NCBI GenBank assembly: GCA_963991985.1
Contig: CAXDRX010000001.1
Location: 3,341-67,340, forward strand
Direction of reading: 5' to 3'
DNA length: 64,000 nucleotides
Source of the DNA: an uncultured bacterium
GTDB taxonomy: Bacteria > Bacteroidota > Bacteroidia > NS11-12g > UBA9320
Every line of letters begins with the position of its first letter. Position 1 is the stretch's first letter. Below the pieces are notes generated by a model. It had not been told where the DNA came from and did not search any database. It saw only the letters and a program-made list of their open reading frames with translations. A program made the translations under genes and the position numbers. This document shows, one piece after another, positions 1 to 64,000 of this stretch.

Positions 1-307
1 TGTATCCCATCATGTCATCACCTGTAGTAGTAAAATCAAAATCTTTGGGCAAATCTTTTTTCATTACCCAAATTTCTTTTCTCATGAGCATTTTAGCCTC
101 AGTTTCAGAAGATATATCGTCAAATAAAATTGTTCCTGCTTTTTCGTTCAAGGACTTGATTCTAAAAGGTACAGGGCATTCATCAAATGAAATAAAAACG
201 AAATCCATGGATTTTAGTGAGACCGAGGTTTCTACCTTCAAATAGCCTTTAAACCCATGCGGTTTTCCTGTAAGACCCACTGAAGACATGGAATCCCAAG
301 AAAGCAT
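1..307 (-). CDS. rimM: Ribosome maturation factor RimM (5' part; runs off the left edge)
   Basis: Not in the ORF track. Manual translation from ATG 307 gives MLSWDSMSSVGLTGKPHGFKGYLKV...ECPVPFRI...LFDDISSETEAKMLMRKEIWV (KPHGxKG RimM motif). Lies directly downstream of rpsP. Confidence 0.88.
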   Translation of the reverse strand, partial: MLSWDSMSSVGLTGKPHGFKGYLKVETSVSLKSMDFVFISFDECPVPFRIKSLNEKAGTILFDDISSETEAKMLMRKEIWVMKKDLPKDFDFTTTGDDMMGY

Positions 308-309
308 TG

Positions 310-1089
310 TTATTCTTTTGGTGAATCACTTTCAGAAGAATCCTCCTCTTTCGAAGCAGAAATTTCTTCCGAGTCATTTTCATTTTCTTCCCCGCTTTTC
401 ATTGTTCCTTCTGGTTCTGTTTCGGTTTCTTTTTCCGCTTCTGGCTCCTGAGTAGCCTCACTAGAATCTGTGTCACCCTCAGGTGCATCTGCCTCCTCCG
501 CAATAGGTAGCGCCTCTTCAGTTTCCTGTTCTTGGCTTTCCTTCACTGTTGCATCTGGCTCTTCTACATTTGTTTCATCCCCTGCTGAAGCTGAAATTTC
601 TTCTGGGGTTTCTTCTTGAGCTTCTTCTTCGGGTGTATTTCTTGCGGAAATGGCTTCCTCCCTATCCAACCTTATTTTTTGCTCTCGCTCGAAATCTTTG
701 GCCTCAATGGATTCTTTCGCCAGTTTGATTTGCGCCTTTTTTGCTTCTACTTGTTTGGACTTCTCAGACAGCCAAAGGTCAAATTTTTCTTGTACTTCTG
801 ATTCTTTGATCACGCCTAATTTCACTCCTCGGTGCAAATGTTTTTTGTACAAAACGCCTTGATTGCTGAGTATAGTGCGAACTGTATTTGTGGGCTCGGC
901 TCCATGCTGCAACCAACTTAAAGCCTTGTCTATGTCTAAAGTTATGTTGGCTGGATTCGTGTTTGGATTGTAAGATCCTATTCGTTCTATGATTTTTCCG
1001 TCTCGCTTGGCGCGAGCATCTGCCGCCACGATGTGATAAAAGGGTTGTGCTTTTCTTCCGTGTCTTTGTAGTCTAAGTTTTACCGCCAT
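310..1089 (-). CDS. rpsP: 30S ribosomal protein S16 with long acidic C-terminal extension
   Basis: [42 protein letters not shown] is the S16 signature; adjacent to rimM. Confidence 0.97.
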
Positions 1090-1163
1090 GAGGTTAAATA
1101 ACGCTTGCGTTTTTTTGTGGGTGCAAATGTGCGTATATTATATGAATATGCCAAATACTAGAA

Positions 1164-1171
1164 TATTTTTG
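1164..1171 (+). promoter_or_regulatory. Bacteroidota -7 promoter element (TATTTTTG), 4 nt before the miaE ATG
   Basis: Exact TAnnTTTG match; spacing implies +1 at or near the start codon. Confidence 0.55.
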
Positions 1172-1175
1172 CTTT

Positions 1176-1760
1176 ATGAAGTTGTCGATTGATGTAAAAT
1201 GTGCAAGTCCTATTGACTGGATTGAGGCTGTTCAGACTGATTTCCCCTCTTTTTTACAAGACCATGCAGATTGTGAAAGAAAAGCGAGTAGCATGGCGAT
1301 GAGTTTGGTGGCAAAATACCCCAATAGAGAACTCATCATTGGTGATTTGATCGATACCGCCATTGAAGAGCTTGAACATTTCAACCAGGTTTATCAAATC
1401 ATGAAGGAACGAAACATTCCGTTGCCTTCCAATATGGAGAAGGATATTTATGTCCAAAATCTTTTGAAATGCATGCACTCCGGAATAGAAGAGCGCTTTT
1501 TGGACAGACTTCTCCTTGGTTCTGTAATTGAATGTAGAGGTGCTGAACGTTTCAAACTTGTTGCCGAACATTGTAGTGATGAATCATTAAAAAGATTTTA
1601 CAAACAACTTTGGACTTCCGAGGCAAAACACGGCCATATTTTCGTAAAACTTGCTTTGCATTACTTCGAAGAAAAACAGGTGTATTCTCGATTGGATGAA
1701 TTGACTGATTTGGAAGCTGAAATTTTATTAGCGCTTCCAATTCGGCCAAAATTGCATTGA
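1176..1760 (+). CDS. miaE: tRNA-(ms2io6A37)-hydroxylase MiaE (ferritin-like di-iron)
   Basis: DHADCERKAS, EELEHF, IECRGAERF and SEAKH motifs. Confidence 0.85.
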   Translation: MKLSIDVKCASPIDWIEAVQTDFPSFLQDHADCERKASSMAMSLVAKYPNRELIIGDLIDTAIEELEHFNQVYQIMKERNIPLPSNMEKDIYVQNLLKCMHSGIEERFLDRLLLGSVIECRGAERFKLVAEHCSDESLKRFYKQLWTSEAKHGHIFVKLALHYFEEKQVYSRLDELTDLEAEILLALPIRPKLH

Positions 1761-1785
1761 CAATTTTTACCTACCTTTGATGGAT

Positions 1786-2358
1786 ATGAAAAATATATTC
1801 TTGTTCAGAATTCCACTAATTTTATTAATTACAATGTTTTCTTGTGGTGAAGACGAAACCCCACCTCCCGTAGAACCAAATCCTTTGACTTTAGATGTAA
1901 AAATCAATGACACGATGAGGGATGCTTCAGTAAGCTCTGCAGTTTTGTCTAGTTTTAGTTCTCAAAAAGTACCAGGCAAAAGATTGACAAATGTTTTCAA
2001 GGCAAACAATTTAGATTTAACCATAACCATCGAAAATTGGGATTGGCAAAAACCTATGAACAAAAGTTTGTTGGCAAAAACCTATGGAAAATATGAAGAC
2101 CGAAGCGATGCGGACCAATGCAAAAAAATAGATAATGTTTGGTACTGCGATCGTTTCAACGCAAGCTATAAAATTGGCAACGACTTGTATTACGTGGAGC
2201 AAGATGATCCCAATGCAAGCTTTACCATTGCTTCTTTCGATACGAGTTCGTTACATTATTCAGGCGCTTTTGAAATGAAAATGTATACAATCTTTAGAAC
2301 AGATTCACTGTTTTTCGAAGGCACCTTCGAGAACATTCCTTATTCTGTCGACCCATAA
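1786..2358 (+). CDS. Hypothetical lipoprotein
   Basis: MKNIFLFRIPLILLITMFSC lipobox. ATG 1786 preferred over TTG 1777 because TACCTTTG occupies 1772-1779. Confidence 0.65.
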   Translation: MKNIFLFRIPLILLITMFSCGEDETPPPVEPNPLTLDVKINDTMRDASVSSAVLSSFSSQKVPGKRLTNVFKANNLDLTITIENWDWQKPMNKSLLAKTYGKYEDRSDADQCKKIDNVWYCDRFNASYKIGNDLYYVEQDDPNASFTIASFDTSSLHYSGAFEMKMYTIFRTDSLFFEGTFENIPYSVDP

Positions 2359-2368
2359 ATAAGGAATT

Positions 2369-3244
2369 TTGTTCAACAAAAAAGGGATACTTGTCTCACT
2401 GATTTTATTCCCTATGCTCTCGTTTGGCTGGGGTTTTCAAGCGCACAAAAAAATCAATAGGCTAGCTGTATTCACATTACCAAAACAACTTTTTGGATTT
2501 TACAAAAGACATATTGATGAAATTACCGAGTGGGCAGTAAAAGCAGACCAGAGAAAATCAATCGTCAAAGATGAAGCCCAAAAGCATTACTGTGACTTAG
2601 ATCATTATGAACAAAAGCTTCCTTTAGACACCGTGCCTGTATACTGGAGAAACGCGTTGACAAAATTTTCTAAAGATACTTTGGAGAAATACGGAACCAA
2701 TCCTTGGAATAGTCAGTTCGTATATTCTAAACTGGTGAAAGCCTTCGAAGAAAAAGATGAAAATAAAATTATTAAAATCTCTGCTGATTTGGGTCATTAT
2801 TTGGCGGATTTACATGTTCCACTCCATAGCACCTTAAACTACAACGGCCAATTGACTGGGCAAAAGGGCATCCACAGTTTATGGGAAACAGTACTTGTGA
2901 AATATTTTTCTAAGGATTATAACTTATACACAGGAAAAGCATCTTATATAAGACACATTCCCGAGAGAATATGGGAACGCCAAGCGCAAAGTTTTGCATT
3001 GGTTGACAGTGTTTTTTATTGGGAAAAAGAAATCACTCGAAAATTGGGTCAAAACATGAAATACCAAATTAAAAAAAATGGCTCACAAGCTCGGAAATAT
3101 TACAGTTATGAGTTTTGTGAAGCTTATCATTCAGCTTTGAATGGCATGGTAGAAAGGCGTATGCGAAAATCTATTGATTTTGTTGGTTCAGTTTGGTATT
3201 CTGCATGGGTGGATGCTGGCAAACCAAAGTTGAAAAACATATAG
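2369..3244 (+). CDS. S1/P1 nuclease / zinc-dependent phospholipase C family, exported
   Basis: Signal peptide then WGFQAH (mature N-terminal Trp), ADLGHYLADLHVPLH and GIHSLWE zinc-ligand motifs. Confidence 0.85.
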   Translation: MFNKKGILVSLILFPMLSFGWGFQAHKKINRLAVFTLPKQLFGFYKRHIDEITEWAVKADQRKSIVKDEAQKHYCDLDHYEQKLPLDTVPVYWRNALTKFSKDTLEKYGTNPWNSQFVYSKLVKAFEEKDENKIIKISADLGHYLADLHVPLHSTLNYNGQLTGQKGIHSLWETVLVKYFSKDYNLYTGKASYIRHIPERIWERQAQSFALVDSVFYWEKEITRKLGQNMKYQIKKNGSQARKYYSYEFCEAYHSALNGMVERRMRKSIDFVGSVWYSAWVDAGKPKLKNI

Positions 3245-3254
3245 TTACATCGAC

Positions 3255-3752
3255 ATGAAATATTTTCCTTGCTTATTCATAACCCTTTTCTTCTGTTCAC
3301 CCTCTGTAAAGGCTCAAGAAAATTCAAAATTTTCAAAGGAAGCCTTGGACGCAAGGCTCATCAATACTCAAGGAGACACAATTTTGTTTTCAGAAATTCT
3401 TTCAAAAAATTTGGGAAAGCCTTGTTATTTTGACATGTGGGCGAGCTGGTGTAAAGATTGTATTTCAGGTTTCGCAAAAGTTCAGCATGTCTTCACGAAG
3501 TATAGAACGCATAATCACTTTGTTTTTCTCTCCGTTGACAAGTCTATGGATCAATGGAAAAAGGCTATTGCAAAATATAATATCCCGGGAGAGCATTACT
3601 TGGTTTTGGGTGAATGGAAAAATCCAATCGGAAATTTCCTCCAATTGGACTGGATTCCTAGGTATTTTATTGTTGATTCATCGGGAATTATTTCCGAGTG
3701 GAAAGAAGTTGAAGGGGACCATACCAACCTCCTCCAACAATTGCAAAAATAA
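3255..3752 (+). CDS. TlpA-family thioredoxin-like disulfide reductase
   Basis: Signal peptide, WASWCKDC CxxC motif, WIPRY cis-Pro loop. Confidence 0.85.
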   Translation: MKYFPCLFITLFFCSPSVKAQENSKFSKEALDARLINTQGDTILFSEILSKNLGKPCYFDMWASWCKDCISGFAKVQHVFTKYRTHNHFVFLSVDKSMDQWKKAIAKYNIPGEHYLVLGEWKNPIGNFLQLDWIPRYFIVDSSGIISEWKEVEGDHTNLLQQLQK

Positions 3753-3758
3753 TCTGTT

Positions 3759-4775
3759 CTAATCCTCAAGCCTTCTCAATCCCACACTGGCATTAGAGAA
3801 TGTTGAATCCAACTGCAAACATTTTTGATATAATCTTATTGCCTTTTTGGTATTTCCTTCTGCTTCGAAGCACAAGCCCATCATATACCAAGCTTGAACA
3901 TAAGTAGGCGCCAACTTAGCTGCTTTGCCAAATTGAATTTTTGCCAATCTCCAAAATTCATTTTGAAAATTTATGTAGCCTATATTGTAGATGGATTGTA
4001 CATGACCGGGATTCATTTCCAACAATCGATTATAATCAATAACGGCTTCGTCCAAATAACCCATTTTTTGATAGTAATATGCTCTGCCGTAAAGAGCATC
4101 TAAGCCAAATTCATTCAGTCGAAGCGACATGTTGTAGTAATCTATTGCTTCAGGGCTTTTCTGCTGCGCATAAAGATTGGCAATTTGCACAGCAGAATGA
4201 TAATGAGTAGGGTCCAATTCTAGAATTTTTTTGTAGAGCCGAATGGCTTGCACCGTATCTTTTCTGTCTTTGTGGCTATGGGCCAAATAAAAAATCGCTT
4301 CCGTATTTGTTCCAGCAATATTGAGAGAACGATTTAAGAACAAGATGGCATCTTCTAACTGATTCAAATAGTATTTGTATTTCCCGAGTAAAAAAAGAGC
4401 TTCAGAATCTTTCGGATTTTGCTTGATATACTCATTCAGCACATCGAGCGACTTTTTTATCTGTTGATTCTCAAACAAAAGTTTTATGTAGGGCAATGCA
4501 TATTCAGGTGTATTGGGTTGCTTCTGGCATAAAAAACGATAGTCATTTATGGCCAAGCCTATGAGTCTGTCGTTGTTTACAAGAGATTTTGCACGTTCCA
4601 ATAGATAATTGGTGTTGTTGGGATGAGAATTTACCAATTTGGTCCATTGCTGAGTACTAACGGATAAGGTTGTATCCTGAGATAAATCTTGTGGTTTCAA
4701 ACCATTTTTACTTGTACACGAGAGGATTTGCGCCAAACAAAAAAAGAGCGACAATTTTAAAAATAGCTTTTGCAC
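3759..4775 (-). CDS. Tetratricopeptide-repeat lipoprotein
   Basis: ILSC lipobox; several TPR units (ALFLLGKYKYY, AIRLYKKILELDP, AWYMMGLCF). Confidence 0.85.
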   Translation of the reverse strand: MQKLFLKLSLFFCLAQILSCTSKNGLKPQDLSQDTTLSVSTQQWTKLVNSHPNNTNYLLERAKSLVNNDRLIGLAINDYRFLCQKQPNTPEYALPYIKLLFENQQIKKSLDVLNEYIKQNPKDSEALFLLGKYKYYLNQLEDAILFLNRSLNIAGTNTEAIFYLAHSHKDRKDTVQAIRLYKKILELDPTHYHSAVQIANLYAQQKSPEAIDYYNMSLRLNEFGLDALYGRAYYYQKMGYLDEAVIDYNRLLEMNPGHVQSIYNIGYINFQNEFWRLAKIQFGKAAKLAPTYVQAWYMMGLCFEAEGNTKKAIRLYQKCLQLDSTFSNASVGLRRLED

Positions 4776-4810
4776 GCAGCGAATTTCGTTAATTTTGAGT
4801 ACAATAAATC

Positions 4811-5965
4811 ATGCCGTTTTATCACAAACAAGGTCAAATTCCAAAAAAAAGACATACCCAGTTTAGAAAACAAAATGGTGAACTGTATGCTGAAGAACTG
4901 GTAAGTACAGAGGGTTTTTCCAATATTTATTCACTTATCTACCATTGTCACCCACCAACCATGGTAAAATCTATCAAAAAGTCTGGCAGCATGAAACCAA
5001 ATTTTGTTGTAACGGAAAATTTAAAGCACCGAAGCTTTACTACATTTTCTTTCAAAGCCCATGACGACTATCTAAGGAGTAGAAAAATTTTGATGGGCAA
5101 CAAGGATCTTTATGTAGTAACCGCAGCCCCTAAAAAAAGTATGGAGGACTATTTTTTCAAAAATGCTGATGCAGATGAAGTTTTATTCATTCATGAAGGA
5201 AATGGTGTATTAAAAACCATCTATGGTCAGATTCCTTTTGAATATGGTGATTATTTGGTCATCCCAAGAGGTACCATTTACCAATTGGAGTTTGCGGATA
5301 AAAACAATCGCATTTTTATCACTGAAAGCTTTTCCCCCATCCACCCACCAAAAAGATATTTAAATAATTTTGGTCAACTTCTGGAACATTCTCCCTATTG
5401 TGAAAGAGATATTAAACTCCCGGAGAATCTCATTACTGTTGATGTAAAAGATGATTTTAAGGTTGTAATCAAAAAGTCCGACCAATTGTTTACCTACACC
5501 ATGGCCAGTCACCCTTTCGATGCTATTGGTTGGGATGGATTTGTCTATCCATTTGGTTTCAGCATACACAACTTTGAACCCATCACGGGTCGAGTCCACC
5601 TACCTCCACCAATCCATCAAACCTTTGAGGGAAATAATTTTGTTATTTGTTCTTTTGTTCCAAGACTTTATGATTATCATCCCCAAAGCATTCCGGCCCC
5701 ATACAATCATAGCAATGTAGATAGCGATGAGATATTGTACTATGTAGATGGGGATTTTATGAGCCGCAAACATGTCGAAAAAGGCATGATTACATTGCAC
5801 CCTAAAGGGATTCCACATGGACCTCACCCAGGTACCGTTGAAAAAAGTATCGGCCAGAAAGAAACCAAAGAGCTTGCTGTAATGATTGACCCATTTTATC
5901 CGTTACATCTTACCCAAGATGCATTGGACATAGAAGATCCAGAATATTATAAAAGCTGGATATAA
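4811..5965 (+). CDS. hmgA: Homogentisate 1,2-dioxygenase
   Basis: FKNADADE, HPFDAIGWDG, PYNHSNVDSDE and TLHPKGIPHGPHPG motifs. Confidence 0.93.
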   Translation: MPFYHKQGQIPKKRHTQFRKQNGELYAEELVSTEGFSNIYSLIYHCHPPTMVKSIKKSGSMKPNFVVTENLKHRSFTTFSFKAHDDYLRSRKILMGNKDLYVVTAAPKKSMEDYFFKNADADEVLFIHEGNGVLKTIYGQIPFEYGDYLVIPRGTIYQLEFADKNNRIFITESFSPIHPPKRYLNNFGQLLEHSPYCERDIKLPENLITVDVKDDFKVVIKKSDQLFTYTMASHPFDAIGWDGFVYPFGFSIHNFEPITGRVHLPPPIHQTFEGNNFVICSFVPRLYDYHPQSIPAPYNHSNVDSDEILYYVDGDFMSRKHVEKGMITLHPKGIPHGPHPGTVEKSIGQKETKELAVMIDPFYPLHLTQDALDIEDPEYYKSWI

Positions 5966-5978
5966 AACATAGACTTTT

Positions 5979-6854
5979 TTATAAGAATATTCTAGTTTGA
6001 TATTCTATGAAATATTCTGTCTGAGTTCCAAACTTTTGATAAAAATTTGCAACAGAAGGGATTTGAGAACCTTCGAAATCTAAAAAGATTTTGTTTTTCG
6101 AAAATTTTTTGATGAGTCGATCAATTAAAAATGGCAATGCACCCATTTTTTTTCCTTTAACACTTGGCGCGCCAAGAAGATAATAAAGCCTGCCGTTGTC
6201 CTGTAGAATCAGGGCGGTAGCAAGCAATTCATTTTCTTTTTTCACTCCAATTTGATGCATTTTTATTTGTGTGTTTTTTTTTATTCTATTGAAAAATGCA
6301 TAATCCAAGTTGGTATAGTGCCTTCCATGCGCCTTTTTATACATATTTGTACATGCCTCTACAGAAATATTCTCTTCCCATATCAGTTGGTTTTTCTCAG
6401 CTTTTTTAAGGTTTCTTTTCAAATCGTCTTTGTAACTATCGTAAATATTTTGATAGGTCTGGTGAAGATTTAAAATAAAGTTGGGCCTTTTTTTATGTTT
6501 TTTTAAAAAAGGTGTATTGGAAGCGTTAAAGAAATAATGCGTCTTAAAAATCAACTTCTTACCCAGCATTTTCATAAAGGATTGGAATAAGTCCTGATCG
6601 AATTCAACTTTAGAAAAAACACCCAATTGTTGGCAAAAATTTGGTTGAGTTATGTAGGTTAAAAATCCATATTTCCTTTTGAAGGTAATGGGCATAATTG
6701 CATCATAATCACCAAACACCAGACCAAACCAGCAATTCCCTACGTTTTGGGTCAAGAAATCATAATAAGCATATACCCTTTCTTGCCTAGAATTTTGCAA
6801 GCAGTGGTCCCATTTTTTCTTGTTGATTTCTTTGTGTTGAACAATGCGTACCAA
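5979..6854 (-). CDS. GNAT/FemAB-like acyltransferase family protein
   Basis: INKKKWDHCL start, QPNFCQQLGVFS, C-terminal LDFEGSQIPSVANFYQKFG. Confidence 0.65.
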   Translation of the reverse strand: MVRIVQHKEINKKKWDHCLQNSRQERVYAYYDFLTQNVGNCWFGLVFGDYDAIMPITFKRKYGFLTYITQPNFCQQLGVFSKVEFDQDLFQSFMKMLGKKLIFKTHYFFNASNTPFLKKHKKRPNFILNLHQTYQNIYDSYKDDLKRNLKKAEKNQLIWEENISVEACTNMYKKAHGRHYTNLDYAFFNRIKKNTQIKMHQIGVKKENELLATALILQDNGRLYYLLGAPSVKGKKMGALPFLIDRLIKKFSKNKIFLDFEGSQIPSVANFYQKFGTQTEYFIEYQTRIFL

Positions 6855-6857
6855 AAT

Positions 6858-8486
6858 TTACTCCTGATGAAATGGATACCTGTAATCATCCACTGGATTT
6901 AAATTTTCTTTGATGGTTCGCATGCTTACCCAGCGCAATAAGTTTGCTTTGGCACCTGCCTTATCGTTGGTCCCACTGCCTCTGGCACCACCGAATGGTT
7001 GCTGACCAACAACTGCTCCTGTAGGCTTGTCATTGATGTAAATATTTCCTGCGGCATGTTTCAAGGAATCCAAGGTTTTTTGAATCGCATATCGATCCTT
7101 GGAAAAGACAGCACCAGTAAGGGCATATTCAGAAGTTTTGTCTAACAGAGAAAGGCATTCTTCAAAGTTTTCATCTGAATAAATAAATATCGTTAGCACT
7201 GGACCAAAAATTTCCTCTTCCATGGTTCTATACTTGGGATTGTCCGTTAGAATAACTGTTGGATAGATGAAATAACCTTTGGTTTTGTCAAAATTTCCTC
7301 CAACAATGATTTCAGCGTTTTTGTCTTTTTTTGCTTGCTCCACATAAGCGGTAATTTTATCAAAAGACTTCTCATCAATAACTGCATTAACAAAATTGGA
7401 AAAATCCTCCGTAGGACCTATCTTCAGGGTATTTATCTCCTCAATTAACTTTTCTTTAACCATTGGCCAAAGGGACTTTGGTAAATAGCAACGGGAAGCT
7501 GCAGAACACTTTTGCCCTTGAAATTCAAATGCACCTCTGATCATGTTGGCCACTAGCTCATTGGGCTCGGCGCTTGGGTGTGCCAAAATAAAATCCTTTC
7601 CACCTGTCTCCCCTACAATTCGGGGATATGATTTGTATTTGTCTATATTGTTTCCGATTTCTTTCCACAAGTGCTTAAATACAGATGTAGACCCCGTAAA
7701 ATGCAAACCACCAAAATCGGAATGCTTAAAAATTATTTCTCCAGCTTCAGGGCCATCAACGTATATGAGATTGATTACCCCTTTTGGCAAACCAGCCTTA
7801 ATAAATATTTCCATGACAACTTGAGCAGAATAAATTTGACTATCAGCAGGTTTCCAAACAACAGTATTCCCCATTAGAGCAGGAGCAGCAGGTAAATTTC
7901 CAGCGATGGCGGTAAAGTTAAATGGGGTAATAGCAAATATGAAACCTTCTAAAGGTCTATACTCAACTCTATTCCAAATACCAGCTGAATTTTCTGGAGG
8001 TTGTTCGTTGTAAAGCTCGTATAAATATTGGACGTTGAATCTCAAAAAATCGGCAAACTCACAGGCGGCATCTATTTCAGCTTGAAAAGCATTTTTACTT
8101 TGGGCCAACATGGTGGCGGCATTGATTGTATTTCTGTATTTCCCAGAAACCAATTCTGCTGCCCTAAGAAAAATACTTGCCCTTTGTTGCCATGACATTC
8201 GTTCCCAAGTTGTCTTTGCGTCTTGAGCCGCACTGATGGCTTCTTCGACATTTTTAGCTGTTCCGTAATTATAAACACCCAGCTTATGATTGATGTCGTG
8301 TGGAATGTACATGGCTCTCTTATCGTCTGTAAATACTTCCTTTCCGCCTATGTACATGGGAATGTCTTTTTCAATTTTTCTTAGCCTTGCCAATTCATCC
8401 TTTAATGCCCTTCTCTCTTCACTTCCTTTGGCATAGGAAAGTACTTTCTCATTTGTCGCTTTGGGTGGCTGATATATTCCGTTCAT
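6858..8486 (-). CDS. pruA: L-glutamate gamma-semialdehyde (P5C) dehydrogenase
   Basis: ALDH motifs ITPFNFTAI, FTGST, GETGGKD, QGQKCSA, EEIFGP, QQPFGG. ATG 8486 (MNGIYQPP) preferred since 8561 lies inside the upstream gene. Confidence 0.93.
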   Translation of the reverse strand: MNGIYQPPKATNEKVLSYAKGSEERRALKDELARLRKIEKDIPMYIGGKEVFTDDKRAMYIPHDINHKLGVYNYGTAKNVEEAISAAQDAKTTWERMSWQQRASIFLRAAELVSGKYRNTINAATMLAQSKNAFQAEIDAACEFADFLRFNVQYLYELYNEQPPENSAGIWNRVEYRPLEGFIFAITPFNFTAIAGNLPAAPALMGNTVVWKPADSQIYSAQVVMEIFIKAGLPKGVINLIYVDGPEAGEIIFKHSDFGGLHFTGSTSVFKHLWKEIGNNIDKYKSYPRIVGETGGKDFILAHPSAEPNELVANMIRGAFEFQGQKCSAASRCYLPKSLWPMVKEKLIEEINTLKIGPTEDFSNFVNAVIDEKSFDKITAYVEQAKKDKNAEIIVGGNFDKTKGYFIYPTVILTDNPKYRTMEEEIFGPVLTIFIYSDENFEECLSLLDKTSEYALTGAVFSKDRYAIQKTLDSLKHAAGNIYINDKPTGAVVGQQPFGGARGSGTNDKAGAKANLLRWVSMRTIKENLNPVDDYRYPFHQE

Positions 8487-8490
8487 TTGC

Positions 8491-9168
8491 TTAAATAAAT
8501 TCCTTAAAAATGTTCCAATTTGTTTGGTTTGGGACTTCTGCATGCAAATATATTTTTTCATTTTTTACAGGATGGATAAATTCCAAAGATCTGGCATGCA
8601 AATAAATGAAATTACCCCGGCCTTTGGGTGATCCATATTTTAGATCCCCAACTATTGGGCAGTTTATCGCTGAAAGTTGAGCCCTTATTTGATGTGATCT
8701 TCCTGTCTTTGGAAATACCCTTAATAAGTGTTTGTGATTGCCCGCACCCAAATATTCATAACTTAGAATTGCTTTTTTGCTTTCTTTCTTTTCGCTTGCG
8801 TAAGCTTTGGTTATGTTTTTTTGCCGATTCTTGAGCAAAAAATGAACCAGTTCTGCTTGCAGCTTTTTAGGTTTCTTTTCAACTACCGCCAAGTAGGTTT
8901 TTTTTATTTTGCGCTCTTGAAAAAGTCGATTCAGCCTTGGAAGTATTTTACTTGACTTGGCTAAAATCAAAATCCCGCTTACAGGTCTATCCAATCGATG
9001 GGCTGCTTCTAACCATGCATTTCCCGGTTTTTTATCTCGGCTTTTTAAAAAAGATTTATACCCTTCAAGTACAGAGATATCCTTGCTTTTGTCTTCTTGT
9101 ACCAGTTCTCCTGCGGGTTTATTAACGACCAATAAATGATTGTCCTCGTAAATGATTTTTGTTTCCAT
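8491..9168 (-). CDS. RluA-family pseudouridine synthase
   Basis: IIYEDNHLLVVNKPAG, HRLDRPVSG, TGRSHQIRAQL, PIVGDLKYG. Alternative start at 9177. Confidence 0.92.
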   Translation of the reverse strand: METKIIYEDNHLLVVNKPAGELVQEDKSKDISVLEGYKSFLKSRDKKPGNAWLEAAHRLDRPVSGILILAKSSKILPRLNRLFQERKIKKTYLAVVEKKPKKLQAELVHFLLKNRQKNITKAYASEKKESKKAILSYEYLGAGNHKHLLRVFPKTGRSHQIRAQLSAINCPIVGDLKYGSPKGRGNFIYLHARSLEFIHPVKNEKIYLHAEVPNQTNWNIFKEFI

Positions 9169-9170
9169 CC

Positions 9171-10193
9171 TTACCATATATTTACTTCGGGCTGCAGGTA
9201 GATTTTAAATCTGCTTTTTACTGAATGTATAATATCCTCTGCTAGTCTTTGGATTTCAAGACCGGTTGAATTCCCATAATTGACCAAAACCAATGGTTGT
9301 TTTGAATAGGTTCCAACATTATTTTTCCGAAAGTTTTTCCATCCAGCACGATCTATAAGCCAAGCAGCTGGGACCTTGATCAAATTCTCTTCCAAAACAT
9401 AATGAGGAACAACAGAGTAAAGAGTAAGAAGATATTTAAACTGCTCTTTTGTAATGACTGGGTTTTTAAAAAAGGAGCCAGCATTGCCCAATTTTTCAGG
9501 ATCGGGAAGCTTCGACTGCCTTACTGCTATAACAGCTTTTGATATATCTTGAATGCTCGGTTCTTGTATATTGAGCTCGTCCAATTTATCTTTTAAACTG
9601 GCATAGGATGCATTTATTTGATGATTGTTTTTACTCAAACGAAGGGTTACATCTGTAATTACGGCTTTGCCTTTTAGATCATTTTTGAAAACACTATTCC
9701 TATAGCCAAAGCCCATTTCATCTTTGGACAATGTGAAAAACTTTTTTTGGTCCAAATGGAAAGCCCTCAATTCAATGAAAACATTTTGAAGTTCTTGACC
9801 ATATGCACCAATATTTTGGATGGGTGCTGCACCCACTGTACCTGGTATAAGTGACAAGTTTTCGATGCCTCCTAAATTGTTTTGCAAGCTCCATAAAACT
9901 GTTTTATGCCAATTTTCACCTGCTCCAAACCTTACATTCAAAAATTGTTTGTTCTGATTGAGCACCTCAACCCCCATGATTTGGTTTAGCAATACAAGTC
10001 CTTCATGGTCTTTTGTAAACAAAATGTTGCTACCGCCACCTAAGGTGATTTTTGATAGTCCATCTAGTGTACGAATTTGTGATGATGCAATTAAATCATC
10101 TGGTTTGTTAATTTTTACAAAAAACTTTGCTTTCACATCAATCCCAAAAGTATTGTATGATTTGAGCGATTGATTTTCAACCAGCAGAGCCAT
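9171..10193 (-). CDS. murB: UDP-N-acetylmuramate dehydrogenase
   Basis: LGGGSNILF, IPGTVGAAPIQNIGAYG, FGYRNSVFK, GNAGSFFKNP, LQPEV. Confidence 0.96.
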   Translation of the reverse strand: MALLVENQSLKSYNTFGIDVKAKFFVKINKPDDLIASSQIRTLDGLSKITLGGGSNILFTKDHEGLVLLNQIMGVEVLNQNKQFLNVRFGAGENWHKTVLWSLQNNLGGIENLSLIPGTVGAAPIQNIGAYGQELQNVFIELRAFHLDQKKFFTLSKDEMGFGYRNSVFKNDLKGKAVITDVTLRLSKNNHQINASYASLKDKLDELNIQEPSIQDISKAVIAVRQSKLPDPEKLGNAGSFFKNPVITKEQFKYLLTLYSVVPHYVLEENLIKVPAAWLIDRAGWKNFRKNNVGTYSKQPLVLVNYGNSTGLEIQRLAEDIIHSVKSRFKIYLQPEVNIW

Positions 10194-10256
10194 CGAATGA
10201 CAAAACTATAACTTTCCAAAAGGAAGTTACCCAAAACAAAAAAGTTTCTAAAAATC

Positions 10257-11819
10257 TCAATTCAATTTTTGGCGCCTAGATATGCCAAACGTCTTGTATA
10301 AACTAAAACCAACCAGAAAAAGGATAACTATAAGACCAATAATGGCAAATTGGTTTAGCGCAAAAACAAAGAGTCCGGAAATAGCAAAAGCGACCAATGC
10401 AGTGATGAACCAACCTGCAATCACACTCAACACCCCTGCCACTCTAGCCCCAGCCGATTTATTACCCCATGCCCTATCGGATAAGGAAGTCCCCATAGCC
10501 ACCATAAAAGTAACATAGGTAGTGGACAACGGTAATTTGTGATTGGTCGCATATGCAATAACCATGCTTGCCACCGACAAATTAACAGAGGCTCTTAGCA
10601 GATCGTAGGCAGGAGCGTCATCGGTTTTCAACCGATCGGGAACTGTGAATCTATTGGTCAACCAGGATCTGGTCTTTTGAGGAAGACAAGCATTGGTGAA
10701 ATCAAACAAAAATCGAAAGGTACGAACCAGTGTTAGTGAAATGATATTCTGACTAAATCGTTCGTTGACAGATTGATGACTAGACAACTTTATTTCGGTC
10801 ATGGTCACACCTTTTGCTTTTTTTGAATACCATAGAGTAATCAACATAACCAAGCCTGCAGAGAAAAGAAGGTAGTAAGGAGTAGATACTTCGCCTGACA
10901 GATCGCTCATCAAAAAAGAATCCATAGACAAATTGGATCGGGACCATATTTGATAACTTTGAAAACCAGCAACCGGAACCCCAATGAAGTTAACCAAATC
11001 ATTGCTGGCAAATGCCATTGCTAAGGTGAATACACCAAACAAGACGGTAATTTTCAATATATTGACTTTCAAAAACCGATACAATCCATAAATGAAGATA
11101 CTTAAAGTAAGTCCAATAAAAGCAATTGTTTGCAGAGCAAATTCTTTCACAAAACTCATTTGATCAATGCTAAAAAAGCTTGACTTTTTCAAACCCTTTA
11201 CAACCAAAAGATAAGACAGAAAAGACAAAGCAAAGCCTGTATAAAGCGCCAGTCCAATGGGGTATTTCTCAAAATAATCATAGGAGAATAATGCCCTTAT
11301 TATGTATTGAATCAAAGCACCTGCAGCAAATGCAATGACAACAGAATATAAAATACCCTTTATAATCTTGATTGCTTTTTCTGAATTTATAAAATCTAGC
11401 AATTCAGAAGAATTTCCCTCGAAATGAATTTTCAGATAGGCAGTTACTACTGCAGCACCTAATAATTCAAAAACAATAGAGACCGTTGTAGAGGTTGGTA
11501 AACCGAGTGTATTAAAAACATCAAGCAAGAAAATATCCGTGAGCATTACGGCCAAGAAAATAAAAAGTAAGTTCTGAAATGTAAATAAATTGGGGTTAAA
11601 AATCCCTTTCCTAGCGACTTCCATCATTTGGCCTGAAAGCAGCGAGCCGAACAAAATACCAAGTGAGGCGAGGACCAATATTGTGCGCACAGAAGCGACT
11701 CTACTACCTACGGCTGAATTTAAAAAATTAACAGCATCATTGCTAACTCCCACAACCAAATCAATAATGGCAAGGAAAAACAACAAGGCAACCAAAATCA
11801 ACAAAATGGATTGACCCAT
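10257..11819 (-). CDS. Inorganic phosphate transporter, PiT/PHO4 family
   Basis: GVSNDAVN and ASNDLVN signature pair, PTSTT and PLSTT, many TM helices. Confidence 0.88.
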   Translation of the reverse strand: MGQSILLILVALLFFLAIIDLVVGVSNDAVNFLNSAVGSRVASVRTILVLASLGILFGSLLSGQMMEVARKGIFNPNLFTFQNLLFIFLAVMLTDIFLLDVFNTLGLPTSTTVSIVFELLGAAVVTAYLKIHFEGNSSELLDFINSEKAIKIIKGILYSVVIAFAAGALIQYIIRALFSYDYFEKYPIGLALYTGFALSFLSYLLVVKGLKKSSFFSIDQMSFVKEFALQTIAFIGLTLSIFIYGLYRFLKVNILKITVLFGVFTLAMAFASNDLVNFIGVPVAGFQSYQIWSRSNLSMDSFLMSDLSGEVSTPYYLLFSAGLVMLITLWYSKKAKGVTMTEIKLSSHQSVNERFSQNIISLTLVRTFRFLFDFTNACLPQKTRSWLTNRFTVPDRLKTDDAPAYDLLRASVNLSVASMVIAYATNHKLPLSTTYVTFMVAMGTSLSDRAWGNKSAGARVAGVLSVIAGWFITALVAFAISGLFVFALNQFAIIGLIVILFLVGFSLYKTFGISRRQKLN

Positions 11820-11976
11820 ATCCAAATACAAAAATAAAATTTAGGGCGTTGATTAGAAAAGAACTTTAGCGCTCAATTTCTAACACTTTGAGTTTCAATA
11901 AAAAAGATTTTAAAGAATTCTATTTATTTACAATTCGCTAACCTATCACAGACCAAAACAATCTTATTTTTGCTTT

Positions 11977-13674
11977 TTGATTTGGATTTATGTCATAAAA
12001 CTCTTGGGGTCCATCGCCTTTTTCATTTTTGGGATGCACCTAATGAGTGACGGTCTAAACCGATTGGCCAGTAGGAATTTCAAGACCGTGATTGATGTCA
12101 TGTCAGGGGGGCGACTGAAAGGTATCCTTGCCGGCTTTTTCTCCACTGCTATTGTTCAATCTTCGTCGACCATTACGGTTTTAATTGTCAGTTTTGTTAA
12201 CGCTCAACTCATTTCACTGAGACAATCAATTTATCTTATTTTGGGCTCTAATATAGGAACCACTATCACTGCGTGGCTCATATTGCTTCTGGGTTTTGGC
12301 CATGTTACCTTTGGGAATTCTGATTACCTTCTGCCCTTGCTTGTGGTCGCTGTGCCAATTTATTTTTCCCGAAACAATCAACTAAGGTCAATTGGAACCC
12401 TAACCATTGGTTTTGTAATTTTATTTTTTGGTCTAGCAGAACTTAAGCATACGGTCAATGATTTTGATTTGAACAACAACTATTTTTTTACACAACTATT
12501 AAAACAAAACAGTGAGGGTCTTCAGGGGATTGTTATATTTTTCTTGGTTGGCTTAGTTTTTACAGCACTGATCCAAAGCTCTAGTGCAGCTATGGCATTA
12601 ACACTTACAATGGTTTCCGAAGGTCTTCCTTTTGAGTTGGCATCGGGGATGATTTTAGGAGCAAATGTTGGCACAACAATTACTTGCAATTTGGCGGCTA
12701 TTGTAGCCAATTCCGAAGCAAAAAAATCTGCAAGGGCGCACTTTGTTATCAATATCCTAGGTCTTTTTTGGGTTTTTCCATTGTTCTACCTATTCATACA
12801 AAGCGTAAGAAATGTTTTTGACTTTTTATTGCCCTACATAGGTTTAGAAGGTACGCTAGAGATAATACAGTATGAGTTGGCGCTATTTCACACTGGTTTT
12901 AATTTCTTGAATGTTTTGTTCCTTTTATGGTTTGTTCCACAGATTCAAAAAATATCAGCCTTTATGGTTCGAGTGAAAAAATCAAACCAAGATGACAGAA
13001 AAGAAAATCTTTTAAATCCCATTTTTACGTCAACCTCAGATTATTCCATACTCAAAGTACAGGACGAACTCCAAGGCTTTTTTTTATTAAATTTAGAGAT
13101 GCTAGAGTTATTTGAGAAACTACTAAAACAAAAAGAAGTAGACCAGCAAGTTCTGCTCATGAATCGTATGACAAAATTGGAAGAAAAGTCAGATACACTA
13201 GAATTAGAAATTGCTTCCGTTTTGACACGACTCAGCCAACAGGACAACAATTCTCAGAAAACAATCCAATCTTATTTAATAATTGTAACTGAATTAGAGC
13301 GGATTTCAGACAAACTCTATGATTTATCCGAACTTTTTTTTCAGAAAAAAGAAAATAAAATCTGGTTTATACAAAAACAAAGAAATGCGCTTTTGCTTTT
13401 GGTGCAAGACTGTATTTTGATCATGTACAACACGAAAAAATTGTTCGGCGACATCAACAATCCACTGGAGCTTAGCAACTTTTCAATGCTAAAAGACCGG
13501 TTAAAGCAAGATGTAAAAGAGATAAAAAGGAATCACTTTGCAAGCATCCAAAAGGGAGAATACAAAATAAAAAGCGGTGTCATCTTTAACAATATGTTTA
13601 CAATGCTGGCAAGTATTGATGAAAATGCTCAAGTTATTTTCGATGAACTTCAGCATTCGAACATAGATAACTGA
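11977..13674 (+). CDS. Na+/Pi cotransporter family protein with C-terminal PhoU-like helical domain
   Basis: Two QSSS / GxNxGTT repeats (VQSSSTITV..GSNIGTTIT; IQSSSAAM..GANVGTTIT); LERISD in the soluble tail. Confidence 0.88.
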   Translation: MIWIYVIKLLGSIAFFIFGMHLMSDGLNRLASRNFKTVIDVMSGGRLKGILAGFFSTAIVQSSSTITVLIVSFVNAQLISLRQSIYLILGSNIGTTITAWLILLLGFGHVTFGNSDYLLPLLVVAVPIYFSRNNQLRSIGTLTIGFVILFFGLAELKHTVNDFDLNNNYFFTQLLKQNSEGLQGIVIFFLVGLVFTALIQSSSAAMALTLTMVSEGLPFELASGMILGANVGTTITCNLAAIVANSEAKKSARAHFVINILGLFWVFPLFYLFIQSVRNVFDFLLPYIGLEGTLEIIQYELALFHTGFNFLNVLFLLWFVPQIQKISAFMVRVKKSNQDDRKENLLNPIFTSTSDYSILKVQDELQGFFLLNLEMLELFEKLLKQKEVDQQVLLMNRMTKLEEKSDTLELEIASVLTRLSQQDNNSQKTIQSYLIIVTELERISDKLYDLSELFFQKKENKIWFIQKQRNALLLLVQDCILIMYNTKKLFGDINNPLELSNFSMLKDRLKQDVKEIKRNHFASIQKGEYKIKSGVIFNNMFTMLASIDENAQVIFDELQHSNIDN

Positions 13675-13725
13675 CAAATCGACACGTCTTTTTTTTGGTA
13701 AAGCTTTTGATAAAAATTTGTCTGT

Positions 13726-15534
13726 ATGCAAAAAGGCAAAATATCTGTCAATACGGAAAATATATTTCCAATCATCAAAAAATTTCTTTACACCGACAAT
13801 GAAATTTTCCTCAGAGAACTAGTGTCCAATGCTGTAGATGCATCCCAAAAGCTAAAGTTCTTTGCGTCTAAAGATTCCTTTGAAGGCAAAACAGATGATT
13901 TAAAAATTACCATTTCGATAGATGAGAAAAAAAAGACTCTGACCATAAGTGATATGGGGATAGGTATGACCGCTGAAGAAATTGAAAAGTATATCAATCA
14001 AATTGCCTTCTCGGGCGCTGAAGAATTTGTGGAAAAGTATAAAGATGCAAAGGAAGACACCAATATTATTGGTCACTTTGGCCTAGGTTTTTACTCCGCC
14101 TTCATGGTAGCGGATAAAGTGGAAATAGACACACTTAGCTACAAAAAAGATTCTGAAGCGGCCAAATGGACTTGCACTGGAAGCACTGACTTTAAAATTA
14201 CCAAAGGAAAAAGAAGAAAAATTGGTACAGATATTATTTTGCACATCAATGAAGATGCTTCTGAATTTCTAGACAAATTCAAGATTAAGAATCTGCTGAA
14301 CAAATACACCAAGTTTTTACCAATTCCTATTTGGTTTGACAAAGAAAACATCAACAATCCCAATCCAATTTGGAAAAAAAATCCATCCGAACTAAAAGAT
14401 CAAGACTACAAAGATTTTTACAAAGAACTTTACCCAATGGAAGACGAACCATTGTTTTGGATTCATTTGAATGTTGACTTTCCCTTTAATCTTACTGGTG
14501 TTCTGTATTTCCCAAAACTAAAAAAAGATATCGATCCCAACCGAAACAAAATTCAACTATACAGCAATCAAGTATTTGTCACAGACAACGTAGAAGATAT
14601 CGTACCAGAATACCTTATGCTTTTGCATGGGGTTTTGGACTCTCCCGACATTCCACTTAATGTTTCTAGAAGCAGCTTACAAGCCGATAGCAATGTAAAA
14701 AAAATCACCTCACACATTAGTAAAAAAGTAACAGACAAGCTGCACGAGATTTTCAAAAATGATAGAGCAGATTTTGAGAAAAAATGGGAAAGCATGGGCA
14801 TTTTTGTCAAATATGGGATGGTGAGTGATGAAAAGTTTTATGACCGTGCTCAAAAGTTTACCCTGCTAAAAGACACAGAAAATAAGTACATGCTCACTGC
14901 CGAGTTTATTGACAAAATAGACCTGAGTCAAAAAGATAAAGAAGGTCAACGAATCGCACTTTATACCAACAACAAAGAAGAGCAAATTACTTTTGTCCAA
15001 GCAGCTACCAACAAAGGGTATATTGTGCTTGAACTCAATGAAATTATTGACAATCACCTGATCAGCACTTTAGAATCCAAGCTAGAAAAAGTACAATTTA
15101 AAAGAGTTGATGCAGACAGCTTACCCAAATTGGTACCCCAAGAAGTTCAAATTGAAGCACTTCTCTCCAAAGAAGATCAAGAAAAACTTGTTGAGCTTTT
15201 TAAATCCTACATACAAGATGAAAACTGTTTAGTAGAAACCATTGCACAAGGCACCGAAGACGATTTTGCAACAATTACCAAGTCTGAATTTGATAGAAGG
15301 ATGAGAGAAATGTACAATATGGGCGGACCAAACCCATTTGGACAAATGCCAGAAAAACATAATTTGGTTTTAAACTTAAATCACCCTTTAGGAAAAAAAA
15401 TCGTCATGATGGAAAAAGAAGAAGAACAAAAAGAAGCAATGCAGCAAGTTTACGATCTTGCCAAACTATCACAAAACATGCTCAAGGGGAATGATTTGCT
15501 GTTGTTCATACAACGGTCTCGGGAAAAAATCTAG
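13726..15534 (+). CDS. htpG: Molecular chaperone HtpG (Hsp90)
   Basis: FLRELVSNAVDA, DMGIGMT, IIGHFGLGFYSAFMVA, IPLNVSRS. Confidence 0.97.
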   Translation: MQKGKISVNTENIFPIIKKFLYTDNEIFLRELVSNAVDASQKLKFFASKDSFEGKTDDLKITISIDEKKKTLTISDMGIGMTAEEIEKYINQIAFSGAEEFVEKYKDAKEDTNIIGHFGLGFYSAFMVADKVEIDTLSYKKDSEAAKWTCTGSTDFKITKGKRRKIGTDIILHINEDASEFLDKFKIKNLLNKYTKFLPIPIWFDKENINNPNPIWKKNPSELKDQDYKDFYKELYPMEDEPLFWIHLNVDFPFNLTGVLYFPKLKKDIDPNRNKIQLYSNQVFVTDNVEDIVPEYLMLLHGVLDSPDIPLNVSRSSLQADSNVKKITSHISKKVTDKLHEIFKNDRADFEKKWESMGIFVKYGMVSDEKFYDRAQKFTLLKDTENKYMLTAEFIDKIDLSQKDKEGQRIALYTNNKEEQITFVQAATNKGYIVLELNEIIDNHLISTLESKLEKVQFKRVDADSLPKLVPQEVQIEALLSKEDQEKLVELFKSYIQDENCLVETIAQGTEDDFATITKSEFDRRMREMYNMGGPNPFGQMPEKHNLVLNLNHPLGKKIVMMEKEEEQKEAMQQVYDLAKLSQNMLKGNDLLLFIQRSREKI

Positions 15535-15540
15535 GCGTTT

Positions 15541-15978
15541 GTGAATAAAGCTTATTTCAAGAATGCAAAAGACCCATTGTTTAAAGGCATAATGTATGGA
15601 ACTGTTGCCTTTCTATGCATACTGAGCATATTTCAATATTTCATTACCCAATCACTAAATACAGATGACATTTTAGGACACCTCACCATTTTTCTAACCA
15701 ACCTACTAATCATCTGGATTGCTGAAGGAACCAGGTATAGCATTGACAAAGAATTTATTCGATATCAGTCGAGCTTTCTATTTGGAAAAATTCCGTTGAA
15801 GAACATTACAAAAATAAAAGTGGGAACAACTATGTGGGTTGGCTTTAGACCTGCTACATCGCGAAATGGCATCATCATATACTACAACAAGAATAAAAAA
15901 ATCTATATCAGTCCCGAATCAAACACAGCTTTTACGGAAACCCTAAAAAAAGTCAAAAAAGACCTAATTATTGAATAG
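15541..15978 (+). CDS. Membrane protein with bacterial PH domain
   Basis: Two TM helices then GKIPLKNITKI...PATSRNGIIIYYNK..IYISP. Confidence 0.7.
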   Translation: MNKAYFKNAKDPLFKGIMYGTVAFLCILSIFQYFITQSLNTDDILGHLTIFLTNLLIIWIAEGTRYSIDKEFIRYQSSFLFGKIPLKNITKIKVGTTMWVGFRPATSRNGIIIYYNKNKKIYISPESNTAFTETLKKVKKDLIIE

Positions 15979-15987
15979 AAATTCGTG

Positions 15988-16010
15988 CTTATGGTTTTTT
16001 TTACCATAAG
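15988..16010. promoter_or_regulatory. Candidate NrtR-family operator upstream of susC
   Basis: Perfect inverted repeat CTTATGGT-TTTTTTT-ACCATAAG (GT-N7-AC core), 4 nt upstream of the -7 box TATATTTG (16015-16022). Confidence 0.75.
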
Positions 16011-16041
16011 AGTGTATATTTGATTTTTATTCATTTAACAA

Positions 16042-19000
16042 ATGCGTCATTTTATTTTAACCATCTCCGCGTTTTTGTTCTCCATCTCCCAAAGTTTTGC
16101 TCAAAATGCAATTCAAATTAGTGGACACATTACCGATAGCAAAAATCAACCTATAGTAGGAGTAGCCGTCTTTGAAGCCGTCTCCGGTTCTGGAGCCTTC
16201 TCAGACGAAGATGGAAACTATCTCATCACCTTGAACTCTTTTAAAGATTCTGCACAACTACGTTTTGAAATGGAAAATTTCCAAACCGAAAAAAGGGTAG
16301 TTTTTGGCGCCTCTGTTTTGAATATTGTTATGTCTGAAGACGTAAATAAACTCAATGAAGTGCTTGTTGTGGGCTACGGGAGCTCATCAAAAAAAGAGCT
16401 AACAGGAGCAACCACGCAAGTTGGAAAGGAAAATATAGAAAAATTAAATATCCCCAGATTAGATCAAGCATTACAAGGTCAGGTTGCAGGGGTGAATATT
16501 GGAACCAACTCTGGATCTCCGGGGGGCACGGCGAGCATCAGAATTCGCGGATTATCAACCTTCGGAGACAACGACCCTTTGATCGTTGTCGATGGAGTCA
16601 TCTATGATTCCGAAGGTCTCAATTCATTGAATCCAAACGATATAGAATCGGTCAACATCCTCAAGGATGCAACAGCAGGGATATATGGGGTAAGAGCAGC
16701 AAATGGTGTAATTTTGATTGAAACCAAAAAAGGAAAAAGGAATACAAAACCACAAATATCTATCAGTAGTTATTTCGGTTCACAACAACCTGTAAAAAAA
16801 CTTGATTTACTGAATGCAACTGAATATGCCGTTATCAAAAACGAAATGCTGGGAACAGGAGGAAACCCTCTTCCTTTTCCCAATGCTCAACTTGGTGAAG
16901 GAACCGATTGGCAAAATGCCGTTTTTTCCAACGCATCAATCCAAAACCACAACATAAGCATTCAAGGAGGTTCTGAAAAATCAACCTACTCAATTGGTGG
17001 AAGTTATTTTTTGCAAAATGGAATTGTTGGCAATGAAAAGGCCAACTTTGAAAGACTCAATGGACGAGTAAACTATACCACAAAACTCTCGGACAAACTA
17101 AAATTAAATTCCATATTTTTATATACCAAAGAAACCAGAAATGCATTGCCTGAAAATGGCATTGGCTCCGTTTTGTATAATACCATAAACGCTTTTCCAA
17201 CTTCACCTATCAAAACAATAGATGGAAGGTATAGCTACCTGACTGAAGTGAATGATATCATCAACCCCATAGCGCAAATGGAAAACACCTACAATACATC
17301 TTGGGTCAATAAGTTTGTGGGTAAGGAAGAAATTGCGTACAGCATCAATGAGAACTTAACATTCACCAATCGGTTAAACTATAATGTGGCACTGGTGGAC
17401 AATAAGGCATTCTCTCCATTGGCGTGGTATGGGCCTGGTAAATATGCCAACAATGCTTCAAATGAGAACTTAGACCCTGTACAAGTTGAAATTGCCGATG
17501 GTGTATTCATTGACAGAGGTGCGAGCGTAACTGAGTCAAGAACAACATATACGGATCTCAACTATGAAGGTTTCTTGAACCATAAAAAAACAATTGCACA
17601 AAACCAAACACTGAAAAGTACTTTGGGTTGGTCAATTTTCAAACGTCGAGGAGAAAATCTAGAAGGAACTGCATTCAATATCCCAAACAATTCAAAAGAT
17701 TACGCAGACATTTCTGCCAACTTAGCGCCGGGCGGTTTTTTGAATAGTGTGAGCTCCTACGAGTTTGAAGAAAGATTGGTCTCAACCTTTCTTAGAACAG
17801 AATACAATCGGGACGATAGATACTTATTGTCTGGTATTCTTCGGAGAGATGGGTCATCAAAGTTTGGTCCCAACAATCGATTTGGTTTTTTCCCTACTCT
17901 TTCGGCAGGATGGTTACTCTCAGAAGAACCTTTCTTCAAGAGTGACATCATCTCGTTTGCCAAACTTAGAGCAAGTTTCGGGGTGAGTGGAAACGACCAA
18001 ATAGAAAATTTTGCCTATCGAGCTCAGCTAAATGGTGAAGGTGTCTATGTTTTTGATGACATCATCACCATAGGAACTGCCATTGGTAGAGCCTCCAATC
18101 CAGACTTAAAGTGGGAAACTACAAGACAATTTAATGTAGGAACTGATTTTATTTTATTCAACAGAATCAATACAACAGTAAATTATTTCATTAAAAATAC
18201 TTACGATTTACTATTTCAGCCCGATGTGTCTGGAATTATTGGGTCATATGGTCCTGGGGGCTACCCTCCTATCATCAATGCAGGAAATGTTAGCAACAAA
18301 GGAATTGAATTAGAAATCAGGTACAACTCAAGCACAAAAAGAGCTTTGAAATTAAATGCTGCTTACAACATCACTTATCTCAAAAATGAAGTAATGGAAA
18401 CACCAACGGGAGTAGATTTTCTTCCAGGTGCAAACTTTGGGGTTGGTGGAAATGTAGCAACACGTTTTGAGAAAGGATTTCCAATTGGATATTTCCATGG
18501 ATACCAAACCGATGGAATATTCCAAACCCAAGAAGAAATAGACAATGCTCCAATTTTGCAAGAAGGAGCAAAACCAGGGGATTTTCGCTTTGTAGATCAA
18601 AATGGAGACGGGAAAATAAGTTTCAGTGACGACACAGACAAAACAATGATTGGATCTCCAATCCCTGAAATCACAATGGGTTTCAACTTCAATCTCGTTT
18701 ATAAGGGTTTTGATGTATCAGGGAATCTATATGTAGCTCTAGGACATGAAATTATTAGGAACTATGAAAGGCAACAACCTTACGCCAATCAACTGGCCTA
18801 CGTATTGGATAGATGGACAGGACCTAACTCAACCAATGATCAAGCAAGAATAAGTACAGACCTCAACCGAAATGGTGTTTTTTCGGATCATTTTGTTGAA
18901 AGTGGAAATTTTGCTCGGCTAAGAAATCTCCAATTTGGATACACCTTGCCAACGAAGTTTACATCCAAAATTTCCATCCAAAGTATGAGAATTTATTTTT

Positions 19001-19143
19001 CGGCAAATAACTTATTTACCCTTACTAATTACATGGGCTACGATCCAGATGTAAGCTCAGGGTCGGCGCTCGATGTTGGAGTAGACAATGGCTTTTATCC
19101 ACAAGCCAAAACATTCATGGGAGGAATTTCAATTAGACTATAA
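16042..19143 (+). CDS. susC: SusC-like TonB-dependent transporter
   Basis: EVLVVGYG, ALQGQVAGV, IRIRG, PLIVVDG, LNPNDIESVNILKDA..IYGVRAANGVILIETKKG, NPDLKWETT, YPQAKT C-terminus. Confidence 0.96.
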   Translation: MRHFILTISAFLFSISQSFAQNAIQISGHITDSKNQPIVGVAVFEAVSGSGAFSDEDGNYLITLNSFKDSAQLRFEMENFQTEKRVVFGASVLNIVMSEDVNKLNEVLVVGYGSSSKKELTGATTQVGKENIEKLNIPRLDQALQGQVAGVNIGTNSGSPGGTASIRIRGLSTFGDNDPLIVVDGVIYDSEGLNSLNPNDIESVNILKDATAGIYGVRAANGVILIETKKGKRNTKPQISISSYFGSQQPVKKLDLLNATEYAVIKNEMLGTGGNPLPFPNAQLGEGTDWQNAVFSNASIQNHNISIQGGSEKSTYSIGGSYFLQNGIVGNEKANFERLNGRVNYTTKLSDKLKLNSIFLYTKETRNALPENGIGSVLYNTINAFPTSPIKTIDGRYSYLTEVNDIINPIAQMENTYNTSWVNKFVGKEEIAYSINENLTFTNRLNYNVALVDNKAFSPLAWYGPGKYANNASNENLDPVQVEIADGVFIDRGASVTESRTTYTDLNYEGFLNHKKTIAQNQTLKSTLGWSIFKRRGENLEGTAFNIPNNSKDYADISANLAPGGFLNSVSSYEFEERLVSTFLRTEYNRDDRYLLSGILRRDGSSKFGPNNRFGFFPTLSAGWLLSEEPFFKSDIISFAKLRASFGVSGNDQIENFAYRAQLNGEGVYVFDDIITIGTAIGRASNPDLKWETTRQFNVGTDFILFNRINTTVNYFIKNTYDLLFQPDVSGIIGSYGPGGYPPIINAGNVSNKGIELEIRYNSSTKRALKLNAAYNITYLKNEVMETPTGVDFLPGANFGVGGNVATRFEKGFPIGYFHGYQTDGIFQTQEEIDNAPILQEGAKPGDFRFVDQNGDGKISFSDDTDKTMIGSPIPEITMGFNFNLVYKGFDVSGNLYVALGHEIIRNYERQQPYANQLAYVLDRWTGPNSTNDQARISTDLNRNGVFSDHFVESGNFARLRNLQFGYTLPTKFTSKISIQSMRIYFSANNLFTLTNYMGYDPDVSSGSALDVGVDNGFYPQAKTFMGGISIRL

Positions 19144-19145
19144 AA

Positions 19146-20612
19146 ATGAAAAAACAATTAATCATCATCGCAACATGCTTATTGATCACTGCTTGCAGTG
19201 ATTTCCTAGAGGTAAACCCACCGTACACGCAAGATGCAGAAAACTATTTCGAAAGACCCGAAGACTATGAAAGAGCTCTTATTGGAGCATACGACCTTTT
19301 ACAAGGTTCTTTTCTTAATATTTGGATTGGAGAAATTGCCTCAGACAATGCAATAGCTGGAGGAGAAAGTGTTACAGACACCGAAGGATTACATGAAATA
19401 GAAAATATGACTCACGATGCAGTAAACAACGAGTTGCGAAGTATTTGGCGATGGAACTATGCTGGTCTCACACGAGCCAATTACATCTTAGAGTTTAAAG
19501 ATAAAATTGATTTTGAAGGCAAAGATCAAATCATCGCAGAATGTAAATTTCTGCGCGCATACTATTATTTCCAACTGGTAAAATTCTTTGGTGACGTTCC
19601 CTTAATTTTAAACAAAAGATTAGGAGCCCAAGAAGCAAAAGAAATCGACAGAACACCAAAAGACCAAGTCTATGCTCAAATAGAAAATGACCTAAGAGAT
19701 GCATCCGCTACCTTGCCATCAACCCAAATAGTAAAAGGAAAAATCACCAAAGGAGCAGCATTAAGTTTGCTAGGGAAAGTTCTACTTTATCAAAACAAAT
19801 TTGAGCAAGCTGCCAGCACCCTAGACACAGTGATTCAAAGCAATCTTTACACGCTTATCAATGATTATGATAAAATTTTCTCAGTGGCCAACGAAGGCCA
19901 TAGTGAAACTGTTTTTGACATTGAATATTCTGGATTGGAAGGAGGAAGTTACGAATGCCTGATATGTCTTGAGGGCAATGCAGCCCCTGGTTTTCAAGGA
20001 ATTAGACAATACAAAGGTCCCGTATATGGAGACGGAAACAGCTACAACCTACCAACCAAAGAGCTTTATGATTATTTTGAGGCAACCGACCTTCGAAGAG
20101 ATGCCACGATCCTAAACCTCGACGAATTTATATCCAAGCAAAGCAACCCAGAACAAATTGAATACGCAAAAGGCGCTGGTGGACATACTGGCTTTTACAA
20201 CAACAAATACATCAAAAAACAAGGAGAAATTGGACTACCCGATAACGATCTCACAAGCCCTGTGAACTTTAAGGTAATTCGATATGCAGATGTATTGCTA
20301 ATGGCTGCCGAAGCACACAACCGAAAATCTAGTCCGGATGATGCACGAGCACTTGAATATTTAAATACCGTTCGAAAGCGAGTCGGCATGGCAGACAAAT
20401 CAAGCAATGGCTCCGATTTGACTCAAGACATTTGGAATGAAAGAAGATTAGAGCTATCGGGAGAAGGTCTTCGATTTTTTGACCTCGTGAGGACAGGACA
20501 AGCTGAAATCGAAATGGATAATTTTATACCAGGCAAACACGAATTATTTCCCATTCCTCAGGTAGAAATTGACCTTGCAGGTGGAAATTGGCAACAAAAT
20601 CCAAACTATTAA
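19146..20612 (+). CDS. susD: SusD/RagB-like glycan-binding lipoprotein
   Basis: ITAC lipobox, FLRAYYYFQLVKFFGDVP, IRYADVLLMAAEA, ERRLELSGEGLRFFDLVR, FPIPQVEI, QNPNY. Confidence 0.96.
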   Translation: MKKQLIIIATCLLITACSDFLEVNPPYTQDAENYFERPEDYERALIGAYDLLQGSFLNIWIGEIASDNAIAGGESVTDTEGLHEIENMTHDAVNNELRSIWRWNYAGLTRANYILEFKDKIDFEGKDQIIAECKFLRAYYYFQLVKFFGDVPLILNKRLGAQEAKEIDRTPKDQVYAQIENDLRDASATLPSTQIVKGKITKGAALSLLGKVLLYQNKFEQAASTLDTVIQSNLYTLINDYDKIFSVANEGHSETVFDIEYSGLEGGSYECLICLEGNAAPGFQGIRQYKGPVYGDGNSYNLPTKELYDYFEATDLRRDATILNLDEFISKQSNPEQIEYAKGAGGHTGFYNNKYIKKQGEIGLPDNDLTSPVNFKVIRYADVLLMAAEAHNRKSSPDDARALEYLNTVRKRVGMADKSSNGSDLTQDIWNERRLELSGEGLRFFDLVRTGQAEIEMDNFIPGKHELFPIPQVEIDLAGGNWQQNPNY

Positions 20613-20617
20613 TAATT

Positions 20618-21478
20618 ATGAAAGCAATACAATTCAACTTATCAGCTATTCTCATTACACTTATTGTAATCAGTTGTAATGATGAAAGACCTTCGCTGGG
20701 AACAGCTCCCACGCTTGAAGACGCAACCTTTACTTACAACTACAACGATAGCAACCAAAACATAGTGGAATTCCAAGCTGGTGAAGCCAATTATCAATAT
20801 GTATGGAATTTTGGTAATGGTCGAACCTCGTCTCAAAAAATAGCCAGTAGCTTGTACCCAAACAAAGGAGATTATGAGGTATCCCTTACCGTATTTGGTC
20901 CTGGTGGTAGTGCCAATACCAAACAAATCATCAACATCCAAAACGATGATTTATCGTTATTGAGCGATTCAATCTATTTCTACCTTACAGGTGGAAGTGA
21001 AAAGACCTGGATGATTGATTCAACCAGAGACGGTCATTTTGGTGTAGGACCAAACCCCGTTGACCCCAGCCTAGGCTATACGCCTCATTGGTGGGCAGCA
21101 GGCCCCAACGACAAAAGTGGTTGCAATTTATACGACGATCGATTTACCTTCAGATTCAATGGATTTGAGTTTGACCAAGTAACCAATGGGTTTACTTATG
21201 CTCACGGTGATTTTCATGAAACCTTCCCTTCGTCACAACAGGTAAAAAATGATTATACCGTGCCATTTGCCAATCAACTTGGAGAATCGTGGACAATAGA
21301 CAAGGAGTCAGACACGACAATCAGTATTTCCGGAGATGCATTCATTGGTTTTTACACGGGTAAAGGTAAAAATACTTATAAAGTACTAAAAATTAGTAAT
21401 GATGAGTTGTATATACGACACCTTCATGAAGGAAATGAAGATTTGTCATGGTACCAATGGTTGGTTCCGGTAAAATAA
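20618..21478 (+). CDS. PKD-domain lipoprotein with Trp-rich putative beta-glucan-binding module (SGBP-like)
   Basis: VISC lipobox; PKD (YVWNFGNG...YPNKGDYEVSLTV); C-terminal GHFGVGP..WW..C..YDD..F module; sits right after susD. Confidence 0.75.
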   Translation: MKAIQFNLSAILITLIVISCNDERPSLGTAPTLEDATFTYNYNDSNQNIVEFQAGEANYQYVWNFGNGRTSSQKIASSLYPNKGDYEVSLTVFGPGGSANTKQIINIQNDDLSLLSDSIYFYLTGGSEKTWMIDSTRDGHFGVGPNPVDPSLGYTPHWWAAGPNDKSGCNLYDDRFTFRFNGFEFDQVTNGFTYAHGDFHETFPSSQQVKNDYTVPFANQLGESWTIDKESDTTISISGDAFIGFYTGKGKNTYKVLKISNDELYIRHLHEGNEDLSWYQWLVPVK

Positions 21479-21486
21479 AGAGCTTA

Positions 21487-22590
21487 GTGTATAAAAGTTT
21501 TCAGAACATCTTGCTTTGGGTGTCGGTATCCCTTCTTTTTTCTTATTGCAATGACGATGAATCTCCCTCTGGGAATGATGTTGTTTTGCCCTCAAAATTT
21601 GAAGTTGAGTTGTCCATAATAGATACTGCAGCAGGTCGCATCGAAATAGCTTGTAGTGCAGATGGAGCCAACTACTTTTCAATGTTAGTAGAAGGTACCA
21701 ATTACAGTAGCAACAAAAATTCTAAAGATGGAAAATTTGAATTTGACATTTCACCTAGTGGAATTTATGTACTATCGGCAAAAGCACATGTAACAGAAAA
21801 TCATTTTGTTGAAAAAAAATGGAACCTAAATTACGACCTAATCATTAGTCAACAAGATTTTGACATAGGATACAAATCACCCAATTCATACAATGGCTAC
21901 AACCTTATTTGGCAAGATGAATTTGAAGGAAACAGCATAGACGAAACACGTTGGAATTTTGAAACAGGATTCGCCCAAAACCAAGAATTACAATTTTATA
22001 GAAAAGAAAATGCAAGCATTCAAAATGGTTACTTAGATATTGTTGGAAATGGGAATGGAGGCAATTACACGTCAGCTCGTCTAAATACAAGCACAAAGTT
22101 TTCTTTCCAATTTGGCCGTATAGATGTAAGAGCAAAAATTCCAACTTCCAAGGGCATGTGGCCGGCCATTTGGCTTTTGGGACAAAGTTATGACCAAATT
22201 GATTGGCCGAGATGCGGTGAAATTGACATTATGGAATATTGGGGAAATCCAAATGGAGCGGTACATGGCACGATTCACTGGCACAACGAAAACAATGGCA
22301 AGCGCGGCGATACAGGAGGATACAAAATCGTGGACGACAAGGATGAATTGTCTTCGAAATTTCATGTATATTCTATCGTGTGGGACCAAAACCGCATCGT
22401 ATGGTATCTAGACAATAAACAATTTTTGGTGAGGGAAATATCCGCACAAGAAATGTCAGAATTAAGAGAAGATTTTTTTGTGATCTTAAACCTTGCCATT
22501 GGCGGCACAAACCCCGGCAATCCAGATGAAACCAGTATTTTTCCAAGCCATATGTATGTGGACTATGTAAGAGTATTTCAGAAATTATAA
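21487..22590 (+). CDS. GH16 endo-beta-1,3-glucanase-like lipoprotein (copy 1)
   Basis: LIWQDEF, YTSARL, GMWPAIW, WPRCGEIDIME catalytic motif, FHVYSIVW, VDYVRVFQ. GTG 21487 preferred because it avoids overlap with the previous gene. Confidence 0.9.
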   Translation: MYKSFQNILLWVSVSLLFSYCNDDESPSGNDVVLPSKFEVELSIIDTAAGRIEIACSADGANYFSMLVEGTNYSSNKNSKDGKFEFDISPSGIYVLSAKAHVTENHFVEKKWNLNYDLIISQQDFDIGYKSPNSYNGYNLIWQDEFEGNSIDETRWNFETGFAQNQELQFYRKENASIQNGYLDIVGNGNGGNYTSARLNTSTKFSFQFGRIDVRAKIPTSKGMWPAIWLLGQSYDQIDWPRCGEIDIMEYWGNPNGAVHGTIHWHNENNGKRGDTGGYKIVDDKDELSSKFHVYSIVWDQNRIVWYLDNKQFLVREISAQEMSELREDFFVILNLAIGGTNPGNPDETSIFPSHMYVDYVRVFQKL

Positions 22591-22601
22591 ATTTGATTTC
22601 C

Positions 22602-23756
22602 ATGCGTATTCAACTGTCAAACAATAAATACTTATTTCATTGGGCTACTGTGCTTGCTTTTTTTTCTATGTTGGCCAGCTGTAAAACAAATGGCAACCAA
22701 AGTTTTACCTTGCAAAGACCAAATAATCTCCAAACAAAATTAATTGTGGTAGATTCAATACTGGGATTGGTAAAAGTAGAAGCTTTTGCAGAAAATGCCA
22801 ACCAATACACTGTCGATGTTCACGGGCCGGATGGTTTTGTATCTAAGGCCTCAAAAAATGAAGGCCTGTTTGATTTCGAATTAATCCCAGAAGGAACTTA
22901 TCATTTTAACATCAAAGCTGTGGCCATGGAAAACGCCTTTGTAGAAGAAAATAAATCCATCACATTCGTAAAACCCGACCCTTTACTCGAGTATGACAAA
23001 GGCTACAAAAGCCCAAAATCATATGACGGATATAGACTGGTATGGGAAGATGAATTTAATCGACAGGAACTAGATGAAAAATCATGGACCTTTCAATTGG
23101 GAACTGGTCGGGAGTATGGTTTGTACGGTTGGGGGAACAATGAGTTGCAATTTTACCGCAGTGAAAACACAATACTTGAAAACGGCTATTTAAAAATCTT
23201 AGCCAAAAAAGAAGATTTTAGTGGTCAAGAATATACTTCTTCAAGGATTTATACCATTGGAAAAAAAGCTTTTCAATATGGACGATTTGATATTCGAGCC
23301 AAGTTGCCTGTTTCACAAGGCATGTGGCCTGCCATTTGGATGTTGGGTGAGAACATCAATGATATTGGATGGCCAAAATGTGGAGAAATAGATATCATGG
23401 AAATAGTCGGCAAACAACCACGACATTTATTGGGAACCTTGCATTGGCACAATGATATTGAAAACCAAAAAGTTCAATCCGGTGGAGAAATATGGCTTGG
23501 ACACGATGCGCCAGGTTTTGATGAAGAATTTCATGTATTTTCAATTGTTTGGAATAGTACAGAAATCATATGGTATCTAGACAACCAACCTTATGCAAGC
23601 ATAGACATAAGACCCAGCCATATGAGTGAATTCCATAAACCATTTCACTTTTTATTTAATGTGGCCATTGGAGGCAATTGGCCAGGAAGCCCAGATCAAA
23701 GCACAATATTCCCTAGTGAAATGGCAATCGATTACATCCGTGTTTTTCAGAAATAG
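22602..23756 (+). CDS. GH16 laminarinase-like lipoprotein (copy 2)
   Basis: LASC lipobox, GWGNNELQFY, GMWPAIW, WPKCGEIDIME, GGNWPG, IDYIRVFQ. Confidence 0.92.
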   Translation: MRIQLSNNKYLFHWATVLAFFSMLASCKTNGNQSFTLQRPNNLQTKLIVVDSILGLVKVEAFAENANQYTVDVHGPDGFVSKASKNEGLFDFELIPEGTYHFNIKAVAMENAFVEENKSITFVKPDPLLEYDKGYKSPKSYDGYRLVWEDEFNRQELDEKSWTFQLGTGREYGLYGWGNNELQFYRSENTILENGYLKILAKKEDFSGQEYTSSRIYTIGKKAFQYGRFDIRAKLPVSQGMWPAIWMLGENINDIGWPKCGEIDIMEIVGKQPRHLLGTLHWHNDIENQKVQSGGEIWLGHDAPGFDEEFHVFSIVWNSTEIIWYLDNQPYASIDIRPSHMSEFHKPFHFLFNVAIGGNWPGSPDQSTIFPSEMAIDYIRVFQK

Positions 23757-23827
23757 CTGATGTTTCTGACCTAAAAAATAAAGTTATTTTTTTTGTTTTA
23801 CTTTTGTGAAAACAAACTCCTTAAACA

Positions 23828-24496
23828 ATGAAATTTTCATTCAAAATCATCCTTATTATCTTACTTCTAGGCAATTTTCATTATTCTTTTGGTCAAGGCG
23901 CTGAATTGCCAAGAAAAAGACAATATAGACCGCTCAACCAAAAACAACAAGAGATCCGAATTGGCGCACTCAAATCCCTTTTGATACCGATGTACGAAAT
24001 CGAATACGAAAAAGATTTCACTGACAACACATCCTATGGTGGAACCTTGTTGATCAATGGCAACATTAGTTCAAGGGTTATACGTCTTAATTTGATGGCA
24101 ACACCTTATTTTAGGTTTTATTTCAACAAATCAAAGGAATACGGTATTCAAGGACTTTTTGCACAAGGATATTTGGGGTATTACAATGTAGACCGTGACA
24201 ATGGGAAGTATATTGCTGATTCTTCACAAAATCCTTACCCTTGGGCCAACTTCGTCTCCAATTGGGAATCCATTCACAACCTTGGATATGGTTTTGGTTT
24301 GGGGAAAAAGTGGACACAAAACTCTGGATTTACCCTAACAATATTTGCAGGATTTTCGAGAACTGCACGAGGTTTTGGTTCACCTGAATTGTGGCGCACC
24401 TGGGACGACATCAATGGAAACCCTCGACAACCAAAAGAATCTGACTATCGAAATGTTTTGTTCAATGCCGACATTCATTTGGGCTTCAGGTTTTAA
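23828..24496 (+). CDS. Small outer-membrane beta-barrel protein (DUF3575-like)
   Basis: Signal peptide, TPYFRFYF..GLFAQG, GFGLGKKW, terminal LGFRF beta-signal. Confidence 0.6.
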   Translation: MKFSFKIILIILLLGNFHYSFGQGAELPRKRQYRPLNQKQQEIRIGALKSLLIPMYEIEYEKDFTDNTSYGGTLLINGNISSRVIRLNLMATPYFRFYFNKSKEYGIQGLFAQGYLGYYNVDRDNGKYIADSSQNPYPWANFVSNWESIHNLGYGFGLGKKWTQNSGFTLTIFAGFSRTARGFGSPELWRTWDDINGNPRQPKESDYRNVLFNADIHLGFRF

Positions 24497-24498
24497 TT

Positions 24499-26703
24499 TT
24501 ACTGAACCACTATTTTCTTGGACCAATCGCCTACGTGTAAGATAAATTCCCCTTCTTCTACTTCTTTTTGTAAGTTTTTATTCACAAAAGCCAGTGATGA
24601 CACGGGTATATTGAATTGATATGTAACTTTTTCCCCTGCCCCTATTTCTTTTTTGTCAAAATCTCTCAATCTTTTCACCGAAGGTGCAACAGATGCCACA
24701 ACATCACTTACAAAGACCAACTCTGTTTTTAAAGCATCACAATTGCTATTATTGGTTACTTCATAGGTTATCAAAATACTGTCCTCTTTTTGGAATGTGT
24801 CTCTAGCAACATTAAAGTTCTTATAGGTAAAACTGCTATAAGACAAACCATGGCCAAATTCATATTGTGGATCAAAAGCACCAAGTCCAAAATCTACATT
24901 GAGTTGATCGGTATATTTATGGTCATAAGGCAAAAGACTCGCGCTAAATTTTGGGTACGTTATGGGAAGTAAACCGCTTGGGTTTGTTTTTCCAAAAAGG
25001 ATTTTTGCCACTGCATTTGTTCCATTTTCAGAAATCAAATAACTCATTAAAATTGCTGAGCAATAGGGTTCTATTTCTCTGATAATGATGGGTCTATTTG
25101 TACTCAATACCAAAACAATAGGCTTTTGGTATTTTGCCAATTCTTTCACCTCTTTTACCCATTCTTTAGGCGCCTCTAAAGAGTGAATATCTCCCGGTTT
25201 TTCTGTACTAGGCTTTTCTCCATAAAACAATACAATAGCATCCACGTTTTTGGCCTCTGTTGTTTTATTTAACTTTCTAGCCCGCAAATTTTGCGCTACA
25301 ACAGCCTTCCAAAAGGTATTTTTGGTGTTATCATCCCATTGGCTATCAACACCTTGCCAAGTCCTAGACCAAGCACCATTAACCATAGTAAGCTTGTCTA
25401 GGGCATTGCCCATGACCCCAATGTTGGCATTGGATGAGATGGGCAATGTATTGTTTTCATTTTTTAATAATGTAACTGCTTCTTCCGCTACCACCTCTGC
25501 CGTTTTAGAAAAGCTATCTGAAGCAACCAAAGGGTAACTTTCCTTTTGAAACCAAAGCGGATGCTCAAAAAGTCCCAGCTTTTTTTTCATTGTTAAAATC
25601 CTTCGTACCGCCTCATCAATTCTATCCATCGGTACTTCCCCTTCTTCAACCAGCTCCAAAAGCAAATCAGAGAAATGATAATCATTGGGAACCATACTCA
25701 TATCAATTCCAGAATTGATGGCAAGTTTCACTGCCTCTTTCAAATCTTTTGCTACATGATGAAAATCCACCAGCTTGATGATGTCTTCCCAATCCGTTAC
25801 AGCAACACCTTGAAAACCCAATTCATTTCTCAACAAACCTGTTAGAATTTCCTTGTCGGCATGAACAGGTATACCATTCAAATCACCAGAATTGATCATC
25901 ACACTTAGTGCACCTTCTTCAATTGCTTTTTCAAAGCTCGGTAAGAAAATTTCTCTTAGCTGAATCGGATGAATATACACCGATGTTCTGTCCTTCCCAG
26001 TGAAAGGAAAACTATAACCTAAAAAATGTTTCATGCAAGCAGAAACGTGATAATTGTCGATTTTTGTTGAATTTCCTTGATATCCTTTGATCACGGATAC
26101 ACCCATTTGAGTAGCCAAATAGCTATCCTCTCCATAAGTTTCAAAAACCCTACTCCATAGGGGTTGTCTAGCAATATCTAAAACAGGAGAGAAATTCCAA
26201 GGCACACCCATAGCTCTTGTTTCATAGGCCGTTATTTCTGCTCCTTTTTGAATCAATCTAGGATTAAAAGTAGCCGCTTGAGCTAGGGGTTGAGGGAATA
26301 AGGTCCCCTCCATCAAATAGTTGGCACCATGAATAGCATCAATGCCATAAAGCACGGGTATTTTTAATTTTGTTTTTTGAACCTCATCATGAATATTCTT
26401 CATAATTCGGTGCCAAGTACTTAACGTATGTGCATGAGAATTTCCTGCATTTAGTATAGACCCAACTCCATAGTCTCTGATGGCTTTTGCAAGTTTCAAT
26501 GAGTCTACGGCAAGTGGTTCTTGAAGATTATACAAAACTCCTTTGCAGATGAGGTCAATGTTCAATTGAGTCATTTGCCCAATCTTCTCTTTGGTGGTCA
26601 TCTGAGACATTAACAAATCAATAGTATCCGGGCTTTTGTCTGTCTTTGTACAAGAAGTAAAAACCAAACTCAGCAGCAGAGATCCAAAAAATATTTTCTT
26701 CAT
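24499..26703 (-). CDS. GH3 beta-glucosidase (lipoprotein)
   Basis: EKIGQMTQ, YGIDAIHG, WNFSPVLD, ETYGED, CMKHF, VTDWED nucleophile, FGHGLSY, FnIII tail; FTSC lipobox. Confidence 0.94.
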   Translation of the reverse strand: MKKIFFGSLLLSLVFTSCTKTDKSPDTIDLLMSQMTTKEKIGQMTQLNIDLICKGVLYNLQEPLAVDSLKLAKAIRDYGVGSILNAGNSHAHTLSTWHRIMKNIHDEVQKTKLKIPVLYGIDAIHGANYLMEGTLFPQPLAQAATFNPRLIQKGAEITAYETRAMGVPWNFSPVLDIARQPLWSRVFETYGEDSYLATQMGVSVIKGYQGNSTKIDNYHVSACMKHFLGYSFPFTGKDRTSVYIHPIQLREIFLPSFEKAIEEGALSVMINSGDLNGIPVHADKEILTGLLRNELGFQGVAVTDWEDIIKLVDFHHVAKDLKEAVKLAINSGIDMSMVPNDYHFSDLLLELVEEGEVPMDRIDEAVRRILTMKKKLGLFEHPLWFQKESYPLVASDSFSKTAEVVAEEAVTLLKNENNTLPISSNANIGVMGNALDKLTMVNGAWSRTWQGVDSQWDDNTKNTFWKAVVAQNLRARKLNKTTEAKNVDAIVLFYGEKPSTEKPGDIHSLEAPKEWVKEVKELAKYQKPIVLVLSTNRPIIIREIEPYCSAILMSYLISENGTNAVAKILFGKTNPSGLLPITYPKFSASLLPYDHKYTDQLNVDFGLGAFDPQYEFGHGLSYSSFTYKNFNVARDTFQKEDSILITYEVTNNSNCDALKTELVFVSDVVASVAPSVKRLRDFDKKEIGAGEKVTYQFNIPVSSLAFVNKNLQKEVEEGEFILHVGDWSKKIVVQ

Positions 26704-26704
26704 A

Positions 26705-28333
26705 TTAAGCAAATAAAATCCACAATAAAATTACTCCCGCAACAACCAGAGAGGAAAGCGTAAGATTCAACATGTTATTTTTCCAAATAAAGTTTCCTCT
26801 TGAATAGGTAATCTTAGTAATATCTTTCTTTTCTAAATCTTTGGCACGTGAAAAGAAAATAAGAATAGCAGAACATGTGAGAAAAAGTAAAAAAGCAAAA
26901 TGCAAGAAATTAATGCTAGCAAATTGATACAAAAAACCTGAAAGATTTTCTTTTACCAATTCCAAACCCAATCGGGCAGTTCCTATGGCAGCTCCTGTTA
27001 AAAGGGAAATTTTGGCTGCCCGGCCAGTAATTTTTTTATTGAATATCCCGATCAAAAAAACAGCAGCAATAGGTGGTGATATATAGGCCTGAATACTTTG
27101 AAGTTTTTGGAACAATCCACCTTCAATGAGGTTCATCAGAGGGATCCAAGCAAGACCCAAAACGACCAAAAAAGCGGTAGATTTTTGACCAAATCTAACC
27201 AAAGATTTATCGTCTGCCTCTGGTTTCCACTTCTTGTACAAATCCATTGTAATTAATGTTGAGCATGAATTAAAAACGGAAGAAAGAGAACTCATCAAAG
27301 CCGCCAGGAGACCTGCAATGACCAAACCTTTTAAACCCGCTGGTAGCAGTTGCATCGTTAGTGTGGGCAAGGCAGCATCGTAATTTATCGAACCATTTTC
27401 AATGGGGAATTGGATTCTTGGATTTGGCCCAGTACTTAGTACAAAAGCAATGACACCAGGAATGACAAACAAAAACAAAGGCAATAATTTCAGGAATGCA
27501 CCGAAAATGGTTCCTTTCCTACCTTCATTTATGTTTTTTGCAGAGAGGACTCTTTGCACGATGAATTGATCCGTGCACCAGTACCAAACACCCAAAATAG
27601 GAGCGCCCAATACAACGCCAGTCCAAGGGAAAGAAGTATCTCCTGAACCCCGCCACAAACTGAGATAACTTGGATCTGATTTTTCCATTAAAACATTCCA
27701 TCCTCCTAGTTCCTGTAATCCATAAATAGTAATGGCAATGGAACCACCCAATAAAACTAGCATTTGGAGGAAATCTGTATAAACCACTACTTTCAAACCA
27801 CCCAAAACGGTATAAATCCCAGTGATGAGAACGATCAGTATTGCCCCCGTCCAAAAGTCTATGCCCAATAAAGCAGTGAACACAATCCCCCCAGCAGCAA
27901 TGGTTACTGAAATTTTTGTGAGCACATAGGCAATAACCGAAACCCAAGTTAGATATGATCTTGCCCAAGCATTGTATCTTCTTTCCAAAAACTCGGGCAT
28001 GGTATAAACTCCACTACGCATATAAAAGGGAACAAATACCCAACCCAAAAGAAGCAAAATGAGAGATGCCAAAATTTCAAATTGAGCAGCAGGAAAATCT
28101 CCTTTGGCCCCAGCACCTGCAAGACCAATCAAATGTTCAGATCCTATATTTGATGCGAACAATGAAGCCCCAATGGCCCACCACGCCAAATTTTTACCAC
28201 CTAAAAAATAGTCATCCGACAAACCCTCTTTGGAGCGACTACGTTTTAAAAAAAAGAATAAGGCTATGCCAAAAACAGCAAGAAAGTAAAACGCAATAAC
28301 CCCTAGGTCTAAGTTGTTCAGTTGTTCAAACAT
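26705..28333 (-). CDS. Sodium:solute symporter (SGLT-like sugar transporter)
   Basis: YFLGG, SLFASNIGSEHLIGLAG, TMPEFLERRY, WYWCTDQFIVQRVL, AALMSSLSSVFNS. Confidence 0.92.
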   Translation of the reverse strand: MFEQLNNLDLGVIAFYFLAVFGIALFFFLKRSRSKEGLSDDYFLGGKNLAWWAIGASLFASNIGSEHLIGLAGAGAKGDFPAAQFEILASLILLLLGWVFVPFYMRSGVYTMPEFLERRYNAWARSYLTWVSVIAYVLTKISVTIAAGGIVFTALLGIDFWTGAILIVLITGIYTVLGGLKVVVYTDFLQMLVLLGGSIAITIYGLQELGGWNVLMEKSDPSYLSLWRGSGDTSFPWTGVVLGAPILGVWYWCTDQFIVQRVLSAKNINEGRKGTIFGAFLKLLPLFLFVIPGVIAFVLSTGPNPRIQFPIENGSINYDAALPTLTMQLLPAGLKGLVIAGLLAALMSSLSSVFNSCSTLITMDLYKKWKPEADDKSLVRFGQKSTAFLVVLGLAWIPLMNLIEGGLFQKLQSIQAYISPPIAAVFLIGIFNKKITGRAAKISLLTGAAIGTARLGLELVKENLSGFLYQFASINFLHFAFLLFLTCSAILIFFSRAKDLEKKDITKITYSRGNFIWKNNMLNLTLSSLVVAGVILLWILFA

Positions 28334-28335
28334 TA

Positions 28336-29079
28336 TTAAAATTCAAATTGGAATCCTCTATTTTTTTGGTTTTTGTATTTGCTTTTATTGAACGAATACA
28401 ATTTGGCTGGACGATGCGATACATTGGTTTGCCATTCTTCTAAATCATCGAGAATATTCATGGACAAAATTTTCTTCCTAAAATTTGGCTTATCGTAAAT
28501 GGTTCCAAAAATGGCTTCAAACGTTCTTTGTAGCTCTAGCAATGTAAATTTTTTAGGAAGTAATTCAAAACCAATGGATTCCCTTTTTGCCTTTTTTCTT
28601 AGTCTTTCTAAACCTTTTTCTATAATCAATCGATGATCGAAAGCCAGTTCAGGAAGTTCTTGAATGTCCCACCATTTAGTATTTCTTGCCCATGCGGCAG
28701 GCAAAGGATTGAAATTTTCTGACTTTACCAAAGAAAAGAACCCTACGGTCAAAACACGGCCCAGAGGATGACGATTTACTCCACCGAAAGTTCTAAACTG
28801 TTTAAAAAATATTTTTTTTAACCCGGTCAATTGAAATAAAATTCTTGCCGCTGCATCTTTAAGATTTTCATCTATTTTCATTAAATCACCTGGCAGGGCC
28901 CAGTAACCCTCAAATGGAGACACTCCCCTTTCGACAAGCAAAACACGAAGAGAACCTGATTGATAACCAAGAACAATACAATCTACTGAAATACCAAAAC
29001 AAAAAGATGCTGATTGAGCATTGCTGGGATGAATCGATTCTGAATAATCAAACTTTGAGCCAGATTTGTCTTCAAACAT
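28336..29079 (-). CDS. NrtR-family transcriptional regulator (degenerate Nudix sensor plus winged HTH)
   Basis: SVDCIVLG, WALPG, degenerate Nudix box (DAAARILFQLTGL), LAFDH, FTLLELQ..E...DKPNFRKK, HRPAKLY. Confidence 0.9.
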   Translation of the reverse strand: MFEDKSGSKFDYSESIHPSNAQSASFCFGISVDCIVLGYQSGSLRVLLVERGVSPFEGYWALPGDLMKIDENLKDAAARILFQLTGLKKIFFKQFRTFGGVNRHPLGRVLTVGFFSLVKSENFNPLPAAWARNTKWWDIQELPELAFDHRLIIEKGLERLRKKAKRESIGFELLPKKFTLLELQRTFEAIFGTIYDKPNFRKKILSMNILDDLEEWQTNVSHRPAKLYSFNKSKYKNQKNRGFQFEF

Positions 29080-29109
29080 TGATAAGACAAATAAACACTT
29101 TTTTTTGAT

Positions 29110-29132
29110 GTTATGGTAAAAATTACCTTATC
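29110..29132. promoter_or_regulatory. Candidate NrtR-family operator 2 (regulator-symporter-GH3 promoter)
   Basis: GTTATGGT-AAAAATT-ACCTTATC with GT-N7-AC core; upstream of the minus-strand TTTATTTG box (29095-29088). Confidence 0.7.
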
Positions 29133-29143
29133 CATATTTTTTA

Positions 29144-29166
29144 GTTATAGTATTTTTTACTTTAAC
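29144..29166. promoter_or_regulatory. Candidate NrtR-family operator 3 (promoter of the T9SS-secreted protein)
   Basis: GTTATAGT-ATTTTTT-ACTTTAAC with GT-N7-AC core; upstream of TACGTTTG (29177-29184). Confidence 0.68.
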
Positions 29167-29206
29167 AATTTTTCATTACGTTTGGATTAACTAAATATAA
29201 AAACAA

Positions 29207-31069
29207 ATGAAAAAAACTTTATTATTTCTGAGCATTTGCTTAAGTATAAATGCTTTTGCTCAATTAGAAGGAACTTGGAAGTTTACCCAAAAACCGGGCG
29301 CTTTCGGGGTTGGTCCAAATCAAGGAGATCAAGGTTGGTGGCAGTACCTATCAGATGGCGAAACAAGAGAATGTTTAATGGATGATCGTTATGTATTCAA
29401 TGCCGACGGTACATTCGAAAACCAGTTAGACTCTTCTACTTGGCTTGAGACGTGGCAAGGAGTAGCCGAAGGGTGTGGGAAACCCGTTAGTCCACACGAT
29501 GGTTCTGTTTCTGCTACTTGGTCTTATGATGAGACTGCCAAAACAATCACAATTGTAGGAAAAGGTGCTTATCTAGGCTTGTCCAAAGTAACCAACACAA
29601 CCCAACTTACCGACCCAGCAAATGCTCCCGACACAATCGTATATACGGTAACATCCATGTCGGCTAGCAACATGGTGATTGATATAAATTACGGAAGCGG
29701 TTGGTGGAGATACGACATGACCAAGGACGACGGAAAAGCAGAACCTACAGAAAATATCATAGACTTTTCTGCAGAGGACGCTTGGGGAGGTTTTGTCAAT
29801 GTATTTGATTTTGCAGGTGCCTACATGTTTGGAAGCGGTTGGGCAATTCCCGACATCAAGACAACCATTGACAAAACAAATAATACCATGACCTTACAGC
29901 CCAATTTCAATCTGTATGGAGATGGAACAGACCCATATTGGGCCAAAGACGGAAAAGGACAAAAAAATGTTGAAGCCAATACGGAAGTAGAAAATGCTAC
30001 TTTAACAGAAAAAGATTTCACATTCAAGGGTTCCGTTTTAAGCAATACTTTAGATACGAGCTACGATGCTTATTTTCATATAGTAGCGTTGGATCCAAAC
30101 AATGGTTACCAAGATGCCTTGGGCGGTGCAGGTAGAAAAAAGCTTCCTTCCAGCGGCAACTTTTCAGTAACCATTAAAGGGGACGACCTAAAGTCTGGAT
30201 TGATCGTAAAATATGGATTCCGCATATTTGGAGTGAACGCAAACCCTGCTGATGAAACTGCTTTAGGAAGCATTGTTATTGGAGAAACCCAACCCGAATT
30301 TGCTGGAAGATGGAAATTGGCTCCACAGGCCATTGCCATGGGGGTTGGCCCCAACCAAGGAGACGTTTCTTGGTGGTCCAACACAGCAGCAGATGTAGAT
30401 ACTCGACACTGTTTGTTCGCAGATCATTATGTTTTCAATGCAGATGGATCATTTGAAAATGACTTGGCCGAACACACGTGGTTGGAAACATGGCAAGGTG
30501 CAGATGAAGGCTGTGGCGAACCCGTTGCACCACACGATGGTTCTAACGCAGCTACCTGGTCTTACGATGCCTCAGCAAAAACCGTAACCCTTGTTGGAAA
30601 AGGAGCTTACCTAGGTTTATCGAAAGTTACCAACACAACCCAACTTACAGATCCCGCAGACGCTGTAGATACCATAACTTACCAAGTTACTGAATATTCC
30701 GACACCACGCTTCTTCTAGACATCGACTATGGTGCTGGTTGGTGGAGATTCAACTTTGTAAGAACAAACGAAACAATGTCTGTAGACTCTGTACCCAAAG
30801 ATACAGGAGATTCAAGCGGATTTATTTTAAATCCTGAGTGGGGTTCAACAAATATTTATCCAAACCCTGCAAACAATTTTGTACAAATCCAGAGTGCTGA
30901 AAAATTTGTTTCTTATCATATTTTAAATCAATTGGGTCAAACAGTATTGGTGGGAGACATCGTAGAAAACAGAATTTCAGTCGCAGAATTGAATAATGGT
31001 GTTTATTTTATCACGATCACCAATGAAGACAATCTTGGTTTCGTCAAAAAATTGATCATCAAAAATTAA
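29207..31069 (+). CDS. T9SS type-A-sorted protein with two Trp-rich repeat modules flanking an unknown domain (putative beta-glucan-binding)
   Basis: Signal peptide ending AFAQ; two ~155-aa repeats; C-terminal IYPNPANN...LNNGVYFI..KKLIIKN sorting domain. Confidence 0.8.
   Translation: MKKTLLFLSICLSINAFAQLEGTWKFTQKPGAFGVGPNQGDQGWWQYLSDGETRECLMDDRYVFNADGTFENQLDSSTWLETWQGVAEGCGKPVSPHDGSVSATWSYDETAKTITIVGKGAYLGLSKVTNTTQLTDPANAPDTIVYTVTSMSASNMVIDINYGSGWWRYDMTKDDGKAEPTENIIDFSAEDAWGGFVNVFDFAGAYMFGSGWAIPDIKTTIDKTNNTMTLQPNFNLYGDGTDPYWAKDGKGQKNVEANTEVENATLTEKDFTFKGSVLSNTLDTSYDAYFHIVALDPNNGYQDALGGAGRKKLPSSGNFSVTIKGDDLKSGLIVKYGFRIFGVNANPADETALGSIVIGETQPEFAGRWKLAPQAIAMGVGPNQGDVSWWSNTAADVDTRHCLFADHYVFNADGSFENDLAEHTWLETWQGADEGCGEPVAPHDGSNAATWSYDASAKTVTLVGKGAYLGLSKVTNTTQLTDPADAVDTITYQVTEYSDTTLLLDIDYGAGWWRFNFVRTNETMSVDSVPKDTGDSSGFILNPEWGSTNIYPNPANNFVQIQSAEKFVSYHILNQLGQTVLVGDIVENRISVAELNNGVYFITITNEDNLGFVKKLIIKN
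29264..30763 (+). repeat. Intragenic duplication: modules at ~29264-29725 and ~30299-30763
   Basis: Both contain GVGPNQGD..WW, YVFNADG, TWLETWQG, PHDGS, VGKGAYLGLSKVTNTTQLTDP and YGxGWWR. A 20-bp exact DNA match at 29591-29610 and 30629-30648. Confidence 0.92.
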
Positions 31070-31089
31070 ATTTATAGTTTTTACAAATG

Positions 31090-31121
31090 AAAAGGGAAGT
31101 CGTAATGGCTTCCCTTTTTTT
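31090..31121 (+). terminator. Rho-independent terminator closing the PUL
   Basis: AAAAGGGAAGTC-GTAAT-GGCTTCCC followed by T7, 20 nt after the stop at 31069. Confidence 0.85.
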
Positions 31122-31172
31122 GTGGTTTATGTTTTTGTCGGTTCCAAAAAAATTTGATTTATTTACCAGCTC

Positions 31173-31616
31173 ATGAATAAACTTTTACTCATCCAAGAAT
31201 GCATACAAAAACTTAGTGATGAAATCAAAAAGATCAAAGATGATTTAGATTCTATCGAATATGACATGCACAACGAGACCAAAAGCTCTGCAGGAGACAA
31301 ATACGAAATCTCTCGAGAAATGATGCAACAAGAGCGAGAAAAACTAATGAATCAGATAAATTTAAAACAAAAGCAAAAGACAATGTTCTTACATATGCCT
31401 TCAAAAACAAACACAAATGCCAACTTGGGCGCTTTGGTAATCACCCAGAAGGCTATTTTTTTCATTAGCCAGAGTATTGGTAAAATCCAATTTGAAGACA
31501 AAACCATTTTTTGTCTCTCTATTCAAGCCCCCATAACCAAAATGATGTTGAACAAAAAAGTGAAAGACGCTTTTGAGTGGAACAATAATGCATATACAAT
31601 TCATCAAATAGAATAA
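31173..31616 (+). CDS. Conserved Bacteroidota GreA/GreB-like protein
   Basis: Coiled coil with ETKSSAGDKYEISREMMQQE; C-terminal LGALV..FFISQSIG..LSIQAPI resembling the Gre C-domain. Confidence 0.65.
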   Translation: MNKLLLIQECIQKLSDEIKKIKDDLDSIEYDMHNETKSSAGDKYEISREMMQQEREKLMNQINLKQKQKTMFLHMPSKTNTNANLGALVITQKAIFFISQSIGKIQFEDKTIFCLSIQAPITKMMLNKKVKDAFEWNNNAYTIHQIE

Positions 31617-31687
31617 ATCTTTGAAAGAAAAATAGACTTGTTTGATTTGGTTGTTTCAGTTCCGAATATTTTCAATTTCTTTGTTTA

Positions 31688-32935
31688 ATGGAGCAAAAAA
31701 ATCCTTCTTTCTCGAAGTATAATGCTCAGCAAATTGCTGATAATTTCGGTACACCAACTTACGTATATGATGCTCAGAAAATTGCTGAACAATATGAACA
31801 AATGAAAGCAGCATTTTCTGAAGTACAGGTAAAAATAAAATATGCATGCAAAGCGCTCAGCAACATCAATATCTTAAAATTAATGAAAAGCTTGGGCAGT
31901 GGTTTGGATACCGTTTCCATTCAAGAAGTCATGCTTGGCATCCATAGCGGATTTGAACCCGAAGAAATCATTTTCACGCCCAATAGCATCGATATTAAGG
32001 AAATGAAGGATGCTGTTCGTTTGGGCGTAATCATAAATATTGATAGCCTCTCTATGTTGGAGCAATTTGGCAATGAGTTTGGAGACCAATACCCAGTTTG
32101 TATTCGATTGAATCCACACATTATGGCTGGAGGTCATGCCCATATTTCAACCGGTCATATCGACAGTAAGTTTGGAATATCTATCTACCAAATGCCACAT
32201 GTTCACAGAATCGTCGAGGCCACCGGTCTTAAGATAAATGGCTTACATATGCATACAGGTTCCGATATTCTGGATGCAGATGTTTTTCTGAGGGGTGCAG
32301 AATTGCTCTTCGATGCCTCAGAAAAATTCAATGAACTTAAGTTTATGGATTTTGGGTCTGGTTTTAAAGTAGCTTACAGAGACAACGAAGTAACCACAGA
32401 CATTAAAGAAGTCGGAGAGAAAATTTCTAGTCGTTTTGCTTCTTTCTGCAAATCTTATGGTAAAGATTTAGAGCTTTGGTTCGAACCAGGCAAATATATT
32501 GTTAGTGAAGCTGGGCAATTGTTGGTCAAATGCAATGTGGTAAAACAAACGACAAGCACAGTATTTGTTGGTGTTAACTCTGGTCAAAATCACCTCATTC
32601 GGCCGATGATGTACGATGCATACCACAAAATTGAAAATATTAGCAACCCAAAAGGCGTCGAGCGCATCTATTCAGTGGTAGGTTATATCTGTGAAACAGA
32701 CACCTTTGGATATGATCGAAAGATCTCTGAGGTCCGGGAAGGTGATATTTTAGCCATTCATAATGCAGGGGCATATGGTTTTCAAATGAGCAGTAATTAC
32801 AATTCAAGATATCGGCCTGCTGAGGTATTGATTCATCAAGGAAAAGCTCATCTTATAAGAAGAAGAGAAACTTTCAATGATTTGCTTGACACCCAAATTG
32901 TTCTTGATGTGTGGGAAGGAGAAGATCACAATTAA
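31688..32935 (+). CDS. lysA: Diaminopimelate decarboxylase
   Basis: FGTPTYVYD, YACKA (PLP Lys), SKFGI, HMHTGS, FEPGKY, GYICETD, GAYG..MSSNYN. Confidence 0.95.
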   Translation: MEQKNPSFSKYNAQQIADNFGTPTYVYDAQKIAEQYEQMKAAFSEVQVKIKYACKALSNINILKLMKSLGSGLDTVSIQEVMLGIHSGFEPEEIIFTPNSIDIKEMKDAVRLGVIINIDSLSMLEQFGNEFGDQYPVCIRLNPHIMAGGHAHISTGHIDSKFGISIYQMPHVHRIVEATGLKINGLHMHTGSDILDADVFLRGAELLFDASEKFNELKFMDFGSGFKVAYRDNEVTTDIKEVGEKISSRFASFCKSYGKDLELWFEPGKYIVSEAGQLLVKCNVVKQTTSTVFVGVNSGQNHLIRPMMYDAYHKIENISNPKGVERIYSVVGYICETDTFGYDRKISEVREGDILAIHNAGAYGFQMSSNYNSRYRPAEVLIHQGKAHLIRRRETFNDLLDTQIVLDVWEGEDHN

Positions 32936-34530
32936 AGCTTAGCAGAAGCTTGTAGCTTAGGAGCCGCAGCGATTGTTTCTGGCGCGCAACCTTTTTTGTA
33001 TTTATCAAAATTTTCGTTGAAAAGCACAGCAAGCTTTTGGCTCGTTTTGTTGAACTGGTATTTGTCTTTCCACGTATTGATCGGATTGAGAATTTCTGAT
33101 GGAACACCATCCACTTCAGAAGGTATTTCTAAATCGAAAAGATCTTGTTTTTGAAAATTGTCAAAATTCAATTTGTTTTCGAGCACAGCAGTTATCATTG
33201 CTCGGGTATACTTCAATTTTATTCTAGAACCTACTCCATACTCTCCTCCTGTCCAACCCGTATTGATGAGCCAAACATTCACCCCATGATTGGTCTTCAA
33301 TTTTTCACCCAACATATTTGCATATTCACTTGGGTGCAATGGTAAAAATGCTTCACCAAAACAAGCTGAAAAGGTTGCTTTGGGTTCAGTAATTCCCTCC
33401 TCAGTGCCTGCAACCTTAGCGGTATATCCCGAAATAAAATGGTACATTGCTTGACCCGTTGTCAACTTAGAAATAGGAGGCAAAACCCCAAAAGCATCGC
33501 ATGTAAGAAAGAAAATATTTGTGGGTGATTTGCCTATGCTTGGCAATTTAACACCTTCAATATGCTCTATTGGATAGGCAACACGCGTATTTTGGGTAAC
33601 GCTGACATCCGAAAAATTCACTTTGTTTGAATGTTCAAAAAATCGAACATTTTCCACCAATGCCCCTCTTTTGATTGCCTTATAAATTTGTGGTTCGTTT
33701 TCTTCGTTCAGATCTATACACTTCGCGTAGCAACCACCCTCAAAATTAAAAATTCCTTCCATTGACCAACCATGCTCATCGTCGCCAATTAACTTTCTTT
33801 TGGGATCTGCAGAAAGAGTTGTTTTTCCCGTACCGGAAAGTCCAAAAAACAAGGCAGTATCTTGTTGGTCCCCCTCATTTGCAGAGCAATGCATACTCAA
33901 TACATTGTGTAATTTTGGGAGCGTATAATTCAAAACAGTAAAAATACCCTTTTTAATCTCGCCTGTATATCCAGTTCCCCCGATAAGAATGATTTTCTTA
34001 CTGAAATTGGTGATAGAGAAGTTGTGCTGTCTTGTCCCATCTTCGTCTGTCACTGCCAAAAATGAAGGTGCGGCCAAAATAAGCCAATCCGCATCCTCGC
34101 GAAAGTTATTGTCCGCAAATCTTTGGAATAAATTATTCGCAAACAAGTTTTGATACGCTGTTTCAGTAACCACCTTCAAGCTCATCGTATACTTGGGATC
34201 AGAACAAACAAAAGCATCTCTGATGAATAAGGTACGATCGCTAAAATGGTCAAGTATCTTAGCGAGCAACCCATCGAAGTGATCTTCGGACATGGGATGA
34301 TTAACCTCTCCCCACCATACAGCGTTCATTGTTTGTTCGTCGCGAACAACAAATTTGTCTTTTGGCGAACGACCTGTGAATTCTCCAGTATCGGCTGCCA
34401 ATGCGTCCATATCCGTTAAAATACCCTCACCGTTTGATACAGCATAATTGATTAATTCGTCGGGATTTAGGTTCAGATGTGCAATTTTTGCATGCTCTAT
34501 AATTTTTGAAATAATAGCGTTGTGACCCAT
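32932..34530 (-). CDS. pckA: Phosphoenolpyruvate carboxykinase (ATP)
   Basis: TGRSPKDKF, YTGEIKK, MHCSAN, FGLSGTGKTTLS, IGDDEHGW, NFEGGCYAK. Confidence 0.97.
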   Translation of the reverse strand: MGHNAIISKIIEHAKIAHLNLNPDELINYAVSNGEGILTDMDALAADTGEFTGRSPKDKFVVRDEQTMNAVWWGEVNHPMSEDHFDGLLAKILDHFSDRTLFIRDAFVCSDPKYTMSLKVVTETAYQNLFANNLFQRFADNNFREDADWLILAAPSFLAVTDEDGTRQHNFSITNFSKKIILIGGTGYTGEIKKGIFTVLNYTLPKLHNVLSMHCSANEGDQQDTALFFGLSGTGKTTLSADPKRKLIGDDEHGWSMEGIFNFEGGCYAKCIDLNEENEPQIYKAIKRGALVENVRFFEHSNKVNFSDVSVTQNTRVAYPIEHIEGVKLPSIGKSPTNIFFLTCDAFGVLPPISKLTTGQAMYHFISGYTAKVAGTEEGITEPKATFSACFGEAFLPLHPSEYANMLGEKLKTNHGVNVWLINTGWTGGEYGVGSRIKLKYTRAMITAVLENKLNFDNFQKQDLFDLEIPSEVDGVPSEILNPINTWKDKYQFNKTSQKLAVLFNENFDKYKKGCAPETIAAAPKLQASAKL

Positions 34531-34588
34531 CTTATTTACCTTATAGTAGGCTTCAAATGTATTGGGGTTTGGGACTGAAAAAAAAAAA

Positions 34589-34939
34589 TTAACCTCCTTT
34601 TGGTATTACTTTATAACCTTTTTGAATAAGGAATTGGGCAATTTTGTTTCGAAAATCCCCTTGAATCACAATTTCTCCTCCCTTCCATACCCCTCCTGTT
34701 CCGCAAAGCTGCTTAATTTCTTTGGTAAGTTTTTTGGCCTCCTCATCTGATCCTTGAAAACTTTCTATGAGTGTTACTATCTTGCCTTTCCTGTTTTTTT
34801 TATCTCTTGAAAGATATAGTTTTTGATCCTCGGGAAGGATTTCTTGTGCCTCTTCATCAGGTTCAAAGGAATCTTCGGGGTTGGTAGAATACACTAGCCC
34901 ACCAAAATCATTTATTTTCTTCATTTTCTTTTTGGACAT
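34589..34939 (-). CDS. SUI1/YciH-family translation initiation factor
   Basis: GLVYSTNP, RKGKIVTLI, KQLCGTGG, IVIQGDFR. Confidence 0.9.
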   Translation of the reverse strand: MSKKKMKKINDFGGLVYSTNPEDSFEPDEEAQEILPEDQKLYLSRDKKNRKGKIVTLIESFQGSDEEAKKLTKEIKQLCGTGGVWKGGEIVIQGDFRNKIAQFLIQKGYKVIPKGG

Positions 34940-34948
34940 CCTGCAAAT

Positions 34949-36415
34949 TTAGTTTCCTTTCTTTTTGTCTGTTTTTGGATTTACATGCATAGCCAATATT
35001 CTATTAGATTCCTTAATTGTTTGCGGTTTTTTTCGAAATTCCCACAGAATTTTACTCGCTTTGGCCCTCGCCTTTTGAAAATCTACTATGGGGTATGGAT
35101 AATCTTGGCCAATTCTGGTTTTATACATTATTTGATCCATGGCGCTCATTTTCCAGGGTTCATGTACAAGGGATAAAGGAACTCTTCGAAGTTCGGGTAG
35201 CCATTGAACAATAAATTCACCATTGGGGTCATGCTCAAATGAATTTCTTACCGGGTTGTATATACGCAAGGTGTTGAACCCTGTTTCTCCCGCCTGCATA
35301 ATTAATTGGGAATAGTGAATACCAGGCTCAAAGTCTAAAAACTGCTTCGACAAATGGAAACTTGCTTTTTGCCACGGCTGCCACAAAATATGGGTGAAGA
35401 AGCTAATCAAGAGCGCCCGCATTCTGAAATTGAGATAGCCTGTCGCATTCAAACACCTCATACATGCGTCGACCAAAGGGAATCCAGTGTTACCATTTTC
35501 CCAAACTCTTATCAAGTCAGGAATGATCGGCTTTTTCAAATGATTGTACGTTTTATTCAAAGACTCAAATTCCATGCTGCATTCCATTTCAAATTTTTGA
35601 ATGAAATGAGAGTGCCACCTCAACCTACTGATGAATCCGTTGATGGCTCTTTTGTCTGAAGAATCTGATCTAGACATTTTTGCCGCTTGAAATGCCTGTC
35701 TGATGGAAAGGTTGCCCCAAGCCAAATACACGGACAACCTACTACAGTGAATGCGCGAACCCAATGGCTTTGAGATATTTTTTAAATAACCCACGTGCCT
35801 TTTGTTTAGAAAACCTTCTAAATATTTTTTCCCATTTTGCTCCCCTCCCGGTTGACAATGACTATTGGTTTTTTCTAATTCGATGTGAGAAGACCATTCC
35901 ATAATGGTTTTTTTTGACAACATTTGGTTTTGCCTTGGCTGAAAAAAAACGGTAGAAGAATTGACATAATCATTCCATTCTTCAATCCACTTGTTTCGGT
36001 TTTTCATCCCTCGTTTTACTCCTTTGGAAGGTAGCTCATGCCAGACTATATTGTTTTTTTTAAAATATTTAGAAATCTTTTTGTCTCTATCATAAGTTTT
36101 TTTGATTCCCGTTTCTTGACCACTAAAAACACTAGTTATGGAATAATTTTTCTTGAGAAAATCGAAAGCATCTTGGACCTCTAACTCCAAATACAAAACT
36201 TGGGAATCGAACTTTGCCAACTGTACATTTAAATCAAGAATGGATTGTTTAATAAAACTAAAATGCCGCGCGGAATAATGGGGATCCTTTTGAAGGGAGG
36301 GTTCTAGAATATAAAGCAAGCAAAATTTCTGATTTTGTTGTATTGCCCGGCAAATGGCTTCGTTGTCGTGCAAACGCAAGTCTCTTTTCAACCAAACAAT
36401 GTTCATCCTTTGCAC
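34949..36415 (-). CDS. DNA photolyase/cryptochrome family protein
   Basis: VWLKRDLRLHDN, SRLSVYLAWG, GNTGFPLVDACMR, NFRMRA, FLDFEPGIHYSQ, RIYNP. Alternative ATG at 36406. Confidence 0.9.
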   Translation of the reverse strand: MQRMNIVWLKRDLRLHDNEAICRAIQQNQKFCLLYILEPSLQKDPHYSARHFSFIKQSILDLNVQLAKFDSQVLYLELEVQDAFDFLKKNYSITSVFSGQETGIKKTYDRDKKISKYFKKNNIVWHELPSKGVKRGMKNRNKWIEEWNDYVNSSTVFFQPRQNQMLSKKTIMEWSSHIELEKTNSHCQPGGEQNGKKYLEGFLNKRHVGYLKNISKPLGSRIHCSRLSVYLAWGNLSIRQAFQAAKMSRSDSSDKRAINGFISRLRWHSHFIQKFEMECSMEFESLNKTYNHLKKPIIPDLIRVWENGNTGFPLVDACMRCLNATGYLNFRMRALLISFFTHILWQPWQKASFHLSKQFLDFEPGIHYSQLIMQAGETGFNTLRIYNPVRNSFEHDPNGEFIVQWLPELRRVPLSLVHEPWKMSAMDQIMYKTRIGQDYPYPIVDFQKARAKASKILWEFRKKPQTIKESNRILAMHVNPKTDKKKGN

Positions 36416-36484
36416 AACATTTTAGAAAACAAAAATTACCTCTTTTTGATTGCATTAGGAGGGTTTCGTTGAACTACAGCGATA

Positions 36485-38650
36485 TCATCTCAAGAGGTGC
36501 ACATTCCCTGAATATAATTTTTGATCGCCGTTCAAAAATCGGATACGCAATAGATACCCATAAACACCAAGAGGGGCATTTTCCCCACTCCAGCCGATTT
36601 CTACAATTCTTGGATCCGCGTGGAGAATTTGATGTAAAATTTGTCCATACCGATTGAAAACTATAAAAGATTCGACCTCTTTGATCTGATGAGATCGTAA
36701 ACTTGGTCTAAAAACATTGTTTAATTGGTCGTTGCCTGGGGAAAATGCATTGGGAATAAAAACATGTTGCTTTACTTTAATCTCAACGAATGAAGAATCT
36801 TTCGCAAAACATCCTTTATCACTTTCTGCCAACAATTTTATCCAAAGCGATTGGAAAGGGTAAACGGTGATTGGGGAGCAATTGATGTCACAATTCAACA
36901 GTCCCTCTGGTTTCCAATTGTACATGGCAATGGAGTCATTTGCAGTTGTACTTAGCCGCACAAATTCACCCAACTCTATGGAAGAAAATTTTGGTTGTAT
37001 GTCAATTTCAAATTGGGGAGGATCAAACAATTCGATGGATGTATCCCAGGTGCATGCAACGTTGTCCATTGCACGAATTTTGTATAGGCCTTTGGCCAAA
37101 AACTGAAACCTTCTGATTGTATCAAGTTTATCATTTCCTATTGCAAAAAGGATGGGTAAGATGGCGCCTCTTTCATTCAGCAATTGAATCGAACCCGAAG
37201 TATCACCTGTACAAAGTGGATTTGATGATTTAATGTCTAAAGCCAATGGACTTTCTTTAAAGGTTAATTTTAATACCAGAAAACTATCGCAACCATGTAG
37301 ATCTGAAAATGTATCTCTATAAAGTCCTTCTTTGTCAATATAGGTTCCATTAAATAGTATTTTTTTTCCCTCGCACACAAAAGTGTCTATATATGATGTT
37401 TTGTTCTTTCGGTGTATGAGGTTCATTCTCACTACGCTGTCGCATCCATGACTTCCAAGCAAGGTGTCCAAATAAATACCCTCAGCATTTATTTTCTTAT
37501 TGTTGAAGACTATAAAATCGTTGGGACAAATGAGACTGTCAAAAAAACCAAACTTTATTGGACGTTTGCTCAATGTTAGGAATACTATACTGTCACATCC
37601 ATTTTTGGATACAAATGAGTCTGAATAAATGCCAGGAGTGGAAATATTTCTATTCCCAAAAAAAATGCTGTCTTCACGACAAATAAGAGAGTCAATGAAT
37701 GATAAAATTGGTTTTTTAATTTCAATGAAATTTTCTTCCGAAAGAACCCGACAATTTTGGTTGAGTAAATTGCTCTGAGTGTTGGCCAATAAATAACGAT
37801 ACTTATAAAACCCTACATTCCCATTGCTGTGAATGTAACGATCTTGGTTGGCACCGTAAATATTTGTCCATCCATTTCCATCGTTAATTTGCCATTGATA
37901 ATTGGGTGTATTGTATCTATTCCCCTGGAGACTTGCAATCAAAGTTCTTGGTTTAAAAGATCGCGGACAGATTACATAAGGAGCCCTCGGATTAATAAAT
38001 GCTTTTGGGCCACATGGTCTAAAAGAGATATTGTCCAAAGCCAAATCATTTCCAGCACCTCCCGGAGCATTATTTCTTAGTGATAAGATAAGACTATCTT
38101 GGCCAGGCAGTGTCGAAAAGGTAAATGAATATCGATTCCATTTTTCGTTATTGGGTACATTGCCAGTATTATATTTACTTACTCCATTAATCAGAAATTG
38201 CAAGTTGGGTTTGATGTAATTTGGATAACTTTTATCCATAAGATTGAATACATCAATTGAAAATTCATACGTCGTATTTTCACATAAATCATATACGGTA
38301 TCTATATAAAACAAACCCGATTGAAACGATGCATTTACAACCATCATGTAACCATTTGGGCTGTTACTATTGTCTTGTATACCTTGCCATCCAGCCCATA
38401 AAAAGGGCCAGTTGGCCATATTGTTTGTAATGGTATAATACCCGTCATCCATAGGAACATTGGTGGTATATATATATCCTGGTGCCAATTTGGGGTCTTT
38501 GCTCAACACCGTTGCTGCCCCTTCTCCAAAATCACCATTTTTAAAAATATTTTTGCCCAATTGGCCTGAACACGACTGAGACAGTGCTTCTCTAGACGCA
38601 ATAAGCAAGAAAATGTTTAAGAAAAAGGAGAGAAATTTCTTGCAGGACAC
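36485..38650 (-). CDS. T9SS type-B (gliding-motility-associated CTD) surface protein with lectin-like N-terminus
   Basis: Signal peptide; NGDFG..GYMMVVNAS..GNDLALDNISFRPCGP; three GCDS repeats; C-terminal FIPNAFSPGNDQLNNVF..VFNRYG..GVYGY..GNVHLLR. Confidence 0.85.
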   Translation of the reverse strand: MSCKKFLSFFLNIFLLIASREALSQSCSGQLGKNIFKNGDFGEGAATVLSKDPKLAPGYIYTTNVPMDDGYYTITNNMANWPFLWAGWQGIQDNSNSPNGYMMVVNASFQSGLFYIDTVYDLCENTTYEFSIDVFNLMDKSYPNYIKPNLQFLINGVSKYNTGNVPNNEKWNRYSFTFSTLPGQDSLILSLRNNAPGGAGNDLALDNISFRPCGPKAFINPRAPYVICPRSFKPRTLIASLQGNRYNTPNYQWQINDGNGWTNIYGANQDRYIHSNGNVGFYKYRYLLANTQSNLLNQNCRVLSEENFIEIKKPILSFIDSLICREDSIFFGNRNISTPGIYSDSFVSKNGCDSIVFLTLSKRPIKFGFFDSLICPNDFIVFNNKKINAEGIYLDTLLGSHGCDSVVRMNLIHRKNKTSYIDTFVCEGKKILFNGTYIDKEGLYRDTFSDLHGCDSFLVLKLTFKESPLALDIKSSNPLCTGDTSGSIQLLNERGAILPILFAIGNDKLDTIRRFQFLAKGLYKIRAMDNVACTWDTSIELFDPPQFEIDIQPKFSSIELGEFVRLSTTANDSIAMYNWKPEGLLNCDINCSPITVYPFQSLWIKLLAESDKGCFAKDSSFVEIKVKQHVFIPNAFSPGNDQLNNVFRPSLRSHQIKEVESFIVFNRYGQILHQILHADPRIVEIGWSGENAPLGVYGYLLRIRFLNGDQKLYSGNVHLLR
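37262..37703 (-). repeat. Three tandem ~50-aa cysteine-paired repeats (D(S/T)xxC...GxYxD...GCDS)
   Basis: IDSLICRED..GIYSDSF..GCDSIV; FDSLICPND..GIYLDTL..GCDSVV; IDTFVCEGK..GLYRDTF..GCDSFL. Boundaries are approximate. Confidence 0.75.
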
Positions 38651-39736
38651 CTAGTCCAAAGGTACATTTTTATTTTCTGATTGCACCAATTTGCTTGTGG
38701 GTCTTGTCCATTTTGGCTTTTCTCCCAAGGAATGCAATAATGAGTCTTTTTTCTCCACTGTTTTGGGTTGTGCTTTTTTGATGAAAGCTTTTTGTGGCTT
38801 AAGTCCCAACAAATTAAATAGCTCCATATCCTGATGAACATCTGGGTTGGGAGTTGTGAGAAGCTTATCCCCAGCAAAAATTGAATTTGCGCCAGCAAAG
38901 AAGCACAATGCTTGACCCTCTTGGCTCATTTGTGTTCTGCCTGCAGACAACCTAATTTGGGTTTTTGGCATAACAATTCTTGTGGTTGCAATCATTCTTA
39001 TCATTTCCCAAATCGAAATAGGTTTTTGTTTTTCAAGGGGAGTCCCTTCCACTGCTACAAGGGCATTGATTGGTACTGATTCAGGCTGTGGGCTTAAAGT
39101 TGATAAGGCGATGAGCATAGACACCCTATCCTCTATAGATTCTCCCATTCCAATAATACCACCGGAACAGACGGTCACGTTGGTTTTTCGAACATTTTTT
39201 ATTGTGTCTATTCTATCTTGATAAGCTCGCGTTGAGATCACTTCCTGATAATAGTCTTCGGAGGAATCCAGATTGTGATTGTAAGCATAGAGACCTGCCT
39301 CTGCAAGTCTTTTTGCTTGGTTTTCAGTAATCATGCCTAAGGTACAGCATACCTCCATGTCTAGTTTATTGATGGTACGAACCATTTCCAAAACCTGTTC
39401 AAAATCAGGTCCATCTTTAACATTTCTCCATGCAGCGCCCATACACACACGAGAAGACCCTAGCGCTTTGGCCCTTTTGGCTTGTTCGGAAACTTCCTGA
39501 ACACTCATCAAATCATTTCCTTCGATATCTGTATGATATCGCGCGGCTTGCGGACAATAAGAACAATCCTCAGGACAACCGCCTGTTTTTATTGACAATA
39601 ACGTACTTACTTGAACAATATTTGGATCATGATTTTGTCTATGTATTTGGGCTGCATTAAATAATAACTCCATCATTGGTTGATGGTATATTTCTAGCAT
39701 CTCACTTTGGGTCCAATTGTTTCGAATATCTTGCAT
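38651..39736 (-). CDS. bioB: Biotin synthase
   Basis: [14 protein letters not shown] radical SAM motif, [39 protein letters not shown] 39736 preferred. Confidence 0.97.
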
Positions 39737-39761
39737 GTTCTGTGCGAAAATACATTTTATT

Positions 39762-40907
39762 TTATTGTGCTTTTTCGAGCAATAAACTTGCTGCATTGCC
39801 TCCAAAACCAACTGTATTAATTAAGATTCTTTTTATTTCTCGGCTTTTATAGCTTTGATTTACATAAGGGGTTTTATGCAAAATATTTTCATCCAACATA
39901 AAAAGGGCAAGCTCTAAGCTCAACATACCAGATGCTCCTAATGAATGTCCAACTTTCCATTTGTTTGAAGTGCAAAATGGTGCTTCATTCGGAAATACTT
40001 TATTTATGGCTTTCATTTCGGCCAAATCGCCTTTCATTGTTCCTGGTGCGTGCATAATTATTGCGTCTACAGACGATGGATCATGGCTTGACAAAGCGCC
40101 AGTCATTGATTTTTGAAGCGACACTCCATCTTTTTGTATTGATACTCCATTGGATAGTGCTTCTGTGCCATATCCCCAACCAATGATATGACAAAGAGCA
40201 TTTTCTTTTTTTCCGGCTGTTAAGCAAGCGGCACCGGCTCCCTCGCCCAACACCATGGTATTTTCTTTTTTTGCCAAATCCATGCTCCGGCAAGGAAACC
40301 CTTTTTTCAGATTGCTATAAATTTTTAATGCTTTCATTTGCCCAAAGGTAAAAGGCGTTAGTGGAGCCTCCGTCCCTCCAACCAAAAAATGGTTCACAAA
40401 ACCAGATTTCAACCAAACTATCCCATTCAATATGGAATGAAACGATGAAGAACAAGTAATAGAGTGAGAAATATTTGGGCCTTGGGCTTCTAGGTCATGA
40501 CCAACCCAAGAGGCGATATTCCCTGCTGTTGTTATGGGTGAGGTTCGAATATGTGTCACATTGGAAGTCAAAAAATCCCTGTGATGTGCCTCGATAGATT
40601 CCGTTGGTCCCCTTGAAGATCCTATGTTTACACCAAGTGAATCTTCTTTTGACAAGTTTGCCATTCCTTTTGCCTGCCTAGACACAAAGAGCGCATATAG
40701 GGTTGTTTTGTCTAGATGTCTGTAAGGAAATTCTTGCTTTATCTTTTTGATTTCTTCCCAAGATTCTGATGGAATTTTACCTTGCCAAATACCGTCAATT
40801 TTGGTCAGATTGTGATCGTTTTTTTTGTAGGATTGATAAATATTTTTCTTCCGGTGGCCCAGTGCAGAAAGAGATGAAAAACCAACAATAGAAAAACTTT
40901 CACTCAT
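39762..40907 (-). CDS. FabB/FabF-like beta-ketoacyl synthase inside the biotin operon
   Basis: Catalytic Cys in SITCSSS, VGGTEA, LGEGAG, His in MHAPGT, His in [18 protein letters not shown]. Confidence 0.88.
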
Positions 40908-42180
40908 TTAATTCACCAAATTTATCCAAACATGCAAGAATAGTTTCATAGATTTTATTCAATTGTTTGTTTGACGTTACAAAAGGGGGTGTGAGATAAA
41001 TTGTATTGCCCAAAGGCCGCAAAAAAATTCCTTTATCCATAAAAAACTGAAATATTTCATTTCTTTTTTCCCCATATCTATTGAGGACTTGGGAGAGCTC
41101 AAATGCCATTATTATTCCTTCATTCCTTACGTTTTTGACCCTTTGGTCATTTTTTAATTTCGTACAAAAAATTTGGTGCTGTTTTTCGATTCTTTGTTTG
41201 TTTGATTTCATTTCGTTTGAATGATAAAGATCAATAGCAACACTTGCTATTTTACAAGCAATCGGGTTGGCTGTGTAGGTATGACCATGAAAAAATCCTT
41301 TGGCATTTTTATCACTCAAAAATGCATTGAAAATTGTTTCGGTGCAGGAGGTTATTCCCATGGGGACCATTCCGGCAGTCAATGCCTTTGAAAGACAAAC
41401 AATGTCGGGTTGGATGGTTGCTTGTAGGGAGGCAAAAATATCTCTGGTCTTGCCAAAGCCCGTCATCACTTCATCTGCAATTTTAAGGACATTGTATTGT
41501 TTGCACAATCGCAGAAGCTGACATAAGAATTTTGCTTTATACATTTTCATTCCCGCTGCTCCTTGAACCAAAGGTTCGTATATGAATCCAATTACGTCGC
41601 CTACTTGTAGAATTTTTTCAAGCTTGGTCAATACTAGTTCTAGATTGTCTTCATCTGGGATAGGTATTCTCTTTACAGAAACAAAAAAGTCTTCAAATGC
41701 GCCGTTGTACACAGACAAGCCTGAGACAGACATTGCACCAAATGTGTCGCCATGGAAACCTTCTTCAAATGCAACAAAAACTTTTCTTCTTTCACCTTGA
41801 TTATGAAAATATTGAATGGCCATTTTTAAAGCAACATCTACCGAAGTAGAGCCATTTTCGCTAAAGAACAGTCTGTTTTGCCCAAAAGGAAGCAAAGGAA
41901 TTAGTTTTTCAGAAAGTTCTATGGCAGGCTCATGGGTGAAACCTGCAAAAACAATCTGATCCATATTTTCCATTTGCGCAGCAGCAGCATCTATGAGTTT
42001 GGGATGACAATGACCGTAAATGGCCGTATACCAAGAGGCAATTGCATCAATGTATTCGTTCCCAAATTCGTCCAACAAAAGGGCCCCTTTGGTTTTTTGA
42101 ATCCCTAAAGCCTCTGGGAGAAGTTGGTGTTGGGTCAAAGGATGCCAAATGTGCTTTTTATCTCGTTTGCTCAAACTCAT
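40900..42180 (-). CDS. bioA: Adenosylmethionine-8-amino-7-oxononanoate transaminase
   Basis: IWHPLTQ, NGSTSVDVALKMA, FHGDTFGAMS, EPLVQGAAGM, ADEVMTGFGKT, SKALT, HGHTYTANP. Confidence 0.96.
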   Translation of the reverse strand: MSLSKRDKKHIWHPLTQHQLLPEALGIQKTKGALLLDEFGNEYIDAIASWYTAIYGHCHPKLIDAAAAQMENMDQIVFAGFTHEPAIELSEKLIPLLPFGQNRLFFSENGSTSVDVALKMAIQYFHNQGERRKVFVAFEEGFHGDTFGAMSVSGLSVYNGAFEDFFVSVKRIPIPDEDNLELVLTKLEKILQVGDVIGFIYEPLVQGAAGMKMYKAKFLCQLLRLCKQYNVLKIADEVMTGFGKTRDIFASLQATIQPDIVCLSKALTAGMVPMGITSCTETIFNAFLSDKNAKGFFHGHTYTANPIACKIASVAIDLYHSNEMKSNKQRIEKQHQIFCTKLKNDQRVKNVRNEGIIMAFELSQVLNRYGEKRNEIFQFFMDKGIFLRPLGNTIYLTPPFVTSNKQLNKIYETILACLDKFGELNE

Positions 42181-42800
42181 AAAATAGAAAGAAGCTTAGG
42201 TTTTATGTTATGAGCGTATTGTTGGATGATTTTTGGTGTAATTCTATCGTGTTGTTCTAGCCTACCCAAAGTTGGCAAACCGCTTTTTTGAAGAATAATG
42301 TCTTGAGTAGATTTATTTTTTTTTCCATTGAATAGCAAAACAATTTTTTTAAATCCTCGGCTTTTTAATATTTCTATGCTCATCAGGGTATGGTTTATAC
42401 TACCTAGATAATTTTTGGAGACCAATACAATAAGATCATCGTTATGGATCAAATCTACGATGGTATCTTTATGATTGAGCGGAACAAGCAAACCTCCAGC
42501 CCCTTCGATGACCAATTTGTTTTTGGTTGTAGGTCTTTTAATGTTTTTTAAATTTATCTGCAGGTTTTCTAGTTCTGCCGCGGCATGAGGACTCATCGGT
42601 TTTTCTAGTGCATAGGCGTGGGGGTGTATTACTATGGAATTGTCCTGAAGGTAATGAGCAATGGAATGAGCATCTGAAAAGTCCAAATTACCAGATTGAA
42701 TTGGCTTCCAATAATCTGCTCGAAGCGCTTGAACCAGTATGGAAGATGCAATTGTCTTTCCTACATCTGTAGAAATTCCTGTAACGAATAAGTTAGTCAA
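42177..42800 (-). CDS. bioD: Dethiobiotin synthase
   Basis: FVTGISTDVGKT, YWKPIQSG, SPHAAA, IEGAGGLLVP, LGSINHT. Confidence 0.96.
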   Translation of the reverse strand: MTNLFVTGISTDVGKTIASSILVQALRADYWKPIQSGNLDFSDAHSIAHYLQDNSIVIHPHAYALEKPMSPHAAAELENLQINLKNIKRPTTKNKLVIEGAGGLLVPLNHKDTIVDLIHNDDLIVLVSKNYLGSINHTLMSIEILKSRGFKKIVLLFNGKKNKSTQDIILQKSGLPTLGRLEQHDRITPKIIQQYAHNIKPKLLSIL

Positions 42801-43947
42801 ATTTGGATCGAATTTTTTTAAGTTCTTTTAAGAGTTTTTCTATTTGGTTGTCACTATTGAAACTATGCAAACAGATACGCAATCTTTCTTTATTTTTTGG
42901 AACAGTTGGCGAAAGTATAGCTTTTACCAAAAATCCCTTATCATGCAACATAGAAGAAGCCTTTTTTACCTCAAAATTTCCCTTCATTACATATGATTGT
43001 ATGGCTGAATGGCTCGGATAAAAATTGTCTAATTCTAATTGATTTTTTAAATCATTGAACAATGAAATTTTCTTTGTCAATTGCCTTTGCAAATGGTTTC
43101 GGTTCAACATCCATTCATAGGCAGACTGAATGGTTGCAACACTATACGGGCTCATTGAGGTGCTATAAATCAAAGACCTTGCATAGTTGATCAAAAATTT
43201 TTTTAATGACTCAGCTCCTAAAATGGCGGCGCCATGGCAGCCCAGCGCTTTTCCAAATGTGACTACCCTCGCAAAAACTTTTTCTTCCAATGCATATTTT
43301 TGAACTAAGCCTTCACCTTTGTTGCCAAATACCCCTATGGCATGGGCCTCATCCAATACCAAATGTAATTTTTTATCGGAACAATAATTTGCCAATTCAA
43401 GCAAATTGGGGCTATCCCCATCCATGGAGAAAATGGTTTCGCTGACCACATAAAACTCATGGGCACCCTTTTTTCTGCATAACTCTACTTTATGGGCCAA
43501 ATCCGCCAAATCATTGTGTTTAAATTTAATGGCTTTTGCAAAGCCCATTTTTATACCATCTCGTATGGAGGCATGAATCAATTCATCATAAAAAATATAA
43601 TCTCCTCGTTGAGGTACAGAAGAAAAAAAACCAATATTGGCATCATAGCCTGAATTGAACAATAAGGCACTATCAGAATGATGAAAATGCTTTAAGAAAT
43701 CTTCCAATTTTTGGTGTATAATATGATTGCCCGACAACAACCGCGAACCAGTGCTACCATTTATATTTTCTGTCTGGCAAAGTTTTTTTAGAACAGCCTC
43801 ATGGATGGCTTCTTCCTTGGCCAAACCCAAATAATCGTTTGAAAAAAAATCCTCCCCATTTTTGATAACAGAAGGCAAAACCCTCAAATTATCTGAATGA
43901 TGCCTTTGTGATAATTTTTCTTTCAGTCTTTTGGGAATCTCCTGCAC
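42793..43947 (-). CDS. bioF: 8-amino-7-oxononanoate synthase
   Basis: FFSNDYLGL, GSRLLSGN, SGYDAN, HASIRDG, FSMDGD, DEAHA, TFGKALG; first gene of the bio cluster. Confidence 0.93.
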   Translation of the reverse strand: MQEIPKRLKEKLSQRHHSDNLRVLPSVIKNGEDFFSNDYLGLAKEEAIHEAVLKKLCQTENINGSTGSRLLSGNHIIHQKLEDFLKHFHHSDSALLFNSGYDANIGFFSSVPQRGDYIFYDELIHASIRDGIKMGFAKAIKFKHNDLADLAHKVELCRKKGAHEFYVVSETIFSMDGDSPNLLELANYCSDKKLHLVLDEAHAIGVFGNKGEGLVQKYALEEKVFARVVTFGKALGCHGAAILGAESLKKFLINYARSLIYSTSMSPYSVATIQSAYEWMLNRNHLQRQLTKKISLFNDLKNQLELDNFYPSHSAIQSYVMKGNFEVKKASSMLHDKGFLVKAILSPTVPKNKERLRICLHSFNSDNQIEKLLKELKKIRSKFD

Positions 43948-43951
43948 AAAG

Positions 43952-43959
43952 CAAAATTA
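43952..43959 (-). promoter_or_regulatory. -7 element TAATTTTG, 4 nt before the bioF GTG
   Basis: Exact TAnnTTTG match on the minus strand. Confidence 0.55.
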
Positions 43960-43988
43960 GAAAATTGAATAAACCACTGCACCGAAAT

Positions 43989-46637
43989 TTAGTTTTTAGA
44001 AAACCGCAAAAATCCCAAGGTGTGGATTTGTAAAATAAATGTCCCAGCGGAAAGAGCTTTTACATCTATTTTACCATTTTTTACTGTCCCCGTCAAAACT
44101 TCTTGACCTGATGCATTGAAAATATTAAAATATCCTTCTTTAATCTCTTGAAGAAAAATATGATTTTTTACTGGATTGGGATAAAATGCGATCTTTTTGA
44201 TTTGGATATTATTAACAAAAGTGATTTGATCGAATTTTAATGTAGAATCGGTTTTTTCCTTACATTGCGACGCTTGATCAATAATCTCTAAGTCAACATC
44301 TACATATTGTTTGTTGGCAGTTTGTGAAAGCAAAAATGATACTACCGAATCATTGGTTTGCAGAAAGCCACCTTCCATTGGTTGTAATTTCCAATCCGTT
44401 TGAGCATTTTTTACGTCAGTAATGGCTGAGAGAAAGAATCGGCTTTCCTCTTCAAAGGGTTGTTTTTTTGCAGCAATTTTTGCCATTGGTTTTGGCTTTA
44501 GTTGAAAGGAATCAATGTCTTTGAACAACAATGGACAAATTGATGATTTTTTAACGGCGGTGTCAACCTGGATCTTGAGCCATTGAAAGGAGCTATCCAT
44601 AATGATAGCCACTACAATGGAGTCTTTGCTGGAAAACAAAGGTTGAACTTTTTTATTATTTAGTGATACGCTAAAGGAAGCACTGTCGACGTTTTCGTTC
44701 AATGTGTTCAATGCAATTTGATGCATTCCTTTGGCCAAGCAAGTATCCGTTTTTCTGATTAAATTTAGTCGGGGCGACGGGTAAGTAACCACCATAGAAG
44801 ATTTTTGGCTAACACAACCCGTTTTTGAATTGGAAAAAACATATCGAACAATTGTATTCCCCACCTCAAAAATCCCTTGCTTACCTTCTTCTACTTTTTT
44901 ATTGTTCAATAACCATTCCCCACCCTCGGGCATCGCATCCAAAGGAAATGGACTTTCACCATCGCATCTATAAAGGGTATCTCCAAAAGAAAAATGACTG
45001 GAATAAATTGAATCCATGCCATTCAAGAAAAACGTCATATTTTCTTTTGCTTCACAGCCTTTTGCCATTGTTTTGTATTGCAATAAAAATTTTGCATCCT
45101 TATATTTTTGGCTTTCGTTTGAATTGACCTGGATGCTATCTCCTTTCGGCACCCCAATTTGACTTGGCTTATCGAAACCAGTTGTATCAATAACTTTCCA
45201 GACACCTCCAGGTGGTTGAATGGAAAATAAAGAGCCCAAAGAAATGGTCCCTTGATTGAAACATGCCGGATTGGCTGTTTTATATGAAATACTTGGGCTT
45301 GCAACGATGATAATTTGCGCTGTGTCCTCAAAATGACAACCTTGCACATTTAAAACATGGTGAATCAACGATATTGTGTCTACTCCCTGGTTTGAGTGAT
45401 TGAATCTAGACAATGAAAGATAGGTAGTGTCTTGAAAAACACGGAGCACGCTATCCAAATTTTTACAATCTAAGCAAGTCCAATAGGAACTATCTACATT
45501 TTTCTTTATCAAGACTTGGTTGGCATCCAAGTTGATTTCCTTTAATGACTGGCAATAAAGGCTATTTTTCAATACTATTTCCGGGTTTTCAAACTTTTGA
45601 ACAAAACGCGTACTTGATACATTCTTACAACCCGATTTGGAAACCGTAAAAAAATAAGATCCTGAATCTTTCACCCAAATGGAATTTCCGCTTTGGCCAT
45701 CACTCCATTGATATTTCGCTCCTGGCGTATATTGGGCCAAAAGATTGATGGAATCCCCGGCACATAAATTTTGATTTTCGTTGCTTAGCCATTTGACTTT
45801 AGGTTTTGCCAATACAGTAATTTTTATGGAGTCGTATGGGCCAAAACCGTTTTTGTTTTTTGCTCTCGCGGAGACATAAAATACTCCTGCGTCCGGAAAA
45901 AAAATGTTCCCAGGATTTTGTTGATTGGAACTGTCCATATTTCCACCGTTTATTTTCCAGTCATAAGCTGTGGGATTGGCACTTGCAGTGGCAGAAAAAT
46001 AAACTGCTTCTTCTGCGCATAGAGTAGTCCGATTAGCGCCTATAGATGTTATGGGGACCGAATCTTGAGCATATTTAAAACGGAATGTTTTGGCATATAC
46101 TTGGTCTCCTGAGTTTTGGCTATTTGCATTGGCCGCCATCACTACTGCATAAAACTTTACATTTCCTTGGTAGTTTTTGGGTGCTTTCCAGCGAAACTGC
46201 CAATCTGTACTATCGGTGCCTGTGGTACTCGTACCCGTTGTGGTATGTAATAGATACTGCCGTGTGTTGCTTCCATATATCCTTGTTTTTTTCTGGACAC
46301 GATTGCTGAATGTCGAAAGTGTACCTACGGGCTTATTGTTGGTATCTAAAGCCGTAATCTGAAATCCAAATTTATTTATGGATGACTGTTTGTAACTCAA
46401 TTTTACTGCATAGGTGCTATCTGCTTTATATTTCCCAGAGATAAAGTTGCCCGTGAGGTTAATCTTGGCCCAATTGGTCCCGCTGGTGATGAGAGAACCT
46501 GAATGGCAAGATGTGCAGTTGTTCTCACTTGGAGCATTGGTATAACCACCACCCGGACCAGAAGTATAGGTTAAAGATTTTGTAGCAACCAAAAGTGCCA
46601 AAATCAAGGTGGAAAAATAGATTGTGTTTTTTCTCAT
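43989..46637 (-). CDS. T9SS type-A-sorted protein with N-terminal Reeler-like (choice-of-anchor V-like) CxxCH domain, PKD and Ig-like repeats
   Basis: Signal peptide from ATG 46637; TNAPSENNCTSCHSG, FGFQITA, WQFRWKAP, SGDQVY; PKD YDWKING; FYPNPVKN..LSAGTFIL C-terminal domain. Confidence 0.78.
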   Translation of the reverse strand: MRKNTIYFSTLILALLVATKSLTYTSGPGGGYTNAPSENNCTSCHSGSLITSGTNWAKINLTGNFISGKYKADSTYAVKLSYKQSSINKFGFQITALDTNNKPVGTLSTFSNRVQKKTRIYGSNTRQYLLHTTTGTSTTGTDSTDWQFRWKAPKNYQGNVKFYAVVMAANANSQNSGDQVYAKTFRFKYAQDSVPITSIGANRTTLCAEEAVYFSATASANPTAYDWKINGGNMDSSNQQNPGNIFFPDAGVFYVSARAKNKNGFGPYDSIKITVLAKPKVKWLSNENQNLCAGDSINLLAQYTPGAKYQWSDGQSGNSIWVKDSGSYFFTVSKSGCKNVSSTRFVQKFENPEIVLKNSLYCQSLKEINLDANQVLIKKNVDSSYWTCLDCKNLDSVLRVFQDTTYLSLSRFNHSNQGVDTISLIHHVLNVQGCHFEDTAQIIIVASPSISYKTANPACFNQGTISLGSLFSIQPPGGVWKVIDTTGFDKPSQIGVPKGDSIQVNSNESQKYKDAKFLLQYKTMAKGCEAKENMTFFLNGMDSIYSSHFSFGDTLYRCDGESPFPLDAMPEGGEWLLNNKKVEEGKQGIFEVGNTIVRYVFSNSKTGCVSQKSSMVVTYPSPRLNLIRKTDTCLAKGMHQIALNTLNENVDSASFSVSLNNKKVQPLFSSKDSIVVAIIMDSSFQWLKIQVDTAVKKSSICPLLFKDIDSFQLKPKPMAKIAAKKQPFEEESRFFLSAITDVKNAQTDWKLQPMEGGFLQTNDSVVSFLLSQTANKQYVDVDLEIIDQASQCKEKTDSTLKFDQITFVNNIQIKKIAFYPNPVKNHIFLQEIKEGYFNIFNASGQEVLTGTVKNGKIDVKALSAGTFILQIHTLGFLRFSKN

Positions 46638-46799
46638 CAACTGGTGTACAGATAAAGAACAAATTTTCAGCAATTTCTGTTTTTAAACCCCATAATAGAA
46701 AATAAATGGTGGTGCACCTCTAGTATTGAACCTGCATTGATGACAAACTATTGATACTTTGATATTTTTCTATACATTTGAATCTCATTACTCTTTATT

Positions 46800-47672
46800 A
46801 TGAAGTATTTAAGTCTCAAAATCTTAACAATACTCCTAGGATTGGGCGTGTTGTTTTCCTGCAATCAAAAAACAGTAAAAGAAAAGAACTGCTGTAGTAA
46901 GGACAGTTCAAATGTTTGTAAAAAAACTTTTGTGTTGGTGCATTCGGCGTGGTTAGGCGCATGGCAGTGGAATCAAGTAAAAAAACAACTTATCGAGAAA
47001 GGACATGAGGTAATTACCCCAGATTTACCGGGTCATGGGAGTGATAAAACGCCCGCAGCAGAAATTGATATGAATGCTTATGTCAACAAGCTGGTCCAAG
47101 TATTGAAAAATCAAGACAAGCCCGTAATCCTTGTGGGTCATAGTTTTAATGGTATTACGATTAGTCGAGTTGCAGAATTACAACCCGAAAAAGTAGAAAA
47201 ACTGGTTTATTTGACCGCTTTTTTACTACCCAAAGGTGCTTCATTTTTCTCTGCAGTTCAAGGTGTTGAAGGATCCAAAGCGGTTGAAAATTTTTATTTG
47301 TCAGAAGACGAGTCTCAAGCATTTGTTAAAGAAAATGTAATCAAAGAGGCCTTTGCGCATGACATTTCAGATGAAATGTTTGACAAAGTCAAAGGAATGA
47401 TTGTTCCTGAACCTGCAAAACCTCTAAATTACGAGCTTGAAATAAGCGAGGACAAATTTGGCAGGATTCCTAAATACTATATAGAATGCACAGAAGATAA
47501 GGCAATCCCCATTGAAGTGCAACGAGGAATGTATAAAGGAAATGTAAAGCAATATTTTTCTATCGCCTCTAGCCACACCCCCAATTTTTCTCATCCATCA
47601 GAGCTCTCAAACATTCTTTCTGGTCTGTGCAAGAAAGCTGTTTGTTGCTCTGAGTCGAAAGCAAAAAAATAG
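46800..47672 (+). CDS. Alpha/beta hydrolase (methylesterase-like), lipoprotein
   Basis: LFSC lipobox, FVLVHSAW, DLPGHG, VGHSFNG nucleophile elbow, EDKAIP Asp, SSHTP His. Confidence 0.85.
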   Translation: MKYLSLKILTILLGLGVLFSCNQKTVKEKNCCSKDSSNVCKKTFVLVHSAWLGAWQWNQVKKQLIEKGHEVITPDLPGHGSDKTPAAEIDMNAYVNKLVQVLKNQDKPVILVGHSFNGITISRVAELQPEKVEKLVYLTAFLLPKGASFFSAVQGVEGSKAVENFYLSEDESQAFVKENVIKEAFAHDISDEMFDKVKGMIVPEPAKPLNYELEISEDKFGRIPKYYIECTEDKAIPIEVQRGMYKGNVKQYFSIASSHTPNFSHPSELSNILSGLCKKAVCCSESKAKK

Positions 47673-47704
47673 CGCAAATAGGAAAACCAATCTTACCGTA
47701 GTGT

Positions 47705-48514
47705 CTATTCTTTTGGCACTTGGTGAAGTTTTCTCACAATCCTGAGAACAATTGTTTTTGGAGAAAAAGGGATTAGCGCCAAAAGTAATTTTTGACCAAA
47801 ATTTAGGCTCGGAAAAACATTTAATTTTCCTTTCATCATTGCTCTATAAGCAATCTTGGCTACGTCCTCTGCACTGACTGTTTTTCTAAAAAGAATAGAA
47901 TTTTCTAATTGGGCTTCTTTTGCAAAATTACTTTCTGTAGGTGGAGGCATACACGTCGTTACTTTGATATCGTTTCCTCTCAACTCCTCTGCCAAAGCAT
48001 TCCCCAAGGAGCTTACAAAAGCCTTGGTTGCAAAATATACTGCTTGCATCGGACCAGGGACTAAAGCTGCAGTGCTACTTATATTCATTACCCTTCCACC
48101 TTTATTCTCAATCATTTGGGGTAAAAATAGATACAGTAAATCTGTGATGGCCATTGCATTTACTTGAACCATTTTTCTGTGCTTTTCCAAGTCTTGACCA
48201 ATGAAGAAACCCCGATGTCCAAAACCTGCGTTATTGACCAAATATTTCAGTGAACCAAGTTTGAGATTTTTATATGCTTGCAAAATTTTTTGAGCAGCAT
48301 TGGGCTCAGCCAAGTCCTGCTCAATAGGATAAACTAGACAGTCCCAAGAGTCTTCAATCTCTGCTTTTAAATCCATCAATCTTTGTTTGTCTCTTGCAAC
48401 AGCAACCAGATGTTTACCTCCATCCCGAGCAAATTCCTTAGACAATTCCGCACCTATCCCCGATGATGCACCTGTAATTAGCGCTATAGAGCTTTTTCTA
48501 TCCAACGAATACAA
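47705..48514 (-). CDS. Short-chain dehydrogenase/reductase
   Basis: TGASSGIG, LVNNAGFG, YFATKAF (YxxxK). Confidence 0.92.
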   Translation of the reverse strand: MYSLDRKSSIALITGASSGIGAELSKEFARDGGKHLVAVARDKQRLMDLKAEIEDSWDCLVYPIEQDLAEPNAAQKILQAYKNLKLGSLKYLVNNAGFGHRGFFIGQDLEKHRKMVQVNAMAITDLLYLFLPQMIENKGGRVMNISSTAALVPGPMQAVYFATKAFVSSLGNALAEELRGNDIKVTTCMPPPTESNFAKEAQLENSILFRKTVSAEDVAKIAYRAMMKGKLNVFPSLNFGQKLLLALIPFSPKTIVLRIVRKLHQVPKE

Positions 48515-48620
48515 AGTAAATACTCTTAACTTTTCGTTGATGATTTTTTGTTGATTTTTTAATCTTTCAAATCTATTTCAAAAGAATATTTCTGAACGCC
48601 TTAGACTAACTTTGAATGAA

Positions 48621-49256
48621 ATGCGAATAGAGCAAGAAGTTTTATTTCCTGAAATAAAGACATGGATAGATAATCTAGAAACTTCCAACCTCAATCGAAA
48701 GAGAATTGAAATATTGGAAGAATTAGGTAAAAAATTATTGCCAAACTTTAAAAATGAAAATCTTCCGGATTTCCATTTTTTATGCACCCACAATTCAAGA
48801 AGAAGCCAAATGTCTCAAGCAATCACAAAAGTTTTGGCCATCCACTATGGCCTTTCAATAAACTGTTTCTCTGGGGGAACGGTTGAGACAAGTTTTCATC
48901 CAAATGCAATTGATTGTCTCCAATCAATTGGCTTTAAAATTGAAAAAAAAGAAATTTGGGAAAAACAATGGCGTTACCAACTTCGTTTTTCTCAGGAGAT
49001 TGATGGTTTACCAATGTGGTCTAAGCTGTTAGATGACCCTAACAATCCGAAGCAAAATTTTATTGCCATCTTTACTTGTGATCAAGCTGCCGAAATATGT
49101 CCGGTGGTCTCAGGAAGTTTGTACAACGCAAGATTAGGCCATTCAGATCCAAAGATTTTTGATGGTACAACAAACGAAAAGGAAGGATATTTAAAATGTG
49201 CTTTTGATATTGCCACAGAAATGAAATGGCTCTTTCATTTTTTGGCAAGCAATTGA
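48621..49256 (+). CDS. Low-molecular-weight phosphatase / arsenate reductase-like protein
   Basis: FLCTHNSRRSQ CX5R P-loop, SGGT, TC..A..CP, SDPK. ATG 48621 follows TAACTTTG (48607-48614). Confidence 0.8.
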   Translation: MRIEQEVLFPEIKTWIDNLETSNLNRKRIEILEELGKKLLPNFKNENLPDFHFLCTHNSRRSQMSQAITKVLAIHYGLSINCFSGGTVETSFHPNAIDCLQSIGFKIEKKEIWEKQWRYQLRFSQEIDGLPMWSKLLDDPNNPKQNFIAIFTCDQAAEICPVVSGSLYNARLGHSDPKIFDGTTNEKEGYLKCAFDIATEMKWLFHFLASN

Positions 49257-49258
49257 TT

Positions 49259-50755
49259 TCAACTGGGAGAGCCATTGGCTTCCACTAAAATTACTTCCTC
49301 TTTGATCAATGAAACCAAACCCGCTGGGCCGCCCTTTGCTTTTCTTACATATTTTCTCTGGGTGTACACCACTGGTGAAAGAGAATTGTTTCTATTTTTT
49401 GAAAAAAAGACTGCCAAAGATGCTACTTTCTCCAAGGTATATTTTGGAATTCTTTGTCCAGAAGAATTTTTAATCAATACATGGCTACCAGGCACTCCCC
49501 GCGCATGCAACCATAAATCATTGGGATGCGCATATTGACCAATTAGAAGATCATTGTTTTGTGCATTTTTCCCAATCCAAACCTCATAGTTGTCCACATG
49601 CCTTTTGCGAAAGGGAAAAGCGGAGTCAGCTTTACTCTTTTTCTCTTCTTTTAAGTATGGTTTTAAACCTTTAAAATCTTCAATTAAAGCAATAGCCTTC
49701 CATTCTTTTTCAAGCAGAAAAAGTTGATTTTCTGCTTTTTTAATTGCTTCTTCTTGGTAGGTTTTTTGTTTGAATTGGTTTTTTGATTTCAGATAAAATT
49801 TTTCTGCGTTTTTCTGTAACGTAAGATTTTGATTTAGTTTGACGATAATATTTTTACCTGCATAAAAATCATACAACTCAATGCCCTTAATTTTTGAATT
49901 GTACTTTAAATGTAAATTGGCCATGAGAATATCACCTATTTCTTTATACGATCTTTGATTTGCTTGCTCATTGATTTGTGATTTAATTTTCTTTAGATAA
50001 CCCTTTTTATTTTTTATTCCTTTCGATAGCCTTTGCAATAATTTATTCTTTTGGTGTAAAAATTCACTTCGGGCAATGAACAACTGGGCAAAAGATGTAC
50101 CCATTGAGAGTAAATCGCCTTTGTTTTCATTGTCGGACAAAACCATCCTCGGAATATTAGAGGTTTCATCTATTTCAAAATCTTTTCCTCCTATTTTTCG
50201 AATGATTGACTCCATTTGATTTGATGATTTTGGGAAACTTATTTCCTGAAGTATTTTAAGATCCCTTGGCAAAAAAGGATAGCTCGCAAAAAGTTCTTCT
50301 CTATTATGTACAGGGAGAAATGGTTTTGAAACAAAAGTGTGTAAAGGCAAGCTAAGGTCTTTCTCTATTTTTTTGCGAAAAACTTCTAATAGCTGTTCTT
50401 TTTTGAAAAGTAAAATGTTTCCATTGTTTTGATAACACTTGAAAACAAGGGTTAATTGGTTCTCCAAAACAAATGAAAAACTACGGTTCATTTGGTGAGA
50501 ATCTATTCTTACAATTTTTTTTTCGACAATATCCTTAAAGGGATAAAGTTTGTTCCTTTTGGGCAGACTGCCGGCATCGGATTTTAGAAAAAACGAATGC
50601 CCACGGTAATAATGATATTTCAAAACAATATTGTTTTGAAAAACAAAAAATAGTTCGTCTTTACTAGAGCTAAAAACTTCATCAATAACACAACCCTCTA
50701 AAAATGCTCGAAGAGAATGAGATATCTTTTCAAAAAAAAGAGCGTTGTTGTGCAT
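49259..50755 (-). CDS. NFACT-family protein (RqcH-like) with C-terminal NFACT-R RNA-binding domain
   Basis: FSSSKDEL N-terminus, coiled coil, LQKNAEKFY, IGKNAQNND..DLWLHARGVPGSHVLI. Confidence 0.85.
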   Translation of the reverse strand: MHNNALFFEKISHSLRAFLEGCVIDEVFSSSKDELFFVFQNNIVLKYHYYRGHSFFLKSDAGSLPKRNKLYPFKDIVEKKIVRIDSHQMNRSFSFVLENQLTLVFKCYQNNGNILLFKKEQLLEVFRKKIEKDLSLPLHTFVSKPFLPVHNREELFASYPFLPRDLKILQEISFPKSSNQMESIIRKIGGKDFEIDETSNIPRMVLSDNENKGDLLSMGTSFAQLFIARSEFLHQKNKLLQRLSKGIKNKKGYLKKIKSQINEQANQRSYKEIGDILMANLHLKYNSKIKGIELYDFYAGKNIIVKLNQNLTLQKNAEKFYLKSKNQFKQKTYQEEAIKKAENQLFLLEKEWKAIALIEDFKGLKPYLKEEKKSKADSAFPFRKRHVDNYEVWIGKNAQNNDLLIGQYAHPNDLWLHARGVPGSHVLIKNSSGQRIPKYTLEKVASLAVFFSKNRNNSLSPVVYTQRKYVRKAKGGPAGLVSLIKEEVILVEANGSPS

Positions 50756-50769
50756 ATTTATTTTTTGGA

Positions 50770-51534
50770 TTAAAAATCTCCGAAAAGATCGGTTAAGGCC
50801 TCATGGCCTTCCTCAGTAATCAATATGGTATGTTCATATTGAGCAGATAATTTTCCATCAATGGTTCGGGCAGTCCATCCATCATTTGTATCAATCTTGC
50901 ATCGTGCTTTTCCCAAATTGATCATTGGCTCGATGGTAAAAATCATGCCGGGACGCATACGTTTGCCTGTATTTTTTTCGGCTGTGTGAGGAACTTCGGG
51001 CTGCTCATGAAAGTTCAAACCAACACCGTGTCCGCAAAATTCATAGACAACTCCCAATCCTTTTGCTCTTGCATATTCTCTAATATGAAAGCCTATATTT
51101 CCAAACCGATTTCCCGGATAACATTGTTGTCTTCCAATTTGCAGACACTCCTTGGTTTGGTCCATTAGCGTAGTTGCCTCATTGCTGATCTCTCCCACAG
51201 GATACATTTTACATGTATCACCAAAGTATTTATTTAATATCGTAGTTACATCAATATTGAGTATATCCCCATCTTTCAAAACATAATTGCCCGGTACGCC
51301 ATGACATACAACATCATTAGGGGATGTACAAATCGCTCCTTTGAAACCTTTGTATCCCAAAGTAGCAGATTGAGCCCCGTGATCTTTAATAAATTCCAAA
51401 GCTCGATCATGTAATAGTTTCGTTGTGTTGCCCGGCAAAACAAACTGTTCTAAATATTTTAAGGTTTGGGCAGCAAGATGGCTACTTTCTCTGATTCCTT
51501 GAATCTGCTCGGGACTTTTTATCTTTATTGCCAT
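50770..51534 (-). CDS. map: Type I methionine aminopeptidase
   Basis: CTSPNDVVCHGVP, NIDVT, GDT, GHGVG..FHEQP, FTIEPMIN, SAQYEHT. Confidence 0.97.
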   Translation of the reverse strand: MAIKIKSPEQIQGIRESSHLAAQTLKYLEQFVLPGNTTKLLHDRALEFIKDHGAQSATLGYKGFKGAICTSPNDVVCHGVPGNYVLKDGDILNIDVTTILNKYFGDTCKMYPVGEISNEATTLMDQTKECLQIGRQQCYPGNRFGNIGFHIREYARAKGLGVVYEFCGHGVGLNFHEQPEVPHTAEKNTGKRMRPGMIFTIEPMINLGKARCKIDTNDGWTARTIDGKLSAQYEHTILITEEGHEALTDLFGDF

Positions 51535-51560
51535 AAATTTTATACCTTAAGATTAAATGA

Positions 51561-52697
51561 TCAATCTTTGAGAGGTCGATAGGAATGTCTTATTTGCCTT
51601 AGAAGTTGATCAAAAATGGGTTGTGTAAAAAGAAAAAATAATTCTTGCGGATTGGGTGGATTCAATTCGCTAATTTTCGTCAATTGATACTCATCATTGC
51701 TGAGCGCTTTTCTGTCTCCTTGAAATGTCGCCCACTGATGTTCCCATAGAAATGTTCCTGGGAATTTTCTTTGTTCAATAATACTTTGGCTATGAGCATC
51801 TATTCTTTTGTAATCTAGAAGCCCTGAACTTTTCACCGTTTTTGTGAACGTATGATAATCTGCTTGTACCGTTCCAAAAACATATTTTTTTGTTCCATCT
51901 TCAAGTTTTATGGAACCAACTTGTACACTGTCTTTGGTGATTGTTCTGATTTTTTCTCTCAGATAGGTTTGTCCAACTACATAATCATCAAATTTTAAAA
52001 GAATCTCTTCATCTGCTTCCGCCTTGGGAAGTCCATTTGATGAAAAAAATTGAACATATCGATAATTTAATCGGCTCGCCTCTTGCCTTATTTGATTGTT
52101 AAAAAACTCACTTGAAAGATCTAAGACTCTGCTGCCAACAGGCAAAGGACTTATCAAAACTCTTACCACAGCAAGATCAAAAGATTCTCTCAATTTTTGG
52201 TCAATGTCTTGAAACTCCCTATCATATTCTTTGGTTTTCAAAAAGTTTCTATGGGCCATTTGAGCGTCTTGTTTTGTCTTTAAGCCCAACAAACGACAAC
52301 CTTCGGCAAAATGAGCTTTCGCTCCTAAATTCAATGCATATTCTAGCTCTTGTATATAATTCTTCGGCTTGACTGTTTCCAAACAAGCAGGACATTTTTG
52401 GAGTTCATTGTAGGCACGATTGAGCAATCGATACCGACTGACAATTTCGTCCCACTTGTAAACATCTTTTTTAGAAGTGGCCACAGAAATACTATTGATA
52501 TTTTCATCTACCATGTGCTTGTATGCTTTTTTTAGTATGTGTCGAGCTTTGTCGTTTTCTGGTCGCCGCCGCAACTGCTTGATCGATTTAAAAACAGCAT
52601 CCTTATACAAACCGCGCTTTAGATCGCGTGTGCCACTGCTACATGAATGCAAGAAAAAAAAGACAAAGAGAATGTGGAGCAGTAAATAATTACGCAT
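51561..52697 (-). CDS. Conserved hypothetical lipoprotein with helical N-terminus
   Basis: LHSC lipobox; 378-aa clean ORF in line with map. Confidence 0.7.
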   Translation of the reverse strand: MRNYLLLHILFVFFFLHSCSSGTRDLKRGLYKDAVFKSIKQLRRRPENDKARHILKKAYKHMVDENINSISVATSKKDVYKWDEIVSRYRLLNRAYNELQKCPACLETVKPKNYIQELEYALNLGAKAHFAEGCRLLGLKTKQDAQMAHRNFLKTKEYDREFQDIDQKLRESFDLAVVRVLISPLPVGSRVLDLSSEFFNNQIRQEASRLNYRYVQFFSSNGLPKAEADEEILLKFDDYVVGQTYLREKIRTITKDSVQVGSIKLEDGTKKYVFGTVQADYHTFTKTVKSSGLLDYKRIDAHSQSIIEQRKFPGTFLWEHQWATFQGDRKALSNDEYQLTKISELNPPNPQELFFLFTQPIFDQLLRQIRHSYRPLKD

Positions 52698-52849
52698 GGT
52701 TCAAAAATGTCAAAATTTATGGTGAAAATTGTAAACAAGGCATTTAAATTTCAAATAGAAGCCCTTTGGCGTGCCAAGTTTTGTTTGGAATTTGTATGCC
52801 ACAGGCTACCAAACATTAAATTGAAAAACCGAGACTTTGACAAGAACAA

Positions 52850-54517
52850 TTATAATCCCACCAATCTCTCTTTGATGTCTAGCCGATGTTTTCTGGCTGT
52901 ATCCTGAGCAATGTCGTAGCCCGCATCAGCATGGCGAATCACTCCCATCGCAGGATCGTTGTGAAGAACTCTTTTGATTCTTTTGTGCGCTTCCACTGTT
53001 CCATCTGCAACTACTACCATTCCGGCATGAATGCTGTAGCCTATTCCTACTCCACCCCCATGATGTAAACTTACCCAACTGGCTCCCCCAGCAGTGTTGA
53101 TTAGTGCATTTAGGATAGGCCAGTCTGCAATGGCATCACTGCCATCCTTCATCGCTTCAGTTTCTCGATTAGGACTCGCAACCGAACCCGTATCTAGGTG
53201 GTCTCGCCCTATGGCAATTGGCGCCTTTAATTTTCCTTCTTTTACCAACTCATTGAAAGCCAAGCCGGCCTTTTCTCTATCGCCTTGCCCTAGCCAGCAA
53301 ATGCGGCATGGCAGGCCCTGAAACGAAATTTTTTCTTGAGCCATCTTTATCCACCTATGCAAACTCTTGTCTTCGGGAAACATTTCCAACAAGAGCTTAT
53401 CGGTTGTATAAATATCTTCTGGATCTCCAGACAAAGCTGCCCACCTAAACGGTCCTCTTCCTTCGCAAAACTGTGGCCTTATAAAGGCAGGAACAAAACC
53501 TGGAAAATCAAATGCACGTTCTAAGCCCACTTCTTTGGCTCTTCCACGCAAATTGTTGCCATAGTCAAAAGTTATCGAGCCTTTGTCGTGAAAATGAAGC
53601 ATTAGTTCCACATGTTTTCGCATGGTTCGATAGCTTAATTCTAAATATTTGTCTCGATCTTGAATCCTCAAGGCTTCTGCTTTTTCGGCATCATATCCTT
53701 CAGGGAAATAGCCAACAAGTGGATCATGGGCCGAAGTTTGATCGGTCAGCAAATCCAAGTGAATATTTCTCTCTTTCAAACGCGACAAAAGGTCTACTGC
53801 GTTCCCCAACCAAGCGATAGAAACCGATTTTTTTTCTTCTCTGGCAGCAAGCGCTTTATCAATGGCTTCATCCAAATCTCTAACCATGATGTCTAAATAT
53901 TTTGTCTCCAAACGTTTTCGGATTCGCCATTCCTCTACTTCCGCCACCAAACATACTCCTTCGTTCATGGTGACTGCCAAGGGTTGTGCACCGCCCATTC
54001 CACCCAGACCAGCCGTCACCGACAAGGTTCCTTTGAGCGTCCCACCAAAATGTTGCCGGGCTGCCTCGGCAAAAGTTTCATAGGTGCCTTGTACAATCCC
54101 TTGCGTTCCAATATAAATCCAACTCCCAGCCGTCATCTGCCCATACATAATTAACCCTTGTGCTTCAAGGTCTCGAAAATGTTCTTGGGTGGCCCATTTC
54201 GGCACCAAATGAGAATTTGCAATTATGACCCGGGGTGCATCTGAATGTGTTGGTAAGATTCCTACAGGTTTACCACTTTGAACCAAAAGAGTTTCATTTT
54301 CTTCTAAATCTTTTAGGGCTTTCACAATGAGATCAAACGATTCCCAATTCCTTGCTGCCTTGCCTGTTCCGCCATAGACAATTAGGTCTTCCGGCCTTTC
54401 GGCAACATCTGGATCTAAATTGTTGTGCAACATTCTAAGCGCAGCTTCCTGCACCCATCCTTTGGTATTCAATCGGGTTCCGGTAGGAGATTTTATTGAT
54501 TTTGACATGACAGTCAT
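52850..54517 (-). CDS. hutU: Urocanate hydratase
   Basis: [58 protein letters not shown]. Confidence 0.97.
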
Positions 54518-54587
54518 ACCACAAAAGAACTAAAAAGATTGTATTTGGTTTTTGGGGACTAAACAAAAGTGTAACTTTCGCCAAATT

Positions 54588-55043
54588 ATGTTGAAAGTTA
54601 GGAAAGGTGAAGAAAATGATGTCAACAAAGTTTTTGAATTGGTTATGGAATTGGCTGTTTTTGAGCGAGGGGAAAGTGAGGTAATCAATACGCCCAACAA
54701 AATGAGACAAGAAGCTTTTGGAGAAAATCCGTCTTTTGATTTTTTTGTTGCTGAAAAGGATGGTGAGATTGTTGGCACTTCTATTTTTTACATTCGATAT
54801 TCAACATGGAAAGGTTCCACCTTGTATTTGGAAGATATAGTGGTTACAAAAAAAGAAAGAGGAAAAGGTGTAGGGACAAATCTATTCGAGAAAACCTTAG
54901 AATATGCAAAATCAAAAGGTTACCCCCGTATGAGCTGGCAAGTTTTGGATTGGAACACCAAGGCGATTGAGTTTTATGAAAAGTTCAGTACTGAATTTGA
55001 TAGTCAATGGATAAATTGTCATTTAGATGTTGTCTCATCTTAA
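54588..55043 (+). CDS. GNAT N-acetyltransferase (polyamine/thialysine acetyltransferase-like)
   Basis: ELAVFE, YSTWKG..LYLEDIVV...RGKGVG, WQVLDWN..AIEFY. Confidence 0.88.
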   Translation: MLKVRKGEENDVNKVFELVMELAVFERGESEVINTPNKMRQEAFGENPSFDFFVAEKDGEIVGTSIFYIRYSTWKGSTLYLEDIVVTKKERGKGVGTNLFEKTLEYAKSKGYPRMSWQVLDWNTKAIEFYEKFSTEFDSQWINCHLDVVSS

Positions 55044-55695
55044 TAGGTTTAAATCTTTCGTTACTTGGCCATTTGTTTTGACGATTTCTATGTGGATCGC
55101 TTTTTTCATCAATTCAAATTATTCATTGCATTGGAATTTTTATGGTATCCAACCCAGGACATGGAGCGGATTAATGGGTATTCTTTTTTCTCCTTTTTTG
55201 CACGCTAACTTTGGTCATTTGTTTCACAATAGCACGGCAATTTTTTTCACCTACAGCCTAGTTTTCTATTATTTTCCTACCAAGTCTAAGGATATATTGC
55301 TTTGGATTTGGTTTTTTTCTGGCTTGGGAGTTTGGCTTTTTGGTAAATTTTACTCCAATCATTTGGGTGCTAGCGGATTGGTTTATGGCTTGGTTTTCTT
55401 TTTAATTTTCTCTGGTTTTTTTATAAAAAACAGAAATATGTGGGCTATGGCTTTGCTTATGATTTTTTTGTACGGAAGTTTGGTTTGGGGCTTGTTTCCT
55501 CAAATTCATCCCATTACCGGCACTCGTATTTCTTGGGAAGGACATCTCTCTGGTGCCCTCACAGGATTTACTCTTTCGGTAATATTTAAAAAACACGGAC
55601 CCAAGAGTGATATGGAAAAATATTTTGAAGGCGAAGAAGAAGATGAAGAAGAAATCAGCACCACAAACGAAGATTTGTTTGAAATTGATTTGTGA
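55027..55695 (+). CDS. Rhomboid-family intramembrane serine protease
   Basis: PFLHANFGHLFHN, HLGASG (Ser), ISWEGHLSG (His). Confidence 0.92.
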   Translation: MLSHLNRFKSFVTWPFVLTISMWIAFFINSNYSLHWNFYGIQPRTWSGLMGILFSPFLHANFGHLFHNSTAIFFTYSLVFYYFPTKSKDILLWIWFFSGLGVWLFGKFYSNHLGASGLVYGLVFFLIFSGFFIKNRNMWAMALLMIFLYGSLVWGLFPQIHPITGTRISWEGHLSGALTGFTLSVIFKKHGPKSDMEKYFEGEEEDEEEISTTNEDLFEIDL

Positions 55696-55755
55696 GCTTT
55701 AAAGTAATTGTCTGGCATATTTTGATTAGGGTTTTATGCTTATTTTCGAATTTCG

Positions 55756-57759
55756 ATGTATAAAGTTTTATTGATCTCCGCTATTGCTTTTCTAACCGTT
55801 TCTGCTAAAGCTGCACCTGGTGACACTTTGATTGTTCGGTCGCATGATTTGGTAGATATGACATGGAATGGCAACTACGACCGAAAAGCATTTTTCCCTA
55901 CCAGCGGAAAATCGTATCAAAAAGTATTGATGAAATATACCCTCGGCTGCGCAAGCACGGGCTGCTCAGATTGGGACTATGATGTGAACATATACTTACT
56001 CAAAAATCTTGGTTACAAAGACTCTAATATAAAATCATACGACACGCTCTCCAAACAACCTTTAATCATTGATACCGTATGGAATGTGTTTGATGCAAAA
56101 GAACCTTTTGAATTGGGAAGATACATTACGCCATACGGCACCTATATGGCCAGAAATAGTCTAGGGTTTAGCAACAATTGGAATCATACGTTTTACTACG
56201 ATGTAAGTGAATTTGTAAGTCTATTGAAAGATTCTGTAACCATCAGATCAAATTATCGTGGATGGTCTTCAGGATTCAGTGCCACTACAGATTTTATATT
56301 TATTGAAGGCACTCCTCCTAGAAACGTATTGTCGGTAAAAAATATTTATAAGCGAGGTGGGGGATACCAAAATTCTGAGCAATTCGAGACCAATGTAACT
56401 CCTGAGCGCAAAATTTTTATTCAGCCTGAGACCAAATATGCAACAGCAAAAGTGATCGTTACCGGTCATGGCTTTGACAACAACACTGGCTGCGCTGAAT
56501 TTTGCAGACGCAGCTATGAGTTCCTCGTGAATAAGACCAAAATAGGAAGTCATCTTATGTGGCGAGACGATTGTGGTAAAAACCCAGTGAGACCACAGGG
56601 TGGCACCTGGCTCTATGATCGAGGAAACTGGTGCCCGGGAGATAAAGTTTTCCCTGAGTATTATGATGCCAGCGACCAAATTGTTTCGGGGGATACCAAT
56701 CTATTTGACATCAACTTGGAAGCTTATTCCTGGTCAGGCAACCAAAGGCCTAGTTACAATTTATCTACTGTTCTTTTTGAATATGGTTCTTTCAATTTTG
56801 ATCTAGATGCTCGAATAGTAGAGATACTCAAACCATCTGACAGAGACGAGTTTATGCACTGGAATCCTGCATGTGACCAGCCCATTTGTATTATTCAAAA
56901 TGTTGGCAAAAAGACCATTACTTCGGCAACCATCAAATATGGTTTCCAAGGATTGGAGCCCTCTTTTTTTGAGTATTCTGGCAACCTAAAAAGTCTTCAA
57001 AAAGATACCATCTCATTGCCCGTGCCAAAATGGGAAACCCAAAAAGAAGGTGTATTTTTCGTAGAAATCATGACCCCCAACCACCAATATGCCGATCAAA
57101 ATCTCAGCAATAACTTTGTCTCGGAGAAAGTAAAAATTGCCCCCAAATTGGAACCTTTTAAAATATGGCTGAGAACCAATGGAAGAGCTCAGGAAAACAA
57201 ACTGCTTATTCTCAATAGCAACCAAGAGGAAGTTTTTAAACTTGATAACCTTACGCCCAATACAAGTTACCAAGAAGACATCAACCTTCCAGATGGTTGT
57301 TATACACTCCTTCTCACAGATGAAGGGAAAGATGGACTCGACTGGTGGGTATATCGAAACAATGGGAATACATCAGCCATTGGCGGTTGGATAAGACTAC
57401 AGGCACAAAGTGGAGGCACTTTCTTTGAAAATTGGGGAGGCGATTGGGGCACAGAAGTTAGATATTCTTTTATTTATGGAGATTATACGGGTCAAGACAA
57501 TCCAATGGGCCAAAAGAATTTATTGATATTCCCCAACCCATCAAAAGACTTAATAAAAATTCAAATTCCTGGTGTTGATGAAAAAATCCAAGTGACAATT
57601 ACGAATGTTTTGGGCCAAAAAGTTCTTGAAATAAAGGATATACCTAGCGATAGAAATTATTGGTATGATATCAACTTAGAAGAATTAGGTGCCGGAAAAT
57701 ATATTGTACAGGTTCAATCTGAAACTTTTAATAAGTTTCAAAAAATTATTGTAAAATAA
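55756..57759 (+). CDS. Peptide-N-glycosidase F-related protein, T9SS type-A-sorted
   Basis: CSDWDY, FELGRYITPYG, TGHG..CAEFC, PQGGTW..RGNWCPG; C-terminal IFPNPSKD..GKYIVQV..KIIVK. Confidence 0.82.
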   Translation: MYKVLLISAIAFLTVSAKAAPGDTLIVRSHDLVDMTWNGNYDRKAFFPTSGKSYQKVLMKYTLGCASTGCSDWDYDVNIYLLKNLGYKDSNIKSYDTLSKQPLIIDTVWNVFDAKEPFELGRYITPYGTYMARNSLGFSNNWNHTFYYDVSEFVSLLKDSVTIRSNYRGWSSGFSATTDFIFIEGTPPRNVLSVKNIYKRGGGYQNSEQFETNVTPERKIFIQPETKYATAKVIVTGHGFDNNTGCAEFCRRSYEFLVNKTKIGSHLMWRDDCGKNPVRPQGGTWLYDRGNWCPGDKVFPEYYDASDQIVSGDTNLFDINLEAYSWSGNQRPSYNLSTVLFEYGSFNFDLDARIVEILKPSDRDEFMHWNPACDQPICIIQNVGKKTITSATIKYGFQGLEPSFFEYSGNLKSLQKDTISLPVPKWETQKEGVFFVEIMTPNHQYADQNLSNNFVSEKVKIAPKLEPFKIWLRTNGRAQENKLLILNSNQEEVFKLDNLTPNTSYQEDINLPDGCYTLLLTDEGKDGLDWWVYRNNGNTSAIGGWIRLQAQSGGTFFENWGGDWGTEVRYSFIYGDYTGQDNPMGQKNLLIFPNPSKDLIKIQIPGVDEKIQVTITNVLGQKVLEIKDIPSDRNYWYDINLEELGAGKYIVQVQSETFNKFQKIIVK

Positions 57760-57803
57760 ATTGACAAAAAAATTAAAACCTTTATTCACAAAACCAAATT
57801 TTC

Positions 57804-59462
57804 ATGACCAACCAACTCTTTGAAAAACACAAAGATTTACTCTATAAATCTATCAAAGCCCTTGCCGAACGAACATTCTACACCCCATATCCCGAACATC
57901 CAAAAGCTTATTCCAATGAGAAAAACGAAGAAGGAAAATCCGACTTTTCAAAAAAACTAAACCAAAATTATGAAGGATTGTCCAAAAACAACAAGACTTG
58001 GATTGGAGAAGAAGTATCCCCCTTTTGGCAAACAGGACTAGGAATTCAATACCCCAAAGAAAAACCTGAAGAAATCATAAAAAATGCCTCTATGGCTTGT
58101 GATGATTGGAGAAAAACATCTTTGGAAATGAGGGCAGGCATCCTCATCGAATCATTAGAGAGGATCGAAAAAAGATTTTTTGAGTTGGCCTATGCAACGA
58201 TGCACACAACAGGACAAAGCTTCATGATGGCTTTCCAAGCAAGTGGACCCCATGCCAATGATCGAGCACTTGAGGCGATTGCCCTTGGTTTCAAAGAAAT
58301 TTCTCAATATCCAAGCGAATTGACTTGGAAAAAGCCCTTGGGCAAGTTCGACTTAACATTGAAAAAATCCTTTAAAGCTATACCAAAAGGAATAGGACTG
58401 GTTATCGGGTGCTCAACCTTCCCAACTTGGAATAGTGTACCAGGGTTGTATGCCAATCTTATTTGTGGCAACGCTGCAATTGTAAAGCCACATCCAAAAG
58501 CGATTTTCCCAATTGCCATTGTACTAGAAGAAATTCGAAATGTCTTGAAAGAAAATAAATTGTCGGAAGATATCGTCCAGCTCGCTGCAGATTCCGTACA
58601 AGAACCTGTTGCCAAAATTTTAGCAGAAAGTCCTGAAATAGCCATCATAGATTATACCGGTGGTTCTTCTTTTGGAGCGTATATTGAGGGTTTGAATAAA
58701 ACTTGTTTTACTGAAAAATCAGGGGTAAACTGTGTTCTTCTTGAAAGCACAAAATCCATTGCAGAGACTTGTCAAAATATTGCTTTCTCTGCATGTTTAT
58801 ATTCTGGACAGATGTGCACCGCACCACAAAATATTTTTATTCCAGAAGAAGGCATAAAAACAGAAGAAGGTATCATAGATTACAAAACCGTTCTAGCTAC
58901 GCTTTCTGATAGTCTGAACAATTTGATCCACCATCCTAAAATGGGGGCGGGTACCCTGGGAGCTATACAAAACGACCACACGTTGAAAAATATCCATGCG
59001 CAAGGAAACTTTGGTGGGAAAGTCATTTTAAACCATCAGGAAATTCAAAATCAAGAATTTAATGCTGCAAGAGTAGCAAGCCCGAAGCTGGTAGAGCTTG
59101 AAGCAGAAAACATAAACATAGAAAAAGAATATTTTGGTCCAATTGTTTTTGTTATAAAATGTAAAACGCGCCATCAGGCTCTCCAAAAGATGAAAAATAT
59201 AGCGCACAAAAAAGGGGCCATAACCTGTGCTGCTTATTCCACAGACAAAACTTTTTCAGCAGAAATAGAAGAAGAAATGAACCGAGTATTTACACCCGTT
59301 AGTTTCAATTTTACTGGAGCCGCTTTTGTAAACCAACACGCAGCCTTTTCAGACTTTCATGTTAGTGGAGGAAACCCAGCTGGTAATGCAAGTTTTACCG
59401 ATGCCAATTTTATATGCAAACGTTTTGTTTGGGTAGGCAACCGATATGCACCAGAAACATAG
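57804..59462 (+). CDS. paaN: PaaN-like aldehyde dehydrogenase
   Basis: YPEHPK, MHTTGQSFMMAFQASGPHANDR, GCSTFPTWN, YTGG, EKSGVN, YSGQMCTAPQN, FSDFHVSGGNPAGNA. Confidence 0.82.
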   Translation: MTNQLFEKHKDLLYKSIKALAERTFYTPYPEHPKAYSNEKNEEGKSDFSKKLNQNYEGLSKNNKTWIGEEVSPFWQTGLGIQYPKEKPEEIIKNASMACDDWRKTSLEMRAGILIESLERIEKRFFELAYATMHTTGQSFMMAFQASGPHANDRALEAIALGFKEISQYPSELTWKKPLGKFDLTLKKSFKAIPKGIGLVIGCSTFPTWNSVPGLYANLICGNAAIVKPHPKAIFPIAIVLEEIRNVLKENKLSEDIVQLAADSVQEPVAKILAESPEIAIIDYTGGSSFGAYIEGLNKTCFTEKSGVNCVLLESTKSIAETCQNIAFSACLYSGQMCTAPQNIFIPEEGIKTEEGIIDYKTVLATLSDSLNNLIHHPKMGAGTLGAIQNDHTLKNIHAQGNFGGKVILNHQEIQNQEFNAARVASPKLVELEAENINIEKEYFGPIVFVIKCKTRHQALQKMKNIAHKKGAITCAAYSTDKTFSAEIEEEMNRVFTPVSFNFTGAAFVNQHAAFSDFHVSGGNPAGNASFTDANFICKRFVWVGNRYAPET

Positions 59463-59518
59463 TAGAATTTGGAGAAAGTAAACGAAGCAACTTCTATTTT
59501 TCTTAATTTTGTAACATC

Positions 59519-60064
59519 GTGAAAGAGACAAAAAAAAGAATTATCAATGTTGTTTTAACTATTGTCGTTTTCGTAATGTCTTACTTGGTTTACAATACCA
59601 TTGCAAAACCCATTGCTCACCAAAAAGAAATTAACATAAGGGAAAAAGCAATCATTGCTCGTTTGGAAAAAGCCAGAGAAGCCCAACTTGCTTTTAAAGA
59701 GATCACCGGAGGCAAATTTGCCAACTCATGGGATACTTTAATTTATGTAATGAAAAATGGGGAAATCAATGTCGAAGTACAGTTTGGAGATGCAGACGAC
59801 AGTACCACAGTCTTCAGGAAAGAAATCGTCAAAAAACCGATATATGATGAACTTTTTGCCAATTACCCTCTAGACTCAATTTTATTGGTGCCTTACACAA
59901 ACGACACCTTTGAAATTGCAACAGGAGAAGTAGAAAAAAATGGTGTTTTGCTGCCAACCTTTCAAATTTCAGATCCGGCCCCATTCAATGAAAGACGGAT
60001 TGAGAACAATAATCCACTCCGTGTAGGCAACTTATTCGAAGCGGATTACAATGGAAATTGGTGA
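59519..60064 (+). CDS. Conserved Bacteroidota single-TM protein
   Basis: Basic N-terminus, one TM helix, helical REAQLAFK segment, LRVG....GNW C-terminus. Confidence 0.7.
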   Translation: MKETKKRIINVVLTIVVFVMSYLVYNTIAKPIAHQKEINIREKAIIARLEKAREAQLAFKEITGGKFANSWDTLIYVMKNGEINVEVQFGDADDSTTVFRKEIVKKPIYDELFANYPLDSILLVPYTNDTFEIATGEVEKNGVLLPTFQISDPAPFNERRIENNNPLRVGNLFEADYNGNW

Positions 60065-60102
60065 TGCTTTAAAATTCTTGAAACAAATGTTTCCTAAAAC
60101 AA

Positions 60103-60843
60103 ATGATTCTATTCTTCGAAATAGCGAATAACTTTTTATCCGTTGCGGTAAAAGATAAAAAAGATAGAATCTTGTTTCTCAACTTTTTGGATGATGTAAC
60201 AGATAAAAAGGTGGATGAGTTTTTGGATAATATCCCAAAGTTTAAATTCAATGAAGTTCTTCTCATCCAATCCCAAGTAAATTTCAGTCTTTGTCCAATG
60301 GGAGCTGATAAAAAAGCATTTCAGGATTACTACCAATTAAAATATACATTGGGTGAAAATCAAAAACTAAAAACCATCGACAACCAAAAATTTGGCATCA
60401 AAATCATTTTTGCAAAAGAAGAATGGCTTGAAAAGAAAATAACAGGAAAATATGGTCGATGTGATTTTGTTTTTGATTTAAATTTTTACTTGAACCAATT
60501 GAGCACCAGAAATTTATGGCAAATCATACTTTCCAAAAGTGAAATTTTATTGCTTGGAACACAGAACAAAAAATTGCTGTTGGCCAACAGATTTTCAATC
60601 AAACAAATAGACGAGTGCATCTATTTTTTAATGTCGTCTATACAACAAAAAGAAGTGGACCAGGCAACCTGTAAAGTTGAAATTCTTGGATCATCTGATG
60701 CTGGGGAAATCCTAAAAGCGCAACTTGAACCTTATTTCCAAAAAGTTGAAATAATCAACAGGACCTTAGATTTTAAACAGTACAAAGCTACGGAAGGGGA
60801 CAAGAGTTTTGTCAATCAGAATTTTATTCTACAAAACATATAA
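60103..60843 (+). CDS. DUF3822-family protein
   Basis: FSLCP, LLLANRF...ECIYFLM; located directly before rsmD as is usual in Bacteroidota. Start codon uncertain. Confidence 0.6.
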   Translation: MILFFEIANNFLSVAVKDKKDRILFLNFLDDVTDKKVDEFLDNIPKFKFNEVLLIQSQVNFSLCPMGADKKAFQDYYQLKYTLGENQKLKTIDNQKFGIKIIFAKEEWLEKKITGKYGRCDFVFDLNFYLNQLSTRNLWQIILSKSEILLLGTQNKKLLLANRFSIKQIDECIYFLMSSIQQKEVDQATCKVEILGSSDAGEILKAQLEPYFQKVEIINRTLDFKQYKATEGDKSFVNQNFILQNI

Positions 60844-60844
60844 A

Positions 60845-61372
60845 ATGCGTATCGTAGGTGGGAAATGGGCCCGTAAGCATATTTTTTTGCCTAAAGCACT
60901 TCCTGTTCGGCCTACTATGGATATGGCAAGAGAATCGCTATTCAATATTTTGAACCACAGATTTTCGATTGCCAACAAAGACATTCTAGATTTATTTTCT
61001 GGATCGGGAATCGTAAGTCTCGAATTTGCCTCTCACAATGCAAAAACCATAGATATGGTAGAAAACAATTTCCGGGTAATTCAACATTTAAATAAATTGG
61101 CTGATCATTTTGATTTTCAACATAAAATAATTCAAAAAGACGTATTCCAATTTCTAAAAAACACTTCAAAGAAATATGACATTGTTTTTGCAGACCCACC
61201 CTACAACCACACACGAATTCGGGAATTACCAGATTTGATTTTTAAAAATCAAATTCTATCAAAAAGTGGCATCTTGATTTTAGAACATCCCCAAAGTATT
61301 GAGATAGAACATACCTACAAAGTTGATACGCGAAAATTTGGACAATCTATGTTTTCTTTTTTTCAAGCATAA
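60845..61372 (+). CDS. rsmD: 16S rRNA (guanine966-N2)-methyltransferase
   Basis: MRIVGG, RPTMDMARESLFNIL, LDLFSGSG, FADPPY, ILEH. Confidence 0.92.
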   Translation: MRIVGGKWARKHIFLPKALPVRPTMDMARESLFNILNHRFSIANKDILDLFSGSGIVSLEFASHNAKTIDMVENNFRVIQHLNKLADHFDFQHKIIQKDVFQFLKNTSKKYDIVFADPPYNHTRIRELPDLIFKNQILSKSGILILEHPQSIEIEHTYKVDTRKFGQSMFSFFQA

Positions 61373-61388
61373 ATTCTTTATTTGAACC

Positions 61389-61847
61389 ATGAAGTCGGCC
61401 GTATTTCCTGGAACCTTTGATCCATTTACCAATGGTCATCTAGACATTGTTCATAAGGGACTTAAGCTTTTTGAACATATAATTATTGCGGTAGGAGAAA
61501 ATCCAAACAAGGAACAAATGTTTGCTCTAGAGCAAAGAACACGTTGGATACGAAATATTTTCCAATCGGAATCACGAGTAAGCGTTGCTGATTACAGAGG
61601 TTTGACGGTTCAATTTTGTAAACAAATAGGTGCGCAATTTATTTTGAGAGGTTTGCGTAGTTCAGATGATTTTAATTTTGAAAAACAAATAGCCCTTGTG
61701 AACGAAAAACTAGATTCCAAAGTCCAAAGTATTTTTGTAATGTCCGAAGAAAGTCATAGTCAAATTAGTTCGACTTTGGTACGAGAAATCATTCGGCACA
61801 AAGGAAATTACCATCAGTTCGTCCCTAAAGAAATCCGCTTCGAATAA
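61389..61847 (+). CDS. coaD: Pantetheine-phosphate adenylyltransferase
   Basis: FPGTFDPFTNGHLDI, RGLR..DF.FE, ISSTLVRE. Confidence 0.97.
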   Translation: MKSAVFPGTFDPFTNGHLDIVHKGLKLFEHIIIAVGENPNKEQMFALEQRTRWIRNIFQSESRVSVADYRGLTVQFCKQIGAQFILRGLRSSDDFNFEKQIALVNEKLDSKVQSIFVMSEESHSQISSTLVREIIRHKGNYHQFVPKEIRFE

Positions 61848-62436
61848 GCACATCTTGAATGGAAGAATATGTTCGTTTAGATTGCTCAAGAGCCTTTTTG
61901 GGGTCTTCAAAATAGACTTTAGTAATTCCTTCTTTCTCCTGAGGATGAAGATGGTTGGAATCGCTGCAGGACATTATAAACCATTGTGTTTTTTTTATTT
62001 GAATGTCTTGGTTTTTGTATTGAAAAAAGTGAAAGGAATCTTCTGTTTTGTTGATTATTTTTAAATTCCTTACACCCGTTTCTTCCTCCACTTCACGGAT
62101 CGCTGCGTTTTTTGCACTCTCTCCATGGTCTATTTTTCCTTTGGGTAAATCTAAAAATTCCCGTTTTTCAATAAAGAGAATTTCTCCTTTTTCGTTCAAA
62201 ACCAGTCCCCCCGCTGCTTCTACCAATTGGAAATTCCCAATAAAACTTTGGAAGTATTTTTCAAATTGATCCGATTGTATCAATATTTGGATTGGTTTTT
62301 TTTTATTTTTTAAAGCATCAACGATTGTAATGTAATTTTTTAAATCCTTTGGCGCCATTTTCAAGTCATAGTCCAATTCTGAACTCGGCTTTTTGCAAAA
62401 ATGGATACAACTATTTTCAAAATATATTTTGTTCAT
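61825..62436 (-). CDS. NUDIX hydrolase
   Basis: EAAGGLV and intact Nudix box LPKGKIDHGESAKNAAIREVEEETG. Confidence 0.92.
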   Translation of the reverse strand: MNKIYFENSCIHFCKKPSSELDYDLKMAPKDLKNYITIVDALKNKKKPIQILIQSDQFEKYFQSFIGNFQLVEAAGGLVLNEKGEILFIEKREFLDLPKGKIDHGESAKNAAIREVEEETGVRNLKIINKTEDSFHFFQYKNQDIQIKKTQWFIMSCSDSNHLHPQEKEGITKVYFEDPKKALEQSKRTYSSIQDVLIRSGFL

Positions 62437-62443
62437 TTGTGTT

Positions 62444-63064
62444 ATGTCTATGGTAGACCACTACGAAATCACGAAGATATTATTGGAGTGTGGAGCTATA
62501 AAATTAAATCTTGACAAAAAATTCGTTTGGGCTTCTGGGATTCATTCGCCTATATATTGCGACAATAGGGTAATTTTATCCTACCCTAAACAAAGAGATA
62601 CAATTGCATCTGCAGTTGCTCGAGAAATTCGTAGAAATTTTTCAAATGTAAATGCAATTGTCGGAGTTGCTACTGCTGGGATACCCGTTGGCGTTTTGGT
62701 TGCACAAAAATTAAATATTGCATACGCCTATTGCCGAACAGAACCCAAAAAACACGGTGCAAAAAAACAATTAGAAGGAACACTGAAAGAAAATAGCCAA
62801 CTTGTTGTCTTCGAAGATTTAATATCAACCGGAAAAAGCTCTTTAAAAGTTGTAGATTACTTAAAAAGTAATCATCATAATGTTTTAGGGGTTCAAGCAA
62901 TTTTTACCTACGGAACAAAAATGGCAACCAAAAATTTTAGAGAACACAACACAAAAATTGAAACATTAATCAATGCCAGACAACTTATTGAAGCAGCTTC
63001 CAACAATGGTTATATAAGTTCGGATGAAGCTAGAATGGTTTTTTCTTTCTTAAAGACTTTGTAA
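62444..63064 (+). CDS. pyrE: Orotate phosphoribosyltransferase
   Basis: WASGIHSPIYCDNR, GVATAGIP, KKHG, VVFEDLISTGKS. ATG 62444 preferred (62393 overlaps the divergent gene). Confidence 0.95.
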   Translation: MSMVDHYEITKILLECGAIKLNLDKKFVWASGIHSPIYCDNRVILSYPKQRDTIASAVAREIRRNFSNVNAIVGVATAGIPVGVLVAQKLNIAYAYCRTEPKKHGAKKQLEGTLKENSQLVVFEDLISTGKSSLKVVDYLKSNHHNVLGVQAIFTYGTKMATKNFREHNTKIETLINARQLIEAASNNGYISSDEARMVFSFLKTL

Positions 63065-63065
63065 T

Positions 63066-64000
63066 CTAATACCTATAATGCTCCGTCTTGTAGGGACCAT
63101 CAACCGATACCCCAATATATTGTGCTTGTTCCTCTGATAATTCTTCTAATTCAACGCCAATTTTTTTGAGATGTAGTCTAGCTACTTTTTCGTCAAGATG
63201 TTTGGGTAAAATGTACACATCGTTCTCATATTTTGATGACTTATTCCATAATTCCATTTGTGCCAATACTTGATTGGTAAATGAATTACTCATCACAAAA
63301 CTAGGGTGACCTGTTGCACATCCCAAATTGACTAGTCTTCCTTCAGCAAGAACTACAATTTCTTTTCCATTTATGTTGTACAAATCTACTTGCGGTTTGA
63401 TTTGAAACTTTGTTTCACCATAATTTTTGTTGAGCCAAGCCATGTCAATTTCATTATCAAAATGACCAATGTTACAAACTATTGTTTTGTCATTCATCAA
63501 TTCAAAATCTCCTTGCGTTATGATGTTTTTGTTTCCTGTAGCTGTGATTACTATTTGCGCCCGTGGAATTGCATTTTTCATTTTTTTCACTTCAAATCCG
63601 TCCATAGCCGCTTGTAAAGCGTTGATTGGATCGATCTCGGTAACAATTACCCTCGCTCCTGCTCCTCTTAGTGACATTGCCGTTCCTTTCCCCACATCTC
63701 CATACCCAGCAACCACAGCAACTTTCCCTGCAATCATTATATCTGTAGCTCTTCTAATTGCATCTACAGCACTTTCTCTGCAACCATACTTGTTATCAAA
63801 TTTGGATTTTGTAACCGAATCATTTACATTGATTGCAGGCATGGGTAAGGTCCCATTTTTTACTCTATCATACAACCTCAAAACTCCCGTTGTCGTCTCT
63901 TCGGAAATCCCTTTGATTTCTGACACTAATTCTGGTCTTTTGTCCAAAACATAATTGGTCAAATCTCCTCCATCGTCAAGAATCATATTGAGTGATTTAC
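63066..64000 (-). CDS. ahcY: Adenosylhomocysteinase (3' part; 5' end lies beyond the window)
   Basis: [57 protein letters not shown], KxxHYRY. Confidence 0.97.

What the first reader, a model, noticed from the sequence alone, without database searches (positions are those of the whole stretch)
15988..29166. Beta-glucan PUL apparently controlled by an NrtR-family sugar-sensing repressor through three visible operators
Seen: three palindromes share TTATrGT-N7(A/T only)-ACywTAw: 15988-16010 (perfect), 29110-29132 and 29144-29166. Each lies 4-14 nt upstream of the -7 box of one PUL transcription unit (susC-susD-PKD-GH16-GH16; regulator-symporter-GH3; T9SS protein). The regulator's Nudix box has lost its catalytic glutamates (RILFQL instead of RExxEE) and is fused to a wHTH. 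Established: NrtR-family sites are ~21-bp palindromes with a GT-N7-AC core; sugar-sensing members in Bacteroides (AraR, XylR) control pentose catabolism; PULs are typically regulated by HTCS, SusR or ECF sigma factors. Inference: an autoregulated repressor relieved by glucose or laminari-oligosaccharide, which would be a new effector class and a regulon readable from sequence.
Basis: partly seen in the sequence, partly recalled or inferred. Interest (0 to 1): 0.78.

Follow-up and report, generated by a model that had tools for sequence, protein, structure and literature searches.

The report
Nudix-type repressor operators of laminarin locus
Three matching DNA palindromes are very probably the docking sites of a sugar-sensing Nudix-type repressor that switches an algal beta-glucan (laminarin) feeding locus on and off in a small marine flavobacterium, extending a known regulator type to a new sugar.

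Summary
Three 21-bp palindromes (15989-16009, 29111-29131, 29145-29165) are the only matches to the shared pattern in the window and in the whole 1.82-Mb genome. Each lies 5-15 nt upstream of a TAnnTTTG-type -7 box.

The adjacent 247-aa protein is a full-length relative of the Bacteroides arabinose repressor AraR. It keeps AraR's sugar-binding Arg/Arg/His triad and has lost all three catalytic Nudix glutamates.

Conservation is strong:
- 18 of 18 same-family orthologues carry the site upstream of the regulator gene.
- All 11 orthologous susC promoters carry it, ending 31-37 nt before the ATG, in otherwise unconserved DNA.
- The DNA-contact residues change together with the half-site, in a second family and in an alpha-glucan paralogue.

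The third unit encodes a secreted protein whose repeated module folds like a laminaritriose-binding protein. No BguR- or HTCS-type regulator was found in this genome.

The effector is untested; I infer glucose. Verdict: a well-supported new member of the NrtR/AraR regulator kind. This scan has already noted the same type on other genomes.

The parts
15989..16009 (.). Operator O1 (TTATGGT-T7-ACCATAA), perfect palindrome on the susC promoter
   Evidence: kept at the same place in 10 other orthologous susC promoters
16015..16022 (+). -7 box TATATTTG of the susC operon promoter
   Evidence: TATATTTG/TATATTCG follows the site in the orthologous promoters; consensus TAnnTTTG from PMC7641319
16042..19143 (+). 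SusC-type TonB-dependent transporter
   Evidence: TIGR04056 772 bits; Plug and barrel domains
19146..20612 (+). SusD-type glycan-binding lipoprotein
   Evidence: PF07980, PF14322
20588..21478 (+). PKD-domain protein (probable surface glycan-binding protein)
   Evidence: PF00801; function inferred
21448..22590 (+). GH16 glucanase 1
   Evidence: PF00722
22593..23756 (+). GH16 glucanase 2 (40% identical to the first by cross-hits in a relative)
   Evidence: PF00722; cross-hits
23828..24496 (+). Unknown 222-aa secreted protein, last gene of the susC unit
   Evidence: no Pfam or NCBIfam hit; signal-peptide-like N-terminus; kept in the same-genus genome
24499..26712 (-). GH3 beta-glucosidase with lipoprotein-type signal (MKKIFF...LVFTSC)
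   Evidence: PF00933/PF01915/PF14310; sequence; localisation inferred by eye
26705..28333 (-). Sodium:solute symporter (probable glucose importer)
   Evidence: PF00474, TIGR00813; substrate inferred
28336..29079 (-). NrtR/AraR-family regulator (degenerate Nudix domain + winged helix), first gene of regulator-symporter-GH3 operon
   Evidence: PF21906, PF19368, PF00293; BtAraR 5bs6 E 1.4e-48; model best matches AraR, E 3e-24
29088..29095 (-). Imperfect -7 box (TTTATTTG on the minus strand) of the regulator operon
29111..29131 (.). Operator O2, 32-52 nt upstream of the regulator start: autoregulation site
   Evidence: equivalent site in 18 of 18 same-family orthologues
29145..29165 (.). Operator O3 on the promoter of the T9SS protein gene; centre 34 bp from O2
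   Evidence: same pair of sites in the same-genus genome
29177..29184 (+). -7 box TACGTTTG of the T9SS protein gene
29207..31069 (+). Secreted (T9SS tail) protein with two ~155-aa lipocalin-like modules; probable beta-glucan-binding protein
   Evidence: PF18962 only; module model pLDDT 95.2, best fold match B. fluxus SGBP-B with laminaritriose; module fused to GH16/GH5/CBMs elsewhere
31089..31119 (+). Terminator-like hairpin (14 pairs, T tail) closing the single-gene T9SS unit

Best explanation
The 247-aa protein at 28336-29079 is a cytoplasmic repressor of the NrtR/AraR (Nudix-related) family. By analogy with AraR it probably acts as a homodimer; I did not test this. It binds the three 21-bp palindromes. 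Each palindrome lies between or over the -33 and -7 promoter elements, so the bound protein would block RNA polymerase at three promoters:
- susC-susD-PKD-GH16-GH16-unknown;
- its own operon, regulator-symporter-GH3;
- a single gene for a secreted glucan-binding protein.

In this model, basal expression lets laminarin be cut outside the cell and in the periplasm, with GH3 acting as a lipoprotein. The symporter imports the product. The sugar binds the catalytically dead Nudix domain, the winged helices move apart as in AraR, and the repressor leaves the DNA.

The most likely effector is D-glucose, at about even odds on its own. A glucose-containing disaccharide comes next.

Shown here: family membership, the operators' uniqueness and position, their conservation, and their co-variation with the DNA-contact residues. 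Inferred: binding, repression, dimerisation and the effector.
For: (1) Family. Pfam NrtR_WHD, AraR_C and NUDIX all hit. BtAraR aligns over the full length at E 1.4e-48, against 1.4e-24 for Shewanella NrtR. The AF2 model (pLDDT 81.8) best matches AraR chains at E 3e-24, TM 0.72.

(2) Dead enzyme, kept sugar site. REUXEE reads RILFQL. AraR's arabinose H-bond triad R34/R86/H131 aligns with R51/R103/H149. These are 97-100% conserved in 29 orthologues (triad named in PMC4666351).

(3) Sites. They are genome-unique, have the GT-N7-AC core (PMC2330246), and lie 5-15 nt from -7 boxes.

(4) Conservation upstream of the regulator. 18 of 18 same-family orthologues (53-72% identity) have the site 25-91 nt upstream of the gene.

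(5) Conservation at susC. 11 of 11 same-family susC promoters (own plus 10 from 9 genomes) carry a site scoring 14.5-24.1. It ends 31-37 nt before the ATG and is followed by TATATT(T/C)G, while the flanks are not alike. The next-best score in each 430-nt window is 8.5 or less. Only one of these susC sites was in the matrix's training set.

(6) Co-occurrence. All 14 other genomes with a susC orthologue also have the regulator orthologue.

(7) Co-variation of protein and DNA.
- Same-family orthologues have DKPNFRKK..HR and the half-site TTAWRGT.
- All 11 second-family orthologues have D(V/T)RNFRKK; 7 of them carry TTATTGTA-N5-TACAATAT.
- Alpha-glucan paralogues have DKRNFRRK..HK, and 14 of 17 carry TTAGTGT-N7-ACAC.

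(8) Coherent regulon. The secreted protein's module folds like a laminaritriose-binding SGBP-B.

(9) No alternative PUL regulator. No Y_Y_Y or GerE domain scores over its cut-off, and the only AraC-type HTH lies in a 289-aa frame.
Against: - No binding, expression or effector experiment exists. The RNA data are contigs only and cannot show regulation.
- In the second family, 4 of 11 regulator loci show no recognisable site.
- Also in the second family, only 2 of 5 susC orthologues show a clear site; one is partial.
- The regulator's -7 box is imperfect.
- O1 is also flagged as a weak terminator-like hairpin 10 nt after the upstream gene.
- AraR's DNA-intercalating Arg180 is Pro here, so DNA recognition differs in detail from the solved complex.
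- The pocket positions mapped from AraR are identical in the beta- and alpha-glucan paralogues. The effector cannot be read from them. If both sense glucose, the two regulons would be co-induced.
Confidence: 0.78

Rival explanations
1. Same repressor and operators, but the effector is a laminarin-specific oligosaccharide such as laminaribiose taken up intact, not glucose.
For: It would give substrate specificity, which a glucose signal lacks given the alpha-glucan paralogue in the same genome. Two positions outside the mapped pocket differ consistently between the beta and alpha groups: 107 G/A and 130 W/F. They might touch a second sugar.
Against: GH3 carries a lipoprotein-type signal, so glucose is released before import (read by eye). 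The locus has no cytoplasmic beta-glucosidase or phosphorylase. The transporters linked to the regulator are a sodium:solute symporter and, in relatives, a Sugar_tr-family MFS, both typical monosaccharide carriers (general knowledge). The AraR-equivalent pocket positions are the same in alpha- and beta-glucan regulators.
Confidence: 0.2
2. The protein is an activator, or a dual regulator, rather than a repressor.
For: The only experimentally studied laminarin regulator of marine Bacteroidota, BguR, is an activator (preprint 10.64898/2026.01.10.698779, section 4 read). This genome shows no other PUL activator.
Against: The sites abut or overlap the core promoter, 5-15 nt from the -7 box and ending 31-41 nt before the start codons. 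That is a repressor position. The characterised relatives AraR and NrtR lose DNA binding when the ligand is bound (PMC4666351 abstract and passages; PMC2330246 abstract).
Confidence: 0.07
3. The protein is a classical NrtR that responds to ADP-ribose, and its position beside the PUL is incidental.
For: The best NCBIfam hit is the ADPR-responsive NrtR model, but at 126.8 bits against a cut-off of 400.
Against: It is much closer to AraR than to Shewanella NrtR in sequence and in fold. No site was found at NAD genes: the top genome-wide hits are the three PUL sites, one site before an unknown lipoprotein gene, and sites inside coding frames. Linkage to beta-glucan genes is conserved across genera.
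Confidence: 0.03
4. The palindromes are not this protein's sites. They are transcription terminators or sites of another factor.
For: O1 passes a loose terminator scan: 8-bp stem with 3 GC pairs, and no T tract after it.
Against: Three sites share the same arm sequence, not just hairpin potential. O2 and O3 lie between divergent starts where nothing terminates. The site keeps its distance to the susC ATG in genomes with different upstream DNA. The half-site changes together with the regulator's DNA-contact residues.
Confidence: 0.03

Closest known systems
BtAraR (BT0354), L-arabinose-responsive NrtR-family repressor of Bacteroides thetaiotaomicron (PDB 5bs6, 5dd4, 5ddg, 5deq; PMC4666351)
   Same: Same two-domain architecture and fold. 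Degenerate Nudix box. Conserved Arg/Arg/His sugar triad, plus F129 and V92 equivalents. 21-bp semipalindromic operators, sometimes in tandem. The regulator sits in an operon with the sugar's inner-membrane transporter. It controls SusC/SusD units (section 11 of the paper).
   Different: 35-37% identity only. The hydrophobic wall around arabinose C4/C5 (Y5, F36, G48, F49) is replaced by Q/F, V/A, D and L. The intercalating Arg180 is Pro. The half-site differs. The regulon is a beta-glucan PUL rather than pentose catabolism. Here no HTCS shares the control, whereas AraR-regulated PULs in B. thetaiotaomicron also have HTCS activators.
NrtR of Shewanella oneidensis / Synechocystis (ADP-ribose-responsive regulators of NAD metabolism; PDB 3gz5, 3gz6; PMC2330246)
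   Same: Founding members of the family. Nudix domain plus winged helix. 21-bp palindrome with a GT-N7-AC core.
   Different: More distant (E 1.4e-24). Their effector is ADP-ribose and their targets are NAD genes. None of the top-scoring sites here lies at NAD genes.
BguR, membrane-spanning one-component activator of laminarin PULs in marine Bacteroidota (bioRxiv 10.64898/2026.01.10.698779)
   Same: Same biological task: switching a laminarin PUL of a marine flavobacterium.
   Different: Unrelated protein: a periplasmic beta-propeller/Y_Y_Y sensor with a GerE domain, an activator that senses outside the cytoplasm. No such protein was found in this genome. None lies next to the orthologous susC in the 5 relatives checked.
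AusR, GntR-family repressor of the alginate system of Zobellia galactanivorans (PMC7641319)
   Same: A cytoplasmic repressor of a marine flavobacterial PUL, with operators at or near the -7 box and autoregulation (passages).
   Different: Different protein family, operator and substrate.
The alpha-glucan paralogue in the same genome (G000 contig 2; L006:10756-11532)
   Same: 46% identical. Same pocket positions. Same operator layout, upstream of its own gene.
   Different: Linked to MFS, beta-phosphoglucomutase-like HAD, GH65 and GH13 genes. Half-site TTAGTGT. DNA-contact residues R198, R202 and K223.

Membership tests
NrtR family (Nudix-related transcriptional regulators) | N-terminal Nudix-fold domain fused to a C-terminal winged-helix DNA-binding domain | tested here: met
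   PF00293 30-153 and PF21906 170-230; model matches AraR and NrtR chains over about 220-230 columns
NrtR family (Nudix-related transcriptional regulators) | Impaired Nudix signature GX5EX7REUXEEXGU | tested here: met
   R79-ILFQLTGL: all three glutamates of REUXEE replaced. None of the 28 orthologues with this region aligned shows an intact REUXEE; one further orthologue lacked the region in the extracted frame. Signature as quoted in PMC4666351
NrtR family (Nudix-related transcriptional regulators) | 21-bp palindromic operator with GT-N7-AC core near the regulator gene | tested here: met
   core as stated in PMC2330246
NrtR family (Nudix-related transcriptional regulators) | Ligand binding to the Nudix domain releases the protein from DNA | not testable with these tools
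   needs EMSA, ITC or a crystal structure
NrtR family (Nudix-related transcriptional regulators) | Homodimer | not tested
   palindromic sites imply it; no complex prediction was run
Sugar-responsive AraR/XylR branch of Bacteroidota | Sugar-hydroxyl H-bond triad (AraR R34, R86, H131) | tested here: met
   R51, R103, H149 by alignment to 5bs6; 97-100% conserved in 29 orthologues
Sugar-responsive AraR/XylR branch of Bacteroidota | Chromosomal clustering with the catabolic and transport genes of the sensed sugar, with sites before them | tested here: met
AraR orthologue (arabinose specificity) | Hydrophobic pocket residues Y5, F36, G47-G48-F49 and DNA contacts K179-R180-N181, K204-R205 conserved | tested here: not met
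   Q22, V53, G-D-L, K-P-N, H-R. A third paralogue type in relatives keeps G-G-F and F/Y at the F36 position. So this protein is not an AraR orthologue
BguR-controlled laminarin PUL | Y_Y_Y + GerE membrane regulator encoded next to susC | tested here: not met
   no Y_Y_Y or GerE over the cut-off in the genome. The genes upstream of susC are a bacterial PH-domain protein and HtpG
HTCS-controlled PUL | Hybrid two-component regulator (Y_Y_Y sensor, kinase, receiver, AraC HTH) | tested here: not met
   no Y_Y_Y over the cut-off; the single HTH_18 match lies in a 289-aa frame
SusR- or ECF-sigma/anti-sigma-controlled PUL | SusR-like or ECF/anti-sigma genes beside the PUL | tested here: not met
   none among the 16 proteins scanned from 11977 to 34530; not searched genome-wide

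The most novel reading that the evidence does not exclude
In genome-streamlined planktonic flavobacteria, a complete SusC/SusD polysaccharide utilisation locus and a secreted glucan-binding protein are governed solely by a cytoplasmic repressor that senses the end-product glucose. No periplasmic oligosaccharide sensor (BguR, HTCS, SusR) is involved. A paralogue with the same sugar pocket but a different operator runs the alpha-glucan genes. The two major algal storage glucans would then be handled by a two-paralogue Nudix-regulator switchboard. This would be a second, BguR-independent logic of laminarin sensing in the ocean.
Probability: 0.35. Interest if true: 0.65.

Novelty: new member of a known kind. 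Interest (0 to 1): 0.5.

Why it matters
[quoted passage not shown] How its utilisation loci are switched is only starting to be studied: one 2020 paper stated that PUL regulatory pathways were unknown in marine Bacteroidetes (PMC7641319).

The only regulator tested so far is the membrane activator BguR. The evidence here points to a different, cytoplasmic route in small-genome flavobacteria:
- The operator can be read directly from sequence.
- A regulator match at E 1e-55 or better (some may be paralogues of other specificity) occurs in 53 of 300 other genomes sampled across the class, 39 of 166 other genera.
- Databases name these proteins only 'NUDIX hydrolase' or '8-oxo-dGTP diphosphatase'. 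Re-annotating them as regulators and scanning for their operators would define beta-glucan and alpha-glucan regulons in uncultured bloom-associated bacteria.

The secreted two-module protein also flags an unclassified glycan-binding module with 752 relatives.

Tried and rejected
- The search for related loci with the regulator in genome contigs found no relative. I used the genome search instead.
- Fourth candidate site, G000 contig 23 position 3028, score 20.1. It lies 77 nt before an unknown 385-aa lipoprotein gene followed by a TonB-dependent receptor. It is weakened in the same-genus genome (13.5) and absent upstream of the homologue in 18 other genomes. I do not count it as a conserved regulon member.
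- Two further high scores (contig 6 at 18.1, contig 4 at 15.7) lie inside long open frames and I take them as chance.
- The protein atlas gave only 'hypothetical protein with Por tail' clusters for the secreted protein. A sequence search of the PDB matched only its sorting tail. Relaxed Pfam gave nothing usable.
- The sigma-70 promoter scan is not suited to Bacteroidota and found fewer sites than shuffles.
- RNA evidence. Four metatranscriptome runs of one study hold contigs at 95% identity or more over parts of all three units. These are contigs, so they show neither level, starts nor regulation. No listed contig bridges the 29059-29209 intergenic region. In three runs contigs start at 29210-29217 next to adapter letters. 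I draw no conclusion from either point.
- Literature. No paper combined NrtR with laminarin as a regulator, Nudix with laminarin and PUL, or NrtR with Flavobacteria and polysaccharide utilisation beyond the AusR and Ravcheev papers. The Maribacter laminarin paper has no occurrence of regulator, Nudix, repressor, ADP-ribose or symporter.
- Not visible to me: figure 1A (the family tree) and the supplements of PMC4666351, and the supplements of the BguR preprint. They may show or name a glucan-linked branch.
- I did not try to read the effector from the model, because no tool here docks glucose.

Full report
**Observation**

The three palindromes are in the sequence as described:
- 15988-16010 is a perfect 8+7+8 palindrome, CTTATGGT-T7-ACCATAAG.
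- 29110-29132 has two arm mismatches.
- 29144-29166 has one arm mismatch.

That is 5 strand matches against 0.03 expected, and 0 of 100 shuffles reached 5. Only these three match in the whole genome of 1,823,487 bases in 57 contigs, estimated complete; the reversed control pattern hit once.

That pattern was derived from the sites, so I also built a symmetrised weight matrix from 15 sites of other genomes only. It ranks the window's sites 1st, 2nd and 4th genome-wide, with scores 25.9, 20.9 and 19.8.

**Genes**

Pfam and NCBIfam give three transcription units.
- Plus strand: SusC (16042-19143), SusD, a PKD-domain protein, two GH16 enzymes and an unknown 222-aa protein with a signal-like N-terminus.
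- Minus strand, convergent, tightly packed or overlapping: the regulator (28336-29079), a sodium:solute symporter and a GH3 enzyme.
- Divergent from the regulator: a 620-aa protein whose only known domain is a T9SS sorting tail, followed by a strong terminator-like hairpin at 31089-31119.

The GH3 N-terminus, MKKIFFGSLLLSLVFTSC, looks like a lipoprotein signal (my reading, no predictor was run). Glucose would then be released outside the cytoplasm and imported by the symporter.

**Promoter geometry**

The flavobacterial -7 box consensus TAnnTTTG is quoted in PMC7641319 (passages). Measured positions:
- O1 ends 5 nt before TATATTTG (16015-16022).
- O3 ends 11 nt before TACGTTTG (29177-29184).
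- O2 lies 15 nt from an imperfect TTTATTTG on the minus strand (29095-29088).

The centres of O2 and O3 are 34 bp apart. Sites in this position would hinder RNA polymerase, which argues for repression.

**The regulator**

It carries NUDIX, NrtR_WHD and AraR_C domains. Against the PDB, BtAraR aligns over residues 20-237 at E 1.4e-48, and Shewanella NrtR at 1.4e-24. An AF2 model (pLDDT 81.8; residues 1-24 disordered) matches AraR chains best (E 3e-24, TM 0.72), then NrtR.

The Nudix signature quoted in PMC4666351 (section 11 read) reads R79-ILFQLTGL here, with all three glutamates gone.

I mapped the residues that the AraR paper names (passages) through the alignment.
- The arabinose H-bond triad R34/R86/H131 is R51/R103/H149.
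- F129 and V92 are kept.
- The hydrophobic residues around arabinose C4/C5 (Y5, F36, G48, F49) are Q22, V53, D65 and L66.
- Among the DNA contacts, the intercalating R180 is P198 and K204 is H222.

The protein is therefore a member of the sugar-sensing branch but not an AraR orthologue.

**Conservation upstream of the regulator**

Among 60 relatives, 38 have a match at E 1e-20 or better. 29 loci from 29 other genomes score 215 bits or more (45-72% identity), and weaker paralogues follow below.

In all 18 same-family orthologous loci, a site with at most 2 mismatches to TTATRGT-N7-ACYATAA lies 25-91 nt upstream of the regulator start. A typical example is TTAAAGTAAAAAGTACTATAA.

In the second family, 7 of 11 loci carry a shifted motif, TTATTGTAyTTTTTACAATAT, at the start region. 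The other 4 show none.

In 20-kb contexts, the regulator is accompanied again and again by the symporter, GH3, GH16, PKD and SusC/D genes. The same-genus genome has all three sites in the same places. In another genus the arrangement is Sugar_tr MFS-GH16, then the site, then regulator-glycosidase-symporter.

**Conservation at susC**

Orthologues of this SusC (62-86% identity) occur in 14 other genomes of the 60. All 14 also have the regulator orthologue.

In the same family, 11 of 11 susC promoters (own plus 10 from 9 genomes) carry a site scoring 14.5-24.1. The next-best score in each 430-nt window is 8.5 or less. Only one of these susC sites had been used to train the matrix.

Lined up on the start codon, the flanks are unalike. 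The site ends 31-37 nt before the ATG and is followed by TATATT(T/C)G. This is a classical phylogenetic footprint.

In the second family, 2 of 5 susC orthologues have ATATTGTTGAAAAAACAATAA, one has a partial site, and two have none or are uncertain.

**Co-variation**

The DNA-contact segment and the half-site change together.

| Group | Contact residues | Half-site | Sites found |
|---|---|---|---|
| Same family (own + 18) | D-K-P-N-F-R-K-K .. H-R (one has Y-R) | TTAWRGT | 18 of 18 orthologous loci, plus own |
| Second family (11) | D-(V/T)-R-N-F-R-K-K | TTATTGT | 7 of 11 |
| Alpha-glucan paralogues (own + 17) | D-K-R-N-F-R-R-K .. H-K | TTAGTGT-N7-ACAC | 14 of 17 |

The strict differences between the beta and alpha groups are positions 198, 202 and 223 (DNA contacts) and positions 107 and 130. 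This ties the palindromes to this protein family rather than to some other factor.

**Effector**

The positions equivalent to AraR's ligand contacts are the same in 29 beta-glucan and 18 alpha-glucan regulators: R, G-D-L, R, V, F, H. Three paralogues of a third type keep AraR's G-G-F and an aromatic residue at the F36 position.

The G-D-L signature thus goes with glucans of either linkage. Taken with the periplasmic GH3 and the monosaccharide-type transporters, I read this as glucose, or a shared glucose moiety, being sensed. This is inference only, and it leaves open how the two regulons are told apart.

**The third unit**

The secreted protein contains two ~155-aa modules.
- The module has 752 relatives at E 0.001 or better, often in several copies per protein.
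- Of 32 long relatives scanned, 3 also carry GH16 and 1 carries GH5. Several carry CBM6/35, CBM4_9, CBM11 or starch-binding modules, and 14 carry the sorting tail.
- Its model (pLDDT 95.2) is most like the surface glycan-binding protein B of Bacteroides fluxus solved with laminaritriose (7kv7, E 1.2e-5, TM 0.64, 16% identity). Lipocalin-like Bacteroides proteins come next.

A beta-glucan-binding role fits the regulon but is not shown.

**Other regulators**

A 2026 preprint (abstract and section 4 read) shows that laminarin PULs of Formosa agariphila need the membrane activator BguR (Y_Y_Y sensor plus GerE). It reports BguR homologues in beta-glucan PULs of the 53 genomes screened.

Here no Y_Y_Y and no GerE match passes its cut-off. 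The only AraC-type HTH lies in a 289-aa frame. In five relatives that carry the susC site, no Y_Y_Y gene lies near susC. The locus type found here therefore follows a different, BguR-independent logic.

**Rivals**

- O1 passes a loose terminator scan. However, it has no T tract, it shares its arm sequence with O2 and O3, and it keeps its distance to susC in genomes with different upstream DNA.
- An ADP-ribose-sensing NrtR is unlikely, given the closer kinship to AraR and the absence of sites at NAD genes among the top hits.
- An activator role is unlikely, given the site positions.

**Novelty**

The family, its operator type and sugar-sensing members that co-regulate PULs are all known (PMC2330246, PMC3878776, PMC4666351). 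A hexose- or glucan-linked member was not found in the literature searches. I could not see figures or supplements.

Public names for these proteins are 'NUDIX hydrolase' or '8-oxo-dGTP diphosphatase'.

This scan has already reported the same regulator type on other genomes, three times for beta-glucan loci and twice for starch loci. I rate this a well-supported new member of a known kind, of moderate interest.

Noticed in passing
G000 contig 2, L006:5798-18080 (regulator at L006:10756-11532, minus strand): A second NrtR/AraR-type paralogue (46% identical). It is followed by an MFS transporter gene and sits divergent from HAD (beta-phosphoglucomutase-like), GH65 and two GH13 genes. A TTAGTGT-AAAAAAT-ACACTAT palindrome lies in the divergent region, and a second copy lies at contig 2 position 5185. 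17 of 20 paralogue loci in relatives show the same gene linkage, and 14 of 17 show the same half-site.
   Followed up: partly
G000 contig 23, L057:3028-3048: A high-scoring copy of the beta-glucan operator (20.1), 77 nt before an unknown 385-aa lipoprotein gene and a 977-aa TonB-dependent receptor gene. It is weakened in the same-genus genome and absent before the homologue in 18 other genomes.
   Followed up: yes
window 29261-29746 and 30320-30805: The two repeats of the secreted protein are an unclassified ~155-aa module with no Pfam family and 752 relatives. It occurs in up to 5 copies per protein, in multimodular T9SS-secreted proteins alongside GH16, GH5 and various CBMs. It is a candidate new carbohydrate-binding module with a lipocalin-like fold.
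   Followed up: partly
window 23828-24496: A 222-aa protein with a signal-like N-terminus and a C-terminal ...GFRF, with no family hit. It closes the susC operon, is kept in the same-genus genome (74% identity), and may be a small outer-membrane protein.
   Followed up: no
L112, L115, L116 (relatives G027, G025, G023): A third type of NrtR-family paralogue that keeps AraR's G-G-F and an aromatic residue at the F36 position. These are probably pentose regulators. Their contexts were not examined.
   Followed up: no
L029 (relative G057), 58 nt upstream of the beta-glucan regulator orthologue: A palindrome of the alpha-glucan type (AAAGTGT-GTAAATT-ACACTTA) sits upstream of the beta-glucan regulator gene. 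It hints at cross-regulation between the two paralogues in that genome.
   Followed up: no
window 24496-24499: The susC operon and the regulator-symporter-GH3 operon converge, with only two bases between their stop codons and no clear terminator between them.
   Followed up: no
G000 contig 18, L100 (about 7147-7245): A 1648-aa open frame with a sub-threshold Y_Y_Y match (18.8 bits). A similar 1658-aa frame exists in relative G008. It is too long and lacks GerE over the cut-off, so it is unlikely to be BguR.
   Followed up: no
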